Virus record (IMG/VR): IMGVR_UViG_3300022750_000015
Coordinates: 1 to 56,972 of that record
Reading direction: 5' to 3' (one strand)
Source of the DNA: a virus
Lineage: Duplodnaviria; Caudoviricetes
Length of the DNA stretch: 56,972 bases
Part shown: positions 1-56,972 of the stretch, piece after piece
Position numbering within the stretch: position 1 is the stretch's first letter
How the letters are laid out: the number at the start of each line of letters is the position of its first letter
Made by a program: the position numbers and the translations under genes
The notes under the pieces: model-generated
Database searches by the model: none
Told to the model about the DNA's origin: nothing
The model's input: only the letters and a program-made list of their open reading frames with translations

Positions 1-106
<106 letters not shown>

Positions 107-166
107 AAACACCCCGACAATGCAAATAAGCGTTTCGGGGTTGTGGTGGTACAAAATATTAGCATT

Positions 167-622
167 ATGAAAACTTTAGTATTTAAAACTCACAATAACG
201 CAAATGTACAAGCCGAATTAATAAACCGGTTTGAATCTAATTATCCGGACGCTGAAATTGAGTTTTCAGCCGAATACGAAGATATTTCACCGGCTGATCA
301 ATTGGACGATGTTAAGTACATTAATGAAATTTGCCGCCGTTTAGATAGCGGTGATTTATCGGCCTGGTTTACTGCTAAAGTAACCGTTACATATAGAGGC
401 TATTCAGCCACTGACTATCTAGGCGCTTGCAGCTATAACAGCTTTAAAGATTTTAAACAAGATGCTTATTATGCTGATATGATAAGCACCTGCATTAATG
501 AGATTAATGTCGATATAGCCGCTCATAATGCGGATATCTGCAAACGGTTTAATATTCGCCAACTAAAGAAGCAAGCGGAGCAATTGGGGTTTTATCTAAT
601 CCCTAAAACAGCTATATCATGA
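167..622 (+). CDS. Phage early hypothetical protein
   Basis: ORF 143..622; ATG at 167 (agcattATG) fits the local start context better; ATGA overlap with the next gene. Confidence 0.75.
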   Translation: MKTLVFKTHNNANVQAELINRFESNYPDAEIEFSAEYEDISPADQLDDVKYINEICRRLDSGDLSAWFTAKVTVTYRGYSATDYLGACSYNSFKDFKQDAYYADMISTCINEINVDIAAHNADICKRFNIRQLKKQAEQLGFYLIPKTAIS

Positions 623-822
623 AAAAAGATATATTTTGGCACCCCACCACAACGCGAAAGCCTGAATACCCAAACAAAAGGATGTTAGTAAAAACTTTTG
701 GTAGACATTCTGAATATATTTTTGGTTATTTAAGCCACGATGGTAATTGGCGAGATTTCGAAACAGAACAAATAATAAAAGTTACTCATTTTGCAGAAAT
801 TAATAGTCCTTACCAATCATGA
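619..822 (+). CDS. Small hypothetical protein (weak DUF551-like W..P...W...VTHF pattern)
   Basis: 67 aa ORF coupled by ATGA overlaps on both sides. Confidence 0.65.
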   Translation: MKKDIFWHPTTTRKPEYPNKRMLVKTFGRHSEYIFGYLSHDGNWRDFETEQIIKVTHFAEINSPYQS

Positions 823-959
823 TCCGCACAACCCGTATACACAAAACGACTTTTGTACGCAATTACCGCATTGCCCGTGCAACCGGTCTAAAACCAAAAC
901 AAGCGTTTAACTACGCTAAAAGTAACCCTATTAACACACAAAATATAAAAGCATTATAG
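819..959 (+). CDS. Small basic hypothetical protein (46 aa, MIRTTRIHK...IKAL)
   Basis: Read by hand, below the ORF-track cutoff; fills the gap exactly with an ATGA overlap. Confidence 0.6.
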   Translation: MIRTTRIHKTTFVRNYRIARATGLKPKQAFNYAKSNPINTQNIKAL

Positions 960-961
960 TT

Positions 962-1429
962 ATGGCAACTTTAGTAAAATTCTACCTAGAGAATGACGGA
1001 TCCGGCGACGTGTTTGCAGTATTCCCGCAATTAAATTACAACAAACGTTTATATGGTACTACTCAAAAACAGTGCTATGCCCACACCGGGCAACACAGTT
1101 CATGTACCCTAGATTACGTGAACGGATGTGAGATGGCAACAAAATCCGAATATTCGGACCTATTACAAGAGCTTAAAAGCATTGGTTACGACTGCAAAGT
1201 ACTTAACAAAGGGTTTAGAATAGAACAATATACGCTCCCCTTGTTTTGGGCTTCAGCTTTAGTTAACGACGATACATCAGGTATGGACGATAATGACGAA
1301 AAAGAGTTAACCGAATGGCTCAATGCCAACAAACCGGGTAGCTGCACGGGGGTATCTGAAGATACAAACTTCAGCACTTTTAACGGCTATGGTACTGAAG
1401 TATCAGAATTTACATTCATTAAACACTAA
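962..1429 (+). CDS. Phage early hypothetical protein, probably a fusion of two small domains
   Basis: 155 aa; N-part CYAHTGQHS...EY.DLL.EL.SIGY, C-part LP.FWASALVNDDTSG. Confidence 0.75.
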   Translation: MATLVKFYLENDGSGDVFAVFPQLNYNKRLYGTTQKQCYAHTGQHSSCTLDYVNGCEMATKSEYSDLLQELKSIGYDCKVLNKGFRIEQYTLPLFWASALVNDDTSGMDDNDEKELTEWLNANKPGSCTGVSEDTNFSTFNGYGTEVSEFTFIKH

Positions 1430-1629
1430 ATATAAAAACATTATAACATGACACAGCGCCACAAACCGGGGCATAACTTTGGTCAGTTGTGGTGTGATGC
1501 TTAATTAACCCCTACGCCCTGCCTAACAAACGGGGTTTACTTGGTATGAGACTAATAAACCTAATCGGCTGTTTTTATCAAGGTGTAAAAGCCGCTCTAA
1601 TTATGTACCTAATAACTAAATAATACGCT

Positions 1630-1773
1630 ATGTTTAAAACCCTATTCTTCGCGCTGTTTGCCTTAACAAGTAAACCCGCTCCGACCGTTGCACAACTCCG
1701 TTCAATTGCTAAACCTCCCACGGGTTGCAAGTATGTTAAACCGGCTTTAATCGGAAGGGAGGTATATTTATAA
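1630..1773 (+). CDS. Small hypothetical protein with hydrophobic N-terminus (47 aa)
   Basis: Read by hand (MFKTLFFALFAL...); TAATG overlap with the next ORF. Confidence 0.55.
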   Translation: MFKTLFFALFALTSKPAPTVAQLRSIAKPPTGCKYVKPALIGREVYL

Positions 1774-1967
1774 TGAAAGTATTATATAATTCAAAAAAGA
1801 ACTCTAAGTGTGTAGACGTATGTTTTAATTGTAAATCTGTAATACTACTATCTGTAAAAGATATAAATATACAGGAAAAAACCTACGTGTGTAAAGTTTG
1901 TAAATCTGAACAGTCCCTTATGGGTGATACATTAAAGGAAATAGAAGATGAAACAAAAACACCTTAA
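1773..1967 (+). CDS. Zinc-ribbon protein
   Basis: CFNC...CKVC cysteine pairs. Confidence 0.65.
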   Translation: MKVLYNSKKNSKCVDVCFNCKSVILLSVKDINIQEKTYVCKVCKSEQSLMGDTLKEIEDETKTP

Positions 1968-2145
1968 CCGCCTATTTGCACTAACCTTTATCAGCACGTT
2001 AATAATGCTTATTGCAGGCTTAGGTATGTTCTTTTTAAAACATGATACTTCGCCGACCTGGTATGTATCATGGTCAATAATTAACCTAATTGCGTTATGT
2101 GTATGCGTAACGTTTACATTATTTCCGAAACGATGGAAGAGTTAG
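1948..2145 (+). CDS. Small membrane protein (2 TM)
   Basis: Two hydrophobic stretches in 65 aa. Confidence 0.65.
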   Translation: MKQKHLNRLFALTFISTLIMLIAGLGMFFLKHDTSPTWYVSWSIINLIALCVCVTFTLFPKRWKS

Positions 2146-2348
2146 ATAAGCTATTTGCAAATCATGAAGGTAGACGCGATCTGGTTGAAATGCGCGATAT
2201 CATTGAGACTATTCTCAAAGAGCAGGGATTAACCGATTTGCCCAAAAACGAAAATAAGCGAATAGCCATATTCAGTCAGGCCAAACAACGCTATACACAA
2301 ATCAAACAATTGTACAATGGATTACCAAAACGCAAACATCAGAATTAA
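2133..2348 (+). CDS. Hypothetical protein
   Basis: ORF 2097..2348, likely start MEELDK at 2133. Confidence 0.6.
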   Translation: MEELDKLFANHEGRRDLVEMRDIIETILKEQGLTDLPKNENKRIAIFSQAKQRYTQIKQLYNGLPKRKHQN

Positions 2349-2541
2349 AATTATCGGTGCTCAAGGTATCGGCAAATCAGTTATAGCGGATCTGCTAACT
2401 GAAGCACTAGCTGAAAAGGGCTATACAGTCACTAATTTCGACGGTGAAAGCTTAAAAGAGATTAAGCTACAACACAATTGCGGGGTAGCCATCTACACAA
2501 AGCAAAAAGATTTAGATGACGAATACATAAAAGGATTATAA
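2317..2541 (+). CDS. Small protein with Walker A motif (P-loop fragment)
   Basis: GAQGIGKS in 74 aa. Confidence 0.6.
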   Translation: MDYQNANIRIKIIGAQGIGKSVIADLLTEALAEKGYTVTNFDGESLKEIKLQHNCGVAIYTKQKDLDDEYIKGL

Positions 2542-2598
2542 CACAAAACAGCCTGCTAAGCAATTAGCGGGCTTTACCTGGTAAAAGCATATTAGATT

Positions 2599-2841
2599 AT
2601 GAGCGTATTTGTAGAACTCAAATTGCCTGATAGCGGTTTAAATGTAACCGTATTAGAGATAACCCGATTTAGCTTAATAGTTAGCCGGTTTTTACCCGAA
2701 CATTTACAAGGTATGGCAATACTTGTACAGGCTTGCAGAATCGAAAATGAACCGTTGACGCCTGATCAGTATCAGGTACTAAGCGAAACGGACGTAGAGC
2801 ACATAAAACAGGCTTTAATTGCACAACTCATAAGTTTATGA
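2599..2841 (+). CDS. Hypothetical protein (possible tail-chaperone-like fold)
   Basis: 80 aa ORF after a hairpin, good start context. Confidence 0.6.
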   Translation: MSVFVELKLPDSGLNVTVLEITRFSLIVSRFLPEHLQGMAILVQACRIENEPLTPDQYQVLSETDVEHIKQALIAQLISL

Positions 2842-3194
2842 TTAACAACCAAATTGAATCAGTATTTAAAAGACGGGGTTTACATTACCTCAATACCGAT
2901 AATGAGCTATGCAATCCGCATAACGATAGTAAGATAAATTTCATGCTACCGGATGCAAGCACGTACGCTAATGATCCCACGGCTTTAATATTGCCTATGG
3001 CCGGGGTTAATGCGTTCTACAGTGATATACATAAACACCACCTCAGTATAACTACCCGTAGCATTAGAATGTGTTTAGATAGGCTGTTTTTGCGTTTGGG
3101 ATACGCATCTGTTATACACCCCGTTATGGGGTTGCATTATGCGGACGCGGTATTGGTTGAGCACGATGGTTTAATTAAGATTATAGATTTATAG
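2838..3194 (+). CDS. Hypothetical protein
   Basis: 118 aa, ATGA overlap. Confidence 0.65.
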   Translation: MINNQIESVFKRRGLHYLNTDNELCNPHNDSKINFMLPDASTYANDPTALILPMAGVNAFYSDIHKHHLSITTRSIRMCLDRLFLRLGYASVIHPVMGLHYADAVLVEHDGLIKIIDL

Positions 3195-3195
3195 C

Positions 3196-3597
3196 ATGAA
3201 AGATAAACAATTTCCGGGCGGAGTTTTGGCCGTTGGAAGTACGAATGAACCACAATTTAGACTTCAACCGTTTACGTATATCGCAGTGGACGGTTTAGAG
3301 CAAATAAGCCGTAAAAAGCTTAAACGGCTAATACGTGCATTCCCTAAACAGAAAAAAGCACGTTTGCCGCGTAAACTTAAAAAGCGGCTTATTAAGCGAC
3401 TTGAAAACAAAAACGCCGCGTATGTCAAAATGATTACCAGGCTTAAAACCGGGGCTTATAATTTGCAGCGTTTACCGTATAGTGAGCGAAAAACGTTTAC
3501 GGATCCAGCATTAGGTAAACCGTATACACCCGGTCCGATAGAGGTCAAAGGCGTAGACTCTTTGTACACTATCCCTAACAATTCAACCAACCCTTAA
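3196..3597 (+). CDS. Basic hypothetical protein with RLPRKLKK motif
   Basis: 133 aa, repeated Lys/Arg-rich segments. Confidence 0.65.
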   Translation: MKDKQFPGGVLAVGSTNEPQFRLQPFTYIAVDGLEQISRKKLKRLIRAFPKQKKARLPRKLKKRLIKRLENKNAAYVKMITRLKTGAYNLQRLPYSERKTFTDPALGKPYTPGPIEVKGVDSLYTIPNNSTNP

Positions 3598-3741
3598 CCA
3601 AAACCGCCGATACACTATCTGCCCTCGGTAATGCCGAGGCCAGGTAGCCCTCGGTGACAAACCAAATCTGCTACGCGTACGTAGGCTTGCATTAGCTTGG
3701 GCCGGCGCTGGCGGCTGAAAAATTTAAACAACAGAAAAACG

Positions 3742-3990
3742 ATGGAGAATACTACAGATCAACTCGAACCGCTAAAAAACCTCATTAAAGAATGGGGGAT
3801 TAGCTTAACTGTCCTGGCCGATAAAATGGGCATGAGCAAAAGCACTTTTAAGAATAAATTTTATCGCTCTGGGGGTAAATACGATTTTACCGAATCGGAA
3901 GAAAAACTTTTAAGGCAAAAACTTTTCTGCTTCGGGGCGGATATGCAAACACGATCTGCTTTTGTTAAAATAGAATATACCGAAGTATAG
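3742..3990 (+). CDS. Helix-turn-helix (XRE/Cro-like) DNA-binding protein
   Basis: LIKEWGISLTVLADKMGMSKSTF HTH pattern; ATG at 3742. Confidence 0.7.
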   Translation: MENTTDQLEPLKNLIKEWGISLTVLADKMGMSKSTFKNKFYRSGGKYDFTESEEKLLRQKLFCFGADMQTRSAFVKIEYTEV

Positions 3991-4060
3991 TAATACTCAA
4001 AAAGTAAAATTTTTTCCTGCCTTTTAAACAGGGGGTGGGTTATTTAAAACAGATAAAGTT

Positions 4061-4249
4061 ATGAACGAGAACACTTTTATACTTACGCACATCAGTCAAT
4101 GGGTCATCAACTATAACACGATTATGACCGAGGCGAATATGTCGGAGTTTCACGAGCTACCAGCAAATAACCAAGAGATTATCCTACACAACGCCACACA
4201 AGAGGCGAAGTATTTGTGGAGTAAATTACCGGAATATCTAAAATCGTAA
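4061..4249 (+). CDS. Hypothetical protein
   Basis: 62 aa ORF in the operon. Confidence 0.6.
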   Translation: MNENTFILTHISQWVINYNTIMTEANMSEFHELPANNQEIILHNATQEAKYLWSKLPEYLKS

Positions 4250-4251
4250 TT

Positions 4252-4452
4252 ATGGAAAAACGCTACGTCATCACCATGCTGCTTCCGATAATAGAAGCAC
4301 CTACGCTCAAGCCATACGCCTTAATCCGAGTAAGCAAAAGAGCGTACCGCACTTTCGAGTTAGCAGAGAAAGCGCTGCTATCCAGTAAATCAATAGTACC
4401 CGGCAAAGCTTATAGCATTATGCCGGTTTATGTTAAACCAGTAAAGAAATAA
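4252..4452 (+). CDS. Hypothetical protein
   Basis: 66 aa ORF in the operon. Confidence 0.6.
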   Translation: MEKRYVITMLLPIIEAPTLKPYALIRVSKRAYRTFELAEKALLSSKSIVPGKAYSIMPVYVKPVKK

Positions 4453-4454
4453 TC

Positions 4455-4979
4455 ATGCAAAACGTAAAAGCAGAAAAACAAGAACCAGTTTCATTCGCAG
4501 GCATTCGCTTCGGCGATAAAGTAGATGTTTATGAATATCTACAGAAACACATTAAGCAGGATATCATAATCACGGGCAGTACAGCGCTCAAAGCCTATGG
4601 ATTAACTAACGAATCGGACGAATTTGATTTGGATCTTATCGTCCACAAGCCGACCGAAGAAACTCAGAAATTCTTTGATTTTTTAAGTTCGTTCTTTCCT
4701 GAGCACGAACACGAGAAAAGCTATATGAAACCCGATCGCTCGGACTTCGACATAGGTAAACTATCAATGTTCAGATTACTCGGGCCGGGTCAGCAAGACT
4801 TCAAGGTGCATATATTCTATAAAGATAAAGCGCAGCAGGTTACGCACTATAAATTCAGAGATAAGACGTATCCTATAGCACTACCTGGCGATATATTTTT
4901 AGCTAAGAAGCGTTTCGCTCGTCCGAAGGATTATCAGCAGTTAGGGGCTATCTGCGCTAAAATCTTAAAACCGGAATAA
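4455..4979 (+). CDS. Nucleotidyltransferase-fold (Pol beta superfamily) protein
   Basis: ITGSTAL...DLDL motif (GS + DxD) and late K..RPKD motif. Confidence 0.65.
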   Translation: MQNVKAEKQEPVSFAGIRFGDKVDVYEYLQKHIKQDIIITGSTALKAYGLTNESDEFDLDLIVHKPTEETQKFFDFLSSFFPEHEHEKSYMKPDRSDFDIGKLSMFRLLGPGQQDFKVHIFYKDKAQQVTHYKFRDKTYPIALPGDIFLAKKRFARPKDYQQLGAICAKILKPE

Positions 4980-4991
4980 TTTTCCACACCC

Positions 4992-5022
4992 TTGCAAAAG
5001 TTAATCGGTTTAACTATGTTTG
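4992..5022 (+). promoter_or_regulatory. Bacteroidetes-type sigma70 promoter for the primase operon
   Basis: TTG at 4992, 20-nt spacer, TATGTTTG at 5015-5022. Confidence 0.7.
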
Positions 5023-5044
5023 ATGCCCCAACAGTATTATACTA

Positions 5045-5245
5045 ATGAGCACCATACACGTTAAACCGAAACCCTGGAAAGAGCTTATAGCCGAGATGCA
5101 GATAAAGGATCAGCTTCAGTTCGATAAGCTGAATACCAAATCCATTAAGGCTATGATCAGCGGGCCTATCAAAGAGTCACACCCTCAGCGGGTGTACAAG
5201 ACCAGCACTAAAGGCACTGCCATGACCGTTACCAGATTAAGCTAA
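5045..5245 (+). CDS. Small putative DNA-binding protein (paralogue-like to 15686..15883)
   Basis: 66 aa basic protein, first gene behind the promoter. Confidence 0.6.
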   Translation: MSTIHVKPKPWKELIAEMQIKDQLQFDKLNTKSIKAMISGPIKESHPQRVYKTSTKGTAMTVTRLS

Positions 5246-5264
5246 CCTTTCCAAGCCCCTAATT

Positions 5265-7637
5265 ATGCAGCTAAACATTGCTACCGGTAAAGTATATAAA
5301 AGCCGTGAAACCAAAACGTGGAAGAACGTTACCATATCCTGGAAGGACTTAGTTAAAAAGCTATCGGTTACCATCCGAACGAACGAAAGCTATAAGCAGT
5401 ACTGCGCCTTCACGAAAGAGCAACAATCCGATATCAAGGACAAAGGCTCTTTCGTGGGTGGGTACCTGTTAGACGGCAAACGCTCACCGTCCACAGTAGA
5501 GTTCCGGCAACTGCTTACACTCGATATGGACTTAGCCTCGATCGATTTCTGGGACGAGTTCTGCATGTTCTACGGCTGCGAGGCCGTACTGCATAGCACA
5601 CATAAGCACTCTTCTAAAACACCGAGATACCGGTTAGTTATACCGCTTGACAGGACAGTAAACAGTACCGAATATCAGGCCATCTCCCGCAAGGTAGCAG
5701 CCGGATTAGGTATCAACCTGTTCGACCCGACTACCTGCCAACCGGAGCGCCTGATGTACTGGCCTACCAGTTCTAAAGACGGAGAGTTCGTATTCGAACA
5801 CCAAACGGGTAAACTGCTATCGGCTGATGCCATACTGGCGAAGTACCACGACTGGACTAACATCAGCGAATGGCCGATGTTCGAGGTCGAAAAGGACTTC
5901 ATGAAGCTGGGAGGTAAGCTACAGGGCGCACCGGCAGACAAGCCGGGACTCATAGGGGCGTTTAACCGGGCGTACTCCATCAGCGCGGCCATAGAAGCGT
6001 TCCTGAGCGACGTATACGAGCCGACGGCCAGCGAGGACAGATACACATACGTAGGCGGCTCGGGGGCATCAGGCGCTATAGTTTACGGACAGGACGAGTT
6101 CCTATACTCCCACCACGGCACTGACCCGATACACGGTAAGCTGGTTAACTCTTACGACCTGGTGCGTTTACATCTCTACGGGGGGCAGGACGGGGACGAG
6201 CGCGAACTGAGTAAGCAGAAGAGTAATAAGCTGATGGCTGATTTCGCCGCAGAGGACCCTAACGTAAGGGCCGAAGCCGGTAGCCGTAGGTTAGCATCAG
6301 ACGATTTCGACGTACTCGAAGAGACCGAATGGCTGAAAACCTTAAAGGTAGATAAGTTCGGTATGTACGAGGCTACGATACCTAACTTCTATACGATCAT
6401 CAGCAACGACCCCAATCTAAAGGGCAGATTAAAATACAACCTGTTTAGTCACCGGGCTATCGGTGTATTACCGTTACCCTGGAAGGATGGAACGGGCGAA
6501 ATAGAGCTGGCCGATCACGATAGCGCAGGATTGCGGATGTACCTCGAGAAGCGGTACCACATCCACCATATCGGTAAATTCGCCGACGGGGTGATGCGCG
6601 TGTTACACGATAACGCCTTTCACCCGATCAAGGAATACATAGACGGCATTACCTGGGACGGTAAATCGAGGCTGGATACCATGTACATAGATTACCTTGG
6701 GGCAGATGACAATAAGCTGAACCGGGAGATCACCCGCAAGGCTTTCGTGGCTGCAGTAGCCAGGGTGTACGTGCCCGGCATCAAATTCGATTACGTGTTG
6801 ACCTCCGTAGGACCCGAAGGTATAGGCAAAAGTACCATACTTGACCTCTTGGGTAAAGACTGGTTCTCAGATAGTTTTATGGGCGTAACGGGTAAAGAGG
6901 CGTTCGAGCAGCTGCAAGGTTCGTGGATCATCGAGATAGCGGAGCTGTCCGGCTTCAAGAAAAGCGAAGTGGAAGCAGTAAAGCATTTCATATCCAAAAG
7001 AGTAGACCGGTTCCGCGTAGCCTTCGGGCATATACCGGAGAGCTTCGCCAGGCAGTGCGCGTTCTTCGGCACCACCAATGAGTACGGTTTCCTTAAAGGC
7101 GCTACTGGTAACCGCCGGTTCTGGCCTATCGTCGTAACCGGCGTTACTTTCTACGACCTGAAGGAGTTGCCGGTAGATCAGATATGGGCCGAAGCCAAAT
7201 ACTATTTTGATCAGGGCGAGAGACTGTATCTCGACGCGGATTTCGAGCAAGAGGCAAGAGAGCTGCAAGCCGACCACACCGAGACAGACGACCGATCAGG
7301 ACCTATAACCGAATACCTGAATACCCTACTACCTATCGACTGGCCAACCATGGACGCATTCGAGCGACGCAGCTATTTAGGAGATCCGGCTATGATCGAA
7401 GAAAAGGGCGAAGTACAGCGGAAAACTGTATGTGTGCCTGAGCTATGGGTAGAGTTGTTTAAGGCGGAGTTAAAGGATATGGGGCCGCATAATACTAAAT
7501 ACATACATCAGATCATGGCCACAATACCAGGTTGGGAGAGGTCAGAAAGTAATTTAACGTTCCCGATATACGGTAAGCAAAGGGCTTATCTGTTAAGCGG
7601 TACAATTGTTAAGAAGAGAAAGGCGAAGAGGGTATGA
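5265..7637 (+). CDS. Primase-helicase, virulence-associated E (VapE/VirE) family
   Basis: N-terminal primase motifs (LTLDMD, HSTHKH, PRYRL); C-terminal SF3 helicase GPEGIGKST, WIIEIAEL, GTTN, TGNRRFWP. Confidence 0.92.
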   Translation: MQLNIATGKVYKSRETKTWKNVTISWKDLVKKLSVTIRTNESYKQYCAFTKEQQSDIKDKGSFVGGYLLDGKRSPSTVEFRQLLTLDMDLASIDFWDEFCMFYGCEAVLHSTHKHSSKTPRYRLVIPLDRTVNSTEYQAISRKVAAGLGINLFDPTTCQPERLMYWPTSSKDGEFVFEHQTGKLLSADAILAKYHDWTNISEWPMFEVEKDFMKLGGKLQGAPADKPGLIGAFNRAYSISAAIEAFLSDVYEPTASEDRYTYVGGSGASGAIVYGQDEFLYSHHGTDPIHGKLVNSYDLVRLHLYGGQDGDERELSKQKSNKLMADFAAEDPNVRAEAGSRRLASDDFDVLEETEWLKTLKVDKFGMYEATIPNFYTIISNDPNLKGRLKYNLFSHRAIGVLPLPWKDGTGEIELADHDSAGLRMYLEKRYHIHHIGKFADGVMRVLHDNAFHPIKEYIDGITWDGKSRLDTMYIDYLGADDNKLNREITRKAFVAAVARVYVPGIKFDYVLTSVGPEGIGKSTILDLLGKDWFSDSFMGVTGKEAFEQLQGSWIIEIAELSGFKKSEVEAVKHFISKRVDRFRVAFGHIPESFARQCAFFGTTNEYGFLKGATGNRRFWPIVVTGVTFYDLKELPVDQIWAEAKYYFDQGERLYLDADFEQEARELQADHTETDDRSGPITEYLNTLLPIDWPTMDAFERRSYLGDPAMIEEKGEVQRKTVCVPELWVELFKAELKDMGPHNTKYIHQIMATIPGWERSESNLTFPIYGKQRAYLLSGTIVKKRKAKRV

Positions 7638-8419
7638 GGGATTTATTGAATACTATCCATACAGCCGATTGCAATTTGTTTATGAGCGATCTGCCCGAAG
7701 CCTGTATCGATCTTACCGTTACTTCACCGCCTTATGATAAATTAAGAGTTTATAACGGTTTCTCCTTCGACGTAGATTTAGTAATTAAGAACCTTTACCG
7801 GATAACTAAAAAAGGCGGTATAGTAGTTTGGGTTGTTTCTGATCAAACGGTTAAAGGCTCTGAATCGGGTACCTCTTTCCGAACCGCTTTAAAGTTTATG
7901 GAGATTGGTTTCAATTTACATGACACTATGATATACGCAAAGAAAAATTTTATACCTCAAACCCATAACAGATATGAGCAAGAGTTCGAGTATATGTTTG
8001 TGTTTAGCAAAGGTAAGCCAAACACTTTTAGCCCTTTAAAAGTACCAGCTAAAACCGCAGGACAGACAATGAAATTAGGTCAAAAAGGCTACGGGTTTAA
8101 AGAGGGGTCTTTTAGAAGAAGGCATGAAGAGATTACTACAGGTGAAAATAAAACGCCAGGCAATATATTTTATTACGCTTGTGGTTCAAGTGGCAAAAAC
8201 CACCCGGCTGTTTTCCCCGCAGCTTTGGCGGCGGATCACATTAAAACGTGGACTAATCCTCTTGATATAGTATTCGACCCGTTCAGCGGAAGCGGAACGA
8301 CTTGCGAAGAGGCTAAAAGATTAAGCCGGTGGCATTTAGGATGCGATATCAGCGCACAGTACGTTAAAGAAAGTAACGAATCTTTAGCTAATATAGACTC
8401 CATATTCGATATCCTATGA
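7634..8419 (+). CDS. DNA amino-methyltransferase (N4-cytosine/N6-adenine family, beta class)
   Basis: TSPPY catalytic motif, HPAVFP, DPFSGSGTT SAM-binding motif. Confidence 0.92.
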   Translation: MRDLLNTIHTADCNLFMSDLPEACIDLTVTSPPYDKLRVYNGFSFDVDLVIKNLYRITKKGGIVVWVVSDQTVKGSESGTSFRTALKFMEIGFNLHDTMIYAKKNFIPQTHNRYEQEFEYMFVFSKGKPNTFSPLKVPAKTAGQTMKLGQKGYGFKEGSFRRRHEEITTGENKTPGNIFYYACGSSGKNHPAVFPAALAADHIKTWTNPLDIVFDPFSGSGTTCEEAKRLSRWHLGCDISAQYVKESNESLANIDSIFDIL

Positions 8420-8694
8420 GAGAATCCTTCATAGAAGCCAAACTCCGTAAAGCCATACAGGCTCTCGGCGGTATCTGTATTAAGTTCACCTCCCCCGGCA
8501 GCATGGACGGTGTACCAGACCGGATCATCCTGTTACCCGGCGGTAGAATATACTTTGTAGAAACTAAATCGCCTGCGGGCAAGCTTTCGGCCATTCAGCG
8601 ATTCGTTCATAAGACGTTCGCTAAGCTGGGGTTCCCCGTGCGCGTAATCGGTACTTTGGAAGAGTTGGCAGCATTTATAAATGAGATAAAATAA
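8416..8694 (+). CDS. VRR-NUC domain nuclease
   Basis: E..IE...GVPDRI...FVETK..GKLS..Q pattern; canonical position before SNF2. Confidence 0.9.
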   Translation: MRESFIEAKLRKAIQALGGICIKFTSPGSMDGVPDRIILLPGGRIYFVETKSPAGKLSAIQRFVHKTFAKLGFPVRVIGTLEELAAFINEIK

Positions 8695-9980
8695 TGAACG
8701 TCCTATCCCTATTTGATGGAATGTCGGGAGGCCGAATAGCCCTCGAACGCGCCGGTATTCCCGTTACTAACTACTTCGCCTCCGAGATAGATAAGCATGC
8801 TATCAAAGTTTCGAAAGCCAATTGGCCGGATATCAAATATATCGGTTCGGTCGTATACGTTGATATATCGTACGACGCGGCTACCGATACCTCCCGCATA
8901 TATAACTGGTTAACGGGAGAGGACTTTACTTTTAAAGGTAGGATCGATCTGATTATCGGCGGTTCGCCATGCCAGGGCTTTAGTTTCGCAGGTAAGCAAC
9001 TGAATTTTAACGACCCAAGAAGTAAACTGTTCTTTGAGTTCGTCAGGTTGAAAAAGCAGACGGGGGCTACTTGGTTCTTTTTGGAGAATGTGAAAATGGC
9101 TAAGGCTTCGGAAGAGGTTATATCGGAGTATATGGGGGTACAACCTATCAGGCTAAACAGTGCTTTAGTTAGCGCGCAAACTCGTAAACGCCTATATTGG
9201 ACTAACATACCCTACTTCGGGCCTCCTGAGGATAGGGGGATATTTCTAAAAGATATACTACTTACGGATATTGACCCTAAATACATATTATCTCAAGAAG
9301 CTGTAGACTACATGTGCAGAGAGGTAAAAGGAGGCCGAAACCATTGGGATTTTCACCACCACCACGATTCTGCTAATGAAAAAAGCAGTTGCATAACCGC
9401 TGCTATATCTAAAGGAGTTCCATATAACGTACTTATAGATAGAAATCCTACATTACGGGTTAGAGAAGCTACGAAAATCGGATACTGCGAAGTAAAACCC
9501 GGAGAATGTTTCGACAATACGTTGCCGAGCAGTAAAACCCGAAGAGGTAGATATATGGGCGATAAAGCCAATTGTTTAACAGCTACTAATTTTCAATATT
9601 ATCAATACTTAGGCAAAGTCGCGTCTACTTTTGAGAGAATGACCGCTCGTGAATTTGGTATAAATATAAATGAAAGCGGAGATTTCAGACCCCATAAGCT
9701 CGATGGTAGAAAAAGCGGAATCAGTGAAATAGGAACACTTCGAAACGAGAATAATAAAGGACTTACGTTAATATCTTCGCACGTACCGGTAGTATACACT
9801 GAAAACCCATTTTTAATACGTCGACTAACAGAAATTGAATGTGAGCGATTGCAAAATGTACCCGATGATTACACTATAGAGGCTTCTGGGACTCAAAGAT
9901 ATCGTATGCTCGGTAACGGTTGGGAGTGTAACACAATTACCTATCTGTTTAAACCTCTGCAAATAGCCGATATCCTATGA
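8694..9980 (+). CDS. DNA cytosine-5 methyltransferase
   Basis: LSLFDG, GGSPCQ, ENV, Q.RKRLYW, RRLT..ECERLQ, GNGW motifs. Confidence 0.93.
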   Translation: MNVLSLFDGMSGGRIALERAGIPVTNYFASEIDKHAIKVSKANWPDIKYIGSVVYVDISYDAATDTSRIYNWLTGEDFTFKGRIDLIIGGSPCQGFSFAGKQLNFNDPRSKLFFEFVRLKKQTGATWFFLENVKMAKASEEVISEYMGVQPIRLNSALVSAQTRKRLYWTNIPYFGPPEDRGIFLKDILLTDIDPKYILSQEAVDYMCREVKGGRNHWDFHHHHDSANEKSSCITAAISKGVPYNVLIDRNPTLRVREATKIGYCEVKPGECFDNTLPSSKTRRGRYMGDKANCLTATNFQYYQYLGKVASTFERMTAREFGININESGDFRPHKLDGRKSGISEIGTLRNENNKGLTLISSHVPVVYTENPFLIRRLTEIECERLQNVPDDYTIEASGTQRYRMLGNGWECNTITYLFKPLQIADIL

Positions 9981-11314
9981 AGTTCACTCCCCTCCGACAT
10001 CAGCAAATCGCATTAGACTTCTCATTAACCCGGCAAACGTCCGGGCTTTTTTTGGATATGGGCCTCGGTAAAACAGTCACCACCCTTTCACTGCTTAACA
10101 TCCTGATCAACAGCTTCTCGGTAGATAAACCCCTGATCATAGGCCCTAAGTTCGTAGCCGAAGATACCTGGCCGAAGGAGATAGCCAAATGGGATCACAC
10201 TAAACATATCACGTATGCCGTTATCACCGGTTCGGTACAGGAGCGTTTAGCCGCGCTCCGGGCTAAGGTAGATGTACACATACTGAACATCGAGCATTTA
10301 GCCTGGCTGGTAGACCTCAAACGGTTTAAGACCCGATGGCCGTTCGATATGCTGGTCGTGGACGAACTGAGTAAATTCAAATCGTCTGACAGCATACGGT
10401 TCAGGAAACTAAGAAAAGTACTACCTCAGGTACCCCGCTTGATCGGCCTTACCGGTACACCTATACCCAACGGCATGCTTGACCTCTGGGCGCAGGTATT
10501 CATTCTGGACCGGGGCAAACGCCTGTTTCCTACCGTGACCACATACCGTATGCACTACTTCCATCCGGAGAAAAAGCTGATACACGGCGGATGCACGTAC
10601 GGCATTAATCCGGGAGCCGAAGAGCTGATCTACGAAAAGATAGATGACTTATGCCTCAGCATGAAAGCGGTAGACTGGCTGCAGTTACCCGAACGGCAGG
10701 ATATCATACGGGAGATTGAATTACCCGACTTATCGGAGTATAAGCAGTTCAAGCGCGATAAAATACTGGAACTGGCCGAAGGTGATATAACCGCGTTCAA
10801 TGCGCCGGCGCTGTATAACAAGCTGCTGCAATACGCTAACGGGGCGGTGTACGATTCGGATAAGAAGTATCACGTTGTACACGACCTGAAGCTGGAAGCA
10901 CTGGCCGAAGCAGTAGAAGAGTTGCAAGGCAAACCTGTTATTATCGCGTATCAGTTCCAGTCCGACGTGGATAGGATCAAAAAGCGGATACCACAAGCTG
11001 TACAGCTAAAGAAGAACAGCCAGATCACCGAGTGGAATAAAGGCAAGATACCCGTTATGCTTGGGCATGCGGCCGGTATAGGCCACGGGCTAAACCTGCA
11101 ATACGGCGGACACTACATATTCTGGTACGGCGTAAGCGCTAACATGGGCGACTATTGGCAACTCGTTAAACGCCTGGACAGGCAGGGGCAGAAATTCACC
11201 GTATTTAATTATCACTTTTTGGTAAAGGGTACGGCGGAACACAGTGTGTACCGGTCAATACAGAGCAAGACTTTAACGCAGGACAGGCTGATGGATGCTT
11301 TGCGGAAATATTAA
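9977..11314 (+). CDS. SNF2-family (SF2) helicase
   Basis: DMGLGKT, DELS, LTGTP, GHGLNLQ, RLDRQGQ motifs. Confidence 0.92.
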   Translation: MKFTPLRHQQIALDFSLTRQTSGLFLDMGLGKTVTTLSLLNILINSFSVDKPLIIGPKFVAEDTWPKEIAKWDHTKHITYAVITGSVQERLAALRAKVDVHILNIEHLAWLVDLKRFKTRWPFDMLVVDELSKFKSSDSIRFRKLRKVLPQVPRLIGLTGTPIPNGMLDLWAQVFILDRGKRLFPTVTTYRMHYFHPEKKLIHGGCTYGINPGAEELIYEKIDDLCLSMKAVDWLQLPERQDIIREIELPDLSEYKQFKRDKILELAEGDITAFNAPALYNKLLQYANGAVYDSDKKYHVVHDLKLEALAEAVEELQGKPVIIAYQFQSDVDRIKKRIPQAVQLKKNSQITEWNKGKIPVMLGHAAGIGHGLNLQYGGHYIFWYGVSANMGDYWQLVKRLDRQGQKFTVFNYHFLVKGTAEHSVYRSIQSKTLTQDRLMDALRKY

Positions 11315-12054
11315 AGTATATCGCTTAATAAGCGATTTATGATTCGCTTATTAGCTTTACCGTACATTTCTTTATCTTTTTCTATCAGTATGTAATTACG
11401 GTTTGTATTTAAGCAAGCTATACCAACGGTACCAGAACCGCTACAATTGTCTAAAACAGTCATACCTTCATCCGTATAGGTTTTTATGAAATACTCTTCT
11501 AAAGCAACAGGTTTTTGCGTAGGGTGTACAGCACCGCTTTGTTTATCCGATTTCATTTTAATAACCGAACGTGGGTATCTTTCGTCCGAATCGTAATCGG
11601 CTAAACCATGTTCTCCGTAATTAGTAGTCTTTTTACAATTTATTTTGTGTTTGGCTAAACTAACTTTCCTTTCGTGACCTTGCGTCTTTTGCGGATTATA
11701 AACAGGTTTACCTTTATAAAAAACTAATATCTGCTCATGCGCCCGCATAGGCATCTTCTTTGCGTTCAAGTGACCAGAAGCGGATGTTTTTTCCCAAATC
11801 CAATCATATCTATACACATCGGGGTTACTCATAATTAGTTTCGCAGCAAATAAGCCTACGGCGTTCAGCAGGATTACGCCGTTAGGAGATATAATACGTT
11901 CGTATTGCTCCCACAAAGGTCCGAAAGGGATTATAACATCCCATTTATTACGAGTAGTACCGTAAGGTAAATCCGCTTTTATTAAATGCACAGAATTTGA
12001 GGGTATATCGGTCATTACTTCTAAGCAATCCCCGTGAATGTGTCTATTTAGCAT
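11311..12054 (-). CDS. DNA adenine (N6)/amino-methyltransferase, beta class
   Basis: DLPY, HPTQKP, LDNCSGSGT motifs. Confidence 0.9.
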   Translation of the reverse strand: MLNRHIHGDCLEVMTDIPSNSVHLIKADLPYGTTRNKWDVIIPFGPLWEQYERIISPNGVILLNAVGLFAAKLIMSNPDVYRYDWIWEKTSASGHLNAKKMPMRAHEQILVFYKGKPVYNPQKTQGHERKVSLAKHKINCKKTTNYGEHGLADYDSDERYPRSVIKMKSDKQSGAVHPTQKPVALEEYFIKTYTDEGMTVLDNCSGSGTVGIACLNTNRNYILIEKDKEMYGKANKRIINRLLSDIL

Positions 12055-14054
12055 CAGTCCTTACGATAATACGTGTTTTCAAAACCTTCGGCATTTAAAG
12101 GTAAACCGTCCATCCACTTAACAGGTTTAATCATCAGGTCATTTACCTCGTCTATCCCGCTTTCGCCTATAGGCATCTCGCACACAACCTCGTCATGTAT
12201 GTGTAACACGGTTTGAATGCCCCAGCTATCGAGGTTAAGCAGCGCGTTAGCTAAACAGTCCCTGGCAATTGCTTGCACCGCATTTTCTACAAGCTTGCCG
12301 CCGTATGTATCAAGTCGCATCCATTTGTTCACTTTCTGGTTTACACCGTAGTACTCTACCGCGCTACCTCCGAACTTACCGGGCTTTAGCCGAGCACCAT
12401 AGTAGCATAAACGCCTACCGGATGGTAACTGCATCAGTAGATAACCGTTCTTGTAATCAAACGTAAGTCCTCTATCTACATTAACCAAACGCTCACCTCT
12501 GTAGGTTTGTTCTGCTACAGATGTTTTACGGCCATTGGCTATAGCATAAACAGCGGCTTGCTGCACGGCTCTCCACAATCTTACTATACAAGGGTTAGCC
12601 AAACGCCAGGCTTCTACGATAGGGTCGAGTTCGTCTACTTCTAAACCCATATCTAATGCCCCCATAGCTATTAGCGCATTAGCCCCGCCCTGGTAACCTA
12701 AAGCCAAAACTGATACCTTACCGCGCTGCCGGTCGTCTTTAGTGATATCCTCAATAGCTTTCTTAAACATCTGCGCGGCTGTAGCCTTATACACGTCTCC
12801 GTTATGCTTAAACACGTCAAGCAACCACTTCTCACCAGCCAACCACGCAATAACACGGGCCTCAATGGCCGAGAAGTCAGATACGATAAACCGTTTTCCC
12901 TCTTCAGCAACAAACGTTGTACGTATCAGCTGAGACAGCGTATCGGGCACAGGGCCATATATCATCTCGAGCATATCCTTATCGCCGCCAATAGCCAGGT
13001 TACGTGCTACTTCCAGCAGCTCACCATGATATTTACCGCGCGGCAGGTTCTGCGTTTGAACTAAGCGCCCAGCCCATCTACCGGTACGGTTAGCGCCGTA
13101 TATCTGGTGAAGCCCACGGATCCGGTGATCTACACATGCACTTTTTAGCATAGCTGCATATTTCGATACCGATGTTTTAGATAGTTCCTGCCTGATGGCC
13201 AGTATGCGTTTAGATACATCGCCTTTACACTTAAGTAGGATAAGCGGAATACTGGCTTTCTTCAGGTTATCGATCTCGATATCCTCTTCGATCTCAAGCC
13301 ACTTCTTTACCTGGGCGATACTATTAGGCTTCACAATACCCGATATGCGTATGGCCTCAGCCGTAAGGATATCTTTATACTCCCGGTCCATCCGGATAGC
13401 ATTCTCTACCATGGTCATATTCACTTTTACACCATGGCTGTTTATCTTTAGGTCAAGATCCCATAGCTTTTTCTCCAAAGGCATGATAGGCAACCACTCT
13501 ATGGCTTTAGCTTCGGCCATCTCGGCTGCAACGTCCACTTTACAGTAGTGTATGAACTGCTGCCACTTGTCGGGAGTATGTGTAGGCAGGTTACGGGTAC
13601 GCATCTCGTTAGCCTTGGTAGGTTTACACGGTATGCAAAAATAGCGTATGAGTACCATACCCATCGTCTCTTTCTTAACAGCTACGTTCAGTGCTCTGGT
13701 TGCACCGTCCAGGCTAAGCGGTAAACCGGCCATGGCCACTTTCCACTGAGAGCAGTACCACTGATCAGGGATAAGCTTGATACCAAAGTAGGCCTCGATC
13801 ATCAATATCTCGAACGGCGCATTATGAGCACGTTTTTGTACGCCGGGGTGTGTAAGGGCGCGGTACAGTTTCGCCGGTATCTGTTCTTTACGAGGCAGAT
13901 GCCGAACCGCCCACAGGTCGATAACCTGCGGCTCTTCGCCGTTGAAGCTATAGCCGAATAAGAGTATCTCTACTTGTTCACTGTACTTATACGCCCCGGC
14001 TTTCTTAAGGTCAATAGGCGAATAAGTCTCTAAGTCGATGTTTAGGATTTGCAT
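12054..14054 (-). CDS. DNA polymerase, family A (APSE-like)
   Basis: DLETYS exonuclease motif, RTGRW, DFSAIEAR, RQRGK..LALGY, HIHDE. Confidence 0.95.
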   Translation of the reverse strand: MQILNIDLETYSPIDLKKAGAYKYSEQVEILLFGYSFNGEEPQVIDLWAVRHLPRKEQIPAKLYRALTHPGVQKRAHNAPFEILMIEAYFGIKLIPDQWYCSQWKVAMAGLPLSLDGATRALNVAVKKETMGMVLIRYFCIPCKPTKANEMRTRNLPTHTPDKWQQFIHYCKVDVAAEMAEAKAIEWLPIMPLEKKLWDLDLKINSHGVKVNMTMVENAIRMDREYKDILTAEAIRISGIVKPNSIAQVKKWLEIEEDIEIDNLKKASIPLILLKCKGDVSKRILAIRQELSKTSVSKYAAMLKSACVDHRIRGLHQIYGANRTGRWAGRLVQTQNLPRGKYHGELLEVARNLAIGGDKDMLEMIYGPVPDTLSQLIRTTFVAEEGKRFIVSDFSAIEARVIAWLAGEKWLLDVFKHNGDVYKATAAQMFKKAIEDITKDDRQRGKVSVLALGYQGGANALIAMGALDMGLEVDELDPIVEAWRLANPCIVRLWRAVQQAAVYAIANGRKTSVAEQTYRGERLVNVDRGLTFDYKNGYLLMQLPSGRRLCYYGARLKPGKFGGSAVEYYGVNQKVNKWMRLDTYGGKLVENAVQAIARDCLANALLNLDSWGIQTVLHIHDEVVCEMPIGESGIDEVNDLMIKPVKWMDGLPLNAEGFENTYYRKD

Positions 14055-14294
14055 TTATTGCGGAGTGTTTAAAGCTTTTATTAGAGCATCAGCCATATCT
14101 ACCGCTAATTTGGCGGTTTGTTCCGGCTCATTAGGTCTTATAAAAGTATGATCACTAGCTATACCTTGCATAGCTTTAGCGGCGAAATATTCCCGCTTGG
14201 TCAGCCCATCCCTTTCGGTTTTAGCGATTTTAACTTGTCCATCGTCCAACGAATAGAAAGTATTGTTGATTGAATCATTAGGTTTTGTTTCCAT
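14055..14294 (-). CDS. Conserved phage hypothetical protein
   Basis: GLTKREYFAAKAMQG...ADALI motif common in phages. Confidence 0.75.
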   Translation of the reverse strand: METKPNDSINNTFYSLDDGQVKIAKTERDGLTKREYFAAKAMQGIASDHTFIRPNEPEQTAKLAVDMADALIKALNTPQ

Positions 14295-14320
14295 AATCTA
14301 TTAGGTTAAAAGTTATTAAT

Positions 14321-14854
14321 TTATAATATATCGTAAATTAAGCCGAAACGGCATTTAAATTTTTCTTCATTACGGATATCAACTCCGTTGACATTTCGGT
14401 ACATCCACCCTTTAGGGGCGGTGCATACGGTTTTAAAACCTAATTTATCTCCGGCTTTTAAACCCGCTTCATCTACGCCCGTTTGTCCTCCGCTGATAAA
14501 GCTCTCTATATCCATAAAGTAAGTTAAATCTCGTAATATTCCTAACACCCAACTATCTATACCTGGTTGCCCTAATACGCCTTTAAACGTATATAAACCG
14601 TTACCCGCTATATTAAGCGTCTTAACATTTAAAGCAATAAGGTTCTCTCTGATTTGATCTAAAGTTCTATCAGTGTAATAATTGAAGTCAATTCGGAAAT
14701 AGGGCTTCTTTAATTTGTCGCAATAGTTACGTGTACAAATCTCCCCTCCTGTTTTAAAGTCAATAGCCAAAGCTAAAGTTGCATCAGACGAATTGACGTT
14801 ATGGAGAGTGCGGCCTGAATAGCCGTAGCTGCTATGCTCCTTAAAATAAATCAT
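14321..14854 (-). CDS. SLOG-superfamily (YpsA / 'molybdenum carrier'-like) protein
   Basis: RT..NV..SDATL, LNIAGN, ISGGQTGVDEAGL, APKGW. Confidence 0.8.
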   Translation of the reverse strand: MIYFKEHSSYGYSGRTLHNVNSSDATLALAIDFKTGGEICTRNYCDKLKKPYFRIDFNYYTDRTLDQIRENLIALNVKTLNIAGNGLYTFKGVLGQPGIDSWVLGILRDLTYFMDIESFISGGQTGVDEAGLKAGDKLGFKTVCTAPKGWMYRNVNGVDIRNEEKFKCRFGLIYDIL

Positions 14855-14881
14855 ACGCTAAGCCGAAACGGCATTTAAATT
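14339..14881. repeat. 23-bp direct repeat at the 3' ends of the two SLOG genes
   Basis: taagccgaaacggcatttaaatt at 14339-14361 and 14859-14881. Confidence 0.85.
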
Positions 14882-15353
14882 CACTCTCATTCTTAATTAC
14901 TTTACCAGCATCATTACGATAAGCCCAAAAGCTTTCGGCCGTACAAACAGTTTTGATGCCGTGCTTATCTCCGAATTTCAACCCAGCCTCTCCGGCCCCC
15001 GACTGACCGTCACTTCTGATCATCAGCGGTTTCTGATAGATGAACGCCGTCTTAAGGAAATAGCGTACGTAATCATCTATCGCTGGCTGTAGCCTGGTAG
15101 TCTTAAAGTCGTAAGCAGTACTACCAGTAATGTTGATTACTTTTACTTCATACCGGCGGATAAGCTTTTGCAAAGCCGCAAACTCTTGTATATTGTAGTA
15201 TGCCACTTTGCTGATATCTACATTATGATGAACTTTAGCAGCAGTAGCGAAATCACCGGATGCAGAAAAACTGAGGGTCATATCAGAGTGTTCGATGTTT
15301 TGCTGCTGAGCACTGTCGAATTGTTCGTGGTCGAATAGGTCGAAGCGAATCAT
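14841..15353 (-). CDS. Divergent SLOG paralogue
   Basis: NI..SDMTL, INITG, SDGQSGAGEAGLK; C-terminus FKCRFGL shared with 14321..14854; ATG at 15353. Confidence 0.7.
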   Translation of the reverse strand: MIRFDLFDHEQFDSAQQQNIEHSDMTLSFSASGDFATAAKVHHNVDISKVAYYNIQEFAALQKLIRRYEVKVINITGSTAYDFKTTRLQPAIDDYVRYFLKTAFIYQKPLMIRSDGQSGAGEAGLKFGDKHGIKTVCTAESFWAYRNDAGKVIKNESEFKCRFGLAYDLF

Positions 15354-15583
15354 ATACCGGTTAACCAATTTATAAATACCTCTTTAACAACTAATAAACA
15401 CTCTTCTTCGCTGTTGCACTCATTTACTGAGTCGCTTATATTTTTCGAATAAACTCACCAAGTGCCGAGAGTTTCTGATTTATTGTAAGTGGCTATAAGC
15501 AAGCCATTGTAGAAAATACTCTTTTTACCTTTCGGCGCTCTGTCGGGGGTAAATAGTAAATCGAAGTCTAAACTATGAAGCAT
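15350..15583 (-). pseudogene. 77-codon reading frame interrupted by one in-frame TGA
   Basis: MLHSL...LGTW*VYSK...WLTGI*; internal TGA at 15457-15455; final TGA overlaps the ATG of the next gene. Confidence 0.6.
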
Positions 15584-15649
15584 ATTGCGTATAAATAAGT
15601 CCCACAATTATAGACATAAAATTGAATAAATAAAAATAATAAAATATTT

Positions 15650-15680
15650 TTTGCTATTTCAAAATAAGTCTTTATGTTTG
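15650..15680 (+). promoter_or_regulatory. Bacteroidetes-type promoter for the DUF2800/SSB operon
   Basis: TTTG 15650-15653, 19-nt spacer, TATGTTTG 15673-15680. Confidence 0.75.
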
Positions 15681-15685
15681 CTGCC

Positions 15686-15883
15686 ATGGAAGCGTTACTG
15701 ACTTGGCCTGAGAAACTCGGCTTGCTTAAAAAGGGAGATAGCATTATTGTTGATACTCATATACAAACTGTTTATTCTGCTATTCACAATCATTTCCCCG
15801 AGGGTCAACCTAAACGGTTTACCGTCAGGTTAGCCAAGAGCGGCCCGCAGAAAGGCCAGCGCTTTGTATTCCGTCTTAAATAA
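15686..15883 (+). CDS. Small putative DNA-binding protein
   Basis: Track ORF from 15674; that ATG lies inside the promoter, so 15686 is the likely start. Confidence 0.65.
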   Translation: MEALLTWPEKLGLLKKGDSIIVDTHIQTVYSAIHNHFPEGQPKRFTVRLAKSGPQKGQRFVFRLK

Positions 15884-15916
15884 CCATTTTTATATTAATT
15901 TCAAAACATCAAAAAC

Positions 15917-16249
15917 ATGTTAAAATTCACATTCGAAGGCGCAGACCTTAGCGAAGTATTAGGTCACATCGAAAAATTTACGGGTAACATTGCTGGCGGG
16001 GCTACCGCAGCCGGAGCCTCAGGTAATGCGGGTACCACTAAAAAGAAAACGGTCGAAAAACCTAAAGAAGAAAAGATAACCCTTGATAAAGTGCAACTGC
16101 TTTGTTCAAGTAAGGTAGAAGGTGCCGACGATGCTGCCGCAATGAAAGGCGCTATCAAAGAAATCATGGAAGAGTTCATGGTTAAATCTGTAACCAAGCT
16201 TGAAGAAGCCGAGTACCAAGCGTTCTACGACAAGGTTAACGAGTTGTAA
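15917..16249 (+). CDS. Hypothetical protein of the type usually found upstream of DUF2800
   Basis: Flexible linker plus C-terminal helical domain (...KSVTKLEEAEY...). Confidence 0.7.
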   Translation: MLKFTFEGADLSEVLGHIEKFTGNIAGGATAAGASGNAGTTKKKTVEKPKEEKITLDKVQLLCSSKVEGADDAAAMKGAIKEIMEEFMVKSVTKLEEAEYQAFYDKVNEL

Positions 16250-16252
16250 ACA

Positions 16253-17428
16253 ATGCCGGGCGCTCACGCTATACTGCCTGCTTCTGCTTCAAAGCGCTGG
16301 CTCCGTTGCACACGGGCACCGCGCTTTGAGATGGAGTTTGCTGAAAGCGAATCTACCTACGCCCAGGAGGGTACATTAGCCCACGCCATAGGCGAAGAGA
16401 TGCTACGGCAGCGTAGCCGTGAGCTAACTCCTAAAATACTTAATAAGGTACTTCGTGAACAAGCGCCTCTCAAAGAGTATTATAACCCGGAGATGAAGCG
16501 GTACTGCGAAGAGTACGCGAATTATGTAGTAGACAGAGTGACACCTGCATCCAGGCTGATTGTCGAGCATAGGCTCGATACAAGCAGCCACGTACCGGAG
16601 GGGTTCGGTACAATGGATGCAGGTGTTATTACTCCTTCGGGTAGAAGGGTTTACACTCTTGAAACCTTCGACCTCAAATACGGCAAAGGCGTTCCGGTGT
16701 ACGCCGAAGAGAACGAGCAAGCTATGATATACGCTATCGGCGTATTGAACGATTTCGGATGGATATACCCTATTACGCATATCCGTATGCACATATTCCA
16801 GCCACGTATCAACAATATAACCGAGTGGGAGATCAGTGTAGCCGACTTGTTAGCGTGGGGTGAAGAGGTGTTAAAGCCTCAGGCCCGTTTAGCTTTCGAC
16901 GGTGAAGGCGAGTTCGTACCGGGTGAACATTGCGGATTCTGTAAAGCCAAACCACTATGCCGCGCTTTAGCTGCGTACAATTTGGAATTGGCCGCACAAG
17001 AGTTCGAGAATTACTCTAACCTGGTAGAGCCGGCAGAACTGACGGAGGCCGAACTGCTAAAGATTTACGACAACAGGAAACTTTTTGAGGGGTGGATAAA
17101 CGCCATAGACGAATATGTCCTGAAACAGGCCCTAATGGGTAAAAAGTGGAAAGGCTATAAAGTAGTTGAAGGCCGGGCATACCGCTCTTACAGAAGTGTA
17201 CCTATACTCAAAAGAGCTTTAGAGCGGGAAGGCATTACGGATATCTATAAACCGCAAGAAATACTCGGCTTAGGCGATATGGAAACGCTCGTAGGTAAAG
17301 AAGTATTCAGCAAGGTGGTGGCACCATTATTGACCAAACCTAAAGGTAAGCCTACCTTAGTACCGGTATCGGATAACAGGCAGGAATTTAATTCAGCATT
17401 AACAGATTTTACAAATTTAGACGAATAG
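16253..17428 (+). CDS. DUF2800 Cas4-like PD-(D/E)xK exonuclease
   Basis: HA.L.AS...RW..C, EGTLAH, GT.D, DLKYGKG, C.FC...C cluster. Confidence 0.9.
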   Translation: MPGAHAILPASASKRWLRCTRAPRFEMEFAESESTYAQEGTLAHAIGEEMLRQRSRELTPKILNKVLREQAPLKEYYNPEMKRYCEEYANYVVDRVTPASRLIVEHRLDTSSHVPEGFGTMDAGVITPSGRRVYTLETFDLKYGKGVPVYAEENEQAMIYAIGVLNDFGWIYPITHIRMHIFQPRINNITEWEISVADLLAWGEEVLKPQARLAFDGEGEFVPGEHCGFCKAKPLCRALAAYNLELAAQEFENYSNLVEPAELTEAELLKIYDNRKLFEGWINAIDEYVLKQALMGKKWKGYKVVEGRAYRSYRSVPILKRALEREGITDIYKPQEILGLGDMETLVGKEVFSKVVAPLLTKPKGKPTLVPVSDNRQEFNSALTDFTNLDE

Positions 17429-17432
17429 TATT

Positions 17433-18023
17433 ATGCCAAACATCATTTTAAGAAATGTGCGTATTTCCTATGCAGCCTTGTTAGAACCGAAACCGGACGA
17501 TAAAGGTAACCTGAAATACGGCACAATGATTATTATCAATAAAAAGGATAAGGTCAACATCAAAGCGCTGGAAGATGCCATTCAGCAAGCCTACACCGAG
17601 GGTAAAGGTGCCATGAACATGAAGCCCGAGAAAGTACCGGCTGCATCCATCTCGTTCAAAGTGTGTAAACGCGACGGTGACACCGACAGGCCGGACGATC
17701 CGAATGTGGAAGGCTGCTTTTTCCTGAACGCTAACTCTAACAGTAAGCCTCAGGTAGTGGACCGTGACCCCCGTGTACTTATAGTGGATCCGAACGAAGT
17801 GTATTCCGGTATGTGGGTGAATATCTCATTAACCATTAAACACTTTATCGCGGATGGCGGTAAATCTAAAGGTATCACCGCTTACCTGGGCAACGTTCAG
17901 AAGGTAAAAGACGATACCCGTTTCGACGGCCGCAAGTCGGCCGATCGGGAGTTCGAGGAGTTGGAGCCATACGAAGATTTGGACAACGAGTCGGAGGATG
18001 ACGAGGACGATATGGGTTTTTAA
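17433..18023 (+). CDS. DUF2815 single-stranded DNA-binding protein
   Basis: VRISY, RDGD, VYSG, LGNVQK; acidic tail ending DDMGF. Confidence 0.9.
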   Translation: MPNIILRNVRISYAALLEPKPDDKGNLKYGTMIIINKKDKVNIKALEDAIQQAYTEGKGAMNMKPEKVPAASISFKVCKRDGDTDRPDDPNVEGCFFLNANSNSKPQVVDRDPRVLIVDPNEVYSGMWVNISLTIKHFIADGGKSKGITAYLGNVQKVKDDTRFDGRKSADREFEELEPYEDLDNESEDDEDDMGF

Positions 18024-18042
18024 TTAATAGAAGTTTAACCAG

Positions 18043-18062
18043 AGGGGCGAAAGCCCCTTTTT
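18043..18062 (+). terminator. Rho-independent terminator
   Basis: AGGGGC-GAAA-GCCCCT followed by a T run. Confidence 0.85.
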
Positions 18063-18081
18063 AATAACACAACGCAAAACC

Positions 18082-18378
18082 ATGGAGCAAACAATTAGAC
18101 TACTCGAAAACGAGATAGCCAAAAAGAAAAGAACCTTAAGACAGTTAGAAGCAGCTAAAACAGAATACTTAGATGCGGCTATAGAGACTCAAACCGGTAT
18201 AAACAGAGAGTCAGAAGATTTATACCCACTTGAGCGACAGTTGGAGCAGATGTACTCGAAGTACCCTAAGGTAGAGCCACAAAAAAGTGAAGATTCCCGA
18301 AAGGATACGACACCTCGTACTAAAGCATCACCTAACAGATTGAGCAGATATCCCCCTTTAGATGACGACGATTTATAA
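18082..18378 (+). CDS. Coiled-coil hypothetical protein with acidic tail
   Basis: 98 aa, ends PPLDDDDL. Confidence 0.7.
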   Translation: MEQTIRLLENEIAKKKRTLRQLEAAKTEYLDAAIETQTGINRESEDLYPLERQLEQMYSKYPKVEPQKSEDSRKDTTPRTKASPNRLSRYPPLDDDDL

Positions 18379-18384
18379 AATACG

Positions 18385-18409
18385 AAAGCCCCTTAATTAA
18401 GGGGCTTTT
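18385..18409. terminator. Bidirectional terminator
   Basis: AAAGCCCCTTAATTAAGGGGCTTTT palindrome between convergent genes. Confidence 0.85.
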
Positions 18410-18412
18410 CTG

Positions 18413-18712
18413 TTAAACACTCCAATACCAATCTTCCCAAACCGCTGTATGCATAGCAGCTTCTTTACACACGCTGCAACTGACCGAGCCAGCGCATATC
18501 GGATCGTCTATCTTCTGATAGTGCGCGTACAGTAAAGGTTCTCTCGCCTCGGTGGTTAAATGCGCCCACTGTCTTTGTGTATGCCAATATACTATCCTAC
18601 CGGATGCCGTTTCATAAATTATATCGCCCCGGCTATCGCACACATGGTCGCGGCCGTCTATGAAAGCCAGCCCTTGGCCAACCTGTATAATAGCTGATTT
18701 AGAATTATGCAT
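18413..18712 (-). CDS. Hypothetical protein, possibly Zn-binding
   Basis: 99 aa; HVC and CSVC motifs. Confidence 0.65.
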   Translation of the reverse strand: MHNSKSAIIQVGQGLAFIDGRDHVCDSRGDIIYETASGRIVYWHTQRQWAHLTTEAREPLLYAHYQKIDDPICAGSVSCSVCKEAAMHTAVWEDWYWSV

Positions 18713-18872
18713 ATCCGACGCTCGCGTTTTTAAGGTTATTCTGTTTTATATAATTCCGGCAAATAGCAGCTGAGGCATTTACAAATACCTTTTGGCCACA
18801 ATGATAAACCGCAAAACCGCTGCCCCGGCTTGGGGTAGATTTGCTATGCAGGTAGTTAGCTGATCTGTTCAT
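18705..18872 (-). CDS. Small hypothetical protein (55 aa)
   Basis: Read by hand (MNRSANY...VGYA); overlaps both neighbours. Confidence 0.5.
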   Translation of the reverse strand: MNRSANYLHSKSTPSRGSGFAVYHCGQKVFVNASAAICRNYIKQNNLKNASVGYA

Positions 18873-19033
18873 AGTTTCCAACGTTTAAAGAATTTTTCAA
18901 AATTGGCGATTCTATCTAACTCAATTTCGTTGATAGCTAACCGCGTTGATTCACAATAGGGCTCAGGTAGTATAACCTTACGCCTTAGGGGCGGATTACA
19001 CACAACCACAATTGTTAACTTCGGTTGGCACAT
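18869..19033 (-). CDS. Small hypothetical protein (54 aa)
   Basis: Read by hand (MCQPKL...RWKL); ATGA overlap. Confidence 0.5.
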   Translation of the reverse strand: MCQPKLTIVVVCNPPLRRKVILPEPYCESTRLAINEIELDRIANFEKFFKRWKL

Positions 19034-19035
19034 AT

Positions 19036-19695
19036 CTACTCAGGTAAAGGTGAATCAACTGGTTTATTCTGATGCTTGATACGCTTCTGCGCCATAACGT
19101 ACGGGTCGTTTAGCCTGGCAAGCTCTGCCTCCCCGGCATCATGCAGATTAAGCCCCGCAGCACAACACAAGCCCGCCAGGGTAACTAAAGTACCACCGGC
19201 CTCTTGCATAGGCTCACCCACGGGCTTATCCATTACGTGATCGACTAACTGGTGCATAAATTCCCGGCTCATGCCGACACTCTGTACCAGCTCTGTAGCC
19301 TCTTCAAAGAACCGGTGTGCTCGTTGGTCAACGCTGCTGGCAACCTTTAGGCCGAAGCACTCGACGAGCCATATTTGTACACGGCTCTGATAGGTGCTTA
19401 ACGGTTCTACCTTTTCTACGACCGGCGTTTCGGTATGGGTGAAGTGAACAGTAGAGCCTCCGGGTATTTCGCGGAGTAACTCACGTATTTCCCAGCCTAA
19501 AGATTTGGCATGACTAACTGCGCGAGGGTCTATGTTGTCCCACCATTCGCTACCAGGTTTACGGGCTTGAGGTATAAGCTCTACGATAGTAGCCGAATAT
19601 GTATTGGGCTCAAGCATGGTATCATAAAGTAAATCAGGGTTATAACTTGGGGCAGCTTTACCGAAAGCCACAGTCCAGTGAGTAGCTACTACCAT
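19036..19695 (-). CDS. Protein with a C-terminal MazG-like NTP pyrophosphohydrolase domain
   Basis: RAHRFFEEATELVQ...QEAGGTLVTL acidic helical motifs; likely start at 19695. Confidence 0.6.
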   Translation of the reverse strand: MVVATHWTVAFGKAAPSYNPDLLYDTMLEPNTYSATIVELIPQARKPGSEWWDNIDPRAVSHAKSLGWEIRELLREIPGGSTVHFTHTETPVVEKVEPLSTYQSRVQIWLVECFGLKVASSVDQRAHRFFEEATELVQSVGMSREFMHQLVDHVMDKPVGEPMQEAGGTLVTLAGLCCAAGLNLHDAGEAELARLNDPYVMAQKRIKHQNKPVDSPLPE

Positions 19696-19985
19696 CTCGA
19701 TATAATATAAAAGTAAATAGCCGCTATGATCCACAGCATTAAAAACAACCCGCCAAACACATTCTGCTTAAACCGGTAAGCACGATAGGATAAAGCAATG
19801 CTCTCGCGTTCAAGCATTGTTCTTTTTACGCGGGCTGTTGCTTTAGCTATATCAGCTTTAAGCAGGTTACCTACCGGTCTGCGCTCGCTCGGTATGGCCG
19901 AATGTGTGCAATTACGGATACGTTGCTGCCCTCCGGGAAACACAACATTTACTAATTTGTCGGGATGGTTTTTTACTGTTATCAT
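19689..19985 (-). CDS. Hypothetical protein with C-terminal TM helix
   Basis: 98 aa; promoter directly upstream. Confidence 0.65.
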   Translation of the reverse strand: MITVKNHPDKLVNVVFPGGQQRIRNCTHSAIPSERRPVGNLLKADIAKATARVKRTMLERESIALSYRAYRFKQNVFGGLFLMLWIIAAIYFYIISRW

Positions 19986-20006
19986 TATAATAGGGTTTTA
20001 TTATCT

Positions 20007-20083
20007 CAAATATAGAGGATTATCTGTAAATATAAAAATATTTAAAATTATTTTTTGTTATTCAAATTTATGTCATACATTTG
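20007..20083. promoter_or_regulatory. Divergent Bacteroidetes-type promoters
   Basis: TATATTTG on minus (20014-20007); TTTG 20054-20057 plus TACATTTG 20076-20083 on plus. Confidence 0.7.
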
Positions 20084-20087
20084 AGGC

Positions 20088-20615
20088 ATGAGCAAGACAT
20101 ATTTAGCAGCCCTTACGGTTTTATATGCCGATAACATTGTCGCAGATAACGCTTTTATCCACGACATTAAATTGCGTCTTACGCGAGACGGCGTTAACGA
20201 AACTATCGAATACCTTGATAGAGAAGGTTACGACAGCAGATTATTTGAAGATAAGCAATTTGCGGTTAAACCTAAAGAGGGTTCGTGTATACTTCGGGTA
20301 CAAGGAATGCTGTTAACAGGTACTCAGGTCGAACCGCATAGGGAAATGTACTCTCGTGGGCGTTCTTTGCTATCCGCTTCTGAGCGAGTGTTAGCCCTCC
20401 GCTCAGAGTGCATCAAAACCGTAACTACTTTTATGGCCGACTTCAATGAATACGCAGCTGACGACTTTAAGCTACATAAAAATAGGCATAAGGGCGTATT
20501 GCTCACTCACGGCGGGTATATTAATCACATTGAGAGTAACGCTATTCGCCTCGAGACTTTGGCTAAGATTGCCGATCACCTTAAATCCTTAGAAGATGCT
20601 GGGCGAACTGACTAA
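20088..20615 (+). CDS. Hypothetical protein
   Basis: 175 aa ORF directly after the promoter. Confidence 0.7.
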   Translation: MSKTYLAALTVLYADNIVADNAFIHDIKLRLTRDGVNETIEYLDREGYDSRLFEDKQFAVKPKEGSCILRVQGMLLTGTQVEPHREMYSRGRSLLSASERVLALRSECIKTVTTFMADFNEYAADDFKLHKNRHKGVLLTHGGYINHIESNAIRLETLAKIADHLKSLEDAGRTD

Positions 20616-20736
20616 CGATTATTTTATCTGGACGACTATACGTTGTCCTAAATGCAGCGACTCGCTGCTTTACATTATGGGTAAATTATACATTTGCGAA
20701 AAGTGCGGGCATTATGAGAAAACACCTGAAAGATAA
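20596..20736 (+). CDS. Small zinc-ribbon protein (46 aa)
   Basis: Read by hand; CPKC...CEKC. Confidence 0.55.
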   Translation: MLGELTNDYFIWTTIRCPKCSDSLLYIMGKLYICEKCGHYEKTPER

Positions 20737-20801
20737 TTGGGAAGAGTACACTTTAGTGTTGGTTATAGCCGCACTACTGTGGTGTATATTTAATTTATAA
20801 C

Positions 20802-21176
20802 ATGACAACAAAAGAAATAGCGAAGGTCGCCGTAACAGTTACGCAGATCATCAAAACGAACCTGGACGCGGATCCGCAGGATATCATCTTTAAGATACAG
20901 GAGGCGTTTCCTAAACTACCGGTAAATGACATAATCGGTATCATAACCAACATGGCCATACAGTACGGCTTCGAGTACATGGATGTAAACGATATTATCC
21001 GCATCGTCCAGGCAGGGGCTAAACGAGCCGTTAGCGATATCGTGTGGAATGAGACGTGGCAGAATTTCGCTCAGGCGTTCCTATTCGCCGCTCACCTGGT
21101 AGCGAAGATAGTGCCGCCTAAATGGGGCAAGGTTATCACGTTGGTTTTAGATGCTTACGAGAAAATTAGTAAATAA
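20802..21176 (+). CDS. Hypothetical protein
   Basis: 124 aa with an internal VNDII repeat. Confidence 0.7.
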   Translation: MTTKEIAKVAVTVTQIIKTNLDADPQDIIFKIQEAFPKLPVNDIIGIITNMAIQYGFEYMDVNDIIRIVQAGAKRAVSDIVWNETWQNFAQAFLFAAHLVAKIVPPKWGKVITLVLDAYEKISK

Positions 21177-21706
21177 TGACTATAGAACAATTAGCCAAAC
21201 AAATCTATACCGATTACTGCGTAGGTGTAGGAGGCGTAGCTTACAACGGGGATAAACTACCGGACGCAGATACTTTCTTCGCTGACGAGACTAAAAAGAA
21301 ACAAGCGGATGCCTGGAAAGCTGTAGCCGAAAACCTGTACCCCAAACTAACGTCCGAAATATACTTACAACGCTCGCACTATCTGAGCGGCGTACCAGTT
21401 ATGGACCGTATGACTATAAACCTGGGCAACGGGATGGAACTCAGAATAACCTACGATCAGTGGGGCAAACTGGTAGAAGAAGTTGGCGCCAAGGTTAAAG
21501 AAGATTTGGTGTTAACCGGTAAAGCTTTACAAAAGTTTGAAGTCAGGCGTATTCAGGTAAAAGATTGTATAAACGATCTGACGAAGCTCTTTTACCACGG
21601 AGACGAGGATGGTGATTTTATGTTCCGTACCGACATAAAGGACATTAAAGAAGAACAACTGTACGAAGTTTTAGAGAAACACCGAAAGGTTTTAGGATTC
21701 GAATAA
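21176..21706 (+). CDS. Hypothetical protein
   Basis: 176 aa, TAATG overlap. Confidence 0.7.
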   Translation: MTIEQLAKQIYTDYCVGVGGVAYNGDKLPDADTFFADETKKKQADAWKAVAENLYPKLTSEIYLQRSHYLSGVPVMDRMTINLGNGMELRITYDQWGKLVEEVGAKVKEDLVLTGKALQKFEVRRIQVKDCINDLTKLFYHGDEDGDFMFRTDIKDIKEEQLYEVLEKHRKVLGFE

Positions 21707-21708
21707 CT

Positions 21709-21741
21709 AAAAAGCCCCTATCGTAATGTTAGGGGCTTTTT
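21709..21741. terminator. Bidirectional terminator ending the late operon
   Basis: AAAAAGCCCCTA-N9-TAGGGGCTTTTT. Confidence 0.85.
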
Positions 21742-21745
21742 ACAT

Positions 21746-22024
21746 TTAAAGTGCTTCTTTAATCTTGTCTTGGGCGTTCTCAGCCTTCAGGTTGGTATCC
21801 GCCGTAGTAATAACCTTGGCAGGCTCAAAAGCGAAGTTCTTTAACAGATAGGCTACTCCGCCGGCAATAGAAGCCATGGCTATAGCCGTCCAGTTAAACT
21901 TCAATTGCCCGGCTTCAACTGTCTGTTGGATAATAACCAACGCCGGTGTTAACACGGCCATTAATAACGCCCGAAGCCAGTCGGCCCCTTGCAGCGTAAA
22001 CTTTTTCGATAATCTTACTTGCAT
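21746..22024 (-). CDS. Putative holin
   Basis: 92 aa, 2 TM, charged C-tail, adjacent to the endolysin. Confidence 0.65.
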   Translation of the reverse strand: MQVRLSKKFTLQGADWLRALLMAVLTPALVIIQQTVEAGQLKFNWTAIAMASIAGGVAYLLKNFAFEPAKVITTADTNLKAENAQDKIKEAL

Positions 22025-22029
22025 ATATT

Positions 22030-22743
22030 TTAGTTTAAATACTTATTACTAACCCAGCCTATCAGCTTACCGAACTCGATCTTACTCCACGACCCGTTAC
22101 GTTCCAGTTCTACTACATCGGCTCCGGCCGGTAGTGTACGGATTAAAGTAAATTCGGTACCGGCTCCTGAGCGCAAATTAAGCCCTGTGACAGTCTTAAA
22201 GGCTTTAGGCGATACAGAACCTATCTGCAGGTACGAAGTCCCTGGGATAAACTTCTTTTCGGCCTTTATAGCTTTAAGCTGAGACACTGATAGACCGAAA
22301 GTCTTTTGGAAATGCGGTTTGTCGACTATCGACGACCAGTCGCCGCCCCACTGCCAGCCGTGCGCCTTGAATATGGCCACAACCTCCGTCCAATCGGCTA
22401 TACGATCGTTATCATAATCGGTAACGTCATTCCAGGATGCGGTCTTACCGTCTATGATCAGGGCGAAGTCTAAAGCTAAGCCATAATTATGCAAAGAGTC
22501 TCCGGCTTTAGCGTTGGTAACCTTATAGCCCATCGGGCGTTGTTTACTTACGCCATCCGGGTTCTTAACTGTACGCCCTGAAGCATACAAGTCGTTCTGT
22601 TCTTTATCGGTACGAAGTGTATAAGTGTATCTCACCTTAGCGCGGCCGGTGAGGGCCTGATCACATAAGGCGAGAATGTCAAGGGCTTCGGTTCGAAGCT
22701 TAGGGTGTAGCAGTGCTACGCGTTTGGTTGATAGGGCGTCCAT
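22030..22743 (-). CDS. Endolysin: M15 family (L-Ala-D-Glu-type) peptidase plus C-terminal SH3b domain
   Basis: RT..EQ..LY, SLHNYGLALD, WGGDW..D.PHFQ; LNLRSGAG...GWVS. Confidence 0.9.
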   Translation of the reverse strand: MDALSTKRVALLHPKLRTEALDILALCDQALTGRAKVRYTYTLRTDKEQNDLYASGRTVKNPDGVSKQRPMGYKVTNAKAGDSLHNYGLALDFALIIDGKTASWNDVTDYDNDRIADWTEVVAIFKAHGWQWGGDWSSIVDKPHFQKTFGLSVSQLKAIKAEKKFIPGTSYLQIGSVSPKAFKTVTGLNLRSGAGTEFTLIRTLPAGADVVELERNGSWSKIEFGKLIGWVSNKYLN

Positions 22744-22747
22744 AATT

Positions 22748-22784
22748 CAAATATACAAAAAAGCCCCGCTTATGCAGGGCTTTT
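22748..22784 (-). promoter_or_regulatory. Terminator hairpin followed by a -7 promoter element for the lysis genes
   Basis: Hairpin 22757-22784; TATATTTG at 22755-22748, 4 nt before the ATG. Confidence 0.6.
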
Positions 22785-22787
22785 AAA

Positions 22788-24656
22788 TTAAGAAACTGTC
22801 ATTCTAACCTGGATGTAATTGAGAGCAGGAGGCGTTGACTGCCATGCGCCGGGAACTGTAATCCCCCAATCCAGATTAATTTTTACAAATTCATCTGTTA
22901 ACTGAGCAGTGGTAGGGGCGATATTACTTCCGCGATATTCTAAAGAAACCGTTCTGCCAACAACGTCTAAAACAGGGGCGTTACCGATAAAATCAGTCTT
23001 GCCGTTCATGAATATTACAGGGCTTATGCCGGCACCCCACCCAAATAACGCACCATTCATAGGAACAAGTTTGCCCGTAAATTTCCACGTATTCCAGCCG
23101 AACAACTGCGGGAATCGAATATCCTGCTTGTATCTACCAAACGGGTTGACAACTTTTGCCATATTCCCGTTTGGGTTGCCTCCGTGCAAGTGAGCATCGC
23201 CTTGTATAATTAACCCCCGCGTCCCTTCGTCGAAAACCATCCCCTCTATCTCGCCGCCTAAAACAGGGTTGGCTCCGCTCCATAATATGGCGTGTCCCGG
23301 TTCATGACTATACAGTGTAACAGCACTGGCGCCACTTGTACCGCAAACGAATATGCCATATGAACATACTGTCAGCCCCTCCCAGGCACCATTAGTTGTA
23401 AAGCTATCGATAAGCGATTTGCTTACAAGGTCGTAAATATATAAGGTTACTATATTGTTAAACTTAATGTACAGCCTTTTTTCATAAACCACAATCATAC
23501 CGGCCTCCCCGGCAACTGCAGGAAAGTAATCAGACTTTACTTTTTCTCCGTTTTTATTAACACATATTATTACCCTGTTGCCGTTTTGCGCTGAATTTGC
23601 ACCCTTAATAGTGCCGAAAGCGTAAATAAACCCTTCTTCAAAATCATAAGCTACGCCCTGTATATGATCTAAAAAAGCAGTCACATTAATTATTCTTGAC
23701 GGGTTTGGCGTTATAGTACCGACCGGTGAGTACGGAATCAGTTCTGATATTTTCTGATCGAAAATCCTCGATGTAGTAGCGTAGTTGTAGCAAGCTATCA
23801 ATAGCCGCCTCGTGACGGGATCCATTGATAAACCAGTATTACCAGATATATACCCATTAACCGCACTGCCGTTAACCAGGTCGGTATCCGCTACCACGGT
23901 ATAAGCTTCGTTCTCATAAGGCAACACGGTGTTATCTATTTTCCAATCCGCGCCATAAACGCCGGGCGCCCGGCCTATCCGTAAAAAGCCAGATGCGGAA
24001 AGCGTAACGGTGATGTTAACAGAACCCCGCATAGTGATAAATATATTACCAGACAAGTCGACATTGGTGAAACTATATTTCGCACTTGAATTTGCGCCAA
24101 CCGCGCAATAGATAGTAACAGTATTGATGTTTATCCGTTCTATAAATATCCTCAATCTACTGCCAACCGTTAAAGCCAACGCGGCATTTGCCCCTACAAA
24201 GCCGGCAACACCTGCCTGCGGCCCTCGTACAAGTGTACCGTTTTGTGCAACCTGGAGTTGAGAGATAGGGGTATTCATGTTAGCGCCGAAACCTACACCT
24301 AACTGAAAACTACTGGTGACTGTTGAAGTCAGTAGTATATCAGCTTGTAATATTCGGCTATTTAACACCCAGGGTTTGCCGGTGTTAAAATACGTTTGGT
24401 ATCCGGTTCCTGCGCCGTCTGTGTATCCACTAATGGCTACAGACTGCCCCGTTAACGTCTGTGATATGCCGGGGATGACAGTTGGGTAAACTGGGCTTTG
24501 TGTCGACCCCGATGAAAATCGGACGTATGGCATAGGGAGTACGGGGACTTCATTCTCAAATAATGCATTGTCTGAGAAAAAAGGGACTGGGCCTTTTGTC
24601 ATAGCTATTACCTTCTTGCCATTAGCCATAAGACCCGGCGTGTCAGAAATTATCAT
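22788..24656 (-). CDS. Putative receptor-binding/tail-associated protein (beta-rich, possible propeller)
   Basis: 622 aa; repeated QG/EG-hydrophobic blade-like segments; follows a fibre gene. Confidence 0.55.
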   Translation of the reverse strand: MIISDTPGLMANGKKVIAMTKGPVPFFSDNALFENEVPVLPMPYVRFSSGSTQSPVYPTVIPGISQTLTGQSVAISGYTDGAGTGYQTYFNTGKPWVLNSRILQADILLTSTVTSSFQLGVGFGANMNTPISQLQVAQNGTLVRGPQAGVAGFVGANAALALTVGSRLRIFIERININTVTIYCAVGANSSAKYSFTNVDLSGNIFITMRGSVNITVTLSASGFLRIGRAPGVYGADWKIDNTVLPYENEAYTVVADTDLVNGSAVNGYISGNTGLSMDPVTRRLLIACYNYATTSRIFDQKISELIPYSPVGTITPNPSRIINVTAFLDHIQGVAYDFEEGFIYAFGTIKGANSAQNGNRVIICVNKNGEKVKSDYFPAVAGEAGMIVVYEKRLYIKFNNIVTLYIYDLVSKSLIDSFTTNGAWEGLTVCSYGIFVCGTSGASAVTLYSHEPGHAILWSGANPVLGGEIEGMVFDEGTRGLIIQGDAHLHGGNPNGNMAKVVNPFGRYKQDIRFPQLFGWNTWKFTGKLVPMNGALFGWGAGISPVIFMNGKTDFIGNAPVLDVVGRTVSLEYRGSNIAPTTAQLTDEFVKINLDWGITVPGAWQSTPPALNYIQVRMTVS

Positions 24657-25426
24657 ACTGTCGTAGTTATAGCGTAGTTAATAGTAGGGTCGAAATCTCC
24701 TGCGGCCATGGCGTTTGCCTGCGCCCTCGTGAGGTTAATTTGCTTAGGCCGTAATGTCAGTTCGTCAAAAACACCATTACTCGACACGGGGTTATTGCTA
24801 CCGTCTGTAGGGACTGCGTCTATGGTTACTGATGCGCTACCTTGAGCCTTAACGAAAGCGGTTGTGGCAATTTTAGTACTATCATCATCAGTTGAAGGCG
24901 TTGGCGCAGTTGGGGTGCCAGTAAATTCGGGGGAATTAAGTAGAGCGTACCCGCTTAAATCTTGGTCGCCGGTATTTACCCCGGACTGATTGTCTAATTT
25001 ATTTTTATCAGTTGAAGTAAACTGTTTTGCAGTTGTTCCAGATGGAATATCATCCTGGGTTAATGATACATCACCACCTACAGGATCAATGCCATTAACC
25101 GATTCCACGGTACCGCTACCGTCTCCTCCCTGTGCGGCTTCCCCGATACCTAATAAATCAAAGTAAGATATCAATTCGGATAATATCACGTTGGGCGAAA
25201 TTATATCGCCATTTCCATTAACGAACATATCCACATTAATATCCAAAAGCTCAGGTACCTGTATACCATAACTCCTAATTGAGATAAGGTCGTCCGATCT
25301 GAACTGAGTTGATAGATTTGTGATTTTATACCCCCAGCTTCCAGGCTGTTCGGTTAATGAGAATTCATCACCTTTACTAAAGGTAATTTTCGAGTTGGAT
25401 AAAACAACTTTAATTGGATTAATCAT
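24653..25426 (-). CDS. Tail fibre-like protein
   Basis: SVNG..G.V.L, SPEFTGTPTAPT...TKIATTAFV, D..PTDGSNNPVSS fibre motifs. Confidence 0.75.
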   Translation of the reverse strand: MINPIKVVLSNSKITFSKGDEFSLTEQPGSWGYKITNLSTQFRSDDLISIRSYGIQVPELLDINVDMFVNGNGDIISPNVILSELISYFDLLGIGEAAQGGDGSGTVESVNGIDPVGGDVSLTQDDIPSGTTAKQFTSTDKNKLDNQSGVNTGDQDLSGYALLNSPEFTGTPTAPTPSTDDDSTKIATTAFVKAQGSASVTIDAVPTDGSNNPVSSNGVFDELTLRPKQINLTRAQANAMAAGDFDPTINYAITTTV

Positions 25427-25452
25427 GCTTTGGTCAAATTTTATTAACCAAA

Positions 25453-25482
25453 AATAGCTAAAATGTGATTATTTTAGCTATT
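25453..25482. repeat. 12-bp inverted repeat (operator or hairpin)
   Basis: AATAGCTAAAAT-gtgatt-ATTTTAGCTATT. Confidence 0.7.
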
Positions 25483-25508
25483 GTAACGTATTTTTAACAG
25501 AATGGTAA

Positions 25509-25880
25509 TTAACCGACTGTATCCTTAAACACCTCTGGTACTTTCTTATAAGTCACAGACCATGTAAGGAACATTACCAGTACATACGTAACCAAATGGT
25601 TTAGCCGATCCCAAGTTGTAAGAATATACAGGCTATCTGGTATTTGCATATGATACTCGAAATATGCCTTAAATCTCACCCAAAACGCCGGAATCTCCGA
25701 CAGTGCGGCCGACGAATAGTACATTACTATTATGATTTGTACCCACCACTCGTTAGATTTATGCTCGAGACGCCGAAGGTATCTAATGTGAAATACAGCC
25801 CAGCACGGCAGCATTAGAACCATTATTATGTTTATTAAAGTTATAATATACTGATTAGTATTAGTTGTTAACTGATCCAT
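25509..25880 (-). CDS. Membrane protein (~3 TM)
   Basis: Hydrophobic segments in 123 aa. Confidence 0.7.
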   Translation of the reverse strand: MDQLTTNTNQYIITLINIIMVLMLPCWAVFHIRYLRRLEHKSNEWWVQIIIVMYYSSAALSEIPAFWVRFKAYFEYHMQIPDSLYILTTWDRLNHLVTYVLVMFLTWSVTYKKVPEVFKDTVG

Positions 25881-26214
25881 TGCCTTTAATGTTTGTTAGA
25901 TATGTACCTCCGGTAATCCCACCATACCACAATGTCGCTAATAGCATGCCAGCATTTACTATAGAGTATAATTGTATTGAATAATCATAAAACTGGAAAT
26001 CCAATGCTGTCTTTGCATATGGAAGTTGTAAGAAAATAAAAGCGCCGGTATAGCCCGCAGCTTTTACTCTCGCCGATATTTTATTACTTTTTGGCTGGGC
26101 GTTACCTTCTCTCATTCTAATCGTGTTATCTATATACTTCCAAAGGACAATAATTACACCGACGACAAAAATAGTAATTTTAGCAAGTGCGAACCATTGC
26201 TCTTGGCAGCCCAT
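25861..26214 (-). CDS. Membrane protein (2-3 TM)
   Basis: Hydrophobic segments in 117 aa. Confidence 0.7.
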   Translation of the reverse strand: MGCQEQWFALAKITIFVVGVIIVLWKYIDNTIRMREGNAQPKSNKISARVKAAGYTGAFIFLQLPYAKTALDFQFYDYSIQLYSIVNAGMLLATLWYGGITGGTYLTNIKGNGSVNN

Positions 26215-26220
26215 AATTTT

Positions 26221-26589
26221 TTATGTGTTTTTAAATAACCCGTTTCTCCAAGCGCTTACAAACAACGAAATACAGATAATTACCCACAGGCAATTATAGA
26301 CAACTATTTGTAAAATCGGTTCATTAATAACCCCGTGGTGGGTTAAAATTATTAATAAAAAATTACATATTACACATATAATAGTAAATCTACCAACCAT
26401 TTCGCGCAACCAGGTTGAATAGCCGTGCCAACTATCTACAGTGTAGTACAATAGAATCGAAGCTGTAGTATATGAATACCACAGCTTCTTAATTTCCGGC
26501 AGATAGTCCGGGTTCGGCAAATTTAATACGTAAGTATTAAAAGAAACCAAATAAGCCAGTAAAGCCAATATTGAAAACGCTAATCTCAT
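26221..26589 (-). CDS. Membrane protein (~4 TM)
   Basis: Hydrophobic segments in 122 aa; ATGA overlap with the peptide gene. Confidence 0.7.
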   Translation of the reverse strand: MRLAFSILALLAYLVSFNTYVLNLPNPDYLPEIKKLWYSYTTASILLYYTVDSWHGYSTWLREMVGRFTIICVICNFLLIILTHHGVINEPILQIVVYNCLWVIICISLFVSAWRNGLFKNT

Positions 26590-26768
26590 GGATGGCCACC
26601 AATATCAAGAACACATTTTTGCAATGTTTCACTCCAATAGTAACCCGTTTCACAATCGTGATCTCTACGGGCGTCTGAGCCGGAATTAATCAAACCGATT
26701 AACTCAAAGCCCTCGATTACCTTGTCTTTTCCGAATTTTTCGACTAATTTTTCAATGATTTTTTCCAT
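26586..26768 (-). CDS. 60-aa peptide with amphipathic N-terminus and C-x12-C loop
   Basis: MEKIIEKLVEKFG...RRDHDCETGYYWSETLQKCVLDIGGHP. Confidence 0.7.
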   Translation of the reverse strand: MEKIIEKLVEKFGKDKVIEGFELIGLINSGSDARRDHDCETGYYWSETLQKCVLDIGGHP

Positions 26769-26911
26769 TTGGTCAAAGTGTTTTTATTTTCCCGAATATA
26801 CGTATTTGAAAAGAAACAGAAAACCAGAATAAAGGTCACAACCAAGAATATTTCTATTTTAATAATAGCTACTCCCCATAGTGTTTTTATTTCTGATTCT
26901 GTTGGTTTCAT
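26744..26911 (-). CDS. Small single-TM protein (55 aa)
   Basis: ATG at 26911 overlaps the upstream stop (TAATG). Confidence 0.45.
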   Translation of the reverse strand: MKPTESEIKTLWGVAIIKIEIFLVVTFILVFCFFSNTYIRENKNTLTKWKKSLKN

Positions 26912-27504
26912 TAGAATGCATCCCTGTAGAGCCAAAAATTAGTTAATGAACTGGTTCCCAAACCGACACCAGTAAACTGCAAAGATACACTCAATGTGTT
27001 GTCTGTAGAACCGGTAGCCGCGAACGCTCCGACAGGCGTTGCGGAAGCGGTAGTTAAGTTAATAAGCGTTCCGTTAGGCTGTCTTATTTCAGCAAAGGGT
27101 ATCTGAGTATTCATGCCGGTAGCAATCATATAAAACTCAACCGTGAACAACTGGTTTGCAGCGCCGCCTGTGAGAGGCGTACTGCTTAATAGGTTGAACG
27201 TTTGACCCCCATATTGAAATGTTATCGAAAGCCCCGGTATACTAATAAGAGGGGTTGTAAGTCTAAAGGTCATATACAACCTATACCAACGGGTAGGAAT
27301 AAAAGTATTGGCGGGGATAACCTCGCTATAGAAAACAGTTGAGGGGCTTGATTGCGTAATCGTGGTTCCAGGCGACATAGATATTATGCCGCCCATTGGT
27401 GTAACAATCTTGTTTGATTGCCCCTGAGCCTTGCCGATATTCCCGTGGGATATTTGCCAGAATAAAAACAACAACGAAATGGTGTAGAATAATATTCGCT
27501 TCAT
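26911..27504 (-). CDS. Beta-rich protein with signal peptide
   Basis: MKRILFYTISLLFLFWQISHG N-terminus. Confidence 0.7.
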   Translation of the reverse strand: MKRILFYTISLLFLFWQISHGNIGKAQGQSNKIVTPMGGIISMSPGTTITQSSPSTVFYSEVIPANTFIPTRWYRLYMTFRLTTPLISIPGLSITFQYGGQTFNLLSSTPLTGGAANQLFTVEFYMIATGMNTQIPFAEIRQPNGTLINLTTASATPVGAFAATGSTDNTLSVSLQFTGVGLGTSSLTNFWLYRDAF

Positions 27505-27505
27505 T

Positions 27506-30500
27506 TTAGTAAACTGTTATTGTGCCGTTAAGCGGTTGTAGATAATATGAGTTAGTTCCGGTTGGAATAAGTTGAACCTTTTGACCTTGTGTAAGAGTTG
27601 CTCCGCCTGTACCCGCAGTTGTAGCGAAAGTAGTACCGCTTTGCATAGAATAACCGGATGGTACAACTATTTTAGCGCCGCCTGTGCCTGTTACAAGTAT
27701 GGTGATAATCTTAGTGCCATCAGATGTAAAACCATTACATGGGGGCAAAGTAAGGTTATACTGCGTAGCGGATGTATTTATATAATCCCCGTTCAATAGC
27801 ATGGTTGCATTAGCGGAAACGTTATAAGGCGTACGGTACATCGGGTCGTTCCCCTTAACCAAAGTATACCGAGTACCATCACAATAAAACATTGCACTAT
27901 TAAGGACATTGTACGTTGTCGAAGTTGTTTTTGTGTTTGGATCCCAAATATTGCCCCCTGACGAAATACTTACTTGAATGGTATTTGCGCTTGCATCTGT
28001 TTTAACAACCGTAAAGTAACTACCCCTGCTTAACTCCGAGTCGAACCCATCGGTTAATGCCGGCAATGAAAACGGGATATTACCAGATGTACAATCGTAC
28101 TGTACTATCCTATCGTATACGGTTGCACTATAACTTGCTGTTTTTGGCGTTGAGTTTACGCGTAGCTGGTTAACTTGCCTGAACCCTGCTAATGTATCGG
28201 TGTTTTGCGTAAGTGTTTTTTGGTATATGCTATTACTGTTTGGGCTGGTAGTTCTCAACTGAACACCGCCCAAGCCTGTATTCCCGTTTCTAACCTGCGC
28301 GTATGCTCCGAATAAACCACCAGAGCCTATTATGTTTATTCCATTGATATTTCCGCTTACGTTTAACGTCCCCGTTATTGTTTGAGGATTAACCTTATTA
28401 AGCTTGTCGTAGTAATAGCTTGTTAAAGCCAGGGTGTCGTTCGCGTTACCGTTTACAGGTAGTACATATGCGCGTGTTCCGGTTGTAAAAGTGCTTGGTA
28501 CTCTAAGGCTTACCGTTCCGGTTGCATTACTATCTACCCTTAACGTCCATGCACCGCTGGTTGTAACGGCGTTTCTTATCTCTACTGAACTGGTGAAAAA
28601 AGCAGGAGCTTTCCATCTTTTAGACCCAGTAACATCTTGGCTCGTTGTACGAGTTACCGCATCCCCCGCGGTGGTGGTATAAGTCCTATTTGCTGAAAGG
28701 TCTTGAGTTACACCATCAATAGTAATTGTTCTTGTAGGCGGAACACCAGAACCCGAAACTTCACTTGAATAGGCAAACTTTTGTATGCTAGTTCCGGTTG
28801 AATAACTTAGTCTATTATCAGCAACGTCAATAAAAAGCGAACCTAAATTATTTGCCGTTGCCGTTATGGCCGATTGCGGTTTAAACTGCAAGGGTGGTAG
28901 GGTGGAGCCGTTTGGATCAATTAAAAACATGGAATTATTATTAATTGACTTATTGCCGTCCATGTAGTTAGTGCCATGATACCTCAATAGCATATTACCG
29001 TTAATGTCTATTTGCCAAGGGTAGTAACCATTAATCTTGGCGTTAATATACTGCCCGCTTAATGAAACCTGACTTTGAGGAGAACCAAGTTCTACAATAT
29101 TAGATTCTGCATAGCTAATCCCATCAATGCTTTTGACAACAGGCACAGTAACAACAGAGCCGGCCGTGGCTGATGGAACCCTACCGCTGTTATCGACCGT
29201 GTTGCCTGCGCTATTAAACAAGTTTAATGTTACATTATTACCCGATAAGTCCCCCCTTGTGCTTCCGCTGGATTCGTCCAACTCATACCTTACAACTAAA
29301 TTTCCAGTATATGGCGGGTTGGTTCCTAATCCACTATTATAGTTAACCGCTACATTGGCAGCTGAAATATTTGCATTGCCGAATTTAACCTGGTCGAAGC
29401 TACCGCTACAATATAAACCCGGTGTTAAATCCCTTCCTATAAAAAAGCCAGCGCCGTTTCCAATATCTAAAGTTGCTGTTTGAGTTGCTTTAGCAACACC
29501 GTCTAAATAGGTACGTATTATAGTGCCGTCATATGTTACGTCAATATGGTGCCATTGTTGATCTGTTACAATATCGCCTGCTATATTTACAGTAACGTTC
29601 CCGCCTACACTATTTATTGCTCCAAACCTGGCGTTGCCACCTACAATTGATATACCTGCGGATTTAGCCACCGATCCCCATTTAACCATAACACCCTGAG
29701 TGCCTGAACCTGTATACCTATACCAGTAATCCACATAAAACGGTGACGCCCCTGATGGGAACAATGCATCGGAGGCGCTCGCATATTGTGTAGAGGACGC
29801 AAGCAAATTCAATGCGCGGCCTGCATTCCCAGCTGGTTTATTGCCATTGAATATGGTGAAGTTATTCAGTAACGCATCTAACTGCATGCCCCCTGAACCG
29901 CCTGTAGTGGTTAGGCTGAGTTTAGGTAGTGTTTTACTTATGGTCTGATCTGCTGTAAAGATATTAGGCAGTTCCCATCCCGCTACCGTATACGAAGCAT
30001 CTACGAAGTTGTAAACCCGGTCGGCTGTTAAAGCGGGGCTACCAAGTGTCCGCGTAAACCCCAACGGCGATTTCCATGAAAACCGACCTGTAGCATCAGC
30101 GAATAGGTTAAAGCCGCCTGTAGGCGTTGCTGGCATCGTGCTTTGCGACGGGAAGAATGAATAACCGTTGCCGCCTGTACCGGTAATATTAAACCCTTGC
30201 GCCAACAATCGGCCCGTATAGCTATTGCCGCGTGCGGCGACTACTTGTAGGTTTTCGTTGGCCAAATTAGCAGTAATGGCGCTATCAATTTGAGCCTGTG
30301 TTTTGCCTGAAGCAACGACGTCCCATCCTAAAGTAGTAGCATTCCACTCATAGTATACTTTAGGCGTTTTCACACTTGCATAGGTAAGGTTTCGCATATT
30401 AGCAGCTCCGTACCTGGTCACAAAACTGTCTCGGGCCGCTGTAGTTGAAAACGTAAGAAAACCTCCGTTCAACTCCTGGGCATTAGCTACAAAATTACTA

Positions 30501-30598
30501 CCGCTGGCGCTATGCAACCGGCCGTCAGCCCCGCCTACTTGTTGGGCGCTAACCGAGCCGGATATAAGGATAAGAAGATATATTATAAATTTTTTCAT
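27506..30598 (-). CDS. Large tail-fibre-like protein with signal peptide and LamG/ConA-like domain
   Basis: MKKFIIYLLILISGSVSA|QQ; WHHIDVTYDG...YLDG LamG motif; VPPTRTITIDG..DLSANRT fibre motif. Confidence 0.75.
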   Translation of the reverse strand: MKKFIIYLLILISGSVSAQQVGGADGRLHSASGSNFVANAQELNGGFLTFSTTAARDSFVTRYGAANMRNLTYASVKTPKVYYEWNATTLGWDVVASGKTQAQIDSAITANLANENLQVVAARGNSYTGRLLAQGFNITGTGGNGYSFFPSQSTMPATPTGGFNLFADATGRFSWKSPLGFTRTLGSPALTADRVYNFVDASYTVAGWELPNIFTADQTISKTLPKLSLTTTGGSGGMQLDALLNNFTIFNGNKPAGNAGRALNLLASSTQYASASDALFPSGASPFYVDYWYRYTGSGTQGVMVKWGSVAKSAGISIVGGNARFGAINSVGGNVTVNIAGDIVTDQQWHHIDVTYDGTIIRTYLDGVAKATQTATLDIGNGAGFFIGRDLTPGLYCSGSFDQVKFGNANISAANVAVNYNSGLGTNPPYTGNLVVRYELDESSGSTRGDLSGNNVTLNLFNSAGNTVDNSGRVPSATAGSVVTVPVVKSIDGISYAESNIVELGSPQSQVSLSGQYINAKINGYYPWQIDINGNMLLRYHGTNYMDGNKSINNNSMFLIDPNGSTLPPLQFKPQSAITATANNLGSLFIDVADNRLSYSTGTSIQKFAYSSEVSGSGVPPTRTITIDGVTQDLSANRTYTTTAGDAVTRTTSQDVTGSKRWKAPAFFTSSVEIRNAVTTSGAWTLRVDSNATGTVSLRVPSTFTTGTRAYVLPVNGNANDTLALTSYYYDKLNKVNPQTITGTLNVSGNINGINIIGSGGLFGAYAQVRNGNTGLGGVQLRTTSPNSNSIYQKTLTQNTDTLAGFRQVNQLRVNSTPKTASYSATVYDRIVQYDCTSGNIPFSLPALTDGFDSELSRGSYFTVVKTDASANTIQVSISSGGNIWDPNTKTTSTTYNVLNSAMFYCDGTRYTLVKGNDPMYRTPYNVSANATMLLNGDYINTSATQYNLTLPPCNGFTSDGTKIITILVTGTGGAKIVVPSGYSMQSGTTFATTAGTGGATLTQGQKVQLIPTGTNSYYLQPLNGTITVY

Positions 30599-30601
30599 AT
30601 T

Positions 30602-31522
30602 CTAATTAGTAATTACTGCTGAGGTGCTTATTGATCCGAAAGGGTTTTTACTCACTGAAATATAGTAAGTTTGCGATCCTCCTACAGTGTTTATGAATAC
30701 TCTACTTATGTTTAAATTAAACGCGGCATTCTGCGGAAAACCGTTAATATTTATGTTGTTAATAGGAGAAGTAGTCGCAACGAACATATATCTGTCGGAA
30801 GGCTGTTGAGCCAGTGTAGTCGTTATAAGTATATTGGCTCCGTTATTATCTTTAAATTGCGCTGCTATTATATTCGCGTCGGTCGGAGTTCCATCTCCTT
30901 GAAGAGCGCTTGTGGCAAAACCTGCATACCTGCGATCATAAAAGCTGAAAGACGTAGTAGGTGCTATAGATTTACCGTCAGTGGTTACAACTGTATTGGT
31001 GAATGTACTCGTCGTGTTACGTGGTACGTTAACCGATTGACTGCCCGAGATGGTACCGGGAGCCGCTGGCTGCGCGCCGAATATAGGGTATGTTTGAGAA
31101 GCTCCGGTAATTACCGCGCTTGCTATAGTGTTGGTCGTGGCCGCGCGCCCGTAAGTCCAGTTCAAACTATAGCTTAAGTTAGCTCCTGTAGGTAGCCTTT
31201 CCTGCGAAACGCCCCCGGTTAGAGTAGCTGTTGGTGGTGTAGTTTGGTAAAAGACAGCCTGTATCCATTGACCCGGTGAAATATTAGTACCGGGATTAAA
31301 ACCAACCGTAGGCAACGTGCTTATAGGACCTGCGGGTATGATTTCTGCGGCCGATGACAAACTATCACTGAGGTTAAATATCTGCGTCGCATCCCACAAT
31401 ATGCGGAGCTGCTTATCGCCGCTGACCGTACGGGTTTGTATGGTAGCCGTCTTACTTTGCCAAGTCTGCCCGTGGGCGACCGCAACAAAACAACATAAAA
31501 GTATAAATACTATTTTCTTCAT
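30602..31522 (-). CDS. Beta-rich protein with signal peptide
   Basis: MKKIVFILLCCFVAVAHG|QT; Thr/Ser-rich. Confidence 0.7.
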   Translation of the reverse strand: MKKIVFILLCCFVAVAHGQTWQSKTATIQTRTVSGDKQLRILWDATQIFNLSDSLSSAAEIIPAGPISTLPTVGFNPGTNISPGQWIQAVFYQTTPPTATLTGGVSQERLPTGANLSYSLNWTYGRAATTNTIASAVITGASQTYPIFGAQPAAPGTISGSQSVNVPRNTTSTFTNTVVTTDGKSIAPTTSFSFYDRRYAGFATSALQGDGTPTDANIIAAQFKDNNGANILITTTLAQQPSDRYMFVATTSPINNININGFPQNAAFNLNISRVFINTVGGSQTYYISVSKNPFGSISTSAVITN

Positions 31523-32019
31523 AGCGTTTTAAATTCGTTTATTCGAGCTTGCGTAATATCCAGCGTAACAGGTTGTCGGACGTATGTCCCGCCTAAAGAA
31601 CTGATGGCGGCTTGCAGTTTAGTAAGTTCACCGTTAAGTAAGGATATCTGCTGCTGCAAAGCGGTATTGAGCGCCTGATACCTAACCAGGTTATCTGCCG
31701 TACCGGCAAACTCTATGCTGCCGTTGTTATGTAACCAAATATAAGTACTGATATCACGGGTAGTATCGTTTTTTCTTGCGTAGATCCGGTGTTCGCCAGG
31801 TGCAGCCAATTGCTTAGTATTCAAATACCCTATGATAACCGGCTGGTCGTCCGTATCGGTTTCCATATATATAGCGTCCATGCCTTGCAGCGGGTTAGCA
31901 TCAGTACCAAACGGTGCAACCTCGTCGGCCGTCTTAGCTCCGTACTGAGCACCTTTAAACGACCGGCGATTAAGCTTATCGTATATTACGCTGTATATCT
32001 TGAATATGGTACCTTTCAT
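31519..32019 (-). CDS. Baseplate spike/assembly protein (Mu gp45-like)
   Basis: PFG...P, A.PGE.RIY pattern; directly after the hub gene. Confidence 0.6.
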   Translation of the reverse strand: MKGTIFKIYSVIYDKLNRRSFKGAQYGAKTADEVAPFGTDANPLQGMDAIYMETDTDDQPVIIGYLNTKQLAAPGEHRIYARKNDTTRDISTYIWLHNNGSIEFAGTADNLVRYQALNTALQQQISLLNGELTKLQAAISSLGGTYVRQPVTLDITQARINEFKTL

Positions 32020-33107
32020 CCGAATATGTTTTTAGGAGCGTCGCCGGTAAATGTTTCAGGCAGAACAAGCGTACCGCTCATTACCTTTTCGCCTGAACTC
32101 TCCGATATAACCGTACTATCCAGTATCATACGCACCTTATTAGGTATAGCCCGTTTAACGCTTTGCACCTCTATTACATCGCCCACACTTATTTTAGGCC
32201 ATCCGTTTAAGGTAAAAGCCAGTTTTATGTTATCCAGTTCGGAGGATCTTTTGTTACGGGCTGCTGTTTTAGTGGTATAAAACGTACCTGAACTGAGTAC
32301 GTCCACCGTAGGCCTATATCCTTTAACCAAAGGGTTACGTACCGTATCTATGGATTCTATCTTGAATGTATTGGTGGTCTCTCCGAAGTTCTCAAAGCCC
32401 CCGTCGTCACTTTCGTAATCATTATCAAACGCGTTACTATCTTCTGTATTTTTAGATGGCTGACGAATAGATGTAATATGGCTGTGCATATTCTGTCCGT
32501 TTACATCGAGCGTTAAATTTAACGTATTTTCATCGGTTAACAATATTTTGGCTTTATCGCCGATCTTAGGACGAAACATGATCAGGTTTCCGTATATATC
32601 GTGCGAGACAATTACGTTTTTCTGAGCCGCAATTTTACAAAGGTAATCCTTTACCGTTTCTTCCGGTGTGGCCACGCTCTTTTCGATAATCTCCGAGCAG
32701 GCGCTTTGCACTTCAGGGTAAACTATTAAAGTTATATTGAAATACTTCAAATACTTTTTAGCGATGGCCTCAAGCGACAGCCCGTTAGATTCCAACGGGT
32801 AAGACTCAGGCGGTATTTTACTATCCTCTAAAACACCTGGTACACTATACCCCGAGAAGTACACGAGATCCGGCATGGCCTCGATATTGAATCGATGGTT
32901 AAGTATCGTACCGGTTGATAGCAATGTATCGTCATCATCAAAGAACTGTACCCTATGATATGACAAAGGCCTGAACAGCTCTTCGTTACCTGGTATGTTG
33001 TTTTCGTGCGCGGTAAAAGCAAAAGTAGAAGCAACTGCCGCTAATGACGTGTTGATAGATACATCGTTAAAGAACTCGTAAAATTTACCGGCGACTTTTA
33101 TTTTCAT
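32016..33107 (-). CDS. Baseplate hub (Mu gpP/gp44-like)
   Basis: Size and domain pattern; position after the gpN-like gene. Confidence 0.65.
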   Translation of the reverse strand: MKIKVAGKFYEFFNDVSINTSLAAVASTFAFTAHENNIPGNEELFRPLSYHRVQFFDDDDTLLSTGTILNHRFNIEAMPDLVYFSGYSVPGVLEDSKIPPESYPLESNGLSLEAIAKKYLKYFNITLIVYPEVQSACSEIIEKSVATPEETVKDYLCKIAAQKNVIVSHDIYGNLIMFRPKIGDKAKILLTDENTLNLTLDVNGQNMHSHITSIRQPSKNTEDSNAFDNDYESDDGGFENFGETTNTFKIESIDTVRNPLVKGYRPTVDVLSSGTFYTTKTAARNKRSSELDNIKLAFTLNGWPKISVGDVIEVQSVKRAIPNKVRMILDSTVISESSGEKVMSGTLVLPETFTGDAPKNIFG

Positions 33108-34333
33108 ACGTAATAGCGTATCGTTGTACCTTTCGGTATCAAAAATAAAAACTTATTACGTATATTATTTATTTTTCTGAACGAATCGATATTTTTATCC
33201 TCTTTATCCAATCCTAAATACCTGTGAACTAAAACAATAAGATGTTCGTCTTTATCAGTTGTGACAATTCGTTCCTGTTTTGCATTAAAGGCTACTTCAA
33301 CCAACCCGTTAATAGTCTCACCTACGAGGCTTTGCAAGCTCTCCTGATTAACGGCAGATGCCGCATAGCTATTTGACGGTTTAACATCTTTGGTGTAAAG
33401 GCTATCAAGCGTACCGCGATACTCATTAAAGGTATCTCTCAAAATGCTGTTATACTCGTTTACTTGAATACGTGTATCGAAATCCCCTATTTGCGGAGCG
33501 GTTAAAGCTAAAGCCATGGCTGCAATAACCGATCCGGCTGCGGCCTCAAAATACAGCTTGTTATTTCTCACCGGTTTAAGCGTAACGGTGTTGATCAAAC
33601 TTCTGAAAACCGACTTAAATAAGTTAAATCTGTACTCCATGCCTATGTTAAACAGCGCGGGCTCCATTATAACCGTCTGCAAAGCATAAATTCCATCCGT
33701 AGGATAAAGTATGAGGTCGTTCAACTTAGACACAGCCCTGTTTTTCGCAAGCTGGTACTCGTTATACTTCTCGTTAGTAACAGTTTTGTCGATAAAAGCC
33801 GTAATCGCATTACTGCTTTCCTTAACCGTATTTACGTCGGCCGGCGTTAAAGCAACCTTATTTCCGTACTCTTCGGATGATATGACGTGAAACTCTTCTG
33901 CCTTAGAAGCTATGTTATCCTGGAAAGATACCGACTGTTTGGGGCTGTTAGAAGTTATGGTCTCTAAGAAATCTACCGATATGCGCGTAATGTTCATAGC
34001 TGAACTATCTCTAAAGATAGACAGCGGCTGACCGGTTATGTCTCCGTAATAAGGGTGATGGACAACCCACGCCCGGCTATCCTTGGCGCTAAGCAAAAAG
34101 GCGTTAGACTGATCGATATTATCTTCGCCCTGGAATACGAACAAGAGCGGGTACTTATCGGCTTTGGCTTTTTTGCGCACAACCAGACTACCCTCTTTAT
34201 TGATGAAATCAAACACCGCCGCATTAAAATCCGTGGTTGATTCTGAACCTTGCGGGAAGTCCGGGTACCACAATTTGCCATCGCCTGTACGTATGGTAAA
34301 TATGGTATTCTCTATTTTGTCCTTCCAACTCAT
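33104..34333 (-). CDS. Tail/DNA-circularisation protein (Mu gpN-like)
   Basis: MSWKD start, HPYYG motif, C-terminal LysM-like N.I....IPKG. Confidence 0.65.
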   Translation of the reverse strand: MSWKDKIENTIFTIRTGDGKLWYPDFPQGSESTTDFNAAVFDFINKEGSLVVRKKAKADKYPLLFVFQGEDNIDQSNAFLLSAKDSRAWVVHHPYYGDITGQPLSIFRDSSAMNITRISVDFLETITSNSPKQSVSFQDNIASKAEEFHVISSEEYGNKVALTPADVNTVKESSNAITAFIDKTVTNEKYNEYQLAKNRAVSKLNDLILYPTDGIYALQTVIMEPALFNIGMEYRFNLFKSVFRSLINTVTLKPVRNNKLYFEAAAGSVIAAMALALTAPQIGDFDTRIQVNEYNSILRDTFNEYRGTLDSLYTKDVKPSNSYAASAVNQESLQSLVGETINGLVEVAFNAKQERIVTTDKDEHLIVLVHRYLGLDKEDKNIDSFRKINNIRNKFLFLIPKGTTIRYYV

Positions 34334-35070
34334 GTTCTTAGTATTTTATCGAACTGCCTTTGCGCTTCTTTAGCGTAAAACATCGGCAACTTAGGGACGG
34401 TTAAATTAGCGGCTTCTCTGCTGAAGTGCGTGGGCTTTATATTTACGGGCTGGCCCTCCCGGTTCATAGTTAGTATTTTAGATTTTATGCGCAGGCCTTT
34501 GCGCTTAAATTTCTTAATGCTCGTTACCTGTAAGGTGAAACGCGTACCGCGACTATCTTTAAAGGCGAGTCTCTTCTTTTGCTTTAAGGCTACGTAAGCC
34601 GCCGCTACGAATTTACTGCTTTGTGTAGTAGCCCGTTTAAACTTACCACGAACATTCTTATTCTTATTATAGTATTGGGCCTTGGTAACCTTTCGCGCGT
34701 TATTGCCACCCCTCGTAGCTTTAAGGTAGTGCAGCCCTTCGCCTATGTCTCCGCCCTCTTCTTGCTGGGCTAAGTGCCTGATAGCAGGAACGACCTTTGA
34801 TACACCCTGAGCTGTCATACCTACCTCAGACTGCATACTGTCTACATTCAGCCCGTTAGCTTTACTTACACCACTAAATCGCTTAAAGAACGTAGGTACC
34901 CGTCTTATGAAGTTACGGGTAGCCGATTGCTCGAGCGTATTCATCTTAACATCAAAAGCGGCCGCGTTTAACGTACCTCTTACGGCCAAGGGAAAAGCAG
35001 ATTTACGTATCTGCTCTAACTTGTTGGTTAAAGTTCTTGATGCCGATAAATCTACGAATATTCTGGCCAT
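34330..35070 (-). CDS. Basic virion morphogenesis (neck/tail completion) protein
   Basis: 246 aa, PLAVRGTLN.AAF pattern. Confidence 0.5.
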   Translation of the reverse strand: MARIFVDLSASRTLTNKLEQIRKSAFPLAVRGTLNAAAFDVKMNTLEQSATRNFIRRVPTFFKRFSGVSKANGLNVDSMQSEVGMTAQGVSKVVPAIRHLAQQEEGGDIGEGLHYLKATRGGNNARKVTKAQYYNKNKNVRGKFKRATTQSSKFVAAAYVALKQKKRLAFKDSRGTRFTLQVTSIKKFKRKGLRIKSKILTMNREGQPVNIKPTHFSREAANLTVPKLPMFYAKEAQRQFDKILRT

Positions 35071-35071
35071 G

Positions 35072-36256
35072 TTAATAAACCGGTAAAACCCACTTTTTAG
35101 CTACATCGCTTCCGCAAAAATACACATCTGTTTTAAATATAACGATATTACCAATATTACCCGGTATAGTTATACCTGATACAAAAGCCCCTGTGTTCAG
35201 GTCGTACTGCTCTATGGTGCCCGATATAAAAGCGTATAGCTTACTATTATTTATTACTGCGTTAGTAGTTTTCCTGAATGCCCCGTCCAGTGTTACCGTA
35301 CTGGCCGGAGCGAAAACAGCTCCGGGTAAATCCATAGCGTATTTTGCTATAACGTTCTGCCCTGCCGCGTTTCCTGCGTTGTTAGTTAGGTAAAGTGTGG
35401 ATCCGTCGGTGTATGCATATGGCTGTCTGTCAGTAGCGCCCGAAGCAGGTAAACCTGCAGCAGCTATTAGCACCGGTGCATTACCTAAATTACTGGCATC
35501 GAACCTGTAAAACCTGTACAAGCCTGTAGCTGGTCTTAGTGTGAGGCAAACGATATAACTGCCTACAGCCAGCATTTCATACACCAATACCGAAGCGTCG
35601 GATTCGGCCGAACGTATAAGACCCTGCAAATCGTATTGCTCCGGGGTATCCGCAAACAGGACGCCCTCGCTTTGATACCAAAGCTTACCTGAGTTGTTGA
35701 AAGCTAAAGGCGTACCGAGTACCGGGAATATCTCTGATGCGGTATTGCCGCTTGCTGCGGAAGTCCAGCTGTACGCACGTACGCCCGTTTGGTCTAATAT
35801 GAGCAGCACTTCGTCCGTGGCCTTGAAACCTGTAGGCGAAGTAAAGTTATAAGTCAAAGGTCCTACGCCTTTAAAGGTGTAAACCGTATCGGGATTATAT
35901 CCTGTAAGCGCCCTGGCGATAAGGAAATACTTATTAGGTCTGCTGGCTATTTCTATAGGCACCGAAAACACCGTGCCGGCCGCTGATAGAGGCTGCTCTA
36001 CGTCATTGTACGTATTGGCTAATTTTTGAAGGGCCTCTAAAAGCTGATAGCTTGTGAGCTCGCTGTCCTCAATAGCGTTCGGCTCTATGCCAACCGTCCG
36101 GAGTATAGCATACACATTGGATAAAACGTCCTGGTATATCTCCCTAACTACCGGAGTACCGGTATCGGGCGTAGTCTCGTTGATTACGGCACCGTCAGGA
36201 TGTGCCGCTGACACCTCCTTAGGTATGCCGGCACCAAGCATGGCTACGGTTCTCAT
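35072..36256 (-). CDS. Tail fibre-associated structural protein
   Basis: N-terminus (GTPV...D...D.E..YQ..AL) resembles that of 36253..37308. Confidence 0.6.
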   Translation of the reverse strand: MRTVAMLGAGIPKEVSAAHPDGAVINETTPDTGTPVVREIYQDVLSNVYAILRTVGIEPNAIEDSELTSYQLLEALQKLANTYNDVEQPLSAAGTVFSVPIEIASRPNKYFLIARALTGYNPDTVYTFKGVGPLTYNFTSPTGFKATDEVLLILDQTGVRAYSWTSAASGNTASEIFPVLGTPLAFNNSGKLWYQSEGVLFADTPEQYDLQGLIRSAESDASVLVYEMLAVGSYIVCLTLRPATGLYRFYRFDASNLGNAPVLIAAAGLPASGATDRQPYAYTDGSTLYLTNNAGNAAGQNVIAKYAMDLPGAVFAPASTVTLDGAFRKTTNAVINNSKLYAFISGTIEQYDLNTGAFVSGITIPGNIGNIVIFKTDVYFCGSDVAKKWVLPVY

Positions 36257-37308
36257 AATTGTATTACTTCTATATGTATTTTTAAGCTTTCGTTGCCCGC
36301 CGAGGTAGTAACTACCGCGAACTGGAATTGCGTAGCATTAACCGGTACGAATACAGGATTAATTACGTTCCTGTCAGCAGCTATGTTCCCTTGCGATTCA
36401 ATAGCATGCCTAACCATGTAATTCGTGTTATCCATGGCATTCTGTAAAGTTACCAGGTAAGTAGTAGTAAAACCACCCGGAAACGTTGACTGCGCTATGG
36501 CGTTAGTTATGTTGCCGCTTACCGGTTTAGATACTGACGAAGCCGGTTCGCCCGGATCTACACCAGAGAACCACCCGCGATTACGCACATTCGTAAGACC
36601 GTCTAACTTCTGTTTATCCGCTAAAGACATTAGGCCGTTACGTATAGTACTGACCAGGTAATCATCGCTATCCGCTCCGTTCACCCGACGGATAAATGCC
36701 GTAAGGTTACTAAGCGGGGTGGTAGCCGCAGTATCTATGGCTCCGTCGTTTTCCTGATCTTGAGTAGCTGCTTTAAGAAAAGCCAAAGCGGTTATTAGCA
36801 CATTAAGGTTATCAGCAGTTGCCAATCGGGTGATGATCATATTAGCCCCGTTGGCGGTTATCAATACGTAATCATTAGCTTTGTAAGAGCTGGAAACACT
36901 TATACCTTTTGTTACTGCCGGTGTGGTTCCTTTTATAGTCGTCTCCGCCCCTTTGTCTACTAACGCCTTAGCTATAACAAACTCGCCTACGCCCATGGTT
37001 TCGATTTTAACTGTAAGAGTTAAAACCCCGGCATCAGAACCTAACTGTTGTATGAAGTCATTCTTACCGGCAAAATTCAACAGCGCATTTATGTACTGAT
37101 ATCCGTTAGTCTCATTATCAAAAGTACCGGTATAGTCCAAGCCCGCTAAGCGCATCAGCTTATCGAAAAACTCAAATATATCGCTATGAGTTACACGGGC
37201 AACCGGCGTACCGTTATCGCTACCGTCGTTATCTTGTATCTGGCCGTTGGGGTATGCCGCCAGGTCGGATTTATCTATATTTGGCTGATCGCCTTTGTTA
37301 ATTGCCAT
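36253..37308 (-). CDS. Tail fibre protein
   Basis: Follows the gp48-like gene; NGLMS.ADK.KLDG fibre motif. Confidence 0.7.
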   Translation of the reverse strand: MAINKGDQPNIDKSDLAAYPNGQIQDNDGSDNGTPVARVTHSDIFEFFDKLMRLAGLDYTGTFDNETNGYQYINALLNFAGKNDFIQQLGSDAGVLTLTVKIETMGVGEFVIAKALVDKGAETTIKGTTPAVTKGISVSSSYKANDYVLITANGANMIITRLATADNLNVLITALAFLKAATQDQENDGAIDTAATTPLSNLTAFIRRVNGADSDDYLVSTIRNGLMSLADKQKLDGLTNVRNRGWFSGVDPGEPASSVSKPVSGNITNAIAQSTFPGGFTTTYLVTLQNAMDNTNYMVRHAIESQGNIAADRNVINPVFVPVNATQFQFAVVTTSAGNESLKIHIEVIQL

Positions 37309-37309
37309 A

Positions 37310-38098
37310 CTACGTAAAATTAACTAATAAAAATGCAACCATATGTGCCGGTTTTAATTTTAATACTTTTAGCCTAAACTCTTTCTCTCTGAACTGCGAT
37401 ACAGTAGCAGGCTGTTCAAGCGTTTCGCCGGATATGAAAAAGGTAGCCCACAAATTACCACCGACTGAATAATTTTCGGCTCTATCGCTGTTGGCCACTA
37501 CGGAATAACCGCCGCCTCCGAATTGCGTTCCGCCTCCGAATTGCGTTCCGCCTCCGAATTGCGTAGCCTCGGTCGAATCGCCTATTACCTCAGCTGGTGT
37601 TTTACGGTATATGTTGCCGCCCCCGTCATAGAAAAAGTTATTATAGACACGAACATTAAACCCATCCTGCCGTAAAGCGTTTTCTACGTACAGCCTATGC
37701 TGCCTGGCTTTTACGTTACCGGGGAACGCCATTCGGCGATATATAATATTTGTTCTCTGCGCGAGGTTAAGCGCCGGATTGTACTCAATACCGTACCGCC
37801 ATTCCCACATAGCCGCGTCATCCGCATCGAAATTATCATTATCAGGGAAGGCTGAATCCAGCAAACCCTCCATATCGTCTATTAGCGTTTGAAACGAAGT
37901 GTTAAACGCATCGTGTAGCTTTACGAAATTACTGCCTTCCGGTAAATTAAAAGCTCGGCCTGTAGGGTAGAGTAACGAAACCAGCTTAAACAAATCTACA
38001 GGCGGAGGCGTTACGCGCGGGTATCTGTGCGGCGTATCGAATCCGTGAGGGGTGTTTAGCCCGTGTACGGTGCTATCGTCTGTTACCTCGTAAGCCAT
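37310..38098 (-). CDS. Baseplate wedge protein (Mu gp48/DUF2313-like)
   Basis: LYPTGRA, WE..YG, KLKPAH motifs. Confidence 0.75.
   Translation of the reverse strand: MAYEVTDDSTVHGLNTPHGFDTPHRYPRVTPPPVDLFKLVSLLYPTGRAFNLPEGSNFVKLHDAFNTSFQTLIDDMEGLLDSAFPDNDNFDADDAAMWEWRYGIEYNPALNLAQRTNIIYRRMAFPGNVKARQHRLYVENALRQDGFNVRVYNNFFYDGGGNIYRKTPAEVIGDSTEATQFGGGTQFGGGTQFGGGGYSVVANSDRAENYSVGGNLWATFFISGETLEQPATVSQFREKEFRLKVLKLKPAHMVAFLLVNFT
37512..37564. repeat. 18-bp tandem repeat x3 encoding TQFGGG
   Basis: ccgcctccgaattgcgt(t) at 37512, 37530, 37548. Confidence 0.9.
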
Positions 38099-38331
38099 TA
38101 ACTGTTAAAAATTTCTTCAGCTTTTACATGTAGTAAATCCATATTCTCTCTACCAAGTGTTAATAAAGCTTTTACTCCCTCAGCAGTATAAATACTTTGC
38201 CTCTTAAGGCCTCCGTTTTCATAGTGATCAAAATAAGTATATTCTATATTATTGGGTGTTTCGTTTCGGATGTTAACACCTGTAAAATCTTCAGACACTT
38301 CTTTAGTATCTAACGTTATTCTGTGTTTCAT
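38098..38331 (-). CDS. AT-rich hypothetical protein inserted between baseplate genes
   Basis: 77 aa; separates the J-like and gp48-like genes. Confidence 0.6.
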   Translation of the reverse strand: MKHRITLDTKEVSEDFTGVNIRNETPNNIEYTYFDHYENGGLKRQSIYTAEGVKALLTLGRENMDLLHVKAEEIFNS

Positions 38332-38338
38332 AATAGGG

Positions 38339-39520
38339 CTAATTATTATAAGTAATGTTTCTCAAATAAGGAATATTCGCCAAAGCAAAAGTATAGTTAG
38401 TCGCCTGAACGCCGTTTACATACATAACGAAACCTAAGAACACATTCGCACTACCTACCGTATCGTTAACTACACTTTGCAGCTTTATGGCTGATAACAA
38501 ATCGTTCTTATCCCGAGGCAAGTCTGCAGCCGCTACGTAAGGCCTTACCGTATAAAGGTAATTGGTTATGCTGGCTAAAATATTAGCTCGTATATCCGCA
38601 GTATTAGTTTGCAAACCTGTAATGATAATATCCACCGGCTGCGGATTGATAGGCAATACCTCCAAAGGTACGCCTACCGGTATCCGCCCGCGTTCATCCA
38701 AAGGCCTTGTTTCGTCAGGGTCGAAGTTTATAACCTCTTCCACGTTTTCTAATAAAGTAGCATCAGGTGTACCATGGCCGTCTGTGCTGTTTGCCGTTAA
38801 TGCCTCTACGTACACCTGTACAGTGCCCGCTTCGCCGTTTTTAACATAAGGGTATACCTTACGAACGCCTTGAGCATCTGCGGCCCATATCCGGTAATCC
38901 GTCTTAGCGCCCCCTTGCGGTTCAAGTAAATAACTATCCAGCACTACTGACCGGTATTGTTCTGTGGTCTCTCCCTCTTCGGGGGCATCTGCAATAGCGG
39001 TAACCGTAACCTGGTTGTTAAGGCCAAGTACCGGTTCGGTTACGGCCAATCGGTCACCTACAAAAAGCAGGTAATCAACTCCTGCGCTTAACGCCCTGAG
39101 CGTTACACTGCCTGTTCCCGATACAGGTATCTCGTATTCGTCATCCAGAATATATAGATTGCCAGGAGCATTGCTTTGATCGGTAGACTGGAACGTAAGC
39201 TCTGCGCGTAGAATAGCCCCAGCCGTTCCAGTTACCTGTGTAGTATAGTAGCCTTCTGAGGCGGGGAAAGGTAATCGGTTTAATCGTATAAGCCCTTGCC
39301 GTTCTAAAGTACCTCCGTTAGCAGCGCTGTCTGCTTTATCGGCGAACATGTTATCTTCAACATCTTGTAAATATAAATAGGCCACCTTTAACTGTGCTGC
39401 CAACACTGCGGCCATAGCATTTAAAGCCATCTTTAACTGAGCATCAGTAAGCCCCAACTCATTTTGAAGTTGAGTAGCTAAGTCGTTATACAGCTCCGCT
39501 ATGGTAGGAATTGGCTTCAT
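38339..39520 (-). CDS. Baseplate J-like protein (Mu gp47)
   Basis: ET.EQYR...PQGGA..DY..WA...GTVQVY motifs. Confidence 0.88.
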   Translation of the reverse strand: MKPIPTIAELYNDLATQLQNELGLTDAQLKMALNAMAAVLAAQLKVAYLYLQDVEDNMFADKADSAANGGTLERQGLIRLNRLPFPASEGYYTTQVTGTAGAILRAELTFQSTDQSNAPGNLYILDDEYEIPVSGTGSVTLRALSAGVDYLLFVGDRLAVTEPVLGLNNQVTVTAIADAPEEGETTEQYRSVVLDSYLLEPQGGAKTDYRIWAADAQGVRKVYPYVKNGEAGTVQVYVEALTANSTDGHGTPDATLLENVEEVINFDPDETRPLDERGRIPVGVPLEVLPINPQPVDIIITGLQTNTADIRANILASITNYLYTVRPYVAAADLPRDKNDLLSAIKLQSVVNDTVGSANVFLGFVMYVNGVQATNYTFALANIPYLRNITYNN

Positions 39521-39996
39521 ATTATCCGGTTAACTATCATTTCGTCTTTAGCGCCGTCCCAGAGAATTTGCATTACTACGTCTTGCTGGTTTTGCGGCCG
39601 GGTGAGTACGACAGTTATTTCTATTTTATAAGTGCTTAAAATTACAACATTTACCGTAACATTAGCAACGTTTTTTAAGTATTGCATATCGTACTCTACC
39701 GCCCTGAGTATAGTGATCCGGCCGCTGCTGTTAGGTACGGTAGTACGAAGAACTCTTTCGGTAGTTGAATTAAACTGCTTCTCGGGCGTATCACTGAATA
39801 GCAGAGCATTACCCCACCAATCGTTCCTTAACTCGTTAGCTGGTGTGTTAGGTTCAGTAGAAGCTTCTACGTTGCCTCCGTAAAGAGCTAAATATGCTTG
39901 CTGATATATCTGCTCGGTAAGCCCTATATCGTCATCAATGATAGCTATTTCGCCACCGCTGCCGTTCTCGAACAGGTTTATATCTTTGGTACTCAT
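39517..39996 (-). CDS. Baseplate protein (Mu gp46-like)
   Basis: WWGN motif; upstream of J. Confidence 0.7.
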   Translation of the reverse strand: MSTKDINLFENGSGGEIAIIDDDIGLTEQIYQQAYLALYGGNVEASTEPNTPANELRNDWWGNALLFSDTPEKQFNSTTERVLRTTVPNSSGRITILRAVEYDMQYLKNVANVTVNVVILSTYKIEITVVLTRPQNQQDVVMQILWDGAKDEMIVNRII

Positions 39997-41894
39997 TATT
40001 TCTGCCCATTAGTAGATGACACTTTAACATCGCTGACCAAGGTACCCTTAGTACTGGTACTCTTAACAACTCCCGGCGGTGCATAGATATCTATACCCAC
40101 TCTACCTGCTTGTTCGCGCTGGTTATTAGCTACATCCTGAGCCTTAACAGAAGGACTCATTAGCACTTGGCGTATTTGTTCATGGCCCGTAGCATCTCCT
40201 GTTTTAACGAAATCTTTCCACCCCTCGGGGGTAGTCGGTACTTTATTAGTAGCGAGATTGCTGAGCGAACTGGATCCGGTTACCCCGGCTAACCACATAA
40301 TCATCTTTTGAACCGGTTCGAGTATACCCGCTATAACCGCCCTGAAAGAGGTAGCTAAGCCGGATAAAAATCCCTTATCACTGAATGATTTCTTAACGGA
40401 GTCCCAATTGTCGTGTATACCTTTTATCATACCCGCCAATACAGCTAAAGCAAAAGAAGCTTTACCTATAGCTCCTGCCGCTCGTAAAAGACCGGCTCCT
40501 GATATACCTGTAAGAGCAGCGCTAAAAGCTACAGTGGCTTTAGTAGCCGCCCAAGTGACTACCGGCCAGCCCACCATTACGGTTTGAAACGCCCTTAGCG
40601 CGAAAGTATACGCCCAAATAAGAGCAGCGCCCACTTTCACGGTGGTATTATATACTAAGAATACGGTGTTAACCGCCCACATGGTGCCTTTCAGTATGGC
40701 GAACCACTTGATAAATGTTATAGCTTTATCTATCAAGCCATCCATGTTATCGGTTACGTACTCAAGTAACTTGCGTAACCTTGCCATACCTTTACCCACC
40801 TTAGTATCGGTAATAAGGTAGTTAGCGAATGTGTTCTTAAGCCTGCGCCAACTTTCTGCTACAGTATCTCCATTAATGGCTGCTGCTTTAGCCGCTTCGT
40901 TGGTATTGGTTAGCTTACGAGTCAGTTCGTCAAATTTACTCAGATTTCCAATCAGTTCTCCTGCCTGGGCTATACGGTGTATACCGAACACGTCGAACAG
41001 GAACTTATCTTTACCTTTAGCACTTTTAATCTGCTTATACTTCTTAACCACGTCGCCGAAAGCGTCGCCTATCTTAAACACTCCGCTTGAATATCCGGCA
41101 CCCGCCAATTGTAGGCGGGTGATCGAGGCCTTAATAGCGTTACCTGCTTCTGATGCCTGGAAACCACTTGCTGCAAGTATTTGCACCAAGGCGTTACTTT
41201 CTTCAAGCGTTACATTTGCTCTTCGGGCGACGGAAGCGAAACGGGAAAAAGCCTCTGCGGCTTGTTCTATGGGGGCCGACCCGTACTTGGCGCCGGCAGC
41301 TAAAGTATTAGCCACCCGGTCTGCTTGATCTGCCCCAAACTTAAACTGCGTCATTATGGTGACTAATGACTGAGCAGCCTCTTTAAGAGGTAAAGCCCCT
41401 TTAGACGCTTTCGATAGCGTAATGGCCGAGCGTGCTACGGCATCCAGGCTTACTGCCGTTTTGGCTAAATCGGGGTTTAACTCCGCTATTTGAGCATAGG
41501 CTGCAGCTACATCTACCGCGCTTTCGCGGGTTATCTTAGCCGTATTTTTTATCTGTCTATCGAATACTCCTAATTGAGTTTTACTGAGGTCGGATAAAAT
41601 ACTGTGTAACCCAGCTAACTGCTTCTCGTATTCGATAACCGCCCCAACGCCGAAATTCAACGCGCCGAACAGTCCCGATATGATTATCATGGACCGGACG
41701 AATCCCCACAACTGGCCTCCCAGCCCTCCGAAACCGGGTATAAGGCTATTCACCCATTTGTTAAGTTTACCGAATTGTACTTGCGCTCTACCTACGAAAT
41801 TGTTTACGTTTCGCCCCATACGAGAAACGACCGAGGACAATCTGTCAACGGCCGTAAATATGGTTGGTACAACGTAACCCGATCTTGCTGGCAT
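39996..41894 (-). CDS. Tail tape measure protein (TP901-like core)
   Basis: Ala-rich helical; ADRVANTLAAGA, EAGNAIK; follows the chaperone. Confidence 0.88.
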   Translation of the reverse strand: MPARSGYVVPTIFTAVDRLSSVVSRMGRNVNNFVGRAQVQFGKLNKWVNSLIPGFGGLGGQLWGFVRSMIIISGLFGALNFGVGAVIEYEKQLAGLHSILSDLSKTQLGVFDRQIKNTAKITRESAVDVAAAYAQIAELNPDLAKTAVSLDAVARSAITLSKASKGALPLKEAAQSLVTIMTQFKFGADQADRVANTLAAGAKYGSAPIEQAAEAFSRFASVARRANVTLEESNALVQILAASGFQASEAGNAIKASITRLQLAGAGYSSGVFKIGDAFGDVVKKYKQIKSAKGKDKFLFDVFGIHRIAQAGELIGNLSKFDELTRKLTNTNEAAKAAAINGDTVAESWRRLKNTFANYLITDTKVGKGMARLRKLLEYVTDNMDGLIDKAITFIKWFAILKGTMWAVNTVFLVYNTTVKVGAALIWAYTFALRAFQTVMVGWPVVTWAATKATVAFSAALTGISGAGLLRAAGAIGKASFALAVLAGMIKGIHDNWDSVKKSFSDKGFLSGLATSFRAVIAGILEPVQKMIMWLAGVTGSSSLSNLATNKVPTTPEGWKDFVKTGDATGHEQIRQVLMSPSVKAQDVANNQREQAGRVGIDIYAPPGVVKSTSTKGTLVSDVKVSSTNGQK

Positions 41895-41896
41895 AA

Positions 41897-42088
41897 TTAT
41901 TTCTTCTTATTAGCGGCTTCCAAGTCTTTATTTTGTTTAGCGATTATATCATACCAGTAAAGGATTCCATTATAATCTTTATCGTCGTAGTACATCTCTT
42001 CCGAGACATACTTAGGGTTAGCCCAATTATAAGCCCCTGCTAACGTAGCAACGCAATTCGCTATCTCTTCGAGGCTTACGTAAAAAGG
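41897..42088 (-). CDS. -1 frameshift extension of the tail assembly chaperone (gpGT-like)
   Basis: CCTTTTT at 42088-42082; the -1 frame is open (YVSLEEIA...ANKKK) to TAA 2 nt before the TMP start. Confidence 0.75.
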   Translation of the reverse strand, partial: PFYVSLEEIANCVATLAGAYNWANPKYVSEEMYYDDKDYNGILYWYDIIAKQNKDLEAANKKK

Positions 42089-42495
42089 CCCGTCAGCTGC
42101 TGAACGGTTTTGTAATCGAACTTATTCAACTTGTTCAAATATGCTGGCACTTCCAGCCCGCACAAGTGCGCGGTAAGCAAATTACCGAAACGGATAGATT
42201 GCTTTTTAAGGTCAAGACCCCGGCCTATAGTTTCATAATCCATCGGTTTAACTCGGGTTTTAAAGTGAATCTCCGTTTTATCGACTTCACCTTTCTCAGT
42301 AAGAATAGGCTCGCGAAGCAACATTTTAGGGGCTTCTTTATCATCCAAGTTCAGCTGACCGTACATAACGGCGCTGATTACATCTTCGAAATCTTCTTTT
42401 ACGTCATCTTCCGTCTTAGGGCGGCTTGAATGGTGGTTAACGAACTCCAACACTATCTGTGTAGCGTGTTCTTCTGCAATTACAATATCGGGCAT
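42076..42495 (-). CDS. Tail assembly chaperone
   Basis: Between tube and TMP; D...VQQL..LF C-terminus. Confidence 0.75.
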   Translation of the reverse strand: MPDIVIAEEHATQIVLEFVNHHSSRPKTEDDVKEDFEDVISAVMYGQLNLDDKEAPKMLLREPILTEKGEVDKTEIHFKTRVKPMDYETIGRGLDLKKQSIRFGNLLTAHLCGLEVPAYLNKLNKFDYKTVQQLTGLFT

Positions 42496-42521
42496 AGCGT
42501 ATTAAGGGTTTTGAAAATTAC

Positions 42522-42932
42522 TTATTTGATTGGCACCAGTTCGCCTCCGCCTGCTAACTTAAGCGTAGACTGCGCGTTATTGGTATCGAAATTATGCTCA
42601 CCTACCGGCGAACCTTTGCCTTTGTATATCACCCCGGCTATAAGGCTAAAGGTCCACACGCCCTCTTCAGGACTTGCTGCCATTTTGTTTATAGCGTCCA
42701 GTTCCACGTTAGACAAAAAGTCTAAAGCTACAGGACCTTCCCACGACCAGCGGACGCGGTTAAGCTGACGCATATTCTTGCCGCTGCCGGTAACGCTATT
42801 AGCGTCATCGTTAGTACGTATACCGCCTTTATCGCCGGTGTTACTCTCATTAGCTTTCACATCGAAACGGATCGTACCGACTGATGGATGTGTACATGCT
42901 ATCTCTAATACGTCTCCGCCTACAAAAGCCAT
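42522..42932 (-). CDS. Tail tube protein
   Basis: 136 aa directly after the sheath gene. Confidence 0.75.
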   Translation of the reverse strand: MAFVGGDVLEIACTHPSVGTIRFDVKANESNTGDKGGIRTNDDANSVTGSGKNMRQLNRVRWSWEGPVALDFLSNVELDAINKMAASPEEGVWTFSLIAGVIYKGKGSPVGEHNFDTNNAQSTLKLAGGGELVPIK

Positions 42933-42964
42933 AGTATCTTAATGTTTAAAATGAGTCAAATATG

Positions 42965-44485
42965 TTAAAAACCTGCTTGGGCAGTAGTACTTGAAATCCG
43001 AACTGTGCCCGTACGGCGATAAGGAAAACTGGTATTAAAGCGATTCGGGTTATCCTCGTCGATCTCTACCTGCAATCCGTCTTTACTGAACTGCGTATCG
43101 TTGATTAAAGCATCAGCTGCTTTAGTATCCAGGTAGTCGTAAATATTAGCCTTCCAGTCTTTCGGTTTAATGGCGTTATCCACGTCGGTTATCTGGTCGT
43201 CCGGTATAATAACTTTACCTATCAATACGCGATCTTCCATCAGACGATACCCGTATGCGATGTTCCAGTCCAAATTAAGGTTACGTGCGTAGTTGTATTG
43301 CAACGGATTCTCTCCTACCGGATGGTAAGTAGTCACCAAATCGATAACCTGGTACTGACCGTTCTTAAGCGTAACTGTAGATGAACCTGCCTTAATAAGC
43401 AGGTCGCGGTTATTGTAATCGGCCATAGGGCCTATAGAGCCGCTTGGCGGCACGGGCATATCGGGATAATACTGATACAACACATCTGACGAAGGGTTGT
43501 CCTGCATTGTGCGGGTAAACAATCGTACCATATTAGAAGCGGCCTCCCAAGGGAAACCCTCGCTGGCCGGAGCCGGAGCGTGTACATTAGTAACCTGATT
43601 AATACGAGCTGCCGCGTCGGTAATCGTGGTTATATCGTTGATTACGGAAAGCGTAGTACCAAAGAAAGCCATAAAAGGCTTAAAGGTGCGCCCCTCGTAT
43701 CGGCCTGTGGGTGCTTGGTCGTCTGGTATGCCGTTAAAGCCTTCCAGCGCCGTAAAAGCTGCAGTACCATAGCTGTTAATAACAGTAGTATACCAGTTAT
43801 CTTCAAATTGAAGTAAAGCCGGGGCAATATCAGCGGCCCCTGCGCCTGCCGTTGCTACCAAAGCGTAAGTTAAACCTGCAGGCACTCCGTTTATATCTAC
43901 GGCTGTTTTCAGCTCAGCAGACGAAAGGCCCTTCCATTTAGTAGTTATGGTCAGAACCCCCGCCGCTACTGTTGCTATACCCGGAGCACCTAAAACGGCG
44001 TTTATGGCATTAGCGTATTTCTGAGCAATAGCTGTAGGCGTGTCGCCGGTTACGATATTAACTGCATAGGCCTTACCCTCTAAAGCCGTGCGGCCGTTTA
44101 TGCGAATGTAATGTGTAGCATTAGCTGTAGCGTTACCTGTTATGGTCCAAACGTGCGTAGTAGCTGTGGCTCCTACTGCCTCTATCTGAGCCATAACAAT
44201 AGTCGGTATACCGCCGACTCCATCGCCTGAAATAGGGCGAAGGATGCGCATAATCTGATGTATCGGGCTTCCGTAACCATACAGGTTACCGGCTTCCGCA
44301 GCCGAGGTGATTACCCTTTTAGTAGTGCTTATACCTGCCTGGTTAGCAGTATTAGCCTCCGCCAAAATTACGATTTGCTGAGGCAGATTAGGCGTCTCGT
44401 TGTCGAAAAAGCCTTTTTTAAGGGCGTATCCGGTTGTAGCGCTTCTGCGTTCAGATCCTACGGCTGTTGATATAGCTGCTGCCAT
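42965..44485 (-). CDS. Contractile tail sheath protein (Mu gpL-like)
   Basis: 506 aa; A...YG.GS motif; VTTYH; D..NPNR.N C-terminus. Confidence 0.85.
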   Translation of the reverse strand: MAAAISTAVGSERRSATTGYALKKGFFDNETPNLPQQIVILAEANTANQAGISTTKRVITSAAEAGNLYGYGSPIHQIMRILRPISGDGVGGIPTIVMAQIEAVGATATTHVWTITGNATANATHYIRINGRTALEGKAYAVNIVTGDTPTAIAQKYANAINAVLGAPGIATVAAGVLTITTKWKGLSSAELKTAVDINGVPAGLTYALVATAGAGAADIAPALLQFEDNWYTTVINSYGTAAFTALEGFNGIPDDQAPTGRYEGRTFKPFMAFFGTTLSVINDITTITDAAARINQVTNVHAPAPASEGFPWEAASNMVRLFTRTMQDNPSSDVLYQYYPDMPVPPSGSIGPMADYNNRDLLIKAGSSTVTLKNGQYQVIDLVTTYHPVGENPLQYNYARNLNLDWNIAYGYRLMEDRVLIGKVIIPDDQITDVDNAIKPKDWKANIYDYLDTKAADALINDTQFSKDGLQVEIDEDNPNRFNTSFPYRRTGTVRISSTTAQAGF

Positions 44486-44491
44486 GTTTGA

Positions 44492-45121
44492 TTATGCGTT
44501 GATGTAAACAAATTTATAACCTTTTTCGGTAAGTTCAAGTTTTACCGAACTATTATTTTCAAGTAGGGGTACGCCTTGCCATGCGGGAGCGTTTTCCAGT
44601 ATCCTGATACCGTACGATATGCGAGCAAATCGGGTACCGTCTGTATCTTCTTTTTGATGTGGATCGGCTGTAGCCAGCATATCTACATAAGCTCCCCCTA
44701 TCGTACCTTGCGGCAAACCGAGGGTTCTGTAAAAACTGGCCCGGAGTATATGCATACACATACCCGCAATGCGGTGCAACAGAAAAATACTAACCTGCCC
44801 CGCAGTAAGTGAGGCAGTAGCAACACCGGAAGTAGTAATATCTATGAAGAAAGTAGTATAACTCTGCGCTGAGCGTTGAGTCATGTTGTTTTGAGCGTTC
44901 GCATGATTGCCCGACATAAAATTACTGCTGTCCAGTATAATATTCACTGTCGGTTTATCTGCTGAATCCGCTGGTGTAGACTTCTCTACAAAAACATCTG
45001 TACAGGGTATAGACTCTAACTCAATTTGTTTATTTAGCTCCGTAAACAGAACAAGACCGAGTTGATCACGTACTATTTCGAAATTAGATAAAGGTATAAT
45101 ATTGAGTATCTTAGGCTCCAT
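44492..45121 (-). CDS. Tail terminator/completion protein
   Basis: Position between head-joining and sheath genes. Confidence 0.55.
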   Translation of the reverse strand: MEPKILNIIPLSNFEIVRDQLGLVLFTELNKQIELESIPCTDVFVEKSTPADSADKPTVNIILDSSNFMSGNHANAQNNMTQRSAQSYTTFFIDITTSGVATASLTAGQVSIFLLHRIAGMCMHILRASFYRTLGLPQGTIGGAYVDMLATADPHQKEDTDGTRFARISYGIRILENAPAWQGVPLLENNSSVKLELTEKGYKFVYINA

Positions 45122-45509
45122 CGTATCGTTCCAGCATGCAGATGATTAGGCCTAAAGTCCGGTTCGGGTGGCATTCTGCAATTTTGAAATTGCCAACAAG
45201 CCCCATTTCGTCCGTAACCGTAATTTTATGGCCTATTAATTTAACCAGTTCAGAACCCTGTTTTTTGTAGGGGTAATCACCCGATATGAGTTGAGCTTCC
45301 GGTATATCGTAGTGGTTAGAACTGGTATTGACCGTTTTACCATCGCTTAGATTGTCTAAGGTCATCCAGGTTCCAGTAGCAAGCCCCGTTACAGGTAAAC
45401 TCAAAGATCCGGAAGGGTTAGTCAGAACTGCTTCTAACTGAAACCCCCCTTTAGAGGCAATTAATGCCGCATCTCTCCGGGCTAACTGTAACAGGGCACC
45501 ACCAGCCAT
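45111..45509 (-). CDS. Head-tail joining protein
   Basis: Position and size. Confidence 0.5.
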   Translation of the reverse strand: MAGGALLQLARRDAALIASKGGFQLEAVLTNPSGSLSLPVTGLATGTWMTLDNLSDGKTVNTSSNHYDIPEAQLISGDYPYKKQGSELVKLIGHKITVTDEMGLVGNFKIAECHPNRTLGLIICMLERYDGA

Positions 45510-45511
45510 TT

Positions 45512-45913
45512 TTATTTAGTTTCTATCGGCTTCTCGGTTGCGAGGGCCTCTTTTATCTGATCAAGAGTAGCGCCTTTAGGAGCGTCAGAGAAAAACTTAT
45601 CCAGGTATGAAGCGTGGGCTTCTTCCAGTTCTTGTTTCTCTTTTTCAGCAGCCTCGGCTTTATCCGCTCTGGTTTTAGCTGCTTTTTGAGCCGGAGTTAA
45701 CTCAGGTTCATCAGCAACTTTTTCAAGCTCTTTATCTTCTTTTTTAGCTTCGGACTCAAGCTTAACGTAGCCGAGTTCTAAAGCTTTTTCAAGGTCGATA
45801 AGCTGTTCGCCTGTAATCACAGAACGGCCACGAGCAAAATCGCCATTCTTTAAATAAATACCGGTAATTACTACGCGGTACTCTTCTTTTAATTTTTTAT
45901 CTTCTGATGCCAT
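45512..45913 (-). CDS. Charged hypothetical protein after the capsid gene
   Basis: 133 aa, Glu/Lys-rich. Confidence 0.6.
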   Translation of the reverse strand: MASEDKKLKEEYRVVITGIYLKNGDFARGRSVITGEQLIDLEKALELGYVKLESEAKKEDKELEKVADEPELTPAQKAAKTRADKAEAAEKEKQELEEAHASYLDKFFSDAPKGATLDQIKEALATEKPIETK

Positions 45914-45919
45914 ATCGGG

Positions 45920-46990
45920 TTATGCGGTTAACATTGAATAAATTCGGTCCACTGAAATCGGGATCACCAAAGGAGCCGATTCTATAACCTGATCCCAGGT
46001 CTTTTTCTTAGGATCGATCAGATCGTAAGTTACGAAAGCGCCTTCTTTAGGAGCAATATACTGATTAGCAGTATTCGGGTTGAAAACTGTAGGGATACCA
46101 GCGAAACCGGTTACACCTTCAAAATCACTCGGTAACAAGATAGCGATATCGGGGTCGAGATAGCTGGTTTTAGTACCGTCGTTATTCTCGTAATACCCGT
46201 CATAGGTCCACAAGCGTACACGAGCATCGCCTACGCCAATTTCACCGTGCAGAGTTATACCCGATTTGTTGTTGTACTGAGGCATCTTAATATCAACCAG
46301 GTTAATCTGATTGAAGAACTTAGCGCGGTTTTGAAGCGCAGTGTTATTCATCAAATTACTTAAGGCTGAAGCGCCCATCAGCAAATCTACAGTAGCACCC
46401 TGGGTAGTATTACCTTCGCGACGAAGGAATGCAATACCTGTTTGGATTTGCTGATAGATAGGGGCCGTAGGATCAGACCACATGTTAGCGCCAGAGAAAA
46501 CGGGCATTGACTCAGCTTTACGGCTGTAGTTGATAACCGTGCCGAAGCGCATGGTAACCGTACCGAACTGCAACACAGAAGCACGTTGCTTCTCAATGGC
46601 TCGTTCGATCTTGTTTTTCATAGCGTTCATTTTGTCGGCAGCATCGCGAACCATTATGGCCGCATACTCTGCATTCAAACCTACGCCGCGACCGAAAGTC
46701 ATATCATACCCTTCGCAGGCAGTTACGTCGGTAGACTCACTGAAGAAAGGGGGGTAAAATATCTTCTCGTTCGAGATAGAGAACAAGTTACGGTTAGGGT
46801 CGGTGCAACGCTGAACGTCAACGGCCACCAGTTGGCGGTGACGACGAACGGCGATTGATAAATATTTCGTTCCGCGAGTTACTGTCGGGAACCAGGCAGA
46901 TAAGCCAAGTTGTGGCTGAATATCATCCTCGAAAGTGGCCACTAACGCCTGAGTGAATAGTGCCGAGTGTTGTGCTAAAGATATTGCCAT
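45920..46990 (-). CDS. Major capsid protein (lambda gpE-like)
   Basis: 356 aa; ESAPL.IP C-terminal motif; follows protease and decoration genes. Confidence 0.85.
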   Translation of the reverse strand: MAISLAQHSALFTQALVATFEDDIQPQLGLSAWFPTVTRGTKYLSIAVRRHRQLVAVDVQRCTDPNRNLFSISNEKIFYPPFFSESTDVTACEGYDMTFGRGVGLNAEYAAIMVRDAADKMNAMKNKIERAIEKQRASVLQFGTVTMRFGTVINYSRKAESMPVFSGANMWSDPTAPIYQQIQTGIAFLRREGNTTQGATVDLLMGASALSNLMNNTALQNRAKFFNQINLVDIKMPQYNNKSGITLHGEIGVGDARVRLWTYDGYYENNDGTKTSYLDPDIAILLPSDFEGVTGFAGIPTVFNPNTANQYIAPKEGAFVTYDLIDPKKKTWDQVIESAPLVIPISVDRIYSMLTA

Positions 46991-46991
46991 T

Positions 46992-47438
46992 TTATTGGTT
47001 GTCTACTTTGGTGTTTTCTACTGCGCTATCGTCAATATGGATGCCGAGAGCATTAATAATATCCTTGACGGTTTTGTTACCTACGACAGTAGCCAAAGTA
47101 ACCGCAGCCGGGAACACTAATTGTGTACCATCTATACCGCCTTCGGTACAAACGTTCATGACGATTGTTGCACCGTTAGCAACGGTGGTTACCTCTTCTA
47201 CAGCAGATACGCCGATTAAATCAGCTAAAGTAGCCCCGGCTATAGCGGGTTTAAAGCCGTTAGTTACTGCAGTATCGCGTAACATTAGCTGGCCGGGAGA
47301 TATATCTACAGGGGCGCCCGAACTGTTGGTGTATACACCTTCAGTGTAAAAATTGTTCCAGATGAAAATTTTCTTCTGACGGTATACCGCATTCGACTGA
47401 TTGCTGGTAGACGATACTACAGTTATAGATTGTGCCAT
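46992..47438 (-). CDS. Head decoration protein (lambda gpD position)
   Basis: 148 aa between protease and MCP; ends ...NALGI. Confidence 0.65.
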   Translation of the reverse strand: MAQSITVVSSTSNQSNAVYRQKKIFIWNNFYTEGVYTNSSGAPVDISPGQLMLRDTAVTNGFKPAIAGATLADLIGVSAVEEVTTVANGATIVMNVCTEGGIDGTQLVFPAAVTLATVVGNKTVKDIINALGIHIDDSAVENTKVDNQ

Positions 47439-47441
47439 AGC

Positions 47442-48734
47442 TTAATTAAGTTTAATTTTATCGCCCAACAATGCGCCATAAATTGCAGCAGCCTCTTGCT
47501 GGTCGGCGGTCAACTCCGCAGTGCGTTCAGCAGCGGCAGGAGGTACAACCACCGGAGGGGCACTTTGACCCTGCAAACTTTGCAGTTTACCGGTGTTTGA
47601 TGCTTTCAACTGAAGTTCTAAAACTTCTGATTGCTTAATCTCGCGACCTTCAGCAATACCTTTGCTAACAGCCTCAGGATCTACACTTGCAAAAACCTGC
47701 CAGCATTTTACCCGTTCCTGTTCTTTTGCAACTCCGTCGGTTACGCCTTTAGCGAGTCCTTCTGAGTAACCCTCGCCGCGAATGGCCGAGTAGGCTTCGG
47801 GAAACTGGGCTTTGATCTCTGTTTGTGTCATAGCACTTATGTTACTGTTGTTTTTTGATTTCGCGTTAAATTTAGGATTAGATTTCGACAATTCCAAAAT
47901 CTTATTTGCAGCATCTTTTTTAGAGCCTATTGCGTCGATCATAGTTCCTACAACTTCCCGAGCCGGATACATGGCTCCGGTCATTTGGCTGTCTTTAATA
48001 TTGGGCATCGCTGCCTTAGTAGACGTATGAAACTCTTCATTAAGCTTATCGGCTCTCTCTTTAAGGAGAGAAACGTCTCCGGAATTTATAGCCAACTCTT
48101 CGGCGGCGTTTTTTTCGGTGCTTTTAGTAGCGTAAACCATAAAATGCACTTCTCCGTTACCGTCCTTCTCTCCGTTAGGCACTCCTTGCGCTCCCGCTAT
48201 AACCCCGACTGATCCTACTTCGGCATCTTCGCTTTCGGCCATTACATAATCGCCCTCACTAGCTATGCCATAACCCCCTGAAGCCGCCATACCTTGCCTT
48301 TCGACGATGGTAACCTTAGGTTTCTTTAACGACTTCATGGTGTTTTTCATAAAGTTCATTCCAGAAACAGAACCACCGGGGGAATCTATTACAAACAAAT
48401 GCCCAACAACTGAAGGGTCGTTCTCAGCATTGTACAAATCTATAGAAAGCTCTTTCATTCCGCGACTGCTAGCGCCGCCGGCTTTGGTTATCACTCCGTT
48501 TATGTTAGTAACCGAAATTTTTTGTTCGGTCTTTGAGGTATTTTTGCTTTCTTCTACCGAAATAGTGGCACTCATATCGAGCTTTCCGTAACAAAAACTG
48601 TTAAGCCTTTCGGTCGTGTCATTAATAACCCCCGCCCTTGCGTCTTTAAGCGTATTTTTCAAAGGGTTTATGGCTGTAGATTCTACAACCCATAATCCTC
48701 TGTAAATCTCATGTGCTAAAGCCGTGTTAATCAT
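47442..48734 (-). CDS. S49 capsid maturation protease with C-terminal scaffold region
   Basis: IDSPGG, AASGGY, VGSVGV motifs; probable nested scaffold start MTQTEIK at 47831. Confidence 0.88.
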   Translation of the reverse strand: MINTALAHEIYRGLWVVESTAINPLKNTLKDARAGVINDTTERLNSFCYGKLDMSATISVEESKNTSKTEQKISVTNINGVITKAGGASSRGMKELSIDLYNAENDPSVVGHLFVIDSPGGSVSGMNFMKNTMKSLKKPKVTIVERQGMAASGGYGIASEGDYVMAESEDAEVGSVGVIAGAQGVPNGEKDGNGEVHFMVYATKSTEKNAAEELAINSGDVSLLKERADKLNEEFHTSTKAAMPNIKDSQMTGAMYPAREVVGTMIDAIGSKKDAANKILELSKSNPKFNAKSKNNSNISAMTQTEIKAQFPEAYSAIRGEGYSEGLAKGVTDGVAKEQERVKCWQVFASVDPEAVSKGIAEGREIKQSEVLELQLKASNTGKLQSLQGQSAPPVVVPPAAAERTAELTADQQEAAAIYGALLGDKIKLN

Positions 48735-48742
48735 ATAGAAAG

Positions 48743-48771
48743 CAAATATAGATAAATTTTTAAATTACAAA
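48743..48771 (-). promoter_or_regulatory. Bacteroidetes-type promoter for the capsid genes
   Basis: TTTG 48771-48768, TATATTTG 48750-48743. Confidence 0.6.
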
Positions 48772-49176
48772 TATTTTTATATTCTGATCGGGAAAACCTG
48801 CTGGATCACTAAACCCGTAAAGCCTTTTAGTTTCCGGGTAATACTGTAATGGTGACAACATCTGATACGGATCTGTGCCGTATTTAACGTACGCAGTAAC
48901 AGAAGCGGGGTAATCCGGTACTCCTTCAGACGTCAAGTCTATGTAAAACCCCGGATCTGTTCCCTCAATATCCGCAGCCGTTTTTTCTATTGGCTCTACA
49001 GAAGCCCCACCCCCTGAATTAAAAGGTAGCCAAACGATAGTATCGCTAAGGTCCGAATTATACCCGGTCATATTAGCATAATACACACCCGAATCTACGA
49101 CTACGTCGCCCACGCGAGGACGTAGAAGCGCTGACCAGGTCGTGCTTTTATTCCTTATCCTCGTCGTCGGCTGCAT
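48760..49176 (-). CDS. Hypothetical structural protein
   Basis: 138 aa between portal and protease. Confidence 0.6.
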   Translation of the reverse strand: MQPTTRIRNKSTTWSALLRPRVGDVVVDSGVYYANMTGYNSDLSDTIVWLPFNSGGGASVEPIEKTAADIEGTDPGFYIDLTSEGVPDYPASVTAYVKYGTDPYQMLSPLQYYPETKRLYGFSDPAGFPDQNIKIFVI

Positions 49177-50893
49177 CGCTGTTAGTATTAGAGTTAGTTT
49201 TCTCAGGCTCGGGGGCTATTTTAAGCTTATCGGCTAAAACCCTTTCGGTAGCTATTTTAGCTGCGTTGCTCTGCCAGTCGCCACCGCCAGCTTGCTCGGT
49301 AGCTTGTTCCAGACTTATGAGCGGGAAGTTATCATATGCAGCACCCAAAGCGCCGCGTATAGCGTTTATCTCTTTAAGCGGGTCGATGTGCGGCATGTTG
49401 GTGCCGGTAAATTTAGCGCCACTGTATGCTTCCACAACATCCATATTCTCGTCGTCCCAAGCCTTCAAATACCCGTCGGCCGTAACTTTGTTCTTAAGTA
49501 CGTGGACGTACAACCATATCATGTATATCGGGCCGTAAAAGTCATTACCGCACTTAGCGCGATACAGAGCTACTACGTCCTGAAACGCAAGAATAGCAGC
49601 TCTTGACGCTGAATAATTGGAATTGTATTTCTGTAAAGCGACTTCCGGCGGAGTGCCAACGGCCGCACATATTTGCGTGAATATGGCGTTAAAGAACGGG
49701 TCGTACTGTATTTCCGATTGACTGGCAACCGCTTTAAGCGATTGGTCGGGGGCTAAACTGTGTACCTGTCTTTCTTCCGTGATAGATATAGCATTGGCAA
49801 CCGCCGTAGCCTGCGCCATAGTGTCGGTACTAACACCGGTGCCTATGCGGGCCTTAATGCTGTCTGCAAGAGGGTTACTGCCGTCTGAATCGCGTCCATG
49901 CTCCAACACGTAAACTACTTTGGCTCGTTCTTCGGCCGTGGTAACTGTTGCGTTGGTGTATCGGTCAAGAACCGCAGCCTTTTCTAATATGGCAGCAGTA
50001 ACCGGTACGCCTCTGTGGTGGTCGATACGGAGTTTCATTCCATAGCCCATCCAGGCCATAGTCATGCCCTCACTATTCTTAGCCTCTATCCGCTCTAAGT
50101 CGTAAATTAGAGACATTGCTCTCTCGCCATAGTTCTCTTTCTCTACGTAGAAAGCTACGTATTCGCCGGCCGGGTTGATTTCAACCCCTTGTATGATTAT
50201 ATTACCCGCTGCTTTGGCCGCAGTATAATACGCGTGAATAATAGGAGGGCTTTTGACGTGCTGGCCATCTACTACCTGAACTTTAAGATTGAATTTCTTA
50301 TCGATACGAAGTATCACCAAGTCATCTCCCCCAAGCAGCTTGGTTTCTTCATGCTGCTGCGCGAGTTCGTGTAAAGAGTTCTTGCATTTAATATCCGCTC
50401 GTTTGCTTTTAGCCCAAACCTCGAAATAGGTTTCGACGTTAGTCGTAAATTTCTCCGAATCGAGTGTGATGCCTTCAAGTTCGAGCAGCTTCAAATGCGG
50501 TTCGGCTTGCATGGTTAACCCGCTGCCGATGATACGGCGAATAAGCGGGTTAAGAGCTGTTTTCACTACGTCGTTAGCGAGCCAAGCCTCGTAAGACCGG
50601 GCACGTAACGAGACGTGATCGGGTAAAAGGTTGATTGCTCTGCCTAAAGACCCGTTGCTTTTCTCGCCGTTGTACACACCAGAACGTATAACCACAGGGC
50701 CTGTATTAGAATATGGGCCTGAGCCGTATTCCGGTACCCAGGCTGCGGGCATTCTATGTTCGGGGTCTTGATCGTATTGCTGGGGTGGTGCTGCAGGTTC
50801 GGGTGCTTGAGTTACGGTCGTTTCTACGCCTTTACTATCGGTAATAACTTCCGATCCGTTCCAAAAACGTTTGATATCTTCTAAGAAACCCAT
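49148..50893 (-). CDS. Portal protein (lambda family)
   Basis: LRARS, GVE, RGVP, NYSASRAA, IDPLKE motifs; likely start MGFLED at 50893. Confidence 0.9.
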   Translation of the reverse strand: MGFLEDIKRFWNGSEVITDSKGVETTVTQAPEPAAPPQQYDQDPEHRMPAAWVPEYGSGPYSNTGPVVIRSGVYNGEKSNGSLGRAINLLPDHVSLRARSYEAWLANDVVKTALNPLIRRIIGSGLTMQAEPHLKLLELEGITLDSEKFTTNVETYFEVWAKSKRADIKCKNSLHELAQQHEETKLLGGDDLVILRIDKKFNLKVQVVDGQHVKSPPIIHAYYTAAKAAGNIIIQGVEINPAGEYVAFYVEKENYGERAMSLIYDLERIEAKNSEGMTMAWMGYGMKLRIDHHRGVPVTAAILEKAAVLDRYTNATVTTAEERAKVVYVLEHGRDSDGSNPLADSIKARIGTGVSTDTMAQATAVANAISITEERQVHSLAPDQSLKAVASQSEIQYDPFFNAIFTQICAAVGTPPEVALQKYNSNYSASRAAILAFQDVVALYRAKCGNDFYGPIYMIWLYVHVLKNKVTADGYLKAWDDENMDVVEAYSGAKFTGTNMPHIDPLKEINAIRGALGAAYDNFPLISLEQATEQAGGGDWQSNAAKIATERVLADKLKIAPEPEKTNSNTNSDAADDEDKE

Positions 50894-50895
50894 AT

Positions 50896-51225
50896 TTAAC
50901 AGCAAAATCCCCCGCCTCTGTTAACAGTAGCAGCTGAGCGTAAATTGATAGTTGATCCTTGTAACTGGCGGATATACCGCTGCTTAACCAGATTTAAGGC
51001 GTTAAGAGCCGCCGTTATATCCTGAGAACTGCGGTAGTTCGTTTTAATACGTACTTGCCCATCGTCCAATTCGTACATGGCGATACCTACCCCGGCTCCG
51101 CTTGCCTGGTCGAGTATGGCTATTAGGATAGCAGCCTCGATGTTCTCGATAGCTTGTATTTTAGCTACGAGAGAGGTTCTACTCTCAACATATAAAGTGA
51201 TTGATCCGTACTCGGTGCAGGCCAT
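50896..51225 (-). CDS. Head completion protein (lambda gpW position)
   Basis: Between terL and portal; likely start MACTEY at 51225. Confidence 0.6.
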   Translation of the reverse strand: MACTEYGSITLYVESRTSLVAKIQAIENIEAAILIAILDQASGAGVGIAMYELDDGQVRIKTNYRSSQDITAALNALNLVKQRYIRQLQGSTINLRSAATVNRGGGFCC

Positions 51226-51273
51226 AAATGTTTTTAACAAATATGTGAACATTTAGGGCTAATTCCAAATATA

Positions 51274-51311
51274 AATAAAACACCCTCTGTAGTTTGGCTT
51301 ACAGAGGGTGT
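51274..51311 (-). terminator. Rho-independent terminator
   Basis: ACACCCTCTGTA/TACAGAGGGTGT stem followed by a T-rich run on minus. Confidence 0.75.
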
Positions 51312-51383
51312 AAATAATCAAATTACTAAAGTTATGAATCCTAAAGACGGCTAATATAAAAACTAATTCTGGAACATACAAAT

Positions 51384-51412
51384 AAAAAGCGCAGCCTGTT
51401 TCCAAACTGCGC
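51384..51412 (-). terminator. Rho-independent terminator
   Basis: GCGCAG...CTGCGC stem then TTTTT on minus. Confidence 0.7.
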
Positions 51413-51463
51413 CCGCCCTATTTATACACGCTGCAAAACCCGTTGCTCTGCAAATATAATATT

Positions 51464-53518
51464 TTAGTTAACTAATTCAGCTACAAAATCTTCCCACGTA
51501 TAATTTTTATACTTCGAAGGGTTTTGCTGTTTGGCCAGATCAAGGTAAACCAGTTTCGCCGCCTCATTGTATACCCGGACGTCCCAAAAGTGATTCGGGC
51601 TTAAGCTATTTTTCTTTTCCCACCGGTAGCCGATAACATCTTCACCTTTTTTAACCTCTGTACGCCTCTCGCCCTGGTAGTGGATGAAGAAATCAGCGTA
51701 AGTGTACTTCCCGTCGTTTGCCTGCGGATAATTCATAAAGCCGGAAGGCTGATTACTCCCTTCAGCGCCCCTACGAAGCTTCATATTCTCCGAAATATCA
51801 TCCTTTATCTGGTTAACTTCAACATTATAAAACTTTTTAGGGTGCTCTACTGATCGTCTGACCGGGTTACTATCGCGCTGAGCTTTCCGGTAATTTTCAT
51901 CGGTTTTACCCCTTACGCCATATACAACCAGCCCATTTTCCTGCATTTGAGTTATAAACTGCATAACGAGTTTCTCCATGAAGCCTGTATCGATCAAAGC
52001 GATATCTACTGGCCATCCGTCATCACCCTCTGTTTGATTTAATCTGGTAATGATCTTTTCTACCTCCGGCCAAACGGCGTTCGGCATACCGTGGGTATAT
52101 GTCATTTTCTCCCGGTCGGCCTCTTTAGCTATATCATGTGTTTTCTTATCCCTTGCGCGTTTAAACGTACCTATGCTACCCTGATCTACAGAATAAGTGC
52201 TTCCCGAAGCAGCATGTGCTACTATCTCCCAATCTACCCGGGCATCATCCAACTCTCCGTTTAAGTCAAAACAAGCTGATAACAGAACTATTTTACCGTT
52301 TCCGTCCTCTTCGCTCGTTTCGTCAGGTATAATACCCGGTTTGTAGTCGCCCATGTTCTCCATGAGCACAGTAGATTTTGGAGTTTCGCCCAAATCCTCG
52401 AAAGGCAACCCGAGCCTTTGGTTATTAAACGCTTTCAGCTTACGTACAATCGGCGCACGGCCTGGGGGGTTCGCCTCTATCCACTCGCGTACTACCTTTT
52501 CCCACGAATCGAACATCGGGGGTATGATCAGGTCATTAAGATAGTAGCTCTCGTAGTACTTTACGGGTTTAGGGTTGGTAGCTACCCACAACCCGCTTTT
52601 GTTTAAGCTGTATTTATCTTTAAACGCTAACTCACCCTGGCAGCACTGCGTTACATATTTAACCGATTCGGGGATAAGCTCTCCGTATTCGTCCAGCAGA
52701 TAAACGATACCCGCGCGTTTACCGTCGTCAAGCTTAACGCTAAACTCTACAGGAAACTGTTTGCTGCAGTGCGGGCAAACCCAATTCCATTTCTTCATAG
52801 TACCTTTTTGGTACTGCATCCAAATTTGTGAGTGGCCCGTAACCGTAGGCGTGGATACGTAAAAAGTCTTAGCGTCATCGCCGTAGGACTTCTGCCTGCC
52901 CTGCATCAGTTTGGTGATATCACCTTCATCGCCTATCTCCCAGGGCGCTGTATCGAAATCATCCGCGAAAATAGTTTTGGCTGAGTAGAAGCGGAAGGTA
53001 TCGGGGTTGCTGGTACCCGCTGCAGTCATCGTGCCGCCTGCGTACTCTTTAGAGAACTTAGTATCGCCAGTACGTGTGTTCTGTTTCTTTATAACGTTCG
53101 GCCTGATCAGTTCCTGCATTCCGCTCTCCCGCAGTACGGGGTCGAAGCGTTCAGCCAGGGTACGACCCGCCATATCCTTATCGGCGGCAGTGAACAGCAT
53201 TGGCTCCGGTATCTGGTCTATAATATAAAGCATACCGGGAATAACAACACCGGCGGTAATACCACATTGCGAGCTTTTCATCACGGCGATCTGCTGCGTG
53301 GGAGAACTCGGGTGCAGGTGGTCTATGATCTCCCGGCAATATGGAGTGAGGTCGTATCGGTACGGTCCCGGAAACCTTGTCGTAGATTTCGGGAGCCTTA
53401 TGCGGTTCTCTACCCACTCAGAGGGCCGGGGCTTAACCATTTGGAATTTAAAAACCTTATCGTTGGTTTCGATCAGCTTCTGGCCCCAGGCCGCAGCAAC
53501 CGGATTAGACAGCAGCAT
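51464..53518 (-). CDS. terL: Terminase large subunit (lambda GpA family)
   Basis: TPY..EI, MKSSQ.G, STPT, CPHC, NHFWD motifs. Confidence 0.93.
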   Translation of the reverse strand: MLLSNPVAAAWGQKLIETNDKVFKFQMVKPRPSEWVENRIRLPKSTTRFPGPYRYDLTPYCREIIDHLHPSSPTQQIAVMKSSQCGITAGVVIPGMLYIIDQIPEPMLFTAADKDMAGRTLAERFDPVLRESGMQELIRPNVIKKQNTRTGDTKFSKEYAGGTMTAAGTSNPDTFRFYSAKTIFADDFDTAPWEIGDEGDITKLMQGRQKSYGDDAKTFYVSTPTVTGHSQIWMQYQKGTMKKWNWVCPHCSKQFPVEFSVKLDDGKRAGIVYLLDEYGELIPESVKYVTQCCQGELAFKDKYSLNKSGLWVATNPKPVKYYESYYLNDLIIPPMFDSWEKVVREWIEANPPGRAPIVRKLKAFNNQRLGLPFEDLGETPKSTVLMENMGDYKPGIIPDETSEEDGNGKIVLLSACFDLNGELDDARVDWEIVAHAASGSTYSVDQGSIGTFKRARDKKTHDIAKEADREKMTYTHGMPNAVWPEVEKIITRLNQTEGDDGWPVDIALIDTGFMEKLVMQFITQMQENGLVVYGVRGKTDENYRKAQRDSNPVRRSVEHPKKFYNVEVNQIKDDISENMKLRRGAEGSNQPSGFMNYPQANDGKYTYADFFIHYQGERRTEVKKGEDVIGYRWEKKNSLSPNHFWDVRVYNEAAKLVYLDLAKQQNPSKYKNYTWEDFVAELVN

Positions 53519-53750
53519 ATCTGACGGGTTCTAAAAAAGGTAATGTAGTAGGACTTTGTATTCTCTTGGTGAATTGATGCTCGGGTTTTACGGCTTTCAG
53601 ATAAAATCTTAATGGCACATAACCGCATTCATCGCAGCAATATATCTCTTCGGTCTTTTGCTTATACGTCATCCTGCTATAAAGAAATACAGTACCGGTT
53701 ATGCAGCCGGGGCACATGAATTTATACCGGTTAAGTATATAAACTCTCAT
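53505..53750 (-). CDS. Small zinc-finger protein between terS and terL
   Basis: CPGC...CDEC; overlaps both neighbours. Confidence 0.55.
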   Translation of the reverse strand: MRVYILNRYKFMCPGCITGTVFLYSRMTYKQKTEEIYCCDECGYVPLRFYLKAVKPEHQFTKRIQSPTTLPFLEPVRYAAV

Positions 53751-54427
53751 ACCTTTCGTTGTCCCCTTGTTAGCGTTTCTGAATAATCGCCCACTAAGAT
53801 TTCAATCTCCTTGTTAGAGGCTATGCGCGCTTCGTTGATGGAGCTTTCCAGTTCCACCTTAGCATCTTGCATCATTTCGGCCTGTAGTCCGGCATCGCAT
53901 CCGGTCTTGGCCATAAATATTTTGGCAATCCGCTCGATGCCTTTACCGAACTCCACGAAAATAGTAGTGGCATGCCGTTCGATAACGCCCTGGGCGAGGT
54001 CGATAGGCAATAATTGTCCTGCCGCTTTCTGCAGTTGCATCTCTAATTGCTGGTTTCTAAGCTCTTTTTGCTTGATTTCCAGCTCTTGGATGTGGTTATC
54101 CTTATCGACTCTTCGCTGATCTACGGCTACCTGCCGGGCTACTTTTTGCTGTATTTCCTTCGGTTCGCGCTGGATTACCTCTTCTTTAAGCTTATCGATC
54201 TGCTCTTTTATGCCAGATGTAGCCTTTTTTCTAACTTTTGGCGGAGGTATTCGCTGTGCAGGAGATTGATTTTCGCTAAGATACTTGGCGTTGATAGGGT
54301 TCTCCGGGTCAATAAGTTTTTTATTACCGGGGTAAACCGAAACTTTCTTACGGAGTATGTGCACATTTAGCGTACCGACGTTTCCGTGGCAGAGATCGGC
54401 AAACTGTTGACGGGTGAGTAGGGCCAT
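53747..54427 (-). CDS. terS: Terminase small subunit (Nu1-like)
   Basis: N-terminal HTH-like segment, coiled coil, G.L.P; upstream of GpA. Confidence 0.75.
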   Translation of the reverse strand: MALLTRQQFADLCHGNVGTLNVHILRKKVSVYPGNKKLIDPENPINAKYLSENQSPAQRIPPPKVRKKATSGIKEQIDKLKEEVIQREPKEIQQKVARQVAVDQRRVDKDNHIQELEIKQKELRNQQLEMQLQKAAGQLLPIDLAQGVIERHATTIFVEFGKGIERIAKIFMAKTGCDAGLQAEMMQDAKVELESSINEARIASNKEIEILVGDYSETLTRGQRKV

Positions 54428-54430
54428 GGG

Positions 54431-54584
54431 TTAAAATATTATTTTAGCCTGCTTTTTCAGATTATCTATAGCCCACAAAGGCTGCATATCTACCATCTGA
54501 ATATCTTTTACTAACGTGATAATCCGTTAAGTATTTATGCCTTCCGCATTTAGTGCATATTTTACTTGGCTCCCCCATACACAT
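54431..54584 (-). pseudogene. Internally deleted HNH/endonuclease VII-like gene remnant
   Basis: KICTKCG...SDGRYA in one frame joined out of frame to QPLWAIDNLKKQAK. Confidence 0.65.
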
Positions 54585-55010
54585 TACAAATAATTACAGT
54601 TCTGCAAGTGTAATAAAAAATAACAACACCTCAAAACCACTCCGTGGAAAAATTTTAAGTTCTAACAGGCCTCAAATAAATGGAAAATGTCCGATATCAG
54701 TGCAGCGTAACCCTTTGCAGCCCTGGAAGCATTTTTCCACAGTACCTTACTAATTTTGTTAGCATACACATACTAATAGTATTAGCACACACCAGTACAC
54801 TAACTGCCCTCAAACAAAAGGCTTATTTTAAGCCCCTCTAAGCTATTAAAGTGTTAAAACCATACGCATATACCACCCGTACCCCGTTCGTGCCTTGTAC
54901 CCACGTGTATTTAAGCGTACCGGCTTGCATTAACCCATACACCATAGCACTATACCATCAATAGCAGTGATCTGCCCATAAACCGGTACACACCAGGCTA
55001 AAGGCGTATT

Positions 55011-55446
55011 AGAGAAACGCTAATTTTACTACTAAAGTGATTGATTATTAAGCATTTAGCTATGTGAGAAACGCTAAAACGTTTTTAGAGAAACGCTAAA
55101 AAACCTTTGCGTTTCTCTTTAACTGCCTGATTTACAATGGCTACAAGCTATAATACACACAAGAAACGCTAATTATATAAATAATATACGTATAGGAATA
55201 TCGCAAGGGTATACTATTAACGATGTATGTATTCACACATAATCATACATGTACGTAATTACACGTATATTTTAAAAACACACTTTTCGTAAAATGCGTG
55301 TATTTCGTCCTGTAGCAACTGGTAATCAAGCAGTTCTGTGGAAACGCTCTGCGTTTCTTTGCGTTTCTATAAACGTTAAAACGCTGATTTACAGGAACAT
55401 TTGCGTTCCCGCTGATTTACAGCGTTTTACGTATTTACAGGAACGC
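55011..55446. repeat. Cluster of direct and inverted short repeats (candidate origin or packaging site)
   Basis: GAAACGC on + at 55014, 55068, 55090, 55163, 55341 and on - at 55109, 55351, 55361; CTGATTTACA at about 55127, 55384, 55412. Confidence 0.75.
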
Positions 55447-55475
55447 TATTTTTGACGATGTGTAAAATATTTATA

Positions 55476-55518
55476 AAAATAAATTTGCATATAAAACTAA
55501 ATGGTTTTATATTTGTCT
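55476..55518 (+). promoter_or_regulatory. Early promoter copy 1 (43-bp repeat)
   Basis: TTTG-N20-TATATTTG; identical to 55822-55864. Confidence 0.85.
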
Positions 55519-55538
55519 TATAATCAAACAAGCACATT

Positions 55539-55754
55539 ATGAAAACTTACAGATCAAACTACGACGCCGCTAAAGTAGTTAAGGCTAAATTTCCCAAAAG
55601 TAATTCGGTTGTAGTTGCAGCCTTTGGCATATCACACAACTACTATGAAGGCGATAAACAGGATAAACTAATTGCTAAGACGCTTTACACCGACAAGAAA
55701 AACGACACGTTTGTCGGGGTTGAACTTGAATTAAGATTTGAAAACTTTATATAA
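55539..55754 (+). CDS. Early hypothetical protein
   Basis: 71 aa between promoter and hairpin. Confidence 0.7.
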   Translation: MKTYRSNYDAAKVVKAKFPKSNSVVVAAFGISHNYYEGDKQDKLIAKTLYTDKKNDTFVGVELELRFENFI

Positions 55755-55760
55755 TTAATC

Positions 55761-55790
55761 GCCCCGGCCTGAAATAAAGCCGGGGTTTTT
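55761..55790 (+). terminator. Hairpin/terminator
   Basis: GCCCCGGC...GCCGGGGTTTTT. Confidence 0.65.
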
Positions 55791-55821
55791 AGGTGCAAAG
55801 CACAATAAGAAAAAATAATTT

Positions 55822-55864
55822 AAAATAAATTTGCATATAAAACTAAATGGTTTTATATTTGTCT
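55822..55864 (+). promoter_or_regulatory. Early promoter copy 2 (43-bp repeat)
   Basis: Identical to 55476-55518. Confidence 0.85.
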
Positions 55865-55886
55865 AACAAATCAGAACAACGGTATT

Positions 55887-56042
55887 ATGGCGTACTCAAA
55901 CAGATCAATCTACAAAACCTTTCAGGGTGCAATAGTTATAGAAAAATACAAAGGTGTTAACCTGGTATCTAAACAGTACATAGGTTACTCACTTAAAGAA
56001 GCAAATAAATTATTCACTGAGTACTATAAAAACTTTAACTAA
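55887..56042 (+). CDS. Small early protein (51 aa)
   Basis: Read by hand (MAYSNRSI...KNFN). Confidence 0.6.
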   Translation: MAYSNRSIYKTFQGAIVIEKYKGVNLVSKQYIGYSLKEANKLFTEYYKNFN

Positions 56043-56044
56043 CA

Positions 56045-56260
56045 ATGAAAACAATATTAACCATTATCAGCATAGCCATAGTATTACTATGCTCAGGCAA
56101 CGCAAACGCCGTTACCATACAATCTCAAGGCCGCGTTATTAAACTAACAGCCACACACGTTAAAACGCTTAATCAGTGCGGTATCATATTACCAGCCGGC
56201 GTTCAAACTATCCGCAATAACGATTTAGCAGATCGTATTATATTAATCCTTAACAAGTAA
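56045..56260 (+). CDS. Small exported protein
   Basis: Signal peptide MKTILTIISIAIVLLCSGNANA. Confidence 0.65.
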   Translation: MKTILTIISIAIVLLCSGNANAVTIQSQGRVIKLTATHVKTLNQCGIILPAGVQTIRNNDLADRIILILNK

Positions 56261-56289
56261 TTACATTAACCTTTTAAACTTCGAATACA

Positions 56290-56802
56290 ATGGAAACTCC
56301 AAAAATTTATGTTGGTACATATGCAAAATACAATGCCGGTTCTATCGGCGGCCAATGGTTAGACTTAGATGATTATTCAGACGTATCTGAGTTTTACGAT
56401 GCTTGTAAAGAGTTACATGCGGACGAAACCAATCCGGAGTACATGTTTCAGGACTGGGAAAATATACCCGACGCGTTTATAGGTGAAAGTTATATTTCGG
56501 AAAACTTTTGGCCGTACATGCAAGCCGTTAACGATTTGGATAACTCCGAAGCCTTCGAGGCGTTTGTTAACCACTTTGGTTATGATTTGGCTAAAGAAGA
56601 TATTGACGTATTAATCTGCCGCTTCGATGATAGCTATTTCGGCGATCAGTCTACAAGTGATTACGCATATGAATTAGCACAGGAATTTTTGCACGACGTA
56701 CCGGAAACCGTTAAGTCATATTTCGATTATGATAAATGGGAGCGCGATTTGTTTATGTCAGATTTTACTGAGGTTGACGGTTTTATATTTCGTAACGTAT
56801 AA
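56290..56802 (+). CDS. ardA: Antirestriction protein ArdA
   Basis: IYVGTYAKYN.GSI.G.W, EYMFQDWE, YFDY..W.RDL; highly acidic. Confidence 0.9.
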   Translation: METPKIYVGTYAKYNAGSIGGQWLDLDDYSDVSEFYDACKELHADETNPEYMFQDWENIPDAFIGESYISENFWPYMQAVNDLDNSEAFEAFVNHFGYDLAKEDIDVLICRFDDSYFGDQSTSDYAYELAQEFLHDVPETVKSYFDYDKWERDLFMSDFTEVDGFIFRNV

Positions 56803-56803
56803 C

Positions 56804-56972
56804 ATGAAAATATACATAATAATCGAAGCAAACGCTTACGATGGTTATTACCCGCCGGACGATTTTTATTATATAGATAAAGCCGCCGCCGATAAAGAAT
56901 GCGAACGGCTAAACATAGCACAAAGCGGTAATAATAAAAAACATTGGTATTTCAGTGTACAGGAATTAGAAC
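56804..56972 (+). CDS. Hypothetical protein, truncated by the window end
   Basis: ATG at 56804, open to the end. Confidence 0.55.
   Translation, partial: MKIYIIIEANAYDGYYPPDDFYYIDKAAADKECERLNIAQSGNNKKHWYFSVQELE

Follow-up and report, generated by a model that had tools for sequence, protein, structure and literature searches.

Organization of the replication region

The DNA analyzed here, the window, is a 56,972-nucleotide stretch of a Caudoviricetes virus (IMG/VR record IMGVR_UViG_3300022750_000015). Its replication module includes a family A DNA polymerase (PolA; positions 12054 to 14054, minus strand, 666 aa) with ∼49% identity to the PolA proteins of Brevibacillus, Bacillus SPO2, and Clostridioides phages, and a primase-helicase (5265 to 7637, plus strand, 790 aa; phrog_256 and phrog_9765). 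A PD-(D/E)XK-type exonuclease resembling DUF2800 (16253 to 17428, plus strand, 391 aa; phrog_69) is encoded by a core gene of the module that is found in 70 of 80 control loci. [quoted passage not shown] Two further module genes, assigned by Pfam, code for a SNF2 helicase (9977 to 11314, plus strand, 445 aa) and a VRR-NUC nuclease (8416 to 8694, plus strand, 92 aa), and neither product is tagged. Directly 3' of the SSB gene is a 98-aa open reading frame (ORF; 18082 to 18378, plus strand) with no family match, which ends in PPLDDDDL, an SSB-like tail that is acidic with a hydrophobic tip. The host is probably Bacteroidota-like, the sole basis for this assignment being the scarcity of Shine-Dalgarno sites, which precede 7 of the 84 window ORFs.

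Five proteins encoded in this region end in D-[IL]-[LF], as described in the first-pass annotation, with DIL on two N6/N4 DNA methyltransferases (MTases), a C5 cytosine MTase, and one SLOG protein, and DLF on a second SLOG protein. MTase-1 (7634 to 8419, plus strand, 261 aa) ends in NIDSIFDIL (DIL codons at 8408 to 8416), and its stop codon at 8417 to 8419 shares bases with the start codon (ATG) of the gene that follows; MTase-2 (11311 to 12054, minus strand, 247 aa) ends in INRLLSDIL (11314 to 11322). Both match PF01555 (N6_N4_Mtase) above the gathering cutoff of 26.7, at 138.4 and 92.3 bits, respectively. The C5 MTase (8694 to 9980, plus strand, 428 aa; PF00145, 139.4 bits, cutoff 22) has the tail YLFKPLQIADIL, ending in QIADIL (9969 to 9977). 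The cpYpsA SLOG protein SLOG-1 (14321 to 14854, minus strand, 177 aa; PF12694, 63.1 bits, cutoff 26.2) ends in CRFGLIYDIL (14324 to 14332), and the cpYpsA-like SLOG-2 (14841 to 15368, minus strand, 175 aa) ends in CRFGLAYDLF. SLOG-2 is a weak match to PF12694, at 17.6 bits and under the cutoff, but it is a paralogue of SLOG-1, with which it aligns at 38% identity, and has retained the motifs GQ[TS]G and RFG. The tail codons are GAT ATC CTA (twice), GAT ATA CTT, and GAT ATA TTA, matching the earlier description, and GAT TTA TTT in SLOG-2. With differing codons and stop codons, and with genes on either strand, the ending is conserved at the protein level, as had been proposed.

Enrichment of the tripeptide and its position beyond the catalytic domains

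The window has 84 nonoverlapping ORFs with a length of 50 aa or more. DIL terminates four of them and D[IL][LF] five, all being the proteins named above, and no structural or early gene shares the ending. DIL occurs at 8 of 17,816 tripeptide positions, for which 0.038 terminal cases are expected (P = 7.6e-8 for at least four); the five terminal D[IL][LF] cases, at most four of which are independent given the paralogy of the SLOG proteins, give P = 2.7e-7. When 84 termini were drawn from internal tripeptides 20,000 times, some tripeptide reached four copies in only 2 draws, confirming the enrichment against randomized termini. Outside the DIL clade, the 512 fetched loci contain 7,575 ORFs, none of them with a terminal DIL and 9 with a terminal D[IL][LF]. 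Sets of at least three ORFs with identical last three residues are seen in just three lineages among 312 loci and in none of the 80 control PolA-module loci.

Alignment with homologues places the tail beyond the catalytic fold and shows it to be absent from most family members, supporting the proposal that it was retrofitted to these enzymes. In all three of the enzyme families, the majority of homologues have no residues past the domain boundary, and a 6- to 11-residue extension ending in D-[IL]-[LIF] is present in small subclades only. PF01555 spans residues 25 to 248 of MTase-1 and alignments to solved structures finish at residues 252 to 254, such that Pfam and PDB homology stops 7 to 13 residues short of the C terminus; in MTase-2 the domain spans residues 22 to 234, and no DIL terminus is present among 150 representatives. 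The SLOG core stops at F[KL]xRF in most of 120 homologues, and the extension RFG..Y...DIL is confined to a subclade (7 with DIL and 3 with DLL). Most C5 MTase homologues stop at HIF.GLK, with DIL in 4 of 120 and DLL in 2 of 120 following an extension. In some sister proteins, the corresponding tail is nonacidic and resembles a clamp motif (VYNTLF in SLOG and GYNFLF in the C5 MTase); these two may come from one contig, as both are listed with a longest contig of 14,740 nt.

The tag in related phages and the tails of SSB proteins

Absence of the tag from sister phages had been named as grounds for rejecting its significance, but related phages do have it, and it is thus not specific to a single genome. 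The loci concerned (L001, L349/L519, and L354) code for PolA proteins 40 to 48% identical to that of the window. L001 carries DIL on five ORFs, coding for the SSB (EEDDIL), an N6_N4 MTase, a phrog_757 MTase, a SLOG protein, and an HNH endonuclease. L349/L519 likewise has five, coding for a C5 MTase, a SLOG protein, a DnaQ-like exonuclease, a 56-aa product, and an HNH-like fragment, and in L354 the C5 MTase, N6_N4 MTase, and HNH protein end in DLL, DLL, and DFL, respectively. As judged from these termini, in a DIL clade sampled from only five contigs, the tag recurs in distant relatives on at least four MTase families, cpYpsA SLOG, HNH, and DnaQ-like exonuclease proteins, and a T7-type SSB. The proposed link between the SLOG proteins and the MTases through the tag is supported by SLOG being present in all four DIL-clade loci (three contigs) and in none of the 80 control PolA loci. 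A 99-aa ORF of the window (18413 to 18712) is 59% identical to one in L001 and has no counterpart in the control loci.

SSB proteins of the control loci commonly have a related ending, with 55 of 69 terminating in [DE][DE]-hydrophobic-hydrophobic-(x). Such a tail is also found on 16 of 1,648 non-SSB ORFs of these loci, versus a background of 9 in 3,255 (odds ratio, 3.5; P = 0.002); the 16 are six MTases, which represent about two lineages, one primase-helicase, one exonuclease, and eight ORFs without assigned function. In L283, the primase-helicase has the same tip, DLI, as the SSB of that phage. All five window tails and the DIL, DLL, and DFL tails of L001, L349/L519, and L354 place a C-terminal hydrophobic residue after one or more acidic residues, with the tagged enzymes having a single Asp, or two in WEDIL, and the long acidic run confined to the SSBs. 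Within the same phage, the SSB and enzyme tips are the same in L001 (DDIL), near in L349/L519 (SSB tail DDDIM), and different in the window (DDMGF) and L354 (DDYVM). Elsewhere, in L440, L449, and L468, there are neighboring phage ORF pairs in which both members end in DIPF or in EVPF.

A putative docking peptide

We rate at about an even chance the interpretation that D-[IL]-[LF]-COOH is a lineage-specific C-terminal docking motif, appended by a clade of PolA phages to unrelated DNA enzymes. The tail of each tagged enzyme would imitate the tip of the SSB acidic C-terminal tail and would therefore dock in the binding pocket of that SSB tail, so that methylation, together with the SLOG, HNH, and exonuclease activities, would be concentrated at phage replication forks. 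The comparison with SSB tails was already drawn in the first-pass annotation, and it is strengthened by the L001 and L519 SSBs (ending in DDIL and DDIM) and by the acidic residues and two terminal hydrophobic residues of the module SSBs in general. By analogy, the phage PolA is the most likely receptor, because the T7 gp2.5 tail docks on a polymerase, and the primase-helicase is the second candidate.

[quoted passage not shown] That of gp2.5 also interacts with the polymerase, anchoring on its front basic patch, and with the primase-helicase (PMC5686142, PMC12339929). The tags described here resemble these tails in lying at the extreme C terminus, in combining acidic and hydrophobic residues, and in being common to at least two replisome proteins of one phage, where the polymerase is of family A and the SSB of the T7 type; the window SSB is of the same structural type (PF10991; PMC5686142), the L001 SSB has the exact tag, and the L283 SSB and primase-helicase are both tipped with DLI. 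They differ in being carried mainly by accessory enzymes (MTases, SLOG, HNH, and exonuclease proteins) and not by core replisome proteins, in having a single Asp without an acidic run, and in ending in Leu where T7 has Phe, and the window SSB itself ends in MGF; PolA binding by the tags is put forward by analogy. The tip of bacterial SSB, DDDIPF, binds many genome maintenance proteins and is similar in its acidic-hydrophobic free C terminus and its hub-and-client logic. Here, however, the direction is reversed, since many proteins with the tip would share one receptor, and the Pro-Phe is missing.

Alternative explanations

A fairly unlikely alternative is that the tag is a degenerate host beta-clamp motif, with the enzymes riding DnaN clamps on new DNA much as DNMT1 does with PCNA. 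The clamp motif (QL[SD]LF, reportedly described by Dalrymple in 2001, or QLxLxL) is likewise a short, often C-terminal peptide through which unrelated DNA enzymes share one hub. DLF and DIL fit its positions 3 to 5, and all five window tails have the hydrophobic pair at positions 4 and 5 after S or D (D-I-L in four and D-L-F in one). Many homologous MTases have a QxxLF-like tail, and homologues of both window N6_N4 MTases are strongly enriched for Q..[LIMF]F among their last 10 residues, at 18 of 120 (0.75 expected) and 9 of 150 (0.27 expected). Loci L035, L036, and L039 have four N6_N4 MTases each that end in TQ[QE]RLF (with Pfam confirmation for three in L036), MTase homologues in Bacteroidota, Ignavibacteria, and Chlorobi assemblies have N[ND]LF(xxx) tails, and the sister SLOG and C5 MTase tails end in YNTLF and YNFLF, and SLOG-2 of the window in YDLF. 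A DnaQ-like exonuclease also carries the tag, and Escherichia coli epsilon binds the clamp. However, none of the window endings IFDIL, IADIL, LSDIL, IYDIL, and AYDLF starts with the Gln and aliphatic residue that occupy positions 1 and 2 of the motif, most DIL tails lack Gln-Leu there, and Gln is absent from four of the five window tails, the one exception, in QIADIL, being at position −6. DIL is strictly the last three residues, whereas the clamp motifs of the homologues tolerate 1 to 4 trailing residues. In Bacteroidota, itself a putative host phylum, DinB C termini have a canonical QL- or QM-type motif in 18 of 28 cases and end in D[IL][LF] in none. The L001 SSB is tagged, and SSB tails are not known to act as clamp ligands; moreover, the polymerase, primase-helicase, and SSB of these phages are all phage encoded. 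The hub had been proposed as the phage PolA or primase or the host clamp, and the DinB comparison and the strictly C-terminal DIL weigh against the clamp.

It is quite unlikely that the tag binds another phage partner, such as the SSB OB-fold groove that accommodates the SSB's own tail, a SLOG protein, or a clade-specific unannotated small protein. In the Enc34 SSB crystal, the tail of one molecule rests on the concave beta-sheet face of its neighbor (PMC5686142). SLOG is present in all four DIL-clade loci and the 99-aa ORF in the window and L001, with neither in the control loci, but with three to five contigs this co-occurrence may only reflect shared ancestry, and a SLOG receptor would itself be tagged. 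A role as a C-terminal degron, through which DNA enzymes that could do harm would be recognized by a protease of the host or the phage and kept short-lived, is very unlikely. Degrons of the ssrA type are C-terminal with a hydrophobic end, as the tags are, and the carriers include nucleases and MTases, an excess of which can be toxic; but the tag is also on the L001 SSB, an abundant structural replication protein, its tip resembles the SSB tail conserved across the module, which is an interaction motif in T7, and the region has no associated protease. A nonfunctional origin, through chance, a fold-determined ending, or a DNA signal at gene junctions such as a stop/start overlap, is extremely unlikely. 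MTase-1 and the C5 MTase, two of the five window genes, do share the final 13 bases CGATATCCTATGA and have an ATGA stop/start overlap, and C precedes all four DIL codon triplets, but the other three genes lack such an overlap, and codons, stop codons, and downstream contexts vary in the window and its relatives. The enrichment has a P value of ∼1e-7, and most homologues lack the tail. The enrichment, varied codons, tail-less homologues, and lack of DIL among the 7,575 ORFs outside the clade together largely refute this explanation.

Implications

In eukaryotes, a short PCNA-interacting peptide holds DNMT1 at the replication machinery, as described in a review (PMC9690074). This is a functional analogue of the arrangement suggested here in that a short peptide tethers a MTase to replication, but the hub, motif, and domain of life are different, and the DNMT1 motif is not C-terminal. 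A full-text literature search found no account of such MTase tails in bacteria or phages, the only match being the eukaryotic DNMT1-PCNA pair. Among the sequences analyzed here, phage and mobile-element MTases very often end in a peptide resembling a clamp motif or an SSB tail.

A broader and more tentative idea is that such tails are interchangeable address peptides that hold DNA-modifying and DNA-cutting accessory enzymes at the fork and are matched to the replisome in use, with an acidic-hydrophobic, SSB-like tip in phages with their own T7-like PolA and SSB and a QxxLF clamp motif in those using the host replisome. It is similarly no more than possible that, within this scheme, the minimal D-I-L-COOH of the clade is common to at least eight protein families. 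If true, viruses would have an equivalent of DNMT1-PCNA coupling, and replisome clients, cpYpsA SLOG proteins among them, could be listed from sequence.

If D-[IL]-[LF]-COOH is a docking peptide, it would show by what means protective DNA methylation is tied to the replication of a phage, and would do the same for the cpYpsA SLOG, HNH nuclease, and DnaQ-like exonuclease activities. The three-residue signature would then flag fork-acting proteins, including those of unknown function, and blocking one pocket would disable many accessory functions together.

A shared C-terminal tripeptide in the replication region

The five replication-region proteins that the first-pass annotation read as sharing a C-terminal tag do end as described, four in DIL and one in DLF. 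They are the methyltransferases MTase-1 (7634-8419, plus strand), C5 MTase (8694-9980, plus strand) and MTase-2 (11311-12054, minus strand), and the SLOG proteins SLOG-1 (14321-14854, minus strand) and SLOG-2 (14841-15368, minus strand; ending DLF); by family, two are PF01555 MTases, one is a PF00145 MTase, one is a clear cpYpsA SLOG protein and one is a weakly scoring paralogue. Because the two SLOG genes are paralogous (38% identity), there are at most four independent cases. The DIL codons are, as first noted, not all alike, and the tag is just as restricted as claimed, with none of the remaining ORFs ending in DIL or D[IL][LF] among the 84 non-overlapping window ORFs of at least 50 aa. Of the 17,816 tripeptide positions of the window, 8 are DIL, and four of these are C-terminal, with 0.038 terminal cases expected (P = 7.6e-8; P = 2.7e-7 for the class D[IL][LF] at the C-terminus). 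The proposed enrichment also holds up against random draws, in which any tripeptide appears fourfold in only 2 of 20,000, and no ORF ends in DIL among 7,575 in 512 other fetched loci, the four loci of the window's DIL-bearing relatives being excluded.

Two of the tagged genes share identical last 13 bases, CGATATCCTATGA (window 8414-8419 and 9975-9980), and in both the stop overlaps the ATG of the following gene (ATGA); a C precedes all four DIL codon triplets. The identical ends are judged to be a by-product of the shared peptide plus the gene overlap.

Genomic context and host

The 57-kb window represents all, or a large share, of the genome of a tailed phage; its minus strand carries the genes for terminase, portal, protease, major head protein, tail sheath and tape measure. 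The replication module codes for a primase-helicase (5265-7637), a family A polymerase (PolA; 12054-14054), a PD-(D/E)XK-type exonuclease (16253-17428) and a T7 gp2.5/Enc34-type SSB (17433-18023), together with VRR-NUC and an SNF2 helicase; the ORFs compared with Pfam or PHROGs include no recognisable phage-encoded clamp. Two small ORFs lie close by. A 98-aa ORF directly 3' of the SSB gene (18082-18378, plus strand) is without a family match and ends ...PPLDDDDL, an SSB-tail-like combination of acidic tail and hydrophobic tip. A 99-aa ORF (18413-18712, -) belongs to neither a Pfam nor a PHROG family; it shares 59% identity, above most shared genes, with an ORF of the related contig L001 and is absent from 80 control loci, which are other phage loci having the same PolA module, with a PolA 44-51% identical by tblastn.

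Shine-Dalgarno-like sequences lie upstream of 7 of the 84 window ORFs and of 5/34, 3/22 and 1/31 ORFs in the relatives; the control-locus median is 42%. The scarcity of such sites, the sole basis for a host assignment, suggests a Bacteroidota-like host; a search of 301 Bacteroidota genomes with the tail-sheath protein gave no match at E <= 1e-10.

The tail is an addition to the protein folds

With tail boundaries taken from Pfam and PDB alignment limits, the tail is an addition outside the protein folds, and the suggestion that it was retrofitted onto the enzymes is borne out by the SLOG and C5 MTase families, most of whose homologues are without it. MTase-1 has 261 residues, of which the Pfam match stops at 248 and solved-structure alignments at 252-254; 5 of its best 120 homologues end in DIL, the window's own included, the closest of the others have the endings DLL, DVI, DAI, EAI or FDL, and the remainder are different. 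The SLOG family core ends ...F[KL]xRF, with 0-3 residues beyond it in most of the best 120 homologues. One subclade carries an extension, RFG..Y..., that ends in DIL in 7 proteins (the window's own included), DLL in 3, and otherwise EML, ELY, ALY, TLF or NDI. Similarly, the majority of 120 C5 MTase homologues end ...HIF.GLK, and a subclade adds [LF]F.PL..., ending in DIL in 4 (again including the window's own), DLL in 2 and DII in 1. For MTase-2, a DIL ending is found in 0 of 150 representatives. Across the MTase-1, SLOG and C5 sets, [DE][ILMVF][LIFMY]-COOH is enriched 5- to 13-fold versus internal positions. Other database proteins ending in DIL are P0002, P0008, P0041, P0130, P0133, P0165, P0183, P0186, P0414, P0463 and P0493.

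Related phages carry the tag

The tag was expected in sister phages, and related phages do carry it, in a clade known from five contigs. The IMG/VR contig L001 keeps the PolA-MTase-SNF2 order of the window (identity 40-45% for PolA, about 65% for the MTase) and has DIL on five ORFs: a T7-type SSB (...EFEEDDIL), two methyltransferases (one N6_N4, one phrog_757), a cpYpsA SLOG protein and an HNH endonuclease. On a second contig (L349/L519), DIL closes a C5 MTase, a SLOG protein and a DnaQ-like 'polymerase exonuclease subunit', as well as an ORF of 56 aa and another, HNH-like, that is truncated; the SSB of this contig ends ...DDDIM. In a third (L354), both a C5 MTase and an N6_N4 MTase end in DLL and an HNH endonuclease ends in DFL, and in the 1.3 kb of a fourth (L517) that was examined, a SLOG protein ends ...YDVTDIL. 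The tail is real, appended, lineage-specific and common to at least eight protein families, all acting on DNA. Across the clade its codons vary (Asp GAT/GAC; Ile ATC/ATA/ATT; Leu CTA/CTT/TTA), as do the stops (TGA/TAA/TAG), indicating that selection acts on the peptide and upholding the earlier reading of protein-level conservation. Two further MTases end in IL without Asp, one of the D12 class in L001 (7159-7908, ...FCNTIL) and one of the Dam family in L517 (167-586, ...IFNNIL); these could be weaker forms of the tag.

Sharing of this kind is rare. None of the 80 control loci has three ORFs with common last three residues, and among 312 loci with at least 10 ORFs, at least three such ORFs are found only in L001/L363 (one contig, DIL), L035/L036/L039 (RLF) and L397 (AAA). 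Searches for close relatives were negative: megablast matched nothing in the phage collection to the window, a single-protein query found no close PolA in IMG/VR, and a metagenome scan with the MTase alignment reached identities of at most 58% and no further clade member. Neither L349 nor L354 is among the matches listed from a scan with the C5 MTase. A tblastn search of the phage collection with protein P0016 gave no match of at least 60% identity, the best among the matches listed being 49.5%.

Similarity to SSB tails

The SSB of the window replication module is of the T7 gp2.5 type, with a disordered acidic tail. Two sources describe the T7 gp2.5 tail as contacting the polymerase and primase-helicase (PMC5686142) and as anchoring on the front basic patch of the polymerase (PMC12339929). 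PDB homology of the window PolA is limited to residues ~368-477, which does not allow this patch to be mapped onto it. The C-terminal Phe is reportedly essential, going by the titles of two papers. Among control-locus SSBs, 55 of 69 end in [DE][DE]-hydrophobic-hydrophobic-(x), such as DDDFLS, DDDDLI or DDDDLM, and the SSB of L001 ends in DDIL, that of L519 in DDIM.

SSB-type tails also occur on other proteins, with 16 of 1,648 non-SSB ORFs in control loci versus 9 of 3,255 in other loci (odds ratio 3.5, P = 0.002). The 16 comprise six MTases from about two lineages (FDDLLL, FDELLG, FEEMMK and similar), one exonuclease, eight unknown small proteins and the L283 primase-helicase (10616-13051; L283 region noted, 5478-7430). 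The latter (...REEDLI) shares the tip DLI with the T7-type SSB of its locus (...DDDDLI), like T7 gp4 and gp2.5, which have a comparable tail arrangement. L318 and L320 each have two ORFs ending in DLI, the SSB among them. In L265, an acidic tail with a hydrophobic tip is common to the SSB (4170-4727, ...DDMDGMV), a 107-aa ORF just 5' of PolA (9681-10004, ...FDDDMSGLI) and the exonuclease (5886-7064, ...DDDASDLV), a tail type near the ...DDMGF of the window SSB. Neighbouring ORF pairs (257-296 aa and about 510-524 aa) with bacterial-SSB-like ends, ...DDIPF, ...NDIPF or ...EEVPF, are found in L440 (15612-16418 and 16422-17996), L449 (8399-9172 and 9175-10707) and L468 (15596-16486 and 16560-18089).

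We propose that D-[IL]-[LF]-COOH would reproduce the tip of the SSB tail in minimal form, appended to accessory DNA enzymes, which would fill the receptor pocket that accepts the SSB tail and would concentrate at phage replication forks. By analogy, PolA is the most likely receptor and the primase-helicase the next; the binding, its partner and its consequences are what we infer here. Counting against an SSB-tip copy are the DDMGF end of the window SSB, the single acidic residue in client tails, and the sister-lineage ending YN[TF]LF on a SLOG protein (P0122) and a C5 MTase (P0418). Complex prediction with PolA (77-sequence alignment) and the last 32 residues of MTase-1 scored 0.00 in two runs without controls and is evidence neither way.

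Clamp-type tails and alternative explanations

Clamp-type tails are probably present on many MTases of phages and other mobile elements, as judged from three sets of endings. Q..[LIMF]F lies in the last ten residues of 18 of 120 MTase-1-type N6_N4 homologues (0.75 expected) and of 9 of 150 homologues of the other window N6_N4 MTase (0.27 expected). In L035, L036 and L039, four adjacent ORFs each end ...TQ[QE]RLF, a canonical-looking clamp-binding motif and a second, independent instance of C-terminal tag sharing within one phage; in L036 these (8226-9191, 9314-10267, 10279-11043 and 11088-11735) are three PF01555 proteins by Pfam and a query-matched MTase homologue, and a fifth ORF (7422-7946, 174 aa, no Pfam family) ends ...ETQQRFM. 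Thirdly, N6_N4 MTase homologues, mostly from Bacteroidota/Ignavibacteria/Chlorobi assemblies, end ...N[ND]LF, ...KDLF or ...HNLF plus 0-6 residues (contigs L083, L089-L092, L094, L095, L100, L103, L108, L110-L112, L115, L123 and L135), a tail that looks clamp-motif-like and typical of that group.

That the window tag is itself a clamp-motif variant is unlikely, even though YN[TF]LF at the homologous position in P0122 and P0418 looks clamp-like, as does the YDLF of SLOG-2; for P0122 and for P0418 the longest contig is given as 14,740 nt, and the two may therefore stem from one contig. DIL reads as a poor clamp motif, since it is without Gln-Leu and always at the extreme protein end, and among 28 Bacteroidota DinB C-termini, 18 have canonical QLxLF, QLxFxF or QMxLxF and none is DIL-like. 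Somewhat less probable again is binding to another phage partner, such as an SSB groove or a clade-specific protein, and a role as a degron is improbable. Set beside the terminal statistics, the tail boundaries and the varied codons, an origin in chance, fold or a DNA signal is very hard to credit.

Implications for methyltransferases and SLOG proteins

Docking peptides common to several replisome proteins are well known, including clamp motifs, SSB tips and T7 tails. The review PMC9690074 adds T4 clamp-binding tails, as well as DNMT1-PCNA as a methyltransferase tethered to a clamp. Full-text searches of a collection that leaves out most subscription journals returned no account of replisome-docking tails on methyltransferases of bacteria or phages.

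In L321-L348, IMG/VR loci retrieved through the SLOG alignment, the closest cpYpsA matches lie inside giant ORFs, only 4-16 of which cover 20 kb under table 11. These look like the 'polyvalent proteins' reportedly described by Iyer et al. in 2017, a reference given in PMC9503650. An alternative genetic code was rejected for most of the few-ORF SLOG-bearing loci, in which table 11 covers >90% and the ORFs are giant. In L361, L362, L364, L365, L368, L376, L386 and L390, table 11 ORF coverage is 0-61% and is higher with TAA or TAG read-through, a pattern that could come from reassigned stop codons or from poor ORF calls.

One proposal for viral YpsA-like SLOG domains is that they degrade cADPR-like immune signals (PMC9503650). 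A fork-directed tag on the SLOG proteins would point, instead or additionally, to a role at replication that is directed at DNA or nucleotides.

Follow-up and report, generated by a model that had tools for sequence, protein, structure and literature searches.

A coupled gene pair for a two-cysteine hairpin protein and a predicted four-helix membrane protein in the tail-fibre module of uncultured phages

Genes and signals of the cassette

The window, the whole stretch of 56,972 nucleotides of viral DNA that was analysed (IMG/VR record IMGVR_UViG_3300022750_000015), looks like the genome of a lytic ~57-kb myovirus. Its nearest isolates are Flavobacterium phages and, judged by this kinship, the host is probably a Gram-negative-type member of the Bacteroidota. 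The phage looks strictly lytic, since no integrase or repressor was matched among the window ORFs that were scanned against PHROGs and Pfam. In its tail-fibre module lie five tightly packed minus-strand genes (55, 60, 122, 117 and 123 aa), referred to here as the cassette. The elements that a first-pass annotation had listed in this region were all recovered where it placed them, including the quoted N-terminus of the 60-aa ORF. The fifth gene in the same range, the 55-aa ORF with one transmembrane (TM) segment at 26744-26911, was missing from that list.

26744..26911, minus strand: g55, 55 aa, one TM segment (ORF list, hydropathy)
26586..26768, minus strand: g60, 60 aa, RR at residues 34-35 and C39-x12-C52
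26598..26654, minus strand: g60 codons 39-57, hairpin C-x2-G-Y-Y-W-x6-C-V-L-D-I-G (alignment of homologues)
26221..26589, minus strand: g122, 122 aa, predicted four-helix inner-membrane protein, start overlapping the g60 stop (ATGA)
25861..26214, minus strand: g117, 117 aa, homologues in L001, L005, L003 and L035, dN/dS ~0.1
25509..25880, minus strand: g123, 123 aa, membrane protein with three long helices (AlphaFold pLDDT 90.7)
25453..25482, minus strand: 12-bp perfect inverted repeat with a U-run, terminator-like (arms 25453-25464 and 25471-25482, 6-nt loop)
25449..25456, minus strand: TATTTTTG, candidate -7 promoter motif, ~22 nt upstream of the tail-fibre start codon (ATG at 25426)

The cassette in the window is chained by overlaps to genes of 306, 1030 and 197 aa, whose products have Sec-signal-like N-termini; from the 306-aa gene through g123, neighbouring genes overlap or are separated by gaps of ≤6 nt. 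g55 shares TAATG with the 197-aa gene before it, its ATG overlapping the stop codon of that gene, and the last 25 nt of g55 overlap g60.

Every one of these genes is short and lies within an AT-rich stretch, as might be expected if they were chance or mis-called ORFs with no function, but the probability of this is negligible and the data on selection and conservation refute it. In comparisons with unsaturated synonymous sites, the dN/dS ratio was ~0.1 for g60, g122 and g117 and ~0.2 for g123, and values of ~0.1-0.2 were also obtained at saturated or near-saturated dS; g60 gave 0.107 against L001 (dS 1.0) and g55 gave 0.34 against L003. The ORFs were kept in 14 contigs at protein identities of 22-78%, profile searches identified 66 proteins of the g122 family (E≤1e-3, all ~120 aa) and 22 of the g123 family (E≤0.01), and the AlphaFold models were confident. 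The cassette genes are genuine and under purifying selection. Four sequencing runs carried the cassette, all of them DNA runs labelled leaf litter metagenome, one of which may be the source of the window, with no RNA run among them. A blastn search with the cassette against 50,697 phage records gave no match, and the counterpart region was absent from FCV-1. When phage records were searched by tblastn, g123 gave only two chance matches (E 0.8), and P0010 and P0088 gave none.

The block is AT-richer than its flanks, as had been noted before, with a GC content of 0.36-0.37 at 25001-27000 compared to 0.43-0.47. Values of GC1/2/3 were 0.376/0.334/0.369 for the cassette and 0.497/0.408/0.466 for 29 other genes. 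The 89-nt intergenic RNA after g123 had a folding z of -5.3, and its hairpin would provide a terminator-like end to the cassette's transcription unit. This intergenic stretch was 92% identical to L001 and had zero differences to the contig from run X2, while both of its flanks had diverged. TATTTTTG matches the -7 promoter consensus of Bacteroidetes, which we take to be TAnnTTTG. Matches to TAnnTTTG were present before the tail-fibre gene and before the endolysin gene; none was found within 200 nt upstream of the hairpin-peptide gene in any of the 14 loci. The cassette would be made late, from the end of the tail/tailspike genes, with no recognisable promoter of its own.

When the window was compared to L001, identity was 93-100% up to the start of g60 and 58-88% from there through g123. 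L001 and L005 differed only in g60 and the first ~60% of g122, and then again in the distal fibre genes; the run X2 contig had the same sharp mosaic boundaries. Divergence and recombination in the cassette go together with the host-range (fibre) genes, and tail-fibre or tailspike genes were directly beside it in 14 of 14 loci. These features, together with an AT content above that of the core genes, which gives the cassette an accessory-like appearance, are consistent with an exclusion or entry block against superinfecting phages that is linked to the host-range genes, in which a complex in the inner membrane stops DNA entry or receptor use by phages that share fibres. HK97 gp15, a tail-operon inner-membrane protein that blocks genome injection, provides a precedent (PMC3594210). 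We consider this role unlikely, however, given that the cassette has no promoter-like motif of its own and is coupled to late structural genes, that the phage looks strictly lytic, with no integrase or repressor match, and that a near-invariant hairpin would be odd where function should track variable receptors. Moreover, 301 genomes of one Chitinophagaceae-type candidate host family yielded only 3 marginal partial matches, inside larger ORFs; since none held a full copy, the cassette does not appear to be a prophage-expressed function. Searches of PHROGs and PADLOC gave no sequence match to exclusion proteins (Imm/Sp, Llp/Cor, gp15).

The hairpin protein and its membrane partners

The genes for the hairpin protein and the 4-TM protein occurred as a pair in all 14 phage contigs examined, which answers in the positive the conservation check that the first-pass annotation had set for its own proposal. 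A hairpin ORF was directly upstream in five of five loci found via the 4-TM family, all small-ORF matches to the peptide motif had a 4-TM gene directly downstream, and L035, which was found via the g123 family, carries all four genes. The junction of the pair was an ATGA overlap in 11 of 14 loci, a GTGA overlap in L011 (printed junction, by eye), and a 22-nt overlap in L003; in L023 the 4-TM gene starts 2 nt past the stop of the hairpin gene. The conserved core consists of two start/stop-coupled genes whose proteins, on sequence evidence, belong to no described family. The undescribed peptide-membrane module that had been proposed was retained for this pair only; the two further TM genes that it included belong to the window's clade. 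A literature search for a described counterpart of the pair returned nothing relevant, a printed description being still possible.

g60 is predicted to be soluble and to lack a signal peptide; an amphipathic helical part at its N-terminus leads through a variable linker to the two-cysteine hairpin at its C-terminus. In an alignment of 13 homologues, C39, G42, C52 and G57 were invariant, Y43, Y44, W45, V53 and D55 were conserved at 90% or more, and a Pro-rich linker preceded the hairpin. The proteins range from 41 to 76 aa across the loci, and the family-wide hairpin, C-x2-G-Y-Y-W-x4-6-C-V-x-D-x-G followed by 0-4 residues, is nearly invariant although whole proteins share just 22-36% identity. 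The N-terminus varies, with a Lys/Pro-rich or Trp-rich segment in its place in 4 of 14 loci, and the dibasic RR is missing from two of three close relatives and from the distant homologues. A zinc-binding H-C-C-H mini-domain was rejected, as His37 and His59 are missing from L003 and from all distant homologues.

The suggestion that g60 has an Agr-like leader and core did not survive the alignment: the RR is not conserved, the leader is variable or replaced, and the near-invariant core is the opposite of what is found in specificity-bearing signal peptides, which weakens this reading. Domain scans detected no recognisable peptidase or kinase, as had been stated, and no transporter domain either. 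The window and its flanks encoded no recognised sensor kinase domain, C39-peptidase ABC exporter or modifying enzyme. A double-glycine-leader bacteriocin or RiPP precursor was rejected on the lack of a GG before the hairpin, and an arbitrium AimP/AimR system on the lack of a signal peptide and of any TPR receptor, integrase or repressor among the proteins scanned.

The hairpin motif was also present in large lipoprotein-like HExxH proteins from Chitinophagaceae/Bacteroidetes MAGs, and in exported-looking proteins of Chitinophagaceae MAGs it occurs in tandem. The match of g60 to CBM_14 in Pfam was sub-threshold (E 0.0084; 16.7 bits against a cut-off of 22.1 bits), and those of the hairpin to the one-disulfide peptides Stress-response Peptide-1 (E 0.12) and scarabaecin (E 0.16), among PDB sequences, were below significance. 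A first metagenome scan with the hairpin-peptide alignment gave no match, nor did a scan of genome contigs with A9.

It is conceivable, though we rate the chance as low, that the hairpin peptide, despite having no signal peptide, crosses the inner membrane through an oligomer formed by the 4-TM protein or when the holin triggers, and acts in oxidised form outside the cytoplasm. Its role there would be that of a signal, or of an effector with a conserved target in the envelope, and it would mimic the HExxH lipoprotein hairpins of Chitinophagaceae-type hosts. The invariant cysteines, the motif shared with exported proteins, the weak likeness to disulfide modules and a gene strictly coupled to that of a small polytopic membrane protein are in line with such export, and the variable N-terminal part and Pro-rich linker would fit a propeptide. 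A gene for a CheY-like receiver lies two genes downstream in L018, with a near-identical copy in L020, so that the hairpin module may be wired to it in one lineage; a weak language-model lead from ESM Atlas connected g123 to a histidine-kinase 7TM region (HisKA_7TM, score 0.88, below the tool's bar of 0.9). The receiver gene is restricted to that single lineage, however, and export has to be reconciled with the lack of a signal peptide, of a conserved cleavage site or RR, and of a peptidase, ABC transporter or kinase. In addition, the putative mature part is invariant and not diversified, and a lytic phage has no lysogeny switch to regulate.

The AlphaFold model of g122 (pLDDT 91.6) has helices at residues 2-22, 31-54, 60-84 and 91-115, and counts of K+R favoured an N-in/C-in orientation in 60 of 61 family sequences. 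The protein is thus modelled as a four-helix inner-membrane protein with both termini in the cytoplasm. The family alignment has no invariant column. g122 gave no match in Pfam, PHROGs, NCBIfam, PADLOC, PDB sequences or fold searches, and none of 61 family members matched AgrB or AgrD in Pfam; the family is, as judged by these searches, undescribed. The best Foldseek match had an E of 0.55. VIA-align gave a best Z of 10.6, to pentameric-channel transmembrane domains, which is within the tool's noise of ~13 for helical bundles and counts little towards an export channel. A DsbB/VKOR-like function was rejected because there is no conserved cysteine pair: in helix 3, the window's protein has a C-x2-C that is lost in L003, and no cysteine column reaches 70% in 61 sequences. 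Complex prediction with the g122 and g60 families returned a score of 0.01 ('no answer').

Conservation of g117 and g123 was limited to the window's clade, in which g55, g117 and g123 travel with the pair. Near-identical copies of g55 were present in L001 and L005, a 39-aa, 1-TM counterpart in L003, and none was seen in L035. Both g117 and g123 had been described as having two or three TM segments; three helices were modelled for g123, but g117 has one clear N-terminal TM by hydropathy and two weaker hydrophobic stretches, seen by eye only. ESM Atlas gave nothing for g117. In 21 aligned sequences of the g123 family, the polar residues H31, E62, P64, R69 and W90-D91-R92, located within the helices or close to them, were invariant. 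g123 had no family or fold match (best Foldseek E 1.9; one PDB sequence match, E 0.73), and a match to EpsG, sub-threshold in 4 of 21 relatives, was treated as noise. Homology of g117 or g123 to the small TM proteins of L010-L014 was rejected (hhalign probability <1%).

Fibre neighbours, lysis genes and possible roles

The pair adjoins signal-peptide-like proteins in L010-L014 and L018, and in L020 one such protein is encoded downstream of it; some carry tailspike-type domains (K1-lyase_C, GDSL, Beta_helix, He_PIG). In L011, the gene immediately upstream of the pair looks membrane-anchored rather than signal-peptide-like. Given these neighbours, the chain of three Sec-signal-like genes in the window and the co-variation with fibre genes, the cassette might help exported tailspike-like proteins or fibre assembly, with its membrane proteins anchoring, maturing or handing over the signal-peptide-bearing proteins encoded on either side; alternatively, the hairpin protein might be a minor component of the fibre or virion. 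In L030, a contig from a Verrucomicrobium MAG, a larger ORF truncated at its 5' end terminates in the hairpin motif and is followed by small TM genes, which also fits. Such a role nonetheless seems improbable, as L035 has the four genes with no signal-peptide proteins beside them, the 4-TM family lacks the conserved cysteine pair of DsbB/VKOR-like proteins, and we know of no precedent for membrane-protein-assisted fibre assembly.

Separation of the cassette (25509-26911) from the holin/endolysin pair (21746-22743) was borne out by the positions of these genes.

22030-22743, same strand as the cassette: endolysin (Peptidase_M15_4 and SH3_3, Pfam)
21746-22024: 92-aa holin-like protein with two TM segments, following the endolysin and apart from the cassette

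The window, L010, L013, L014, L018 and L020 each have a Pfam-recognised endolysin gene on the same strand as the pair, 1.9-5.5 kb further downstream; the candidate endolysin gene of L012 had no Pfam match. In L013 and L018 too, the gene after the endolysin encodes a homologue of the 2-TM holin-like protein (50-61% identity). Tailspike/fibre genes, the terminator and the promoter-like motif separate the pair from the 2-TM holin-like gene. The pair is not the primary holin, because the endolysin is 1.9-5.5 kb away and is followed, in the window and these two relatives, by a separate 2-TM holin-like gene. No holin-family match was obtained for g55, g122, g117 or g123 in Pfam or PHROGs, and structure searches gave no fold match for g122 or g123; the earlier concern that the TM proteins might be ordinary holins or antiholins was thus answered by the lack of a match to any family. 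Because holins are very diverse, this does not exclude holin-like action.

Our preferred reading, which is tentative, is that the two proteins are the subunits of an inner-membrane complex, made late, that helps in lysis or egress. The hairpin protein would dock on the 4-TM protein, and the resulting complex, most likely an accessory regulator of lysis or egress, would act on the envelope of the host as infection ends; it would be neither the primary holin nor a diffusible signal. Loci of the other clade encode, after the pair, bitopic TM-plus-charged-helix proteins, an architecture that also occurs among lysis proteins. Several observations count against a part in lysis. A 2-TM holin-like gene is already beside the endolysin and the pair is distant from it, whereas known antiholins usually adjoin their holin. 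In its sequence the hairpin is like the one-disulfide modules found in exported proteins; the hairpin protein has no signal peptide, so docking in the cytoplasm leaves the invariant cysteines unexplained. The invariant polar residues of g123 suggest a binding or catalytic site more than a hole-former, and variation of the cassette with the host-range genes fits exclusion or a fibre-linked role equally.

In phage genomes, small membrane proteins at the junction of the tail and lysis genes have been largely overlooked and, to our knowledge, almost nothing is known of lysis or exclusion in phages of Bacteroidota. The unit defined here, carried by a group of uncultured soil phages, lends itself to testing: its two genes are coupled, its 19-residue hairpin is sharply conserved, the four-helix partner is modelled with confidence, and natural variants are available. 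Should the pair prove to tune lysis, it would add holin accessories of a new type. Should the hairpin prove to be exported, leaderless peptides would have a new way out of the cell, phages a new effector acting on the host or on other phages, and the cassette would be a new self-contained peptide-export/effector module of lytic phages. How, or whether, the tailspike-like neighbours with secretion signals reach the virion is a separate question.

Comparison with known systems

AgrD and AgrB resemble the pair in that the gene for a small precursor-like protein, amphipathic at the N-terminus and with cysteine in its C-terminal part, adjoins one for a small polytopic membrane protein. No cassette protein had a Pfam AgrB or AgrD match, however, and the 4-TM family, since it has no invariant column, lacks the catalytic His/Cys pair of AgrB. 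The AgrD core is hypervariable and the cysteine part of the phage protein invariant; furthermore, the cassette has no histidine kinase, its gene order is peptide first, and the phage host, by phage kinship, is of a Gram-negative type (Bacteroidota), unlike the staphylococcal hosts of Agr. Modules of the CBM_14 type and EGF-like C-terminal sub-domains share the C-x2-G-aromatic...C hairpin with g60, but these extracellular one-disulfide modules differ from the phage protein, which has no signal peptide and a single hairpin, and all the matches were below significance.

HK97 gp15, which blocks genome injection, shares with the cassette a place in the tail gene region, a small inner-membrane product and an AT-rich, accessory-like character (PMC3594210). 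It is a moron with its own promoter and terminator and is expressed from the prophage; the cassette has no promoter motif, belongs to a lytic-looking phage, and includes a soluble hairpin partner that gp15 lacks.

The two-component spanins (Rz/Rz1) share with the pair the arrangement of overlapping small genes, a proline-rich cysteine product with a membrane-anchored partner, and a proposed role in late envelope disruption; the gene order is reversed in the pair. A spanin assignment was rejected for both partners: a hydrophobic N-terminal signal followed by Cys, as a lipoprotein partner would have, is missing from all 14 hairpin proteins (by inspection), and as inner-membrane partner g122 is a compact four-helix bundle lacking a periplasmic coiled coil, while g55 has ~20 residues beyond its TM. 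No spanin pair was found beside the window's endolysin.

The known proteins closest to the preferred reading, a late complex assisting lysis or egress, are regulators of holins. P2 LysA is a separate antiholin gene in a late operon, with four predicted TMDs in its product (PMC3091744). In T4, holin T is controlled by two small soluble antiholins, the periplasmic RI, with conserved disulfide cysteines, and the cytoplasmic RIII (PMC11413866). No sequence or fold relation between these proteins and the pair was found, the pair is 1.9-5.5 kb from the endolysin and not adjacent to a holin, and the T4 RI protein has a signal peptide that the hairpin protein does not. P2 LysA and T4 RI/RIII are, as the pair is proposed to be, small late accessory proteins that tune the holin (PMC3091744, PMC11413866).

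Genome setting and structure of the cassette

The window was found to be a phage genome of approximately 57 kb. Genes for the terminase, the portal, a protease, the major head protein, the sheath, the tube, the tape measure and the baseplate lay on the minus strand. A primase-helicase, a DNA polymerase, an exonuclease and an ssDNA-binding protein were encoded on the plus-strand side, as were several methyltransferases, and three DNA methyltransferase genes lay in the replication region (7634-8419, 8694-9980 and 11311-12054). No integrase or repressor match was obtained among the window ORFs scanned against PHROGs and Pfam, and no tRNA gene was detected by ARAGORN. Of 128 records matched by the tail sheath, the best were from Flavobacterium columnare phages (FCV-1, for example), at 57.7% identity, which points to a member of the Bacteroidota as the probable host. 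A 71-aa ORF at 56045-56260 (+), adjoining an anti-restriction-like gene and distant from the lysis genes, began with a signal-peptide-like N-terminus that had a cysteine close to its end, and may encode a small lipoprotein.

Located 3' of the baseplate genes were three genes whose products (306, 1030 and 197 aa) had Sec-signal-like N-termini; the 1030-aa product contained a Laminin_G_3 domain. Beyond the 197-aa gene the order was the cassette, a 257-aa tail-fibre protein, a 622-aa protein, an endolysin (Peptidase_M15_4 and SH3_3 domains) and a 92-aa protein that has two hydrophobic stretches.

Features of the cassette region
30602-31522, minus strand: signal-like gene
27506-30598, minus strand: signal-like gene
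26911-27504, minus strand: signal-like gene
26744-26911, minus strand: g55, one-TM protein
26586-26768, minus strand: g60, hairpin protein
26221-26589, minus strand: g122, four-TM partner of g60 (together, the pair)
25861-26214, minus strand: g117, TM protein
25509-25880, minus strand: g123, TM protein
25427-25508: intergenic stretch with the hairpin terminator and a promoter-like motif

Inspection of ORFs, junctions and inverted repeats recovered every cassette element listed in the first-pass annotation, together with a fifth gene, g55, that was absent from its description. g55 overlapped both of its neighbours, the stop codon of the 197-aa gene with its ATG and g60 with its last 25 nt; from the 306-aa gene through g123, all genes overlapped or were separated by gaps of 6 nt or less. 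The cassette was AT-richer than its flanks, as had been stated, in part through amino-acid composition (lower GC1 and GC2) and in part through lower GC3 (0.369, vs 0.466 ± 0.067 in 29 other genes). Downstream of g123 lay a hairpin with a perfect 12-bp stem and a U-run, and this was followed by a promoter-like motif approximately 22 nt before the tail-fibre start; the motif fits the Bacteroidetes -7 promoter consensus. In the 200 nt preceding the peptide gene, no TAnnTTTG promoter-like motif was present at any of the 14 loci. From this arrangement, the pair is probably expressed together with the late tail genes. The stretch at 25427-25508 remained 92-100% identical in relatives despite strongly diverged flanking genes, and may serve both as a conserved regulatory joint and as a recombination anchor.

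Three close relatives shared these genes and their order: L001 (a 53.5-kb viral contig), L005 and the more distant L003. Between the window and L001, dS was 1.0-1.8 (near saturation) for g60, g122 and g117, with dN/dS of 0.10-0.11; for g123, dN/dS was 0.21 (L001 vs L003). The cassette genes are real, and the pair is strongly selected. DNA identity between the window and L001 was 93-100% through the end of the 1030-aa gene, the 197-aa gene and g55, 58-88% from the g60 start to the g123 end, 92% in the intergenic hairpin region and approximately 30% at the beginning of the fibre gene. L001 and L005 differed in two places only: one comprised g60 and about 60% of g122, counted from its start, and the other the distal fibre genes. 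For a contig from another metagenome run (X2), good agreement with the window was confined to the part upstream of 26460 and to the intergenic stretch. These steps in identity indicate that the cassette can be exchanged as a unit, whose boundary lies at the g55/g60 junction, and that g60 can also be swapped jointly with the 5' part of g122.

Conservation and reach of the pair

A 12-sequence sub-alignment of the g122 family led to five viral loci (L010-L014) on contigs of 58-73 kb, four of them with terminal repeats. Consistent with the proposed coupling of peptide and membrane protein, a small ORF ending in the g60-type two-cysteine hairpin lay directly upstream of the four-TM gene at all five. 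Scanning metagenome contigs with a hairpin DNA pattern gave six stretches, comprising three peptide loci, all with a four-TM gene downstream, and three unrelated cysteine-rich large ORFs. The same scan of viral contigs also gave six, five being peptide loci and one a large repeat protein; the downstream four-TM gene was shown in four of the five, the fifth being the L011 contig, where it was already known. A looser pattern yielded no loci beyond those already known. L035, reached independently through the g123 family, carried a hairpin ORF, a four-TM gene and homologues of g117 and g123, in that order. In all, the pair was present on 14 distinct contigs, joined by an ATGA overlap in 11; the junction was a GTGA overlap in L011 (by eye, from the junction sequence) and a 22-nt overlap in L003, and in L023 the four-TM gene started 2 nt past the hairpin-gene stop. 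The pair, a soluble hairpin protein with a four-helix partner in the inner membrane, is predicted to be co-translated.

In L010-L014 the pair was followed by other small proteins: a charged-helix TM protein, a coiled-coil protein with an N-terminal TM segment and a three-TM protein. Profile comparison did not relate these to g117 or g123, so only the pair is universal and the four-gene form marks the window's clade (window, L001, L003, L005 and L035). The block originally described therefore held for the peptide and four-TM genes, but not for the further TM genes, which were limited to that clade. In L011, an HNH endonuclease gene (5723-6217, +) lay amid the small membrane-protein genes (HNH_3, E 8.5e-05, a little short of the Pfam cut-off).

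A word-based search of 5.8 billion proteins found close relatives only (one other protein for g122, two for g60). With the g122 profile, a full HMMER search matched 66 proteins at E≤1e-3, ten of them at E≤1e-10; nearly all were approximately 120 aa long and aligned end to end. Ten family proteins that were looked up were all metagenomic with uninformative names, some on 54-72 kb contigs. Among 61 members, Pfam gave three families (E 0.0016-0.0099) and PHROGs two, each with one member. For the cassette proteins, no meaningful match came from NCBIfam or PADLOC. In bacterial genomes the family was not found: a pattern scan of genome contigs was negative, and 301 genomes of a Chitinophagaceae-type family gave just three marginal partial matches. 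No isolate phage record matched; both core families were absent from Pfam, PHROGs, NCBIfam, PADLOC, PDB and the isolate phage records searched.

The hairpin and membrane proteins

In an alignment of 13 sequences, 22-78% identical to the window's g60, the invariant columns were C39, G42, C52 and G57; Y43, Y44, W45, V53 and D55 occurred in at least 90% of homologues, His37 and His59 were not conserved, and the protein ended 0-4 residues past G57. The N-terminal part was helix-Gly-helix in most homologues, replaced by a Lys/Pro-rich segment in L011, L013 and L023 and a Trp-rich one in L035. The dibasic RR, read in the first-pass annotation as a processing site, was found in the window alone, and the other Agr-like specifics of that proposal were likewise not supported. 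Sub-threshold matches of g60 pointed towards one-disulfide extracellular modules. An exported hairpin peptide is a rather improbable reading. Invariant cysteines without a signal peptide are the main point for which the readings do not account.

The hairpin motif also occurred inside large proteins of Chitinophagaceae/Bacteroidetes MAGs (L026, 4851-7019, -; L029, 317-2404, -; L025; L027), followed by a proline-rich linker and in tandem in L026 and L027. No Pfam family was found for these proteins; by inspection, the L026 and L029 translations (about 690-720 aa) had a lipoprotein-like N-terminus and an HExxH motif. On a Verrucomicrobium MAG contig (L030, 2-178, +) the motif ended a larger 5'-truncated ORF, with small TM genes downstream. 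Fibre-like proteins may therefore also carry the motif C-terminally.

The g122 model was a four-helix bundle (pLDDT 91.6), with basic residues favouring an N-in/C-in topology in 60 of 61 family members; fold searches gave no significant match. The g123 family (22 relatives, including the window's own entry) had invariant polar residues, and its model of three long helices (pLDDT 90.7) had no fold or family match.

Neighbouring genes and possible roles

The pair adjoined signal-peptide-like proteins in L010-L014 and the phage locus L018, some with tailspike-type domains (K1-lyase_C, GDSL, Beta_helix, He_PIG), and in L020 a signal-peptide-like protein lay downstream. Sec-signal-like distal tail-module proteins recurred across the phage group (window, L010, L012, L013, L014, L018 and L020), with the L010 genes at 100-4377, 4379-4741 and 6239-8314; several had tailspike-type domains, Laminin_G_3 of the window among them. 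Exported tailspike-like proteins were unexpected in a myovirus; that the pair serves as their helper, as this adjacency might suggest, is an unlikely reading. In L018 (7737-8156, +) a stand-alone CheY-like receiver gene (Response_reg, E 1.4e-14; L018 alone was scanned) lay two genes past the four-TM gene, with a near-identical ORF in L020, in the position taken by small membrane proteins in other phages.

In the window, L010, L013, L014, L018 and L020, the pair was followed on the same strand, at a distance of 1.9-5.5 kb, by a Pfam-recognised endolysin gene; the L012 candidate had no Pfam match. L013 and L018 had homologues of the window's 92-aa two-TM protein (50% and 61% identity, respectively) directly 3' of the endolysin, which indicates that these phages have a canonical endolysin/holin-like pair distinct from the cassette, in agreement with the separation initially described. 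The hairpin/four-TM pair travels with the host-range region, apart from the primary lysis genes. An exclusion function resembling that of HK97 gp15 (PMC3594210) is ranked second and is doubtful. A late accessory complex for lysis or egress is ranked first, as a tentative possibility.

Parallels for this lysis/egress accessory reading are P2 LysA and T4 RI/RIII (PMC3091744 and PMC11413866). A literature search for a described counterpart found nothing relevant. Cassettes of small membrane proteins close to tail and lysis genes are already known as a general kind; the coupled hairpin/four-TM design appears to be new.
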